DNA of 59,082 nucleotides, counting the filler, from Diploschistes diacapsis (Eukaryota): NCBI GenBank assembly GCA_023645945.1. It is 4 parts of 4 records of this genome, joined end to end, with 100 filler letters (N's around TTAATTAATTAA, not from the genome) between each part and the next. Parts side by side here need not be neighbours in the genome. Positions count along the whole stretch, not along the records: positions 41,095 to 50,039 come from JALAIB010001093.1; 3 more parts are not named here. One strand, 5' to 3'. Both the position numbers and the translations under genes were made by a program. Positions 1-59,082 of the stretch are shown piece by piece; the stretch's first letter is position 1; every line of letters starts with the position of its first letter. The notes beneath the pieces were generated by a model. The model was not told the origin of the DNA and ran no database searches. It worked only from the letters and a program-made list of their open reading frames with translations.

Positions 1-2223
1 GACGTATACTTTGCCTTTTTGGGACATCTTTTTTTTTTTTTTACACTTTCTTACCGGGGGGTCGATCAGCAACATGGGGGAGGAGGAGGAGGAGGAAGAA
101 GAAGAAGAAGAGAGGATGTGTGGTTCCTCGTTTTTTTCTAATTTGCATGCGGGCGCCGCTCCGGGGTAGTGCCGCCCGGACCGGAACGCACCCGTCAGAA
201 CTCGAAGCTTGTCGGAGGCGTCCTTGGTATCCTGGTGTGTGTGGTTTACCAAGTATGGGTTTTGGTGGTAGGGCTGGGGAGGACGGACAGAAAGTACCAA
301 AAGTACGAGGTTGCAAATAAGTCCAGGGGGAACGGGGTGCTTTTGATGCAGATACCAATGCAGTGTCTGACCCGATGGGGTGGCTGCGTGGCTGCATCTT
401 GGGTCGGGCTTACGTAGGAACCCCCCCGGACATGCATAGCTGTCAGATGTACGGCTTGTCGAGTTTGACGGGCTGTCATACACCTGTGGCCTGTCAGATC
501 TAATTTTGTTCAATCTGGTTAGACGAGGAGGGATGGGGATCTGCATCTGGCGCCGGGCCCACCAGTCCACGACCGACCCGGTAAAATCCCACAACCCATC
601 CGTTTTCATCCAGTCAGAATCCCCGGGCACGCTGCTCTGGTTCGAGATGTGGCCAAGTTTGATGTTCCACGATCCAGGGTTCCAAAAGTAGCCATGCGGT
701 GCTGGCAAATCGGCAGGCTGGGCATGGGCTCCCTGGGGTATCCAATCCCACTGCGCTGGGACCCAGAGCAAATCATCTTTGGACCTTCCAAGGCTGTACT
801 AGTCGATTCTGTAGTCTGGCTTTTAGACTGCCTTCTAGGAAAGCTCTAGTTTTGGGGGGAAGATGATACTTGTTACAGGACGGGGGGGGCGGAAGGGGCT
901 TCGAGGCTCTTATTGGTGGTTTCCTGATTGCTCGGATATACGTTGTGTGTCAGTGCTTAATTAGATACATGTCCACGTACAGATTCGGCAGACTGCATTC
1001 TGGGTGAAGTTGTGGTTGTATCTCAAATGCAGGCGGAGATTAAGGCCACACTGTAACGAAGCCCCTACTCTTTCCTCCTTCTCCTTCTTCTTCATGCTAC
1101 CGTGCTTTCAGCCTCGTCCCAAATCAGGCCTCACCCCTTTCTACCATGTTGCCTTTTTGTACCCCCTTTTTGCCCCTTTCGGCCCGGCCCAGCTATCTAG
1201 ACCCTAAAGCACCTAGTGCCTCATGCATACCCAGGCTCCCACGTTTCGCTACCGATTACAAGAGCCCTAAATATAAAGAAGTCGGATGCTCGTCTCACCC
1301 ACCGGTGGAAAAATCGAGGTCTAATCGATGGCTTATGTTCGTCGAGTAAGGAGTGCGAGACAGGGTTTCTCTCACGGGGGGTGGGTTGACCGGCATTCGT
1401 TTCTTCTCTCGTGCTCGCTGTTATATAATAGGGCGTTGGGCTCAGGGTTTAGGTTTGGCTTGGACTTGGAGTGGGAACTGCGGAATGCACATGGTAGGGT
1501 GGATGCCCCATTCGTCCTTCGCCCATTTCGCCCGGGTCCTATGATGGGTGAAGAGTGTGGGCAGGTCAAGGCTTGTAGCCGAATTTCACCCGGCTTCTTG
1601 GCTAGCCTGTCGACTTGTTCCATTAGTCACTAAATGGATGGATAAACACGACATGCACCTATACAAGGTTCAATTACAAGCACAACTCGCGAACTTCCTG
1701 CATCTTCTCGGATATTAGTCGTAGTACTTTCCACACAAAGAGCCTGTTGCAGCAGGTACTTGGGAGATTGGTAGTAAGGTTTGATATTGGGCCCTTTTGC
1801 AGGGGACAGTCTGGCAGCATCCGACCACCGTCCTCCCTCTTTAGCGTCTTCCAACTGAAACCCTTTCGATGCAATCTAAATTCATCCGACATCAGGTCGG
1901 CGTGCTCAGCACACTGCATCCAAACCAAAAACAGCAGTGAACATGAAAGGTGTACAAGGCAGCGGAAAGCTAGGAGCGAGAACATGCAAAAATGCATTCG
2001 CCGAAAAAAAGGCCGTCCCAAACTCGTGTACGTCGTGAATCCATAGCCCTGCTAGGATCTGGGGAGAAGAAGAAAAAAAAGTTGGCTCGACCACATCGGC
2101 GCACCTCTAGAACATTTTTTGGGAATGGACTGTACGTTCGTCAGGGTCTGTGGATAGCGGATCGAACAGCTCTCGCGCTTCCTGCATCACACCGCGCCGC
2201 ACATTCACTGCAGATCCCCGCCG

Positions 2224-4507
2224 TCAGTAGAGCCTCATGCTGGGGTATCCCATCGGCGGACCTCCGAGCCCGGCTGAGAATCCGGGAGAAACGGGAGACT
2301 GCTGAGCTGGCGGGACCGGTCGATGAAACATTTGCACCAGCCGTCTACCGACGCTGGTCTCGAGCTCGGTTCCGTCCCGGGCAATCTTTACCTCCCTGTT
2401 GGAGTTCCAGGGGTTACGTAGCCCCCTTGTACGGTAAAATGGAAGTCGGGCTGTGGACATCCACTTGATCTTGAACGGCTTTCCGAATGCCTGGACGGTG
2501 CTTGCCGGCTGCGTTGGCTGATCTTGGTCTTCCTGGTCTGCAACAGGTTTCTCCAATTCTGCCGAGGGGTCTAGCGGGTCTGCAGGGCCCTCCGCGATCG
2601 GAGAGGCAGACCTGTCGGAACCTTCCGACTCCGCTTCCCAGAAGATTGTGCCTCGTGCGGAATCGTCGATGATCCGACCCCTTGGTGCGAATTCCGTGGC
2701 AGGCGTGGGTATCGAGCAAGGGAGGTCGGGATCATCAACCACCGTCTCGGTACGGGGGGCCCATTCGAGCTTTGCCGCGGATTCATCATCAATGGGAGAC
2801 TCCATCCTAGCGTAACCAAAGTACTCGCCGGACTTGTTCGCGGAAAAGATCAAGTAGACGTTCTCGGCAGACTGCAAGGCAAATTAGACGGCACCATCGC
2901 TGAAGGGAAAGATCCACTCACGTTGTACGCTCGGTTGAGGGCCTCCTCGTTGTGCGATTGCGTAGCCCAGATACCGTTCCTTGCGCTTAGCTCGAGATCC
3001 TCGACTGTAAGACTTTTCACAATGAAATACTTGTCGTTGTTCTTTGGTCCGTCCACGGCTTCATTGACAATATGCTCGGGCTGGGGGGTTTCTTCTTGGC
3101 CAGGAGCCATGGCTTCTGGTGCTGCCTGGGTTGGTGGACTTGCAACCGATAAAGCTGCTGGGCCGGTAGGAACTCCCGGGGGTGCAGCTGCAGGCGTTCG
3201 GCGCAACCGACATACCAGCCTCACGCCATGGAACCTGGAGTCGTGAAACCTTGTCATTGCTGCTGCGCAAGCCTCGTCGGTTTTATAGTTGACGAAAGCA
3301 CAATTGCTTTTGGATATAAGAAAAACACTCTCGATGTCGTGGGTGGCGTCTTTCGAAAAATGGTCCTTCAGGTCACTGACGAGGGCTCCTGGTGGCAAGT
3401 TTCCTACCCAAAGTGCATGTCCTGACTGCTTGGGCTTTCGAGGAGGTCCACGAGGAGACGAAGGTATCGAACCACTTCCACCGCCGGCCGCTCTTCCACT
3501 CACTGCTAACGTCAGCCGCTTCGTTTCCTTTCTCCATGCACGGCATTTTCATACGTGGAGTCGCCCCAAGAAACCCGGGAAGTCCCCCTAAATGTGGAGA
3601 ATTCTGCTCCGTCGACGCCATGCTTTGCGGGAAGGTTTGATTCATCGGACTGCCCGCACCGTCTTGGAGGCGTTGATGACCTGCACAACGGCCCGAATCG
3701 TTAGATGGCCCCAACGCAAAATGGGGAGCCACACGACCTACCTTGAAAAGCTTGCTGCGCAGGGCCGGCCTGTCCGTAAGGTGTGGGGAAGTACATATGC
3801 TGATTCGGAAAGAAGTTGGACCGGGGCGATTGGTTTGCGGGCCGCCGCTGGACCGGGATCTGCTGGACCGGGATCTGCTGGAACGACGGAAACCTGGAGG
3901 AAGGGACTTGCCCTGAAGCAAAAGACCGAACGTACTGGGAAGAAAAATCAAGCTGTCGTGCGGGGCCGGGCGGAAGAGGCTGCTGGCTCGGGAAAGGCAT
4001 AGCTTGATGCTGTTGCTGTAGCTGCATCTGAGGCGAATGAGGAAATCTCTGCACGTTCTGCGCAAGTCCATAACTTTGAGCCGGATGCGGATAGCCGGGC
4101 AAAGCGGACCCCATGGCGCTCATGCTGAAGTTTCCATCGGTATTGTCGGAGGAGGATGCAGGTAAGCTGCGCGCCTCCCCGTGGGACTGCGTGTTCCTCG
4201 GATCACCCATTTGGTATGCGGATGAAGTCAAGCGGCTTGCGTAAGAGTACGACGGATAAGCGAATGAAGGCGAAGAAGCCGGTGAGCCTGCGTCCATGCG
4301 GTTACCATCGAAAGCTCCCTCGCAGCGAACCTGACTGGAGAGGTTTGGCTCACCTCGACCGAACCTGCGGCTGGAAGAACTTGGATTGCCAAGCGAGGGG
4401 ACGTCTGTCGACTGCGAAGCTGCAGATGTCCCGGTATAAGCAGAGTCGTCAAGCGCTTCGGCAATGTTAGGAAGGACCCAGTATTGCTGCACAAAGTAAT
4501 AGGCCAT
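2224..4507 (-). CDS. RRM + YTH (YT521-B-like) domain RNA-binding protein, multi-exon; 5' start uncertain
   Basis: ORFs 3701-4543, 2850-3503 and 2224-2877 join through GT-AG introns (approx. 3740-3682, 3555-3505, 2921-2873). RRM motifs ALWVGNLP and SNCAFVNY. YTH motifs KYFIVKSLTVEDLELS..GIWATQSHNE, VYLIFSANKSGEYFGYARM and NPWNSNREVKIARDGTELE. Q/P/S-rich low-complexity N-terminus. Confidence 0.88.
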
Positions 4508-7500
4508 GTCAGCCTTCAGCAAGCCTGGAAAGGAAGTAGACAATGCATGGCATGATCTCTGTGGGGCAAATACCTTGTGGGCCAGAGGAGGTTCCTATGT
4601 ATATCTTCAGAGGCTGGCCCTTCTGTTAAATGATAGCAACAAAGTGGCGCTGGTGATCGGAATGCTGACTTTCCGACACGAGGTGATCGACGAGACCAAA
4701 GAAGCAGCCAGGAACGTCGAATGGGTAAGGTATAATAGCTCAAGCTCGTATAAGCTACAGAATAGAGGGAAAGAATTCCTTATGGCTTTAGGAATGGACT
4801 GAAGCGAGAGGGGGGCAGTGACTCGTGGAGGACGACGAGCCAGTTAAAGAGTTTGGAAGGACATGAAGGGAGGTTCTTAAGAAAGCAGGGTTACAGGGAT
4901 TATGGGTATAGCTGGATATCTTCGCTCCATTTTGGTCTAGTGCAGGACCAGCGGAAGTCAGCTGTAGTAGCGACGGCAGTGCTATCAATGAAGCAAGCCT
5001 CCGCTGTCGAGCGGTTCGACCACTGACGCTAAGGCGTAGTTGGCAGAGGAGCTTGGACGGAGACGAGAAAGAGTGAAACGTGCAGGCTGGATACGCCATG
5101 CCTCACAGGAGGGAGGCAAAGGTGACATCTGGACTTTGATTGGGTCAAAGACGCGGAAGCACAGGTGTAGAAAACATTAGAGTAATATAATATATTTGAA
5201 AAAGCCAACTGCAGCTAGTTAAATCTAGTGCCTGCAAGGAACAAGGTAAGCCAGAGGGACGATCGTCTTTGGGCGATAGTAGTTGAAAGGATGCTATTGA
5301 TAGCGATTGGGTGTACGGTTAGGGAAATTGACTTGGCCGGAATGAGCACAAGTTCTGTACGCAGATTGAGTTCTGGCGGCCCGTCAGCCTTTCGCGTGGC
5401 AGCCCAAAGGTGCTGACAACGAATAGAATACCCACACAAAATGGCATCACCACTTGCAATGCGCAACCGGGCAATAAGTCACAGCAAAAGCAGTGGGGGA
5501 TGAGTTAATGTTGTGGGTGGAGCTGGACATTCGAAGCTTCCCCGGAGCCAAGTCCCGAACGGTCCTTTTACCTTTTACTTTGTTCATCTACTTCGTCCCT
5601 GGTAAGCGAGAGTATACTCCATAGTGAACAATCTAGACCCCCAGATGATAAACCCCTGCTTTTGCTTTTGCTCGGTTCAAGACCACAAAGACTTCGGCGA
5701 ATCAACCCAGCAGGATGGAAGGTTCATAGCAGGTACTGCAACCTTACTAGCGTGGAAGACTGAAGAACTTGCCCGCAAGTCGCTTCGCAGTGGCCGGGGG
5801 CACATCTTGCACAGAGCCTCCTTCTCTTCGGCTTTAGTGAGCCCCGGGGCTTCTCTCGCGTGGTTGAACAGTAGCGCAAGTAGCTATGTGGCTTGATTCC
5901 TTGAAGAGCTTTGAGGCTGACTGGCTGTGAGGGGGAGGGAGCACATGAGATGCTGCAAAGCCACACTCGTTCCCGACCATCCAGACCATTTCCGGCCGGT
6001 AGAATCTTATCCCTGAAAGGGCGTTGATTCAAATATGCTAAATGGTACAAGCTTATGAAGTGTCTTTGGGAGATCCTGACGAGTCTCTCCGTCGGCATTG
6101 GCGTCACTGTATTTTTGTTTGGAATAGGCCATTCCAGATTCGAATACAAGTGAACTTGAATAGGAAACCTGTGCGGCTCTCCATCCTCATCTGGGGTTTT
6201 TGGGCTGCACTAGTCTAGGTAAACGATCTTCGTCGTTCTTCGTATTCAGTAGTCAAGGATCATCGAATCTAAGCGAGCGGCTTCACACGAGGTAGATCAG
6301 GTGCTAAAACAGACTACAGGCCATCATAAGTCCATGGCGCAGCAAAACTCGCTAGAAAATTTCAAAAAGCTATCAAAAATCCAACCCAACACTGGTGAAA
6401 AGCCCGAAAGAGTCAAAAGACTACACAAGCCGACGGTCATCGCCGACGCTGAGCGCGTACTCTCCCTCCCTGTACAGAGGTAAATACAAGAACCTCGTCC
6501 CATGAGGGAGACTATGGTAAATGGTAAAGGAAGAACTTGGACAGATCTAAGAATAAAGCAATGGAGCAGACATGGCCATTTGGATCTGGAGAAAGAAGAG
6601 AAAACCTTTCCAGAAATGCTTGGCATTGTCAAGGAAGGAATGACGTCGATCGGGTCACGTCTAAAGTGCATCGTCTTATGTTTTTGATGCAAGCAACTCG
6701 CTCTTGCAAGGGAAATTCATCCTTTCAGTCAGAATATGCTTTACTGCGGACGTTGAGTTCCCCGTAGCTTGTGTATTCTACTGGCTTGTTCGAGAAACCA
6801 GAAGTCGCTGTCATGCGTGGCTTGCCAGCAGATCCGACTATTCCCACCCCCCTAGTATCTGTGCCTGACCCAATGTGGCAGGACGTCGTGGCTGTGCACC
6901 GGAAATGCTCCGGAGTATAGACAGGGCTAGATCCAAGGACCCTGAAGCATGCGGACAGCCGAGGGATTTTGACCGAATACGCATAAATAAACATAAGACT
7001 CTTTACCCTAGAGTTACGAGAAGTATGTCAATGACGACGGGTAGGTACTCTGAATAGGAAATCTGCAACGTTCGAATTAGGAGCGAGCAGTCTTGGCAAC
7101 AGCTTGACAGCTTTCTTCCCAGATGATAGAATGATAGAATCTCACGAGGTGTTTTCAAATGGATTTGTAAACTGGGCAAAGTGATACCGACTTTGACAAA
7201 CGTACCCCGTCCTAGGTGGGGTTCGTAGTCGCAAAGACATCTCTGGTTGTTCTTATTTTAGTAATGGCAGATCCCGTGGCCGATCTTCAATTTTCCAGCA
7301 CGTTTTGCATCCTACCTGATGCGGTAGCTATCTTCAGAAGCCCTTAATCCTGCGCAGAAGGATGGGAGACGCCCCGCAGTGCCAAAACGCAAAATCTCGT
7401 ATTGTACTTATGGATATTCAAAAGTTATCCTGATTAGCTCCTTTCGTCATCCCACCCCCTTCCACACCCACATCTGAGACGCGGGTAGATGGCTGCTGAC

Positions 7501-8209
7501 GACAAGCGGCGCGCGCTGAACTTTTGCCGCGGTGCGTCTGCACTGAGTATAGATCATCAGGGGACGTCTCAAATACGAACTGTGCGCCTAAGTATCCCCA
7601 GTCCATGGTCGTAATTAGTGATGATAGCGCTAGGTCGCAGGCAAAGTCCCCCCGATCAGTAAATCTTGACAGATTGTCGGTTTGGCCCGCCGAATACGAG
7701 GCTGACTCTAGATGTATTGAAGGATCATCGTCTGGGCCGCAAGAGCTAAAATTCTAAATAAATGTGGGCCGGATAGTGACGTGCTTTGCAGCAGCGGTAG
7801 GACGAAGATGGAACGAGACTGTAATGCCAGAGATGTTGAAGTCGAGGTTGTAAGGCGTGTACCATATGCTCTTGAATTGTCAACATCAAAGACAATCCAT
7901 GAAGACATAGATGCGAATAATACAAAGAATACTGATGGCGTGAAGGAGAGTGGAAAGTGTAGGTTCAGAACCCTAAGCGAAAATATTCACGTGCCATCAA
8001 TCTACACATACCATTTTTAAGTCTACACCTCAGGTGAAGGGCTGATTGTCTGTGCTATACTTGCTCGGAAGGCCAGAGTCTGTTACCATTGCTGTGTATA
8101 ACAAAATGCCACCAACCAACGCCTCGCTTAGACCGCTCGTGGTAGCCCTAGACTCTGCAGTGCCATCCCATCCGATAAGAGCAAATATATGAGATGTCTT
8201 ACACGCCGA

Positions 8210-10272
8210 CTACCGTCGAGTCGGGCTAGTTGGCTCTTCTTCCATATCAACCCTGACGAGTATCTCTTCGAGGAACCCTTCTAGAAACGCCGGCACGCCA
8301 CCACCCATGCCCACTGGAGCTTGCCGGTCCAATTTCTCGATCTCATTCAAGATGCCAGCCATCTTGATGACCTGCCTTTTCAGCTTGTCGTGGTAATACT
8401 GCTGCTTCTTAGCCTCCTCAATTGCCACTTGGGCGTTCTTGGATCGAGGAGGCTGGATGGCACGTTCGAGGTTATAGCTTCGTCTATGTAGTGCTGCCTC
8501 CAGGGCTGGAAGTATGACGTCCCTTATAGCAGTCATCCCACCTGCTGGGTCGCTACGGGGGAATGAAGTCATGTCCGACAAATCTACCGGCTTCTGTGGA
8601 GTTTGGGGCCGACCAGCAGGGACCGGCGCTGGCACCGGCGGCCGAAAATTGTGTGGAGAAAATGAAGGAAGAGGCTGTTGCGGAATGGATGGCTGTGGAA
8701 GGTGTGGAGCTTGTTGTGCGGAATGCGATGAAGAAAGTCGACTGGAGCTGACGCCTCTATATGGGGGTATTTCTGGTAGGTTTATTGGACTCATCAATCC
8801 CTTCTTAGATTGTATATCTGCTGACTGCTGTGGTTTTGATTCCTGGACACCTTTGTTAGGTACTAGAGGTTCTATGTTTCCTAGATCAAGTGCTCCAAGG
8901 CCATCAGCGATTTTTCTTTGTGATGCAACTTGTACATCGCCCGGCGCTAAAGATTGTCTTGGTGGCTCAGCCCTTGTTGGTTGTTCCAGAGGATATTTGA
9001 GAATCTGCTTCATCGGAGATGGCGGTAGCGGAACCTTTGTAGGGGAGTTTGGTGGTAACTGAGCGGACTGTGGTGCAACGACAGCTCGCCTTTGCGGAGA
9101 GGGGTTCCTCGGCTTGACTGTGTCCTCCTGAGAGTTATCTTTGTCGTGGCTGGCGGTCGTTTTGCTATTGCTCGCCTCCCTAGGAACTTGACTGCGATTT
9201 CGTACATTGGTATCAGACTCATTCATGGCCTTCAGGCCACCATTTCTACCACCAGCAGGCTTGACGGTGCCAAAGTCCCACAGATCTTCTTGGTCTTCGC
9301 TGTATTCGGATTCAGTGTCACGCTCTTCACTTTCGTCCTCCGAACCCTGTCCTCCGTGGACCGCTTGCCAGCGCTCGTAGCGCTCGATGAGCTCTGTGAG
9401 ATAGGTGGTTTTCTTCGCTTTTCGTATAAATGAATGCTTTAGTAGCTCCCTAGCTGTTGGTCTTTCCTTTGGGTCTCTCTTCAGGCAGAGCTCCACAAAT
9501 TCCTTGAAAGCGTTGCTGAAGTCCCCGGTGAGTGTAGGTGGCGGGTTCTTTGGTATCAAGAAAAGGACCTTCATCGGGTGTATCTCGGCGTATGGAGGTT
9601 CGCCCTTGGCGAGTTCAAGGGCGGTGATACCGAGTGACCATATATCGGCTTTGTGGTCGTACCCAGATTGCTTGATCACCTCTGGAGCCATCCAGAAGGG
9701 AGTCCCCACGAACGTGTTTTTCTTCGTCATAGTAGCTGAGAGCTGTCCAGAAACGCCAAAGTCGGCAAGCTTGACCTGGCCATTTGCAGCCAGGAGAACG
9801 TTGGCAGCTGTTACAAAACGCTTAGTCGTTGCTCGCAAAAAGATGCGACATTTATACCTTTAATATCCCGGTGCAGCTTCTTATCCGCATGAAGATAGTC
9901 GAGCCCCATCAGAAGCTCGCGCATGATGATTGTGATATATTCTTCCGTGATCAAGCCAGGCTTCATGAGATCCGCACAGCTTCCACCAGAACAGAACTCC
10001 ATGATGATCCAGAGATCCGAACCCTTGAGGAAGGAGCCGTGGTATTTCGTGACATAGGGTGAATGTAACTCTGATAGGATCGAGATCTCTTGTATGATAT
10101 CCTCCACTTCATCCTCGGCATTCTCCACATCAATGACCTTTATAGCAATTGATTGTCCCGTGCGCCTATCGACACCTTTGTAGACCTTTCCGAAGCTCCC
10201 TCCTCCTATGCAGTTTTGTCTGGTATAGAGTGTTTCGGGATCGACAGTTCCATCCATTGCAGGTCCCGCCAT
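8210..10272 (-). CDS. STE20-family germinal-centre kinase (GCK-III, MST/STK24-like) Ser/Thr kinase
   Basis: [23 protein letters not shown] (restored by removing intron 9857-9808), [12 protein letters not shown] (STE20 signature). N-terminal kinase domain followed by a long Pro/Ser-rich tail and a helical C-terminus. Confidence 0.93.
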
Positions 10273-11883
10273 CACGTTTCCTAGACAAGGCTTTGTAAGG
10301 ATTGATGTGCCTGTTCGGTTATGCCGAAAGATGACGGTTGTCAACTGCCTCTGCAGAACTTGACTTCCAAAGGGAGTTCAGGCCTAAACATTAAATCTCG
10401 ATTTTTAAGTGGCCGCTTCACGAAGTTTGGGCCACATCCCAACCAGGGCCTCCTGCTAATGACTTTGATTTGCAGGGGTATTGAAAAGTCGTTCAAGGTT
10501 CTGGGGAAATTCTGGATTACTTGTTGCGCAGCGAGGCGGGACAGACGCAGTGCGAATGCAGATAGAGGAAAGACAGCACATGGAAATATGGAGGGAGCAG
10601 ACTATATCAAGGAGTCTGTATGGAAGATAGACGGAGCGGAATGACTTGGGTTGCGCATTACCATTACCGCCACCATATTATTGCAATGGACGGGAACGAG
10701 AGGTGGTGGTGGTCCAGTTCAAATGGATTGGAACTTGAAGCATCTCAACACGCCAGACCAGACAAACCACAAACCCCACCGACGTCCGTGACGCCGAGTC
10801 AGGAGACAAGGGATTGATCAAGTTTGGCGATGTCGAGATCACATGACTTGGATTGGCTGAGAGAAGTTTCAAGTTCTTCGCTAGTTTCAGCCCTGTTAGG
10901 CTTGATGCCCATGTTTGAGAATATTACATGAACCAGCGATTGATCGGGCGGATTATCGGCGCCTTATAAGGCCGTTGGACTCCCATGTTTTAATGGTGTG
11001 TCTTTTTCAGCATCCCATTTCTGTTTCTACACCGAAGTCTGCTTCTTCCTCCCCATGCTTCTACCGTCCTGCAAAAATTGTCTAAGCATAACTACTGTCT
11101 AGCGAAAAGCTTGATCGCTACCCGCTCTGCGAGTGCCTGCGTTTTGCTGATGAGACCCAACCACTGACGCTTGTGTTGGTTTCCTTGTAAGACGTTGTTG
11201 GCTTTCACAGCAAAACACCATGTCAGCACAACCGGAACTCGCTTTTGTACTACAGACCTTGATAGCATCGACCGTGATGCCTTTGAAACAACCCTGTTTT
11301 CAATAATACCTCGAGTCTCATAGTTGAGCAAACTCGTTGCACCACTACACCAACCTGCAGATATTTCGACGTTTGCTGCATCACACGCTGCCTCATATCG
11401 ACAGATGACATTTTGCCTACATGCGCACATGTCTTTCCAGCTAGCTCTGTGTGTGTTGTGAAGCGGTAAGGAAGGCTTCATATCTCTCATGTTCTCACTT
11501 GTATCTAGGGTGCAGGTAAAGGCGCTTATTCAGTTAATCAAAGCCTGGATGCGAAGCTTGCTCATGTTTTTGTGTCTTAAGTTATGTGTAATGTTAAGGT
11601 GGCGGTCATTATTCCTCGAAGTGACACGATTTCCCCTGCCCCAACCTGCTGCAACTTCCACCAACCGAGCACTTAGCTTTCCGACCCGGTGTAGGGTCTC
11701 GATCGGGCAATGGTTAGATTTGTAGGTTGGTCTCATGTTGCACCCATTGTTTGTGATTCTGGATGCTGCGAACATATATAACAAAGCTCTACCTGCTTAG
11801 TTTTCTTTCTCAGTAGGACCGGCGCCTCGCTCACAGTACGCAACTTCATTTCTCTATTTCTAATATTAAGATTTTTATAATAT

Positions 11884-13788
11884 ATGATCATCATGCGTGT
11901 TACTGATCAGCTGGCACTGGTATGTGTATTGCTTGTAGCATTCGCGGAGGCAAATCCAATAACGCAAAGGCACAATCCCGACACCTTTTCCGTCACCCAG
12001 GTGTCTCGGCCCGCTGTTGCCCATGAATTTCGTGGCAGGTTTGCCGTGCAAAAGGTTCGCCGGAAGTTCGGCCATGACAATGCCCCCTCCGCTCCGCCTT
12101 CCAAACAAGCTTCTCAAAAATCTATGAAAGCCAAAGCAAAAACGGGCGAGAAGAAGGATAAAGCAGGCAAGAAGAAGGATAAAGCACCTGCCGGCGCCGG
12201 TGAAACAACCGCAGACTCGGCAGATGGCGATCAAGAGTACGTCTGCGAAGTCGTGGTTGGAGGCCAGAAGACCAAGCTGAACTTCGACACTGGATCCTCG
12301 GACCTCTGGGTCTACTCAACTCTCCAGCCCAGCGCCCAAACCAAGGACCACGCCGCCTATGACCCAAAAAAATCAAAGTCCGCCAAGGAGCTTAAAGGCG
12401 GCTCTTGGCAAATTAGCTATGGCGACGGGAGCTCTGCTAGCGGTCTCGTCTACACCGACGATGTCAAAGCTGGAGATGTGACCGCCAACGGGCAAGCCAT
12501 CGAGCTCGCCAAGAACGTCAGCGACTCCTTCATGTCAGATCACAACAACAACGGCCTTTTAGGTCTCGGTTTTCCCAAAGGCACCACCGACGGTGCCGGA
12601 AACACTATTTCCATCGATGGAAACTCCGCCCCGCAGAACACCTTCTTTTCCACCGTAAGAAGCAAGTTGCCCCTCCCTCTCTTCACCGCCGACCTCAAGC
12701 ATCAGGCGGCCGGGAGTTACGACTTTGGCTTCATCGATAAGTCCAAGTACACTGGGGACATTAAGTACTTTGATGCCGATTCCTCGAGTGCTTACTGGGG
12801 CGTGACCTCCCAGCGCTACGGCGTCGTGGGCCAGAAGTCTGTGGACAAGAAAATCAACACCATCATCGACACGGGCACCACCCTCCTACTCATGCCCCAG
12901 TACGTGCTCGATGCATACTACAAGAACGTCAAGAACTCCCGCAACGACCAGAACCTTGGCGGTTACGTATTTCCCTGCTCGGAGAAAATACCGGACTTCA
13001 CCATCGGCTTCGGCACAGCGCCCAACGACTTCACGGCAACTATCCCAGCCAAGTACATGAACTTCGGCCCGGCCCAGTCCTCCGACCCGACGACGTGCTT
13101 CGGGGGTATGCAGTTCATGTCCGCATCCCCTGGGCTCGACGCAATCTACGGCGACATCTTCCTCAAAGCCGTCTTCACCGTCTTCGAGGCAAAGACAGAC
13201 GACAAGCCCCGCCTCGGCTTTGCTATGAAGCCCGATGCCGGCACACCGAGCAGCAGTAGCGGGTCGACACCGACGTCAAGCCCCACCCCGAGCCCGACAT
13301 CTACCTGCGACGCTACTTCGGGTGGGTCCAACGCCGACGTCTCGGTCTTCACCAAATGGTTCAACAGCATGAAGAACTGGATCACTGGCAACAAGAAAGA
13401 CAGCTGTCCTGCTCCAGACGGTGGTGATGACGGTGATGGCGGCGATGGTGACGACGGAGATGACGGCGATGGTGACGCTGGCGATGATGACGCAAAGAAA
13501 AACACGAAAAACAAGAAGGGAAAAGGCGTGCAGAAGAGCAAGGCTAGCAAATCCAATAAGAAAGCTAGCAAGGAGGTGAAGGAGGACGATGACGAAGATG
13601 AGGACGAGGACGACAAGCCTAAGACCAAGGCCAAGGGCGAGAAAAAGCAAAAGCCGAAGAAGGCCGACAAGGACGAGGATGAGGATGAGGATGAGGATGA
13701 GGACGGGGACGAGGATGAAGAGAAGGTCGATAAGAAAAAGAGTCCGAAGGGGGCTAAGAAGCCGAAGGACGACGACGAGGAAGATTAG
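11884..13788 (+). CDS. Secreted pepsin-like (A1, aspergillopepsin/penicillopepsin-type) aspartic protease with a long Asp/Glu/Lys-rich C-terminal extension
   Basis: Hydrophobic signal peptide. Both catalytic motifs FDTGSSDLWV and IIDTGTTLL. Flap WQISYGDGS; GLLGL; IYGDIFLK. Single uninterrupted 634-aa ORF. Confidence 0.93.
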   Translation: MIIMRVTDQLALVCVLLVAFAEANPITQRHNPDTFSVTQVSRPAVAHEFRGRFAVQKVRRKFGHDNAPSAPPSKQASQKSMKAKAKTGEKKDKAGKKKDKAPAGAGETTADSADGDQEYVCEVVVGGQKTKLNFDTGSSDLWVYSTLQPSAQTKDHAAYDPKKSKSAKELKGGSWQISYGDGSSASGLVYTDDVKAGDVTANGQAIELAKNVSDSFMSDHNNNGLLGLGFPKGTTDGAGNTISIDGNSAPQNTFFSTVRSKLPLPLFTADLKHQAAGSYDFGFIDKSKYTGDIKYFDADSSSAYWGVTSQRYGVVGQKSVDKKINTIIDTGTTLLLMPQYVLDAYYKNVKNSRNDQNLGGYVFPCSEKIPDFTIGFGTAPNDFTATIPAKYMNFGPAQSSDPTTCFGGMQFMSASPGLDAIYGDIFLKAVFTVFEAKTDDKPRLGFAMKPDAGTPSSSSGSTPTSSPTPSPTSTCDATSGGSNADVSVFTKWFNSMKNWITGNKKDSCPAPDGGDDGDGGDGDDGDDGDGDAGDDDAKKNTKNKKGKGVQKSKASKSNKKASKEVKEDDDEDEDEDDKPKTKAKGEKKQKPKKADKDEDEDEDEDEDGDEDEEKVDKKKSPKGAKKPKDDDEED

Positions 13789-14816
13789 ACAGAGACGAAT
13801 TACATATCCAGTCTGCCGCTGTTAGTGCGAGCACCTTTTTCCCCATAACTTGGTGAAATAGGGGCTTCCCTCGCAAGTTACTTGGTAACACGTACTTCCT
13901 CTCGCTCCTAACAAGTGCCCCCAATGATGCCGTGCAAGTCGTGAAGATAGGAAGTTGGTTGGTAGTGAAGCCACCTCCAACAACGCGGCCGCTCCGGGCC
14001 CTGTCTCGAAAGATCCTGAGACCAGTCCGGTTCCCCCCCCCCCTTTTCCTTCCGGCGCGCTTTCGTGCCGTGCTAGATTGCTACACGGAATACGCCTCCC
14101 TCCCTCCATCAATCCATCCATCAAATGAGCGTTCGAGGCACACTGTACACTATAACCTTCATAGGTGCACCGTGCATCTAAGGAGGGAAAAGGACTACGC
14201 TACATGCTATGCCGCCGCATAGGTACTGTCTAAGTTTCGACGGAGTAAAGCATCACATTCCCGTGTGCACGACTGCACTATTAAGCTTCGATTAGAGTAG
14301 ATAATTCTCCATACCCGTACAGGTATGGGACCTAGTACCCAGCAAGCATGCAGGCGGCTCGACGAACCCCGCGAAATGGCAGCATAACTCTCGTACATGG
14401 CCAACAAGAAAGTAAAGTGCAAGCAGCTGCTAATGATACATGCTGTTTCGTTTCGTTTCTTTTTTTCCCCCACAGCTTTGCGCGAGTAAAGTTTGGCGTG
14501 GGGTTTTTATTTTGCTCTTTTTTTTCCGGGTTGCGCGTGTTTGGCTGAGTCCCGTCTCGTACCCGTCCCCTGCGCAAGGTTGTGGAGGCAAAGAGCAAAG
14601 TGACCGGCCGCTGGGTGGGAGCCTGGGTTGGGTTTCGTGAGGAGTAAATGGCCCAACCCCATAGCCTTTCCTGTAGCCGACCTTTCCGAACTTTCGTGCA
14701 TGTTTCCCTTGTTGCAGCTTTCCTTTCCGCCTTCCTTCCTAACTTCCACTAACCATCTCCCATTACCCGGCTTTTCCCCCCTTCCATCTCCGCCCTTCCC
14801 CTTCTCCCATTTCCAT

Positions 14817-16136
14817 TCAATCCACCGGCGGCGGCGCATCTGTCGGATCATATCCCACATACGGCCCCTGCATATCCTGGAACGACGACCCATCCAAACC
14901 CATAGCATGCATCTCCTGCATGTAAAGCTCCTCGCATTCCTCTTCAGCAAAGTAATCCTCCTCGTCCCACGAATCATACTCGTCCGAGAACCAACCCTCC
15001 TCCTCTTCGTCCTCCCAGAACTCGTCATCGGTGTGCACGTGCCCGCACCCACTGCACACGCGCGCCGAGCGCTGGTTGCACAGCAGCACCACCTCGTTCG
15101 GCGGCAGGTGGCACCCGCTAGCGAAACCGTGTGGGTACCAGCCGTTGCGGTGCGGGTCCGTGCACGTGGGCTCGTAGCCGTTGCCCATGACGCGCTTCAC
15201 TGCCTTGATCTCCTCTTCGAAGTGGCAGGAGAAGAAGGCCTGGAAGCTCTTCAGGCCCTTCTTCGGCCCGAGTTTGTACAAGGGTTTGACCATTTTGCGG
15301 TAGCATTCTTTCATCTCGCAGCAGTGATCGTCGATAAGGTGCTCAATGTTGAACTCGGATAGGATGTCGAGGTCGAGTGCGGCGTTGATGCAGAGGTCCA
15401 GCTTCGCGAGCCAGAGGTTGTCGCGCATGTATTTGGCGAGCTTGGCCCAGCCGCGGTACTGGGTGCCGGATTTTTTGTGCCAGTCGCGGCAGCCGTTGAG
15501 GGTTGGCTGCTTTTTGTCGACGAACATGAATTGAATATCGACCTGGCGGATTTTGCGGATGGCGGGCCCTTGGGCTTCGAGCCATGCGAGGATATGCTTA
15601 GGCTTCTGGGGCTCGAAGACCAGGCGGTTGCGAGAGAGGAGGGTTTCGAGTGCTTCGTCGTGGAAGAGCTTGTTCCTGACCGCGAGGATCGCGTTGGGCG
15701 TGTTGGTGCAGTCGCAGTCTGGTCCTTTGTTGAAGCGGCAGGTTGCTTCTCGAGCGGCTTTTTCGTCGGCATACTTGGTAGCGAAGAGGATTGCCGTGGC
15801 TGCAGAGCGGACGTTGCTCAGGATTTTTCCATCGCGGATTCGCACATCTGGCACGACATGGTGAGGGTGCTCGCGGACTACAAGCTCGGTGAACGATAAG
15901 ACGTGAAGTCGGAGTTCTTTAGGTAAATCGAACCAAGGAAATATTGGACCTTGTGCATGGGGAGCGGACTGATTTGTTGTAGAAGTTTCCTTGGAATTGC
16001 TTGACTCCGCAAAAGAGTCAGGCTTTTCCATATCGGCAGATTTCCCAGAGGCAGCCGTTTGCGATCTCGTGATCCTCTTCGATGTACTTGCAGCTGAGGC
16101 TTCTACTGTCTGTTTCCTCTTTCTCGCTGCAGGCAT
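14817..16136 (-). CDS. Hypothetical protein with an F-box-like/2EXR-like motif and a Cys/His-containing acidic C-terminus
   Basis: 439-aa ORF. FPWFDLPKELRLHVL resembles the fungal F-LP-E-R motif. C-terminal CSGCGHVH followed by a D/E/W/Y-rich tract. Confidence 0.65.
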   Translation of the reverse strand: MPAARKRKQTVEASAASTSKRITRSQTAASGKSADMEKPDSFAESSNSKETSTTNQSAPHAQGPIFPWFDLPKELRLHVLSFTELVVREHPHHVVPDVRIRDGKILSNVRSAATAILFATKYADEKAAREATCRFNKGPDCDCTNTPNAILAVRNKLFHDEALETLLSRNRLVFEPQKPKHILAWLEAQGPAIRKIRQVDIQFMFVDKKQPTLNGCRDWHKKSGTQYRGWAKLAKYMRDNLWLAKLDLCINAALDLDILSEFNIEHLIDDHCCEMKECYRKMVKPLYKLGPKKGLKSFQAFFSCHFEEEIKAVKRVMGNGYEPTCTDPHRNGWYPHGFASGCHLPPNEVVLLCNQRSARVCSGCGHVHTDDEFWEDEEEEGWFSDEYDSWDEEDYFAEEECEELYMQEMHAMGLDGSSFQDMQGPYVGYDPTDAPPPVD

Positions 16137-16955
16137 TTTGTTAAGAGATATAGCTTCTCGATTCGATAAAGCAATTCAATCCCGACGAGAGAGCGAAATT
16201 GCTGGAGTTGTCGCACCGAAGCGCATAAAAGAGCTCTGGGAGCTGGTGCTTTGGAAGCTCCACAGGCAAGCGCACCAAATTCGGAGAGGTTGCTGTTGTT
16301 GTACCGGTGCTATTGGTCATTGATATTAAAATTGATGTAGACTGTAGACGTAGACGGCAAAAAGGGCGGGAAGAGAGCTCCTGGGTTGTTGTTAGTTAGA
16401 GAGGTTGTTTTAATCCCTGCTGCAAAGCTTATCGATAAGAGCGCAAAACGCAATATGACAACAGCTGTCAACTTACTATAGTCTACACTATGTTTTGAAC
16501 GAAAATGAGCCTACGCTGTGTTCCGGACAGCAGCAAATCTAAAGTCATTGACCATGTCCCAAAACAAGGTCTACAGATTCAATCCTGCAATGCTCAACAA
16601 ATTGACTCACAAAAACCTTTGTAATGAATGGTCAATGTTTGCTATACCTGCATCAATTTTGGAGCTTGCGAAGCCCTTTTACTCTAGTATTTGACATAAA
16701 AGATGGAAATGCCAGTAGTCCTCCAAGACAAGCAATCCAAGACATGTGTCCTGGAGTATCAGAGATGAAACCATGTTTGAGCACGCCAAAGTGAAGAAAA
16801 CAGCAAGTCATAACTTGGCGCCAACACCAAAGAACAATCCCAAAGGCTCTCGTACCCAAACAAGAGAAGGCCAGCACTCCTTTCAATAGACAGTAAAATA
16901 CCATCCGCTATAAAAATGTAGTTGCACGGAGTGGAAGTGAAATTCACTGCAACAA

Positions 16956-17567
16956 TCAAGGGCCACCACAGATGTAGTATACCAGATTTGCAGTCTGTCC
17001 GCAACCATGTGTGGCAGGGTTCTCCTCAGGAGAGTTGTAGGCCGCAGCGCAAGGTGACTCTCCGGGTTGACAGGCGAGTTGAGTGCATGTCTGATCATCC
17101 GGATGCAGTCCCTGATTGTAGGGCGCGAAAGGATCTCCGTTGACGAGCGAGAGGTCGTAGAAGACTTGAGCGCTGTCGAAGTTGACAGTGTACTCGAATT
17201 GAGCTATGTTGCTAGCATCTGTTGCAATATAAATTGAACTACAATCCACTGAAATCAGAATATCGTCCCGCTTACCTCCGCCGTTTACCTTGACGCTGAT
17301 TCCACCACCATCTTCTCTGGTTTGGTATGGTTCTGACCAAGTGCCGCCGTTTGCGGGGAGACCAATATTCATACCAGAGTCAACATCGGTCACTCTATCA
17401 AGCCAGACGTCGAAGCCGCAGTTGTTGATGACGGTAGTGGTGCCCACATCACGCTTGGCGACAAGGGAAGGGGTCGTAACGGTGGCGGTGTTGTCCGAGG
17501 GAAGAGGTGCTGAAAGAGAAATTGTTGCCATGAGAAGCGCGGCAGAAGCGAAAGTCGGAAAGTACAT
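16956..17567 (-). CDS. BYS1-like (thaumatin-fold-related) small secreted protein
   Basis: Signal peptide, pro-region ending VAKR, then VINNCGFDVWL, GGGISVK, QFEYT, FYDLSLVNGDPF and Cys-rich C-terminus (ATHGC..YICG). Probable 57-nt GT-AG intron at 17275-17219. Confidence 0.8.
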   Translation of the reverse strand: MYFPTFASAALLMATISLSAPLPSDNTATVTTPSLVAKRDVGTTTVINNCGFDVWLDRVTDVDSGMNIGLPANGGTWSEPYQTREDGGGISVKVNGGGKRDDILISVDCSSIYIATDASNIAQFEYTVNFDSAQVFYDLSLVNGDPFAPYNQGLHPDDQTCTQLACQPGESPCAAAYNSPEENPATHGCGQTANLVYYICGGP

Positions 17568-18677
17568 CGTAAGATTAGGGAGCATAGCACGAAAAGGGCT
17601 ATCTTTGGAGGGAGAACGCAGTTCTCTTTGCTAAGAACTGAAACGAAGATCTACCAGAAGGGAAAAAAGCACAGTTCTGCTGCGGAACGAATGTTTACAG
17701 CTCTGCTGCTAAGGGAAAAGAATGGACCTGGCCACAAACAGAAAGTACACAGCTCTGCTGGTGAAGGAATGGATACAGCACTGCTGTGAACGAAACAAAA
17801 AACCCTGGATGAACAGCAAAGGCAACTCAACTGGACGGAGAGATGGTCATTTATATACATAGCGGTAGTCAAAGACTGGCTGCAGTGGATTTAGAAAGGC
17901 TGTTGCAAAGGCGAGTGCAAAAACATAGCTCTCGCGAGCCTCAAAGCCAATGTGTTGGTTTCCAGAGCCGATTGATGTTATTCCGCTTACTACAAAACAT
18001 CGGCATTGCAGAATACAAAAGCTAATACGCAGCTCTGTTGCTGTATGGTTATGTTTTCACGTGGTTCAAGTAGTCCAGTAGATCGAGGATGCCACCATAG
18101 TTAACTTCAGCCATTCCCAGCTGACAGGCCCAATACAACCGGAATCCTCTTCTGTGAAACTGTGATAGACCAGCTGGAGCGAAGACTAGCAAGGCCATCT
18201 ATGCTAGTACGTCTCTTCTGTCCCGAATCGAGAAGAAACTTGTGCTCCAAAGAATGCCGTCCAGATGTTTGTTGGCATTAAAAAATAGCGAAATCCTTGT
18301 AGGTGAAGGCTGCTCTATGTCAATGGACGGCGAGCACAACTCCTGTGGACGAATTAGTGAAGCCACAAAGAGCATCACAGTATACTTGACGAATTGTAGG
18401 AATAGCAGTTGAGATGCCAGTGCTCTTGTCAGCACGCCTCTGAATTTCATTGTATTTATATTTACATAAGCAAACCCATCAGCCTTACCAACATTGAACC
18501 TTCAAGTTAGATTTCACGCACGGTAGAGGCAACCCAAGCTTCGTAGCTTGACCTCCTGCCTTCGCATAGGACGCGATTCATTATTACTCCTAGTATGACG
18601 CCCCTGATGCGAGTATTTTGATGCTTTACCAGCTTGTCATGTGACCCTTTGCCACAAGAGTATCACTTTGGCTCTTA

Positions 18678-20531
18678 ATGGCTAATCAGACCTCGTCTCC
18701 GCCGCGTCCGCTTCTACTCGCATCACCGCGAAGTAAGCCTCCTCGCAATCTTCTCTCTGATAACATACTTTCTCCTCGGAATCAAGCTTTTCCATCTCTT
18801 CTTAATTCCCGTACATTCGCCGCCGCAGAATCTCCGCGTCGCTGGTCACTCTTTAGCAGAGAGAGCAATGAAGCGGAAGATGGGCCTGGGCTACCGCGGA
18901 CTATGGCTAACGAGGGCTCGTTTGGTCCTCCAAGAAGGAGCGACAGCCTGGTCAACGTCGTTCCGGAGAGCATGTTGACAGAGGAGATGAGGAGTATGCG
19001 ATTAATAGGGAATGGCAATTCGAGGTATCAGTGGTGGGTGTGGAATCTTTGAAACAGCCTTGTCTAGTGTGCGGCTAACATTTGGTGCAGGGAGAAATAT
19101 TATAAAACCGAAGAAGAGCTAAAGGGACTGAAGAGGCCAATTCGGAGATACTATGAGCACAACAATTTTCTGATAAGCCAATATCTCTATATTGATCGCT
19201 TGCTCGATAGTTCACTTCCGCACAACCTTATGGAGGACTACAATCAACGGCCAAGCATCCCTCATGCTATCACTGAGGAGCCACCCACCCCAACGCATGG
19301 TGAGTTTGGAGCCGAGCCTGCGGGTAATGGAGCAGCTGCAAAGCGGATGAAGCGGACACCCCGGACCCTCTACAAGCTTCCGGAAGAAACAACGCCTCTA
19401 CTGGCGCAGGATGGTACAAAGGTTTTGGACATTGAAGGTCTTGACAACGGCCACGTCGATAGCAGTGATTCGGTAGTCAGCTGGGCTATCGCTATCAACC
19501 TTGCCGCCAACACCATTCTGCTTGTAGGAAAGATTGCCGTTATCGTACTTACAAGTTCGTTGTCAGTTTTGGCGTCTCTAGTCGATGCTGCGCTCGATTT
19601 TCTCTCAACCGCCATTGTTTTTGTGACTACGAAGGTGATATCTGTTGAAGACTATTACGGCTACCCCGTCGGCAGGCGACGGCTAGAACCCATCGGTGTC
19701 CTTGTCTTCTCCGTTATAATGATTACGAGCTTTTTCCAGGTTGCGCTCCAATGTATGCAGCGCTTGACTTCGGAAAACCACGAACTAGTTGAACTGGGCG
19801 TCCCTGCGATCACCATTATGGTGGGAACTGTCATTATTAAGGGATTGTGCTGGTTCTGGTGCCGCCTGGTCAGGAATTCAAGCGTACAGGCGCTAGCACA
19901 GGATGCCATGACTGATGGTAAGCTTATGTGCTAAAAGCATACTTCCGCTTTCCTCAAATCGCTCGCTTAGTACATCTCTATTCCGTAAACTGGGTTTTCT
20001 GGCTTTGACAGAGCTTCAGTGGCTAATATTTCTCTTGCAACAGTCGTCTTCAATACCTTCAGTATCATCTTCCCTCTAGGTAAGCCTAGATCTCTGTGCG
20101 TGCTGTGTTCCTTGCTTAAACTACGCTTAGTTGGCTTCTACGCCAAGGTCTGGTGGCTAGACGCCCTCGGCGGCCTTGTCCTCTCTTTCTATGTCATCCT
20201 TAATTGGTCGCGTACTTCAGCCTCCCACATTCGTAACCTTACCGGCTGCGCCGCTTCTGCTGACGAGCGGAATATCCTTCTCTATCTCACCATGCGCTTT
20301 GCAAAAGTCATCAACTCTATCCAGGGCCTTAAGGCATACCACTCCGGAGACAAACTCAACGTAGAGGTCGACGTCGTGCTAGATGAGGGCATGAAGTTGA
20401 AAGACAGCCACGATCTCGGAGAAAGCTTGCAGTACGTCCTGGAGAGTGTACCCATGGTGGACAGGGCGTTTGTGCATCTCGACTACAACGCGTGGAATCT
20501 TCCGACGCACATGGAACAGAGTGAATCGTGA
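18678..20531 (+). CDS. Cation diffusion facilitator (CDF) metal transporter, Mn-CDF/MTP-like, multi-exon
   Basis: SLSVLASLVDAALD, YPVGRRRLEPIG, ALAQDAMTD, WWLDALGG and C-terminal SHDLGESLQYVLE..VDRAFVHLDY. ORFs 18678, 19200 and 20019 joined by introns near 19035-19090, 19918-20043 and 20080-20130. Confidence 0.9.
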
Positions 20532-21171
20532 AAGGGTGTTTGGCGCGTGAATCGATTTGTTTGCTAGTAGGCGCATTATGAGTAAGGCCTGTTTGCTAAT
20601 GTAAATTACTATGATACCCCATCTTGATGAACAATTCTTCTTCTCTAAAGCCCCTTGACTTCCATAGATTCTGAGTTGTTTTCTATCTTACAAAAGGGCT
20701 AGTTCAGCATCCTATCAACCACAAGTTACTACCAAATATGAGTACCGAAAATTGACCATGACAACTTTAGTATCTAACAAGCTAGGTACAACGATTCTCA
20801 AAGGGGACCCATGATAGATGTATTCAGGAGACTCGACCCGCTCTGAATAAATCAGTATTAGTTCTTGATCGGTGGGCCCATCATCCCCGAGGTCCTATTT
20901 AACACAGTGTTCATTACACGAGATCCTGCTTTGTCGTTTCAAGGAGATATGCCAGCAGTTAGAGCGAAGAAGTTGTTTTTCCTGTTTACCACTGACATCG
21001 GCTTCACTCAATACAGTAATTTGACCTGCCCTCATAGGCTTAAGCTTTTCGCTGTTTCCTCTCTGGGGACTCGTCATCACACTGCGGGTTTACGCTTAGT
21101 CCAAGGGGGCATATATATATATTCTGGTTAACACTGTTCTTTGTAAGGAACCAATTGCCTTTACAGACGAA

Positions 21172-21618
21172 GTGCCACAAAGCCTCGATCGAGCTGTCAT
21201 ACAACTTCTTCAGGAGGCTTGGACGCTCCTGGCCTGTACTCGTGGGAGGGATACAGATTCAGACTGTCTCGAGAATCTCAGGATGTCCAATGGAAGAGTT
21301 GAACAACACAGTGGATTAGTCGATGCCTGCTATCGTCGGTTGAACAGCGCTACTGGCTCTCTTGGACTCGCGAACCAGTCGATTGCAGGAATGACGCATA
21401 GGACACTGTGCCGATTCCTGCAATCTGAAGAGCTTCACTCTGTTGCTCAAGTGCAAATCGTCTGCCTCTCTTCATACAAGTATGTAACACTAGGAAGCAT
21501 CATGGATACCTTGGCCGTGGAAACACTTCATAGACCACGGAACAGATCAGGCTTGGACATTGTGCAAACCTTCACTTTCAAACCCGATATGGGAAGCGAC
21601 GGAGGGGATGAGGAATAA
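21172..21618 (+). pseudogene. Possible remnant of a NACHT/NLR-type (HET-associated) gene
   Basis: CYRRLNSATGSLG...MTHRTLCRFLQ resembles the RRLNS.C.GLLE...HRTV.DFL segment that follows fungal NACHT domains. Surrounded by stops, with no P-loop seen. Confidence 0.3.
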
Positions 21619-24600
21619 GTCGTAAGGCCTTTACAGCCACGTAGGAAGTGGCGATCAAGAACAACGAGTTCGAGAAAACTTCCAATAGCAATTCCCATAG
21701 CACCAGAAATGAGGAGTTTTCGCCTCGAGGCATCCAATACCCGCAAATAGCGCTAGCCGCCCTTCATATGGCAAAAACAGAAGATGAGAGGTTTTCCCAT
21801 CATATTTTTGATTTTTATCAGACCTTGGCCTTGGACCTGGACCCTGAGCTAGGGAGTCTCGCAGCTTAAGGTTAGCGACGAGGATAGACACGCTTGCCTC
21901 GGAATCTAATTGCATATGTTTCGCCAGAAGCGTGATTGAACCATGGCTTCGTCTTCAGGTACGACGACATAGAATTTGCCGGAAGGATATATATGGTATT
22001 CTGTTGCTTCCATGTACTATTCAGCATGGCGCATTCCAAGACCTGCATGGAGGAAGCGTTTTCGGTTACGCTTCGACAATGTCAGGATGCATACAAAAAC
22101 CTCACCTTCACAACCCGGGGTAGGTCTTTGGTCGTACTTGGATCATTGGATGCGTTGGAAGCTCTAAGGTTTGGGGATCGCACAGAAAAGTAGGGAGACC
22201 GGAAAATTTGGGGTTTATCATAGGTACAAGGTGATGATAAGAAAAAAGGACCTTCCTTTGCATATATCTCTACTTAATGTGCCGCAGCTTCAAGTCTTGT
22301 TCTGCAACTGGCAGCGTATATAATGAAGAGCTGGGTAGCAGGTTTGAGCGATACATAGGAGACCTTGCGAAAGCGGTTTTGGACGAGCGGCAATCGAATA
22401 AGGGAGAAAAGACTTCGAGATAGGCTCCTGGTTTGTGCTTGGACTTGTTACACACGCTAGTCAGACTTGGAAAATGTTATTGGCCAAGTCGTATACCTGG
22501 CGGAGGGAATCCGCGCGACTCGAGACTGTTATGGAAATGTCCTTAACTGGTTAAGCTTGTTCTGTTAGGCTCGCCATGAGAACAGCAGGTTTGGGAACAC
22601 TGGGCCCTCTTCTTCTGCCGTCTTTTGGATCTATTGGTAGGTGACTTCGCAAGCCAGACTGAGATCTTGAGGGAACAAGATGCATGTATCACCTTATCTG
22701 GTTCAGTGAGCGAGTGCCATTACGGCAAACACAGTTCCAGAAAATAGGCAGCACTGTATACAAATCGAGGTGGTACTAACAGAGGTGGATTTAGCCTGAT
22801 AAAGGATACATCAGAAATAGAGATGGTAGGACTGTTGCCATATCTAAGATCAGGTGAGATAGAATAAGAAAACAAAAGGTGGAAGAACTTCCTGGTCTAT
22901 TAAAGCATAGGGGAGCTCGAGCCTAGACAAGAAGTATCTAAGAACGGCTGGTAAAGCAGCAGAAGACAACAGAACAACGTGTTGTCTCTTTGGGCAGGAG
23001 ACTTGCAGATTTATGCGGGAGGTATTTACATAGGCCAAGGATAGGAGACCGTTAGACCAGGGAAATTAGACGCCATCCGGCGTCCGGGAAAAATCAACAG
23101 CCAAGGAAAAGATATTAGGAAAACGGCAGTCAACCTGGAACCTTTCATCTGGATTTGCATTAGTAGACTCTCGAAGTCACAAACAAAGGCCAGACTGGAG
23201 TCACCGCTCTCGGCCTTTTGCAACCTGCCGGAAGAGCAAGGCCGGGCACCGCTGGGTTCTGATTGTTATACAACCGCATATTTGTCCGAGGAGCTGAGAT
23301 GCTTGGAGTCTGTTTCAAGAGATCGCATACATCTAATAATAGGAGCCGACCAATCCTTCCCTGCTTGTTGTTCGGGTCCAAGTATGCCTTGGCCATGGCA
23401 AAATTTTTATAAAAGATATTTATAACGTACCACAGGCTAAAGATCGAGATAAAAGTAGGATGTGAGACCGAAAGAAGAGACAGAAGTAGGACTAGCAGTG
23501 ATGCGAAACTCTATGTGGAAGCCATAGCGATGAGCTCACCCAGTCAGGGAGAGCCTGTTTGGCTTTGCGCACTTTGATCCGCGGTTTGGGTAGAAGAGGT
23601 CCCAGTTCCAGTAAAAGTGAGAGCTTGTTCATAACACTAAATGTCCGAAGTTATAGCAACCTTGATCATTTATATAGTCAATCGGGGTTCGCTGCTCTTG
23701 CTTGCATGAGTCTGAAGATCGAGTTGAAAGAACGAAAGGGGTCAGAGGCAGCAAGCGTGTTTTGCTTGGACCATGCTGGAACTAGAACATGTAGTCGGGA
23801 GAAAGTCCTCTACTCAAGGCGGATCATGTAGATTTTCAATAATCGAGGTTATTATTGGTCTATTCGGCGGTTCAACGAACGTTAGCGGGAAGACATCACT
23901 ACAGTGACAGCACGTTTTTCTTGATGAGCTCGATCATCAACACTGGCAGGAAGTATAGCACTTTTATTGGATCAGAAACGATTAATGCCATCAACCGTTT
24001 TATTAACAGAATGATACATGGGAAAGAATTTCTCATGATCCGTGACACACTCAGGCCATGCCACGATACCCAACAAGTTCCGAAAGCCGGTCACAGCGCA
24101 GAGGTCTGCACTGCAAGACCGCCTTAGGGATACGGCAATCTGTTCGGAGAATAGAGATAGTGATGAAGAGATCAAACAACGACGATCTTAGGAATATAGT
24201 AGATCATTGGCTCCATGGTGGGAGCATCAATCACTAGCATTGACATCGACCACCGAGTGAAAAATAAACCACAACACCATAAAACAAAACTAGGAGACAA
24301 TGGCTGTGTAGAGATCTGAACGTTGCTTTTCCTCAGCTAAAATCCGTGGTAACCGTACATGGCTTCATCATTCCCAGGCGACTTTTGAGTATCAGCTTGA
24401 GTCTAAGAGAGTTGGAGAGACCTTTACAGTAGACGTTGGTTGTCTTAAGGAACTTTATTAGAAAGGGAGTGGTCTCGATATCGTGCCTGCGGCGATGAAC
24501 CTTTCACGCAAATGATGCCTGGCCGGCCAGCCAGGCCTACAACAACGGGGGCATGACTGAGACATCGGTACAATGTCGATATCAAGCCCAGCTCCCGATA

Positions 24601-27600
24601 GTATAGCCGAATGTACTGCGAGCACGAGCTCGCAGCAACGTAGAGTTGGGAGTTCGAAGACGGCTTGCTTGTCCGAGAGAGATACCGCTAGGTGCCCTCA
24701 GAGAATTCGTATGCGCTATGGCCAATAACGCTTTCAGGAAGCGGACCTACTGGTAAAGACCTTCGGGTTCGAGAGGTCGAACTTCCGAACAAAGAGGTTA
24801 GATTGGCAGGTCTGCGGGGATCCTGTGCGCTTACTCAAACCGGCCAGCTACTGAAAATTGGGAGAGCCCTCTCAGGGTCTCAGCTTGGCAAGCTGCGCTT
24901 TATCATATATGAACTCGCTTTTATAAAGAACCAGAACATATGACACGAATAGGCATCGTCTCTCCAGCATCTATTCGAGATCTTGGCATCATCTGGGTTC
25001 CGAACACCTTCCCGTTGATCTTAAGGCACTGGACGCGAAATCAAAGATATCAACTTTAGAATAAGAAGAGTACTTACAACAACCAATCTCGAGCATATAC
25101 ATATCTATCCTATAGGAGTGCACTAATGCTTTAAAATTACTGGCTCTAAGGGCAAAAGCTCCCTGTTCCCGCCATAGCTGGCACATATAACTTGGATCTT
25201 CCGACATACCTAGGACACCTAACAACTTTGTTTCTGGTGTGGAGTAGAGGCGTGGCCTGTTCGGTAGCGACTCCAAGGCTTTAGCTCAGAGCTGCAGAAT
25301 CACCTATCGAGAATAATAGATACCAAAAAATCTGTAGGTCGACCTCACTGGAATGGAGGACCCTGGCTCGAAATATACAATCAGCGCCTTTTCTAAAGAA
25401 GTTACAATTTGCACAGCTGAGCCGCCGCATATCTATGACAGCAGTGTAGGACCCTTCGGTCACAGTGCCGTGCCTTTGTGCGAACACGAAGCACTGAAAA
25501 AGATGTCAGGATATCCCATGTTAGCATCAGCCTCTAGCAGTGGACGCAAACACTTGTGCCTGATTATGAGTTGAGGCGTGGCCCGTTCGAGGATAATAAT
25601 CAATAGGCTTAACGACAGGCACACACTTGGACTAGCAGTAACTGGATCACAGACCAGTACAAAGGCAAGCTGAGGGTTTGAGCTGCGAGTAGTGTTGGGA
25701 GGTTAGCAATCTTGGAGCAGGAAAGTCTGCGATTGATCTTAATGGGCTGAATGCTACGTCCGAACTCCACTTTGAATCTGTTTACAAGATAGGCTGGAGA
25801 CCATGAGACTTACTGCTTTTTAGGAAACGTACATTCAGGAGCACGGTGTGCTGACCGAGCTTGGTGCGGTTAAGTAGAGAAAGCATCTAATAGAGTATTT
25901 GGGCATCTTTGTTGACGATTGCCTTTGGCACCAAAACATGGATCCACTTTCGTAAAATATATCTCGCACGATGCTGCAGCCTTCGTTGCTAAGGGCTTAC
26001 CACGAGCGCCTCCAGGCAGGAGAGGCGAACTCATCAGTGATGTATGAGTTGGCGCTCGCCGTTACTAATTAAGGCTCATAAGGAAAACGACAGGAGCTGC
26101 TTTTCGCTGCATTCGAGATTTATATGCAGCAGCCAAGACGCAGTCCTCGCGATTCACATCGTGCATATGGATAAGACCGGTTGTAGGAAAAGGCAGGAGG
26201 GGACGCAACAGAGCTCCGAGAGGAATTTAGGCCTAAAATTAATCAGAAGGGCCGCAGAAGAATGATCAAAAGAGCATGAGGAGCCTCATGCAGTGTACAT
26301 GAAATTGGATAGTACACCGTATTGGGCGTTGGCGCACGAGCCCTTGCCGTTCAGATGGGCATGCTAGGAATACGCCAATGAAACTGCCTCGACTGCAGGT
26401 ATTGCGGCATCCATAGGAAACTGAAGTAACAAGGAAAGAAGTTCACTGTTAATGGCAATCACTACAATATCCGGTCAAGTCTGATCAAATGCGAAGGCTT
26501 CCCGAAGCACACCTCAAGACTCAACATAAACATCCAGAGCCTGTGGGAATGCTCTATAATGCAGTATGGGACGATTCTATGCCTGGACCAACAGAGATGC
26601 CGGTCCGTAGGGGTAGCACAGGATACCGATTTCGTATATATAAGCCGACTCTCTTTTTTACTGATGGCTACTTAGCTCAGTACGAATTACTTGCGCAGTA
26701 CTACTATATACAGGAAATTCACCAGTGCATAAGGAACCGATGCCTAACAGTCCGGACTCCTGCCGTACAAGTAGAAAGCAAGGGCAGGTGTTTTCCTGGA
26801 AAAGTCGTTCCCGTGAGGTCTCCACCCAGAAATTGCAACAATTCCGCCAATCATGATATTAAGTACTCCTTTAGGGTATAAAAAGCATCAACACACCAAG
26901 GTAGTTATGCAGATCCTGCCAGGGAGATTATAATGTTTTGTTCGCTAGAATAATCAGAGTAAGGACCAAACAACGCTTTAGGAGGAGATCCGTCCTTCCA
27001 TACAGCATGGAAGATCCTCTAACAGTCTAGGAAAACCCTCGGACCTTCTTGCATGGGAGATAGGCAAGCCGGTTTAGGATACCGAGCACTGAGCGGAAAG
27101 TGAATACCTTACCAATGCCTACATCAACTACAAGGCGACGCGTGCAGCCGATACCAGGAAAGAGTTCCAAGGCTACAAAATCAGAGAGCAGTCTAGGAGT
27201 AAATCACGATGTGACGCAGTACAGGCTCTGTTAGAAAATCAAGGTTATCCAAATTCGGACACAAGGACTCACAAGTCAATTGGGCTGTTCACATGATACA
27301 ATAAAATGTATGGCTTCGTATCGGAGGGCCTGACCCTTGAAAATAACAAAGGAACGTTGGAGGTCGGAAGGATGTTGAAATCAATACCAGCATTTGGCGC
27401 GACGTTATGGTTGATACAATAAGCTTAAGAGAAGCGATCTTGGTATTCAGCTTTCTAAGCTTGCGGTGAAGGCTGGTCGCCCAGTTAGATGAATTATGGG
27501 AACGTAATCCAACTATCGTTGTTCTGAGTAGAGGACCATACAGTGAGGTTCCGACTTGTCTAGCTTGGAAACCCCGGATTATCGATTTTGGGTTGTTGAA

Positions 27601-28526
27601 TCAATAACAAGAGCGATCTAATCCTTTACACTCATCACCAATGGGACCTGGGAATGCTAGCTCAAGGAGCAGGTCGCGAACGCTCGAAATGATACGCAGG
27701 GCTATTAACATTGGAGATGTCACTCTTTAAACCCATTTTGAATTGGGTTACCGGACTAGGAAAAGGCACAGAAACTGGTTGATAAGCTAAAGGCCGACTC
27801 GGGAGGCTGTTCTACGGGAAATATAGGCTGAGTGTTCGAAAGCTTTCTAGAGAATTTCATAGCAGAGAGGATCTCCTCGTCACTTACGATGACCAGTTGA
27901 CGTAGAGAGAACGAACCGTGCTGCTATGCATCAACTTTCAGGCACTTATTCCGATGTTCTCCAGGTGTTCTTGATAAGGTTGTTGTACTTCACTTGTTTC
28001 TGTTTCTCTCCTCTTGGCTATTTCTGCTTCCTTCCCTTATTCTTTTACTTTCTATTGTTTCAGCTTTCTCCCCTAAGATCTGGACGGCATTTTAATCGGG
28101 GAAGCTCGACCTCGACCAGTTCCGGAGCCAGAAAATAAAATTGAAGCATCATGAATATGCCATATTAAAAGTACGCTGCCACATAAACCAATGTACAGAT
28201 AGATTGGAGGCCATCTTTCATTCGGTGCAAAACAGAAATGATTAAGTACTTGCGAGCAAAAGCGACAGCAGAAAAGTACTCAGAAAGGCCCTCTAACACC
28301 TCAACCGGTATCAAGGTTGAGAAAAACAAACAGAAAATATATGCTACCTAACACCCATGATGTTATATTATGCCGCATCTTTCCTGGGGGATACAAGTAT
28401 TTCCAGACCAGGTATGGCAGGCAGGAGCCGAGAACTTTCCTCCTTCCTCGCCGCACGCATCACGTACACAGCTAGATCAGATTGTGCAGGACGTGTCGCT
28501 TTCAGAAGGGGATACTCGGACCCTAG

Positions 28527-28626
28527 CGAAAACAGCGGTTGTTTCAAGATATAGGAGGTCTCCAAAAATACCGAAAACAGCGGTTATTTCAAAACATAGG
28601 AGGTCTCTAACACTACCGAAAACAAC
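28527..28626 (+). repeat. 45-bp tandem repeat, about 2.2 copies
   Basis: CGAAAACAGCGGTT(G/A)TTTCAA...ATAGGAGGTCTC starts at 28527 and 28572, with a partial copy CGAAAACAAC at 28617. Confidence 0.8.
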
Positions 28627-31600
28627 GTGGATGCAAACACAGGGCTAATTTGCATACACCATGTTTTCCAACCCAACTGTTCTGATAAAACCCAGAACGG
28701 GAAATGAGATACTCACTCCACATATTAAGAAGAGTGGAAAACAAGCCTCCAGTCGAAGGAGAGTGCTAGCGGGTTAAAAATAAAGTATTCACAGAAGAAA
28801 TTAGCCATACAGGGAATTGGCGGCAGCAGCACACAGGAAAGCAAGAGTATTACGGGCAGCCAAACTTCCTTTTGCTACGGAGCAAAACATCTGTGCTATA
28901 CCTGACGCTGCATGATATTTTATTTAGACCTCCGCACTATGACAGCGGAACTTCTATAACAAATGGCAAATGTATCCCCCGAGCTCGAGAGATAAACAAG
29001 GTATCAGTGAGGTTCAAGTACGGCTCAGGATGCCGTTAGTGGGTCGTTTACACCAACATCTGGGGCCAGTACGTTTACCAAATTCTGTACTTCGAGTATA
29101 CTGTGACTACACTGCGAAGCCTGGATAACGTTAGGAGAAACTGCCGTGGGTTTCAACCTGTCTGAGCACAGAATCCGTTGGACTGAAAATGTACATCTCT
29201 CCGCCATAGCCATAACGTGGTGGGATTTAGGGTGCCAGCCCACGGCAGTCACGATCTTCCAGGCTTCCCTCTCTTTTCCGTCTGTTTATTCTATACATCA
29301 ATCTAGACTAAATCAAGCTCGATCGGGTCTGGATCTCACCATGCTGCGTCGCTTAATCATTTAATAAAGGCCCATCTAGCATTCGATCTTAACGAAGCCG
29401 AGTTAAGGAACTTGAAAGTTTGAACGGAAGTATTAGGCGCTTCGGCATAGAACCCTATGACCTTTTCCAGATGAGGTATCGCTTGGGCAAGCGCCACCAA
29501 CAAATAAGATCTGGAACCCATCTTACGCGGCACCTATAAGGAGATTGGAGCAAGGCTCAAATGCTGGACAGGCCCCTTCACCCGGTTTCACGGACTTCGC
29601 CTACCAGAGAGATATTGAAGTTGCACGTCATTAATATCGTGACTTTGTGCAGAATCAGAAAGCACCTGGTGAATTCCGCGTTGTGGAGTTCAGGACAGAG
29701 AAACATAATTTATCGGCGAGGAATATTGTAGACGACACTATGGCCAACTACACAAGAGTTGAGTTGAGATGGGTCTCATAGGACATTTCCATACCCTTGC
29801 TTTGTGATATGGAAATCCTCCAAAAGGCCGCGTTGCGGTCGATAGGCAAAGACTTAACGGACTTATGACTCCAGGCTCTATACCTTCTCAGGGCGATTTT
29901 GGCAGGAAGCTTGCGATTCCACTGCATTACTTGGTAGGTTGCGATTGACTTTTCTAGCTATGGTAGCCACAGTTTGGATATCACCACAAGCACATAGCCG
30001 TAAAATGAGGAAATGGTTCATTATTATGCCACTCGAGACAAGGACCTGCGCTTCAAACGTCCCGGGCAAAGACGAACTTACCACGTTGGAATCTGAAGCA
30101 GTCGCTGCAAGTACTAAGCGTCCTATTCGGCTAGGCAGGAGCTAGGACAGAAGGTTTATGGTAAGAAGCCTACAGGGTCAGGTTCGCACGAAACTTGATG
30201 AACGAACTGGCTAAAGCACAGGCAAAAACTCCGAAAACCGGTAAGCTACAAGCCTTAGCGAGCTGGATAAAATGCGATTGTAGGTGTCAGACAACGCTGA
30301 AGACAGGCACAATCGCTGCTTTGTATGCCTGCCTCACGACTTTCAGCTATCTCAGAGACTCTGAGGCGTGAGAGGAGGAGTCAAAGCATACGTCCCTTGA
30401 AAGTCATGCTACAGCAGTTCAACGCTAGGCTGAGTCCGAGCATTGGAGTTCCACGAGCGCTCCTTGAATGAAAGAAAGCAGGATGAATGCTGTGTCTGTC
30501 GCGCCCTTCCAACCCGCCTCCCGAAACTACGGGATCTGCAGTCACAATTAACCGATCAGAGTCAGGGATCCCGAGTAAAACCGCTGTTGTTTGTTATCGC
30601 ACGTTCGTAATGGTGGATAAGGCACGAAACCAGCTGCTCTCCTCTGTCCCCATGTGTCCTAACCTCGCCGAGGCCAGGGTTCTTTGCACAGGGCCATGAT
30701 GCCGACGGTCGTCTAGGCTTACGCACGACGATATCGAAGATTAACAAAGACAGTTCTGCGATTAGGACATATCAAAAGAAACTTGGTAAATATATTCGAT
30801 TCTGCCCTGCATGTCAAAGCCAATAGGACGCCACGACACAAGCTTTATGGGTTCCTGCTGTGATATTACAAAGCGCCAGTTTAGTACCGCTAGGCCCACA
30901 TAGCCAAAAGACCAACAATACCGGATTGTGCCAGTATCGAACTAAACTGATATATATATATATATGCGAGACCACACTGCAACCCAATTCCTTCGTCTGC
31001 CAGGGTCATTGCATCAGGTACTATCACCACAGGCTTCATTCCGGCTCTGCCTACGACTGTAGATAACCAGGGCACCACCCTGTCCTCGCCGACAAATCAT
31101 ACCAAGGCAATATCTCGATCGGTATAAAAAGCTGGAAACCCGGACCAGGCGAACCCAGCGTGCAGTGGCAAAGTGGCAGCGGGCTGGTCCCCACACCCAC
31201 CTACGCGCACAAACATACCATGTGTGCTTCCCCAAAAGTAGGAACGGGAAAGTTGTTCCCCTGAGCTCGAACCGGTTTTTGCACCAATCCGGGATACCAG
31301 AGCAGATGTTGTACTTGCTACCGAAACCCACGCTAACCCGTCGGGAAACGGGATAGCTTGTGACTTGCCCCCCTTACCAGCAAACCTGGAAAGGTAAACG
31401 CAGGCGTGGGCGTGGATGGTCACGGAGACATGCTACATGCTGCTTATATATCTCTCTCAAGGGAATTAACCGTCAGGATACTTTTTATTTTATTTTATGG
31501 GGGAGGGGTGTCTCGATAAGCGACTTCCTCCCCCAAAAGAAATCACGGCGTCTCGTGGGGTTCAACGACAGGCGAGTTGCCCGAGGCGTTATTGAGGCAG

Positions 31601-31939
31601 GTTCAATCACCACTACAGGAACTTCTTTATTCATCCTTGAGAGAGGCGCTGCTGTCCACAAGTCCCGAAAACAGCGAAAGCAAGGCAAACGGTCCAGCAG
31701 CTCTGGTGGTTCGTCAAGGGCCAATCAGGTTTCGCGAAGCAAAAACCTACCGCCTTCGGGAAAGGCTGTAACGGGGGGCTTTCGGCGGGGGGAACTGTTG
31801 AAGTTACAAAGCATGCATGAGATTAAACGATAAAAGCAACATGGAGTCAGAGTGGCTGAAAACTTTTATATTAAGATCCCCGAGGGAGACGCGGCCTGTG
31901 GAGAACTTCTGATGAGATACATGTCAAAAGGTTGAGAGC

Positions 31940-32039
31940 NNNNNNNNNNNNNNNNNNNNNNNNNNNNNNNNNNNNNNNNNNNNTTAATTAATTAANNNNN
32001 NNNNNNNNNNNNNNNNNNNNNNNNNNNNNNNNNNNNNNN
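31940..32039. other. Artificial contig linker (44N-TTAATTAATTAA-44N)
   Basis: Exactly 100 nt with a six-frame stop core, repeated identically three times in the window. Confidence 0.98.
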
Positions 32040-35000
32040 ACCCATTACTTAGCCCCGCCCCCGCTCCCGGTGGCACCACACTGCTCCCCTTCAGCACCGG
32101 ATCCCCAATGAGCGGGGTAATGCGCCCATTGCTCCCATTATCATTCCTCCCTGCGGCATCTAAATTTACCAAGCCCCCACCACCACCACTTCCGCCTCCA
32201 TCGCCCAAGCCTCCACCGCGACTGTGGCCCTTGCCTTTGTCCTTGTCAGAGCGCAATTTACCCGTGATGATGCCGGGGGAGAAGACTCTTCTCCATCCTG
32301 GAGATTTCATGGGCTTGCCATTACCGTTGCCTTTGCGGGAGCCAAAGCCGTTATGTGGCGGGGCGGCGGCGTACGGGTGGTTAGTTCCGGAGGCGGAGTA
32401 GGCCGTGTAGCTGCCCGACTCGCTGGGCGCTAAGCCGGCTTGTAGGGATTGCGGGACGGCGAGGAGGATAGGCTTGTGGCCTGCTCCGCCGGCTGCTGGT
32501 GGGGGGCCGGGGATGGGCGTGATGGAGCGCATGCTGCCCACGTCGGGACCGATGGACCGGGAATCTGTTGGTCGTGGCGAGAGCGGGGAGGAGGTAGAGC
32601 GGGAGTATTGGTCTGGGGCTGGGAAGAGCTTGAGGCTTAGGTTTGGTGGGACGTCACGGCGACGTTGTCGTTCAGTGGCTGGGGCTATTGGTGGGGCGTC
32701 TTGGGAGGGTGTCGTGGTTGAGCTTGGTTTGGGAGGTGAGGAGGTGGTGGTTGAGTTATTGGAAGTACCAGGATCGGCACCAGTGGCGGCTGCTATACGT
32801 TGCACAAGTTCGGGATGTTTGGTTGTGGTGCCTCCGGGATTGTTCTCTGCCGTGGTAGTTGAAAGAGATGTAGGAGGATCGAAAGGAAAATCGGGTTCAG
32901 GGCCGTTCACGGTAGCGGAGAAGAAAGGAAAGTCCGGCTCAGGGCCGGTTACTGTGGCTGATGTAAGGGCTACGAGGGATGGTGATGGAGGGTCAACTGC
33001 TCTCGCGAATTTTTCTGGGGGGACAGTTTCTTTCTCTTCTTGAGATGGTCGTGATGGCTGAGGCATCTCCGAATCCATTTTCCTCGGGAAAAGGTCGTCG
33101 TTCTGGTCGTCCTCATCCTTCAGACGCTCTACCTCTCTTTCGAGATTAAGCTCAAGCATCGATGTTTTCTCACAGAAGTGGCTTGGCTTACTACCACCAA
33201 GTTGCAGTGTTGGCTTGCTACCACCAAAATTCAAAGGCGAAGGTTTGGCTGATGAAGCGGCAGGCGGCGGAGAAAGTGTACCGTCTGTATAAGCCGAAAG
33301 AGGATTGTCTGTATCGTAGACCGAATCCGTCTCTGTATTTGCCCTGAGCAATTTCATGAGGTTGTCTTTCTCCTCCTGCGGAGGTGAGAACATTGACTTC
33401 ATGTCGGTAGTCCGTGAATAGATGGAAGAAGCTCGAATGTTAGGCTTTCCTGCATCATCCTCTGAGTTGTCCTTTTGCTCGTGGTAGTCCCGCAAGGGAA
33501 GTTCCTTCGTTGCCAGTTTCAGTGGCTTGGCCGCTGAAGCTTGCGATACCTGCTCTCTCGTTACTTCCATATCACGAAGCAGAGATCGCTCTCTCTCAAA
33601 CTGCTCTTGTGTGTCGTTCTCAATAGCTTCCTCCTCAGAATTAACCGGAGTGTTCTCGCCTGACACGTTTTCCTGAATGGTTGTGATACGCTTGTTTCGC
33701 GGTTGCAGTGTTAGTGGAGTGAAGCCATTTATCGGTGATCGAGATGGCGCAGGCGCAGAGCGAGGCCCTAACATGTCGCCCATTGGTGAGACTGGATGAC
33801 CGGTAGCTGACCGCAGCCCAGTAAGATCAGAATCCCGCATCGGCGAGATTCCGGTGTCTGACGGCGTAACACGAAGCAGGTAGTCAAGGTCGTAGGGCGT
33901 GGCCGGCGATATCATCGATTGAGTCTTCCTATGCCTGGCAGAGCGCTCTCCATCGTTATTCTTTACGAGCGAGCTCCATAGGCCAGACTTCGGTTCTACC
34001 GCTGTCTGCGGATATGCTCGTGCGCTTCTACCCTCGCTGGCTGTGTCGGCTCTCGCGGGACTGCGTATCGACAGTTTCTGAGCGATTGAGCGTGTACGGT
34101 CCGAAAAGGACGCCCTTCGCGAAGGTAACTGAGACCGCGAGTCTGCGGCTTCCGAGTGAGGTGGCTCCGCATACCGGGCCTGCGGCTTGGCTCTTGATGA
34201 AGACTCTTTCTGCTGGGATCTCTGGCTGCCATACTCTTCCTCATATGGCCGCTGCTTTCCATGAGGTTCGGCTCTATGCCGTTCCCGATATGATTGTGGT
34301 GAGCGTGGCGGTGATAGAGAAGCCCGTCGACTGCCCTGTTTTGATTGCGGTATGCTGCTCGCTTGGCTCCTTGAGGGAAATGGCTTGGGCTACTGTAATT
34401 TAGCTCCTGAATTAGCCGCTGTGATTTCAGGACTTACCACATCACGACGACTGGCAATGCCAACTAACCTCTGAATCTCCGAGATAATGCCTCGCAGAAA
34501 TTCCAAGCTCTCAGTAAGTTTCTTGCCTTTGTCCTGTAGAATAATAAATGCCCCGGACCAGCCCTCTGTATTACCAATCATAGCTACGAAGACGTCGGTA
34601 TGCTCATCATCCCTTGCTTGCCATGTCCGCTCGAGCTTCTGCAAATACCGCGCCAGCTCTCTCGTGCCATCGAAGCCTTTCCTTACGTCCTTGAGAGAAT
34701 CTGTCAGCGCGAGTGCCGTCCGATCGATGATGTGTTCGATCTTGATGTTGCCCTCCACCATCGCAGCCCTAAAAGCCCGATCGCTAAGCATGGAGTCGAA
34801 AACATCGCCGTGCTCGAGAGGAAGGTTTAAGTATCGGATCCGCTCGTTGATGTCGTTTTGCGCGAGGTCAAAGTCCTCCGTTGTCCGCTCCAGGAAACCA
34901 TCAACCTCGTCCACATGGTTTTGCAAGATCTTCAAGACCTCCTCGTCTGATTTGGCAAGCCCCTTGTGCAACAGATGCATACCGAACGATATCTGGGCGA

Positions 35001-35313
35001 CAATCTTCCATAGCGGATGATATTTCTCACCCGACCTTTGCTTCCACTTCCCTGCCACTGTTCTTTCGTATTGTGGGCGCTCTAGCAGTATTTTCCGACG
35101 GTATACCGAGTCTTTTCTATTCAATGACAGAGGCTCCTCCTCTTCGTTTATCGTCTCCATCATAGACTCCTCAAAGGCGCCTTGCATCGTTGGAATCGGA
35201 TGCTGCGGCGTCTGGCTTGCCATCGACCCCAAGAAATCATCGTCATCATCATCATCATCGTACCCTCCACTCGGTGACCGCCATTGGTTGTCCGCTCGCG
35301 CATTGTATGCCAT
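32040..35313 (-). CDS. Conserved fungal hypothetical protein (helical N-terminal domain, long disordered S/P-rich C-terminus), 3'-truncated by the contig end
   Basis: ORF 34390-35406 (..YHPLWKIVAQISFGMHLL..VDEVDGFLERTTEDFDLA..) splices through intron 34437-34390 into a stop-free frame continuous with ORF 31984-33915, which runs into the N linker. Confidence 0.8.
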
Positions 35314-36497
35314 ACTTGCAGCAAGTCGCAAAGCGGACTCGATCCCTCCTGTTTTGCCCTCCAGGCCAATGTCTAGTATTAGAATATTAAATGTAGAAGT
35401 CTTCAACTTCTTTCAGTCTCGCTGTATTTGATTGCATGCAATAAACATGGTTGGTCGCGTTGCGGAAGAAAGGAAACGACACGCCCTGGAGCCCTCTGAA
35501 ATGCAGGCAGCGCTTGTGCTTGATAGTGTTGGATAGGTAGCCTTACAGTTCGTATGCTTGGATGTTCGACGGCGCGGAGCTTATCCGAGAGGCCCTGGCA
35601 GGCTGGAAGGCTAAGAATACCTGAGAGGCTCGTTCAGGATGGCTGAGCACCTCTGATACGACAGTCAAACGTTGCTGGAGGGGGCAGTTTTGGGTTGGCC
35701 CATGTTATGTACCTGAGGACTTTCAGACGTTCGGCCGGAAGACTGCAACAAGCGTAATAACGGCCAGAAATGGGGACAATTCTGAGTTTGAACAGCATTG
35801 AGATTACGACAGGCAAAGGAAACCGCTCACTCTGGAAGATGCAACAGCGCACTTTGCCGCAAGGCTAACAACGGCGGCGGCGTCGCTTGCACAAGGGCTC
35901 GCGTGTCGATCAAAGCTCGTGGTATCGGCCTCCATCCTTGGATTCTCATTTGACTAGCCTACCAACAACTCTAAGTACTAATGTAAATGCAGTTATAGGT
36001 GATTCGAGAAACCACGCTCTTGGTGCTCAACTGGCGTCAGAACAACGCATCAATGGTCGATTAAGCTTTCCAACTTGCGGGAGTCCTGAGCCCAGGTCAC
36101 TGACCACAAAAGATCCCCAGGTTAGCAGAAGACTGAGGGTCTCTCTTGCGTAACTCAGTACTCACTACTTGGAATCAGGATGGTTGTTTGTGTTGCACTG
36201 CGGATATATAACGCAAAGTCATAAAGTCAATTCTGCGGCAATGTGCATCGCTAGCATCGTGAAGCACTCCGAAGAAACTAGGTTGTCTTGCGCATTGCAA
36301 TGTAGATTTGATGGGATGAAGTCGACCTCAAATCCAAGGCCTGCAAACTTGGCAAATTCCTAGTACATTGCTTCTTCCGTGCTTGTCATTGTACAGAGCA
36401 CAATTCGTGGGCTTTGGAGGAAACTCTAGGCTTATGTCCATTTCATTCATTCATTCATTCATCACCGCCCATCCCCTCCCAGCGGTTCTACCATGCC

Positions 36498-39012
36498 CTA
36501 TAATCTGGTCGCAATATACCTGCGACGCGGCAGCCAACCCTTACCAGGGCGCCAGGCCTTGTCCGCAACCGCCGCCTGCCTCTCCGTTTCCTGCCACCAT
36601 GCGCCTGCTTTGGCTCTGGTCTCATCGCCTACCTGTGGCCCCTCCAGTATAGCCACGCATTGGCTGACCCATTCCTTCTGCCAGTCAGGCACCTTCCAAC
36701 CTTCTCTTAGCGGGTTCACAATGCCCGCCTGCGTAAGCGCTATCGCCATCTCCTTCCGCAGCTGATCGGGTGTGTCGCGGAAGAGCATGAGAATTCGACG
36801 GACTCGGCGTAGGACAACAGTCGACTTTAACTCGGCCTGCGAAGCTACACGGAAAGCCAGTAGATGTAGTATGCCGCTCGAGTATTTCGTGATTTTATAT
36901 CGCCGGGTAGTCCAGAATGGAGAAGATGAAGGCCACCTTTTCCCCCAGGTGCGTAGTAACAAATACGTAAGATCCATCAGAACATCGGTGGGACAGTCCC
37001 AAGCTGATTCCAAAGCTTTCGGTATGGATGGGCATAATCCAGCAGCAGGACGCTTGTCCGTTGTCAGTAGCATCAAGGCAAATACCGGGTCAATGTCGGT
37101 CCAGCGAGCAACTTCGGCGAATAATGATTCTAGCGATATGTCCCGCTTCCGGAGGCGTTCCGAATAAGAACGTTGAGTCATGAGCAAGACAACCTTAGGC
37201 TTTTTCAGATGGTACATCAATGGATAAAGCACCCTATGAAGTCGTTTGTGTAGTTGCGGACACACTTTTTCGAGGGAGATCAAAAGCCGGTGGAAGTGGT
37301 TTTCGTCGGTTTTGTGGTCTGGGGGAAAGGTTGACTGCAACAATCTCCGTACCTCTTTGCGAGTCAAGTTGGAGTTGGCGGAACTAGTCAGTGATGCAAG
37401 CCCTGGGTCATGCCATTCAAACACTAGATTCTCGATTATAAATGCGCACACCTCGCGATCCTCGAAAGAGCCAAGGTAGGATGCTATGATCTCCGGATTC
37501 AGGTAACTGAGGCTCTTTTCCACATGCTGCCATTCGCCCTCCCACCTTTCGCACCGGCGGGCTTCCCTTAGAATGCCACTCTGTGAAAGAGTCGTAAGCC
37601 AAAGCCTAAGCCATTCTTGTCTCTTATCACACTCTATTCGGTGCTGTGCGATTACATCTTTCGGGGTCGCAACAAGACGGATCGAAGCATAGCCAGCTCT
37701 AACATGATGCGCTTTGTTACTCCTCGCCCGAATTTCGTGAGCCAGGGCTTGCAAAGTCTTCACGATAGCCCCCGAGTAGATCTCCACTGGAAAAGCCCGC
37801 AGTAAGTCTAGCATGACCTCGTAGCGCCCGGTAAACTTTTTCTTATCGAACATGACATGTGGAATTGTATTCCGATCGGCTAGCAGTAGACGTGAGTAGT
37901 ACATCAGCAGCGATGAGGCCTTCTCTGGATGCGTTACTCCCACTGCAGTAAGAATTTCTTTGGCCCGATTCAGTCCAAAACGATCCGTGGTATCTTGGAG
38001 TGATACGTGTAGGAGCAGTGCAATTGTTCTTTCATCGAGATCCGAGACTTTTCGTACTTTTGATGCTTTGACGCCGTTCCATATGGGAACACAAACACTC
38101 CAAGTTAGTTCAAGCGAACTGGACCCTTGAAGTTTTGCAGGCAGGGCAGCCCTCAGGATGGTCCGCATATCCGTCTCGCTCATCGTTCCCAAAAGCACTT
38201 CAAGCTCCACCCATTGTTCGACCTTCTGTAACAGCCGTGGCCGGCTGGAACTTTTGAGGCTTTTGCATAAAGCCAAGAGTGACATTATGTCCGATGGCTG
38301 TGCTTCTTCGATGATGTCTATGAGAACATCTCGACGAAGACTAAGAAAAGACTCAGCATTTCTGTTGGCAGGCCCCTCGGCAGGCTTGCTATTGGCAACA
38401 TCCTCGTCCAAAATGGGAAAGTCAAGTGTGTCTGGCGGCACTAGTGGAGGAGGCGGTGGAGTGGGGAGACTCCACGGGAACCCTGTAGAATATCAGCATA
38501 CAAGATCATATTCATTCTTGCATTTGCAAAGACCTACATGAAAGTATCTCGTCATTGCTCTGCCAAGGGACTTTCTTGCGATCTGATGGTTTGCGGCCTT
38601 GCATACCGATCAGCACGCCAATCCCTGGTTCATCCCCAGATCCGCCCGATCTTGAAAGGTCCATCATCCGTCTTGTTAGAGAGCGTCTCTTCCTTGCCTC
38701 CAAAGGCCCCGGGATAGAACTTCCGCAACGACGTTGAGGGCGCCATGATGGCTTGCGCGGGTTTTTGAGCTGGTGAGTGGATGGAATGGTAAAGGAGAAT
38801 CGGCCTGGTTTCGATCTTGGAGACCAAGGCACCAATGCGCAATGGCTTATTGATGAAAAGTTCCTAGTGTGATAGTATTTCCGAAACGTCGATCTGCAGA
38901 AGCTACTCCAAACCTCCTGCAGCACCTCATCCTTGATCCACAGCGAAGATGTAGAGGATGGATCAAGAGTCAAATGTCGGATTCCACGCCGATGAATGGC
39001 GCAATGGGTCAT
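36498..39012 (-). CDS. Conserved fungal hypothetical protein (possibly mitochondrial), 2 exons
   Basis: Exon 1 is Arg-rich (SSIPGPLEARKRRSLTRRM). It splices through a GT-AG intron (approx. 38537-38483) in frame into the 647-aa ORF 36498-38441. Confidence 0.72.
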
Positions 39013-39369
39013 GAACAAGACAGTAAGGCTTTTCAATAGCAGCCATAAAGAGGGGACTTGGAGCTCCAGCTCTAGGTTGTTCTTCATTCGTGAACTGCCA
39101 GATCTGCGCTAGACTAGAAAGGGTAGTGTTACTAAATTTGGACCTCGACACATCTAGAGGTATCCCCTGAACACGGCAAGGTTGAGGACCAGTTGAGGGA
39201 CTTTCGTAAAGGCTTCAAAAATCTTATACAAATAGGTAGGTGCTTGAACAAAAAATAACTGCGATCAAGTTCCTTTGAACCTTGTATCTGACCTGTTGTC
39301 ATCTGTAACTTTCATAGCATCTATTCCTTCGTCTCGCAGTCTCTCAGAAGCTGAATCTGCTCTTTCATT

Positions 39370-40994
39370 ATGGACCTTACCTTGCAGTATCCCATGGCCT
39401 CGCCTAGAGAGCTTAAGGAGCTTTTCGTTGGCAAGAAACTTACTGGACTGCCTACCCCCATAGCTGTAGTCGACCGCCACATCGCTGCTGCTAATTGTAA
39501 GAAGATGTTAGATGCTTGCCGAGATCTCAATGTTCTGTTCAGGCCCCATATCAAAACTCACAAGGTATTTTGAAGTCAATGATAAATAGCGTTTGGGTCG
39601 TTCTCGATCGTTGTCCTTCTGGTTGTTTTCTTAGCCCATTCTAATGATCGCCAAGTCTGTAGAAGTGACCAAGCTTCAAATTGGCGAAAACCTCAAACAT
39701 GTCAATCTTGTTGTCTCTACAGTTGGCGAAGCCGAACTCCTGAAAGACTACCTCCTCGAATGCAAAGATCAAGGAAAAACCGTCAATGTGAGTTCGAAGC
39801 CTTCCTCCGCCGTCTCCGGTTGCGCCATCTGACAGCGGGAAAGGTGCTCTTCGGCCTTCCCCTACCACCATCCTACATTGACCGTCTGGGAAAATTAGGA
39901 AAAGTTCTCGGTGCAGGTAGCATAAACTTGCTCATCGACAACCCCAGCCAACTCAATGCCCTTCCCAAATTTCGAGATATCGCCGGTTTCGGCCCATACA
40001 TAACCTTCAAAATCGACACCGGCTACCACCGCGCCGGCCTTCCACCCACCGAACACGACCTCTCCGATATCGTCAAGAAGTCAATCTCTGCCGAGAACTC
40101 CGGCCTCTGCAAGATCCACGGCGTCTATTCCCACTCCGGGCACAGCTACGCCGCCACATCGCCGGAAGAAGGCATGTCCTACCTCCTTGAAGAAATCCAG
40201 CGCCTAAGCGACGGCGCCCTTATCGTCAAAGACCTACTCGCCGAAGAAAAAGAACCCCGACGGATGATTATCTCCGTCGGCGCCACACCCTCCTCTTCTT
40301 CCGTACTCCACCTCCTTGGGCCCTCCACGCCACACAACCAATCCCCCACTGCCCAGAAGCTGCGTGAGACCCTTAAAGGAGTCCTCGACAAGGGCCTATT
40401 CGTGGAGCTCCACGCGGGGAATTACCCGTTCCTCGACATGCAGCAGCTGCACACCCAAGCTGCCACCTCCGCCTTTTCACCCGCCTCAGACTCGCCAAAC
40501 GAAAAGGCAAACGCAAACCCCCCCATCGGCACAAGGGACATCGCCTTCTCCCTCCTCGCCGAGGTCGCAAGTATCTACCCAAACCGGCAGCCCCCGCAGG
40601 CTCTCATCGCCGCCGGCTGCCTCGCGCTGGGCCGCGAGCCGTGTCCCGGCTACGCGGGCTGGGGCATGCTGAGCGACTGGAACCTCTCGGCTAACACGAA
40701 CGATCAACAGCCGAAATACTCGGGCTGGGAGGTCGAAAAGGTGAGTCAGGAGCACGGCATAATACAAGCCAGCGATGGCACCACGATACAGAAAATTGTG
40801 GAGGAGAGGGGCGGGAAGATGGAGGGGCTGGCGAAGATGCCGTTTGAGGTGGGGCAGAAGGTCAGGATCTGGCCGAATCATGCGTGTGTTGCGGCGGCAG
40901 GGTTTGGGTTCTATATTGTTGTCGATAGTTCTGGGGAGGAAGGAGGAAAGGGTGCGGGGGAGGAGGTGGTGGATGTTTGGGTTAGGTGCAGGGG
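39370..40994 (+). CDS. DSD1: D-serine dehydratase (fold-type III PLP enzyme, alanine-racemase-like N-terminal domain), ends at the contig edge
   Basis: LPTPIAVVD, FRPHIKTHK (PLP lysine), KIDTGYHRAG, YSHSGHSY, ISVGATP, ELHAGNY, SQEHG, IWPNHAC (metal His/Cys). Introns near 39565-39655 and 39788-39843. The stop codon is lost in the linker. Confidence 0.88.
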
Positions 40995-41094
40995 NNNNNN
41001 NNNNNNNNNNNNNNNNNNNNNNNNNNNNNNNNNNNNNNTTAATTAATTAANNNNNNNNNNNNNNNNNNNNNNNNNNNNNNNNNNNNNNNNNNNN
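40995..41094. other. Artificial contig linker
   Basis: 44N-TTAATTAATTAA-44N. Confidence 0.98.
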
Positions 41095-41750
41095 GGCCCA
41101 CTTCCCCGTCAAACACGTTATAAATTCAAATGCTGATCAAATATCTACAAAGGTATCAGTATTTATTAATAAAAGAGATTATGGAATCGCTGGGTTGTTA
41201 TTAGGATTATTAGTACCAGGTGTTGCCGATCTCGCTGCCTTGGCGTTACTACTGATGACAATGCCGCTTGGCACGCTGTACGTAATTAGATCTTTGCTCC
41301 CTTTTCACACCAAATTTTGCTTGTAGGCATTTGTATCAATTTCTAGCTATTATCTTCATACTTACAATGATGTTTTATTATAACTATTCCAGCAAGCTTG
41401 CTGGGCAGGCTAGAAATTATTTCCTAATTTGAATTTGCACTGTAAATATCTTGGCTCTTATCTTTATTAGAACCCCGCATCCACTTTCAACACAAAATTA
41501 TGTGTTGCAATCAAAAAGTACATACTTTACGTTTGTGGCATTCTCTGGTTAAGTGTACTACTAACTATAATCCGTAGTACGATATACTCTCCGATCTATC
41601 CAGATCGGATATACCTATAACGCTTAACGGCATTTTTTTTCAAAAAAACTCCTTGCATACACTCAAAACTATCGAGTATCGATCCGGTGCTCCTCTGAAC
41701 TTTCAGATACCCTTGGCCCCACATATGTCTTCATTACAAAGGACTTGGTA

Positions 41751-41919
41751 ACGTATTCCACTAGTCAGTGACTAACACAAGTCAGTGACTCACTTGTATC
41801 TCTCATACAAAAATACATGTGATGGTACTTAATTGTCGCTCTCCACGTGATTATCACGTACCATCACATGTATTTTTGTATGAGAGGTACAAAGTGAGTC
41901 ACTGACTAGTGGAATACGT
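41751..41919. mobile_element. MITE (Tc1/mariner, Fot1/pogo-like) with long terminal inverted repeats and a TA target-site duplication
   Basis: TA|ACGTATTCCACTAGTCAGTGACT ... AGTCACTGACTAGTGGAATACGT|TA. The arms pair over about 60 nt (..CTCATACAAAAATACATGTGATGGTAC / GTACCATCACATGTATTTTTGTATGAG..). No ORF. Confidence 0.8.
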
Positions 41920-42267
41920 TACGGCTTCTACTGAGTTATCAAGTATGTGTCAGGAGTCGAAAGCTGGTCCGTTCTGTAATCAAAGCATTGTTTTCTCTTC
42001 CCGTGAGCCAATATCGAACAGAAAACAAGCAGATTGATTGAGTCAAAGCATTCAAGATTATGTAGCACAATATTGTGGTAGATGGACCACCAGCAATTAG
42101 TCGCCCGTCAATTCACTGTTTTTCAACGACCATCCCAGATAGCTTCGTGTGAGATGCGTCATGAGCGATTGCGTGCACACCGAAAGCACAAAAGATTCCC
42201 GCCTCTTCTCTTCTTCCGGCCATCAACTGCAACGTCATGTCTCGACGGTGCTTTTAACTCATTGTTT

Positions 42268-43834
42268 CTACAAGATATCCTGTGTTTGCTCAATCTGATT
42301 CTCGACCCGTATCTGCCCCATGGCCGGCGGGCTGCGAATGTGAACTTCCCCCTCTGACAGCGAACCAGTGCCTGCTGCCGTTGAATGCGTCTCGATGACT
42401 GCTGCCCTAGGCAGATCTGATATCATGGGTATCTCGTCGTGCATGTACCACTTACCGTCATTTATCTGCGGATGCCCCCTCTGGACCGCTGTCTTGTTAA
42501 CCTGGTCCGTCGTACCGAGGTTCGAGAAGGGCCATCTACCGCGGTAGGCGTACAGCCGTTTCTTTGTGAAGATGGAGCTGCTCCTGGGTTTTGACGATCG
42601 GGTGCTCGAGATAATGCGTTTGAATGCGTCCTTGAAGACGAAGTAGAAGGATGGCAAGCAGGCAGCGGTCAGAGCCAGGCCGGACTCAATAGTTGCCCAA
42701 TATACGCCGGTGGTGGGAATGGCTGTGCAAAAAGCGTGTTGGTCAGTCTAAGTATCTTCCGTGGTTTCGTCTCATCTAAGCTCACTGTCATTTGCGCCAG
42801 AAGAAGCGTAGTCCAACTTAAGAGCTACCACTGCTTGTACGAAGATAATCATTCGTGTTATGGAGGCTGCCACGGTGCTTTTCTCGGCGTTAGAATGGCT
42901 GCGGCAGCGAGGGAGGCTCGAGACTTACAGCCCACCAAGTGAAAGGATCGTAGCAACAGCCACCTTTCGGCCAAAAGACATACTGAGACGAGCGACCTAA
43001 GACGGATCCATAAGCTTCAATCTGGAGTGTTCCAGACCTACTTAAGGGATCAGTAGCGGGAAGGATGAGTCTCACCATGAAAACAGGCACAACGAGGATC
43101 ACTAAGTCCATGGCGGTGTCTGAGACTGCGAATGCTGCCTCAACGGCAAGGGAAGATTTGCAGTACGTGTCAAGTGTCTCAATGTCCGTCCACCACGCGG
43201 AGATATGCCCGTTACACTCAGTCAAGAGGGCAATGAAAAAAACAAGCCCCCATAAGCTCGTAATCACGATCAGAGTGAGGGTAAGGTAACGAAAACGTTG
43301 GTTCTGACCAGTGTAGAAAATTCGAAGGTAGAAGAACAAGCAGCTCATTTTCGTACATGCTAATGCTGGGCACTGAAGTAGTTCGATAGTCCATACCACC
43401 TTGGCAATTAGCAACAGAAAGATTTAGTTCCCGGACCGGATTACAAACAATCTTAGTCGTTGTAATGTCAAAATTCTGAAAAGTTAATGGATCCTGGCCA
43501 TTTGGAGACTCTGGAGTTGGGTAACCCAGCGCTTGGGTCACAGACCCTGAAGGTCGATGTCAGCATTGGAATGCCTGTAGCAATAGAATACTTACCATAT
43601 ATCATAGCAGCACATACGCCAAGCGTACCAAGCTGCGATATTTAGAGACATCTCTCATGAACTGATTGTACTTACAAGAGCTGGAATCGTCAACCAGTCG
43701 TCGGCTTGCAGGTTCGTCCGTTGATAACGTCGCACGACAAAGCGTAGGATAACAACGGCGGTACAAGCGGGAGCCCAAACGACCCCGACAGCGAATACTT
43801 CGTCGGCGGTTGGAGGCGCAACTAGTTCAGTCAT
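42268..43834 (-). CDS. PTH11-like (fungal rhodopsin domain) integral membrane protein / putative GPCR, multi-exon
   Basis: AVVILRFVVR..ADDWLTIPA, CTKMSCLFFYLRIF, SDTAMDLVILVVP and YWATIESGLALTAACLP are typical PTH11-family segments, spread over several short exons. No CFEM domain seen. Confidence 0.85.
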
Positions 43835-45077
43835 GGTGAAGAAACAGCTGCCCTTTGGAAGAAGTCGCAAGTATTGTCCTAGCAAAAGCGATTGTCAAAT
43901 CTATTGAACTTGAAGTTGCCTTAAAGGGGATCTTAAAGCGAGGCCATCAAGCGGTCGGTGATGAGAAGTCGCAGCCAAGCACCAGATAGGTCAAGCTACC
44001 CATGAGATTTTTCAGCGCAGGCCCAAGCCCACAAATCCGACATTCTTTCCCTTGGCCATGGCAGGCAGGGCAGGAAATTCAATTGTTCTCAGCCTGAGTT
44101 GGCATGATTGGATCATTCGTTGCGTGGTGTGGTGTCAAGTCGGTAAGATATTGATTGTCAGAGCACTGGGCCGCCAGCCATTGTGACTGAGGCCAGCCTG
44201 CGCCGCATACAGCTTGCAGCTTTACAGACGCACAAAATCGGATTGTCACATATGGCTGTTCCGTAAAATATTTGCGAAGTGTGCTAGATCCTGGTCAATC
44301 TTCTGATGCTCTGTTTCCACTGTCGCAGCAGGTAACAAGGCTGCTGCATCGGGTGGCCATCGAACTTACAGACCTCCAAGGCATCCATATGCTGTGACAC
44401 TGTAACGTCGAACTGTGCTTTGCCACCTCATTGCGTCTTCTCTTTATAGCGTATGGGAATTGCGTATCCGGCATTGTGATTGATGCAGTCATGGTCCGAT
44501 AACTGGAAGCTGGGGGGGACTTCAAATGGCGGCGTTATTGCGGCAAGAGGCTATATCCCTTTAGGAAAAAGCTCAGAGGGAACTTTGACTTTTTTTGAAC
44601 ACGAAGCGCTAAAGGTGTGGCTAACTGGTGCCTCGACGATCTGGATAAAATGTATCCATTCTAAAGGCAATGCCACACGCCTCCTCCATCACTACTCGAT
44701 GAGGTAGTGATCAATGGCATGACGCCTTTTAATTGAGTTACGATGAGGTCCAGAACAAAGCCATCTGCATAGTGCAACATACTACGATCTCGTTTCACTT
44801 CATGTGCAGTCTACAGCGATCAAAACAGGCTGAAATTAGGTTCGCAAACAATAAGCGAATCATTTTACATCAGCAAAACATTATCATGTCAGGTGCTCTT
44901 GTTCGGGTCGAACAAACAGCTTGTAGCACTGCAGCAACACAGGCACCTCCCGAATAAGAATCTTCCAAGCAACCTCTCTTTCCCCACCCTCATCGCCTAG
45001 CGAAGCATACAAAGCTCAGCATTGGAGGCACCGTAGACTACCTCTTACTCCAGTACGGGTACACGAAGTTTGTTTTC

Positions 45078-45404
45078 CTAGCGCGCATTCAGGACTGGTG
45101 GGTCGCTTTTCTCTCGCGCATTCAGTACTGGTGGATCGCTTTTCTCTCGCGCATTGAGGACTGGGGGATCGTTTTTCTCTCGCGCATTGAGCACCGGAGG
45201 GTCGTCTTTCTCGCGGGCATTGAGCACCGGAGGGTCGTCTTTCTCGCGGGCATTTAGTACTGGCACGTCTCCCTTGATGCGGGCGTTCAGCACCGGCGGA
45301 TCGGTCCTGATATAGCTGCGACTGATGACGTTGGTGATTGGTGCAGGCGAGGCGAGAGCAGCGACGACAAGTAGCCCAACGGTGAGAAGGGTAGGAGGAT
45401 GCAT
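45078..45404 (-). CDS. Putative RiPP precursor (UstA-like/KEP repeat protein): signal peptide plus 7 x 11-aa repeats xxxD(P/V)PVLNAR
   Basis: 31-aa leader (hydrophobic LLTVGLLVVAALA-SP) followed by IRTDPPVLNAR, IKGDVPVLNAR, EKDDPPVLNAR x2, EKNDPPVLNAR and EKSDPPVLNAR x2, then a stop. Divergently adjacent to a DUF3328 gene. Confidence 0.88.
   Translation of the reverse strand: MHPPTLLTVGLLVVAALASPAPITNVISRSYIRTDPPVLNARIKGDVPVLNAREKDDPPVLNAREKDDPPVLNAREKNDPPVLNAREKSDPPVLNAREKSDPPVLNAR
45081..45311 (-). repeat. 33-bp coding tandem repeat, 7 copies
   Basis: Seven contiguous 33-nt units, for example GAG AAA GAC GAC CCT CCG GTG CTC AAT GCC CGC on the minus strand. Confidence 0.97.
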
Positions 45405-45470
45405 TATGACTATGCTAAGTAGTGGTGGATGGTTTTTTTCGCAGTTGGGCTAAGATTGAGAGAGGGCATC

Positions 45471-45499
45471 AGTTATATATCAACAAAGTTATATATCAA
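45471..45499 (-). promoter_or_regulatory. Duplicated TATA-like element upstream of the precursor gene
   Basis: AGTTATATATCAA occurs at 45471-45483 and 45487-45499 (minus strand TTGATATATAACT), 67-95 nt upstream of the precursor ATG. Confidence 0.5.
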
Positions 45500-46118
45500 G
45501 AACCCCTCCTAAAAGTTAAACATTAATATACGCAGCTCTGGAATGACCAAGTCTTGATCAGGTGGGCTGACGATTCCAGGTTTCATCCATTCAGATCTCG
45601 ATGAAGATGCTATGCTGTTCATAGAAGGTTGATGGTGTTTATTGGGGGCATGAAAGGCAAACTCTCACATGTTCTCTACCAACCAGTAGAAAGTGCATAC
45701 AACGCGCAAGATCGAGGCTACACCACCTTCAGCTCAACTCTTCATGCACACAGCACTATCACAACAGCAAGGTTAAGTACATAGACGAAGCATCATTCTG
45801 GTTTTCCCTTTCTCGTGCAGTAGTCTATTGATCAACAGCTGTGGGTGGCATTATTTTCCGTCTTAATGAGTGGTTCTTTTTTTCTTGCAGCCATCAAGTA
45901 CGATCGAACGATGATGATGTGAAAGCCAATAGAAATGAATAAGAAAATAGAATAAGAGGGATGAAGTTCATTGTGCCGCAATATGTAGGATCTTTGATCC
46001 TTCACCCCCCTTTCCCCCCAAGAGCTTTTCGATCAGAACTTGATCTCCCATACTTCATACCTCCCGAATTTGGCTCGTTCTCTCCCCCTTGAACTCATGA
46101 TCATCTTGAAAAGCAGCC

Positions 46119-59082: not shown

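What the first reader, a model, noticed from the sequence alone, without database searches (positions are those of the whole stretch)
45081..45311. Atypical repeat cores: no aromatic residue or Cys, and monobasic LNAR junctions instead of KR/RR
Seen: none of the seven repeats contains Tyr, Trp, Phe, His or Cys. There is no KR or RR anywhere in the precursor. Every unit, including the last, ends in L-N-A-R. Established: ustiloxin, phomopsin and asperipin are macrocyclised through Tyr ethers and released by Kex2 at dibasic sites; L-x-A-R is a common pro-peptide ending in fungal secreted proteins. Inference: processing occurs after AR (kexin-type monobasic cleavage) with further trimming of EK(D/N/S). 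The chemistry must target aliphatic or amide residues (Pro-Pro, Val, Leu, Asn, Asp). Screens that require KR sites would miss this precursor.
Basis: partly seen in the sequence, partly recalled or inferred. Interest (0 to 1): 0.78.

Follow-up and report, generated by a model that had tools for sequence, protein, structure and literature searches.

The report
Aromatic-free fungal peptide precursor cassette
A lichen-associated fungus carries a small secreted protein made of seven copies of a short peptide. It sits in a conserved four-gene block with a copper oxidase-type enzyme, a transporter and a receptor-like membrane protein, and probably yields a modified peptide of a type that standard genome screens miss.

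Summary
The ORF at 45078-45404 (-) encodes 108 aa with a hydrophobic N-terminus and seven units ending L-N-A-R. The units have no Y/W/F/H/C, and the protein has no KR/RR/KK/RK.

It belongs to a family (34 precursors examined) with a D-P-P-V-L-N-A core. Arg follows 71 of 72 internal units, but 27 of 34 precursors stop without it, so Arg is the cleavage signal. LxxR is a published Kex2 site.

The precursor lies head-to-head with an intact UstYa/DUF3328 gene. It is flanked by a fungal rhodopsin-domain (PTH11-like) gene and an MFS gene. This order recurs in two related lineages, and the precursor-UstYa pair has consecutive accessions in Lophiostoma.

Best reading: a dikaritin-like RiPP cassette whose copper enzyme oxidises aliphatic C-H bonds in a kexin-released, aromatic-free core. 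Each oddity has precedent on its own. I found no description of this family or cassette in nine literature searches, and 0 of 34 members pass a dibasic screen. Cleavage, product and receptor role are inferred, not shown.

The parts
45078..45404 (-). Intronless 108-aa multicore precursor gene
   Evidence: ORF; no Pfam family; family of homologs
45351..45404 (-). Predicted signal peptide, about residues 1-18; the cut site is inferred
   Evidence: 9-residue Kyte-Doolittle means up to 3.0 over residues 5-17; no SignalP available; homologs share a hydrophobic N-terminus
45081..45311 (-). Seven units ending L-N-A-R, with core D-[PV]-P-V-L-N-A. Core+Arg at 45279-45302, 45246-45269, 45213-45236, 45180-45203, 45147-45170, 45114-45137, 45081-45104
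   Evidence: synonymous excess
45405..46118 (.). 714-bp intergenic region between the divergent precursor and UstYa genes; a shared promoter is inferred
   Evidence: head-to-head arrangement conserved in L052-L055
46119..47120 (+). UstYa/DUF3328 gene, three exons (introns about 46330-46372 and 46609-46748, about 272 aa), with an N-terminal hydrophobic segment (residues 33-51) and two HxxHC motifs (46591-46605, 46812-46826)
   Evidence: PF11807 on exons 2 and 3, E 6.6e-5 and 3.6e-11; gene model; motifs; 49-56% identity to seven homologs
42268..43834 (-). Fungal rhodopsin-domain (PTH11-like) membrane protein gene; exon borders not fully resolved
   Evidence: PF20684, E 9e-16; start and stop; syntenic in L052-L055; best own-genome match of the L053 gene
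47388..48940 (-). MFS transporter gene
   Evidence: PF07690; syntenic in L052-L055; best own-genome match of the L053 gene

Best explanation
A four-gene, dikaritin-like RiPP cassette. Shown: gene content, conserved gene order, a constrained D-P-P-V-L-N-A core, and Arg kept between units but usually absent after the last. Inferred: (1) The precursor enters the ER. (2) The housekeeping kexin cuts after L-N-A-R, using the core's own Leu as P4, and Kex1 removes the Arg, so the peptide ends in V-L-N-A. (3) The membrane-anchored luminal dicopper DUF3328 enzyme oxidises an unactivated C-H in the core. Hydroxylation or desaturation of Pro/Val/Asp/Leu is most likely; a cross-link to the Asp or Asn side chain or the N-terminus is possible. 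(4) The variable 2-4-residue spacer serves as a recognition element and/or is trimmed back to Asp-Pro. (5) The MFS protein moves the product, and the rhodopsin-domain protein is an accessory or sensor.
For: Arg follows 71 of 72 internal units; 27 of 34 precursors end without it, in 13 of 17 leader-sequence groups, with real stop codons confirmed for L052-L054. The own genome uses aliphatic-x-x-Arg junctions in other UstYa-linked repeat proteins, and on C348 VAGR alternates with VTRR and VTKR in register. One kexin P-domain match was found, in an intact subtilase ORF. LxxR cleavage by Kex2 is published, and products ending at single Arg were seen for KEPs. The UstYa partner is conserved: same four-gene order in L052-L055; consecutive accessions KAF2659358.1 and KAF2659357.1 in Lophiostoma; three more precursor-UstYa pairs share a longest-contig length (2,004,918; 376,301; 9,107). 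Both HxxHC motifs are intact. DUF3328 chemistry on aliphatic residues has precedent.
Against: No expression, cleavage or product data. P2 is A/G/V/S/T in all 75 Arg junctions, none of them among the top P2 residues named in PMC8528282, so kexin cleavage may be slow. The core lacks the aromatic residue through which ustiloxin, phomopsin, asperipin-2a, epichloecyclin and victorin are closed. DUF3328 enzymes also act on non-ribosomal substrates. Rhodopsin-domain genes also lie within 5 kb of a P450 match on 12 of 75 P450 contigs, so they may be generic cluster companions. Independent loci with all four genes number only three (the window and two lineages; L054 = L055, L052 about 95% identical to L053). 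Shared contig length is indirect evidence of linkage.
Confidence: 0.62

Rival explanations
1. Same cassette, different processing: another protease (yapsin-like or trypsin-like at single Arg, or an Asn-specific cut) releases the core. The product ends at Asn (D-P-P-V-L-N), with the small residue plus Arg as a follower.
For: The residue after Asn varies (A 82, G 10, V 8, S 4, T 1 of 106 units), while V-L-N is nearly fixed, and P0008 ends at V-L-N. P2 is never basic. That yapsins cut at single basic residues is recalled, not from a call.
Against: 26 of the 27 Arg-less termini keep the residue after Asn, which fits removal of Arg alone. No peptidase gene was seen on contig C106 or among the sequences shared with L052-L055. 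P4 Leu fits the kexin motif.
Confidence: 0.15
2. A linear, unmodified signalling peptide (pheromone-like) read by the neighbouring rhodopsin-domain receptor. The UstYa gene acts on another substrate or is a passenger.
For: The receptor-like gene is adjacent and syntenic and groups with the relatives' copies in a quick tree (SH-aLRT 93). No aromatic handle exists for known cyclisation. An alpha-factor cluster was the third Atlas hit at a weak 0.82.
Against: The UstYa ortholog is the immediate head-to-head neighbour in the window, in L052-L055, and by accession in Lophiostoma, with intact metal ligands. There is no Ste13 XA/XP pattern after the junctions. [quoted passage not shown]
Confidence: 0.15
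3. The protein is secreted whole as a small repetitive structural, surface or wall protein.
For: It has a signal-like N-terminus, Pro-rich repeats and no canonical dibasic site.
Against: The copy number varies from 2 to 8. The systematic loss of the last Arg makes sense only if Arg is a cut site. There is no Cys, no hydrophobic C-terminal tail, and Ser+Thr is only 8%. The link to UstYa is conserved.
Confidence: 0.05

Closest known systems
Asperipin-2a- and epichloecyclin-type clusters (multicore precursor with a single DUF3328 enzyme, AprY or GigB)
   Same: Signal peptide, tandem cores, one adjacent DUF3328 gene, few other genes; epichloecyclin precursors use LXKR sites.
   Different: Those cores are closed through Tyr and released at dibasic sites. 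Here there is no aromatic residue and P2 is never basic. No reductase, methyltransferase or cluster kexin was seen on the 8.9-kb contig; a rhodopsin-domain gene is conserved instead.
Phomopsin DUF3328 desaturases PhomYc/Yd/Ye; victorin
   Same: DUF3328 action on Ile, Asp and Pro in ribosomal cores; victorin is closed between Phe and Leu and chlorinated.
   Different: These clusters have several DUF3328 genes, and the cores still carry an aromatic residue that forms the ring. I could not place this enzyme in a tree with them, because their sequences were not retrieved.
CctR, ApnU (copper-dependent DUF3328 C(sp3)-H hydroxylase and halogenase)
   Same: N-terminal membrane helix, luminal domain, HxxHC(x)nHxxHC motif.
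   Different: CctR acts on a non-ribosomal peptide; no ribosomal precursor is involved.
KEX2-processed repeat proteins (KEPs) and K2PP effectors with LxxR sites
   Same: Signal peptide with repeats (KEP); Leu at P4 and Arg at P1 (K2PP).
   Different: KEP screens require KR/KK/RK/RR. In the K2PP passages read, LxxR marks a single pro-domain cut, not every repeat junction.

Membership tests
KEP (KEX2-processed repeat protein) | ER signal peptide | tested here: met
   Hydropathy only; SignalP not available
KEP (KEX2-processed repeat protein) | Three or more tandem repeats of 8 aa or more | tested here: met
   Seven units
KEP (KEX2-processed repeat protein) | Repeats separated by KR/KK/RK/RR | tested here: not met
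   None in the window protein; 0 of 34 family members pass
KEP (KEX2-processed repeat protein) | Actual cleavage by kexin | not testable with these tools
   Comparative support only
Dikaritin RiPP | Clustered DUF3328/UstYa gene with two HxxHC motifs | tested here: met
   conserved adjacency
Dikaritin RiPP | Multicore secretory precursor | tested here: met
Dikaritin RiPP | Macrocycle through an aromatic (Tyr/Phe) side chain | tested here: not met
   No aromatic residue in the core in 33 of 34 precursors; P0013 is the exception
Dikaritin RiPP | Product is a post-translationally modified peptide | not testable with these tools
   Needs expression and LC-MS/NMR
Dikaritin RiPP (ustiloxin/phomopsin type) | Tyrosinase, methyltransferase and several DUF3328 genes in the cluster | tested here: inconclusive
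   Not seen among long ORFs of contig C106, but the contig is only 8,945 bp
K2PP-type extended Kex2 site | Leu or aliphatic residue at P4 and Arg at P1 | tested here: met
   LNAR at all seven junctions; motif
Alpha-type pheromone precursor | Dibasic site followed by XA/XP Ste13 dipeptides | tested here: not met
   Junctions are followed by EK-D/N/S or IK-G; definition
PTH11-like GPCR as cognate receptor | Binds the peptide and signals | not testable with these tools
   Only domain identity and linkage

The most novel reading that the evidence does not exclude
The founding member of a family of fungal RiPPs with no aromatic residue, found in a lichen-associated fungus and in a Dothideomycete, with matching enzymes in Lecanoromycetes and Leotiomycetes. 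A single DUF3328 enzyme closes or oxidises a purely aliphatic/amide core (for example a C-H to Asn-N or Asp-O cross-link), and the cassette encodes its own PTH11-like receptor. That would be a self-contained peptide signal-receptor module, the first ligand candidate for a UstYa-linked branch of these orphan receptors, and a sign of a hidden LxxR-processed pool of fungal RiPP precursors.
Probability: 0.18. Interest if true: 0.88.

Novelty: new variant of a known kind. Interest (0 to 1): 0.6.

Why it matters
The fungal peptide screens read here demand dibasic sites, and a lichen survey reported DUF3328 clusters with no identifiable precursor. This family shows one way precursors drop out: 0 of 34 pass that filter, and at least two further UstYa-linked repeat proteins in the same genome have only monobasic junctions. 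A two-gene minimum (108-aa precursor and one enzyme) is a simple test of what a DUF3328 copper enzyme does to a ribosomal core with no aromatic residue. The linkage of rhodopsin-domain genes to UstYa loci gives a testable ligand hypothesis for a large orphan receptor-like family.

Tried and rejected
- Pfam found nothing for the precursor. PDB sequence search with a UstYa homolog gave 0 hits at E<=1.
- The ESM Atlas gave only weak hits (best 0.86, low recognition); not used as support.
- The AlphaFold2 model of homolog P0039 (9 sequences) had mean pLDDT 45, so no fold search was run and the model is not used.
- No complex prediction was run: no full-length reference for the spliced receptor-like protein was available.
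- No RNA holder was listed. Runs X2 and X3 laid nothing. Neither blank is evidence on expression or absence.
- No second copy of the precursor in the own genome.
- 15 of 29 hits were dropped by eye as unrelated repeat proteins; P0025 (signal-like N-terminus, D-P-T-V-V-T-A-R units) was borderline and was among them. L056 and L057 have no intact precursor, and L055 duplicates L054; all three were left out of counts.
- The adh_short control scored only 18 of 174 candidates and was not used.
- Motif search of the literature returned 2 irrelevant papers. The supplements of PMC7329392 gave 0 hits, but the visible head row of Table S2 shows accessions and labels rather than sequences, so this blank says little.
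- Earlier scan notes had nothing by place or sequence.
- Rejected: assembly artefact (homologs, synonymous variation); antisense or other-frame coding (only the signal-bearing frame is conserved); Ste13 trimming (no XA/XP series).

Full report
OBSERVATION. The stretch is the C-terminal part of an intronless 108-aa ORF at 45078-45404 (-). It has a hydrophobic N-terminus and seven units ending L-N-A-R, the last directly before the stop. No KR, RR, KK or RK occurs, and no Y/W/F/H/C lies in any core. Among the seven cores, 98 pairwise codon differences are synonymous and 6 non-synonymous (168 comparisons); against the cores of L054 the figures are 250 and 8 of 392. The repeat is therefore a constrained peptide. 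The lack of aromatic residues and Cys is weak on its own, since a random 11-mer lacks them about one time in four.

SETTING. The window is a scaffold joined by N runs. The gene lies on the 8,945-bp contig C106. The one run that holds the DNA is labelled lichen metagenome and may be its source. Pfam and gene models give four genes on the contig: a fungal rhodopsin-domain gene (42268-43834, -), the precursor, a UstYa/DUF3328 gene 714 bp away head-to-head (46119-47120, +; two introns; HHLHC and HALHC motifs) and an MFS gene (47388-48940, -).

FAMILY. Three searches, cluster look-ups and a metagenome scan gave 34 precursors with the window's own. I kept 14 of 29 hits, all 24, three cluster members and three locus ORFs. 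A permissive pattern found 106 units, with D 97, P 104, P 83, V 105, L 104, N 98 (Q 8), then A 82, G 10, V 8, S 4, T 1. These frequencies are inflated by the pattern, and degenerate units were not counted. The core is aromatic-free in 33 of 34 proteins, though some spacers carry aromatic residues or Cys. The 2-4 residues before the Asp vary but lean to E/G, then K/I/L, then A.

THE ARG IS THE PROCESSING SIGNAL. Arg follows 71 of 72 internal units. At the C-terminus, 27 of 34 precursors stop without it (26 after the small residue, 1 after Asn), 3 keep it, and 4 are truncated, run on or are divergent. Many members are close relatives; grouped by leader sequence, 13 of 17 groups lack the last Arg and 2 keep it. 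Real stop codons were checked only for the window and L052-L054. This pattern is what is expected if an endoprotease cuts after Arg and a carboxypeptidase removes it. P2 is never Lys or Arg (0 of 75). LxxR is described as an extended Kex2 site with variable P2 (PMC8528282, first third of the text read; bioRxiv 2020.05.27.120113, passages), although Ala is not among the favoured P2 residues named. Products ending at single Arg were seen when KEPs were expressed in Pichia (PMC9769878, passages). The genome has one kexin P-domain match in an intact subtilase ORF. Of eight other repeat proteins examined near UstYa genes in this genome, two have only aliphatic-x-x-Arg junctions (C291, C65), one mixes VAGR with VTRR and VTKR in register (C348), and five have dibasic sites. 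None of the 34 family members passes the dibasic criterion of PMC7329392 (passages; test).

THE CASSETTE IS CONSERVED. Loci L052-L055 (two lineages about 70% alike in DNA; L054 = L055, L052 about 95% identical to L053) show the same four genes in the same order and orientation. Their rhodopsin-domain and MFS genes find C106 as best of 25 and 19 own-genome matches, and UstYa homolog P0039 does so among 29. In Lophiostoma macrostomum the precursor homolog and the UstYa homolog have consecutive accessions. Three more pairs share a longest-contig length, which is indirect. Close UstYa homologs also occur in a Phaeosphaeriaceae species, Clarireedia jacksonii and Gyalolechia gomerana, where I could not look for precursors. 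An FAD-linked oxidase-like gene and a second MFS gene flank the cassette in L053/L054 but have no match on C106 (named from their sequence by recall).

MECHANISM. DUF3328 proteins are membrane-anchored, luminal, dimeric copper enzymes that act on inert C(sp3)-H bonds (PMC12435403, first third and passages). In phomopsin, three of them form dehydro-Ile, dehydro-Asp and dehydro-Pro (PMC10880069, passages). Victorin is closed between Phe and Leu (PMC9233826, passages), and epichloecyclin through Tyr (PMC10540207, passages). Only 65.6% of repeats near DUF3328 genes contain Tyr; the abundant Tyr-free types carry di-His or Trp (PMC7329392, section 7). Action on Pro, Val, Asp or Leu thus has precedent, whereas I found no characterised case of a core with no aromatic residue at all. 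The most likely product is an oxidised D-P-P-V-L-N-A peptide, possibly with a short N-terminal extension. Trimming that stops at Asp-Pro follows from recalled aminopeptidase behaviour and was not tested. Whether the product is a ring cannot be decided from sequence.

THE RECEPTOR-LIKE GENE. In this genome 11 of 27 UstYa contigs have a PF20684 match within 5 kb, against 12 of 75 P450 contigs (Fisher p 0.014; 0.053 for whole contigs) and 5-8% expected at random. The lists are partial: 150 of 241 and 92 of 163 candidates were scored. In a quick tree of one exon (78 rows, 111 columns, many forks open), the window's protein joins the three relatives (SH-aLRT 93), and 7 of 12 UstYa-linked against 8 of 63 other own-genome rows fall on one branch (support 92; p 0.0015). 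This is a lead, not proof. These genes are also enriched beside P450s, and their presence in metabolite clusters (SAT4 family) is recalled. In Fusarium a non-pheromone GPCR has a proteinaceous ligand, but deleting six KEP genes singly did not reproduce its loss (PMC10589705, passages). An unchecked earlier scan note describes an analogous repeat-peptide and membrane-protein module; it is not independent support.

NOVELTY. Nine literature searches found no description of this core, family or cassette. The library lacks most subscription papers, and I did not see the primary papers on AprY, ApnU, PhomY or victorin. The lichen RiPP survey looked for precursors by Kex2 sites, found no repeated cores in its two clans, and has no occurrence of 'rhodopsin', 'GPCR' or 'receptor' (PMC12048977, passages). 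PMC6339444 (passages) defines KEX2 sites as KR, RR or KK. PMC10840396 (passages) was read and not used. The locus works like a dikaritin or KEP system but fails two defining tests: dibasic sites and an aromatic ring-forming residue. I file it as a new variant of a known kind, interest 0.6.

Noticed in passing
G000 C291 (L033, - strand, about 6140-6400) and C65 (L063, - strand, about 2525-2880): Two more repeat proteins near UstYa genes with only monobasic junctions (IANR/IVNR with DA-type dipeptide runs; LASR). Their cores carry Trp or Phe. A dibasic screen would miss them too.
   Followed up: partly
G000 C348 (L059:4740-4973, +): A three-unit secreted precursor beside the closest UstYa paralog; its junctions alternate VAGR, VTRR and VTKR in register, and the core contains Trp.
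   Followed up: partly
G000 C3821 (L034), C3848 (L037), C160 (L038), C1890 (L061), C2835 (L041): Repeat precursors with dibasic sites near UstYa genes, with Tyr, Trp, Phe or Cys in the units. The genome has 46 UstYa exon matches on 27 contigs.
   Followed up: partly
Own genome, 12 contigs including C106, C160, C3751, C2835, C3841, C3848, C4353: Rhodopsin-domain (PF20684) genes lie within 7 kb of UstYa genes on 12 of 27 UstYa contigs, and 7 of these fall on one weakly supported branch.
   Followed up: partly
L046:1987-2620 (G000 C4240): A long array of 15-bp, 5-residue repeats, open in several frames, about 1 kb from a UstYa gene; the coding frame is undetermined.
   Followed up: no
L053:3747-5407 and 14182-15571; L054 equivalents; L053:16782-20148: In the relatives the cassette is flanked by an FAD-linked oxidase-like gene and a second MFS gene; L053 also has a polyketide synthase-like ORF nearby (names recalled from sequence). 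None matches contig C106.
   Followed up: no
window 11881-13785 (+) and 16959-17630 (-): A secreted aspartyl protease with a long Asp/Lys-rich C-terminal extension, and a Bys1-domain protein, both on contig C102, about 30 kb from the cassette.
   Followed up: no
window 31940-32039, 40995-41094, 50040-50139: Scaffold gaps. The D-serine dehydratase-like ORF (39760-40994) runs into one, so genes beyond the gaps are not proven neighbours of the cassette.
   Followed up: partly
window about 21000-31000, with a 45-bp tandem repeat at 28527-28624: A lower-GC stretch with few long ORFs, possibly a degraded repeat region.
   Followed up: no
P0025, P0013: More distant secreted repeat proteins with related units (D-P-T-V-V-T-A-R; D-P-Y-V-I-N-A without Arg) that may be outlying family members; their gene context is unknown.
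   Followed up: no
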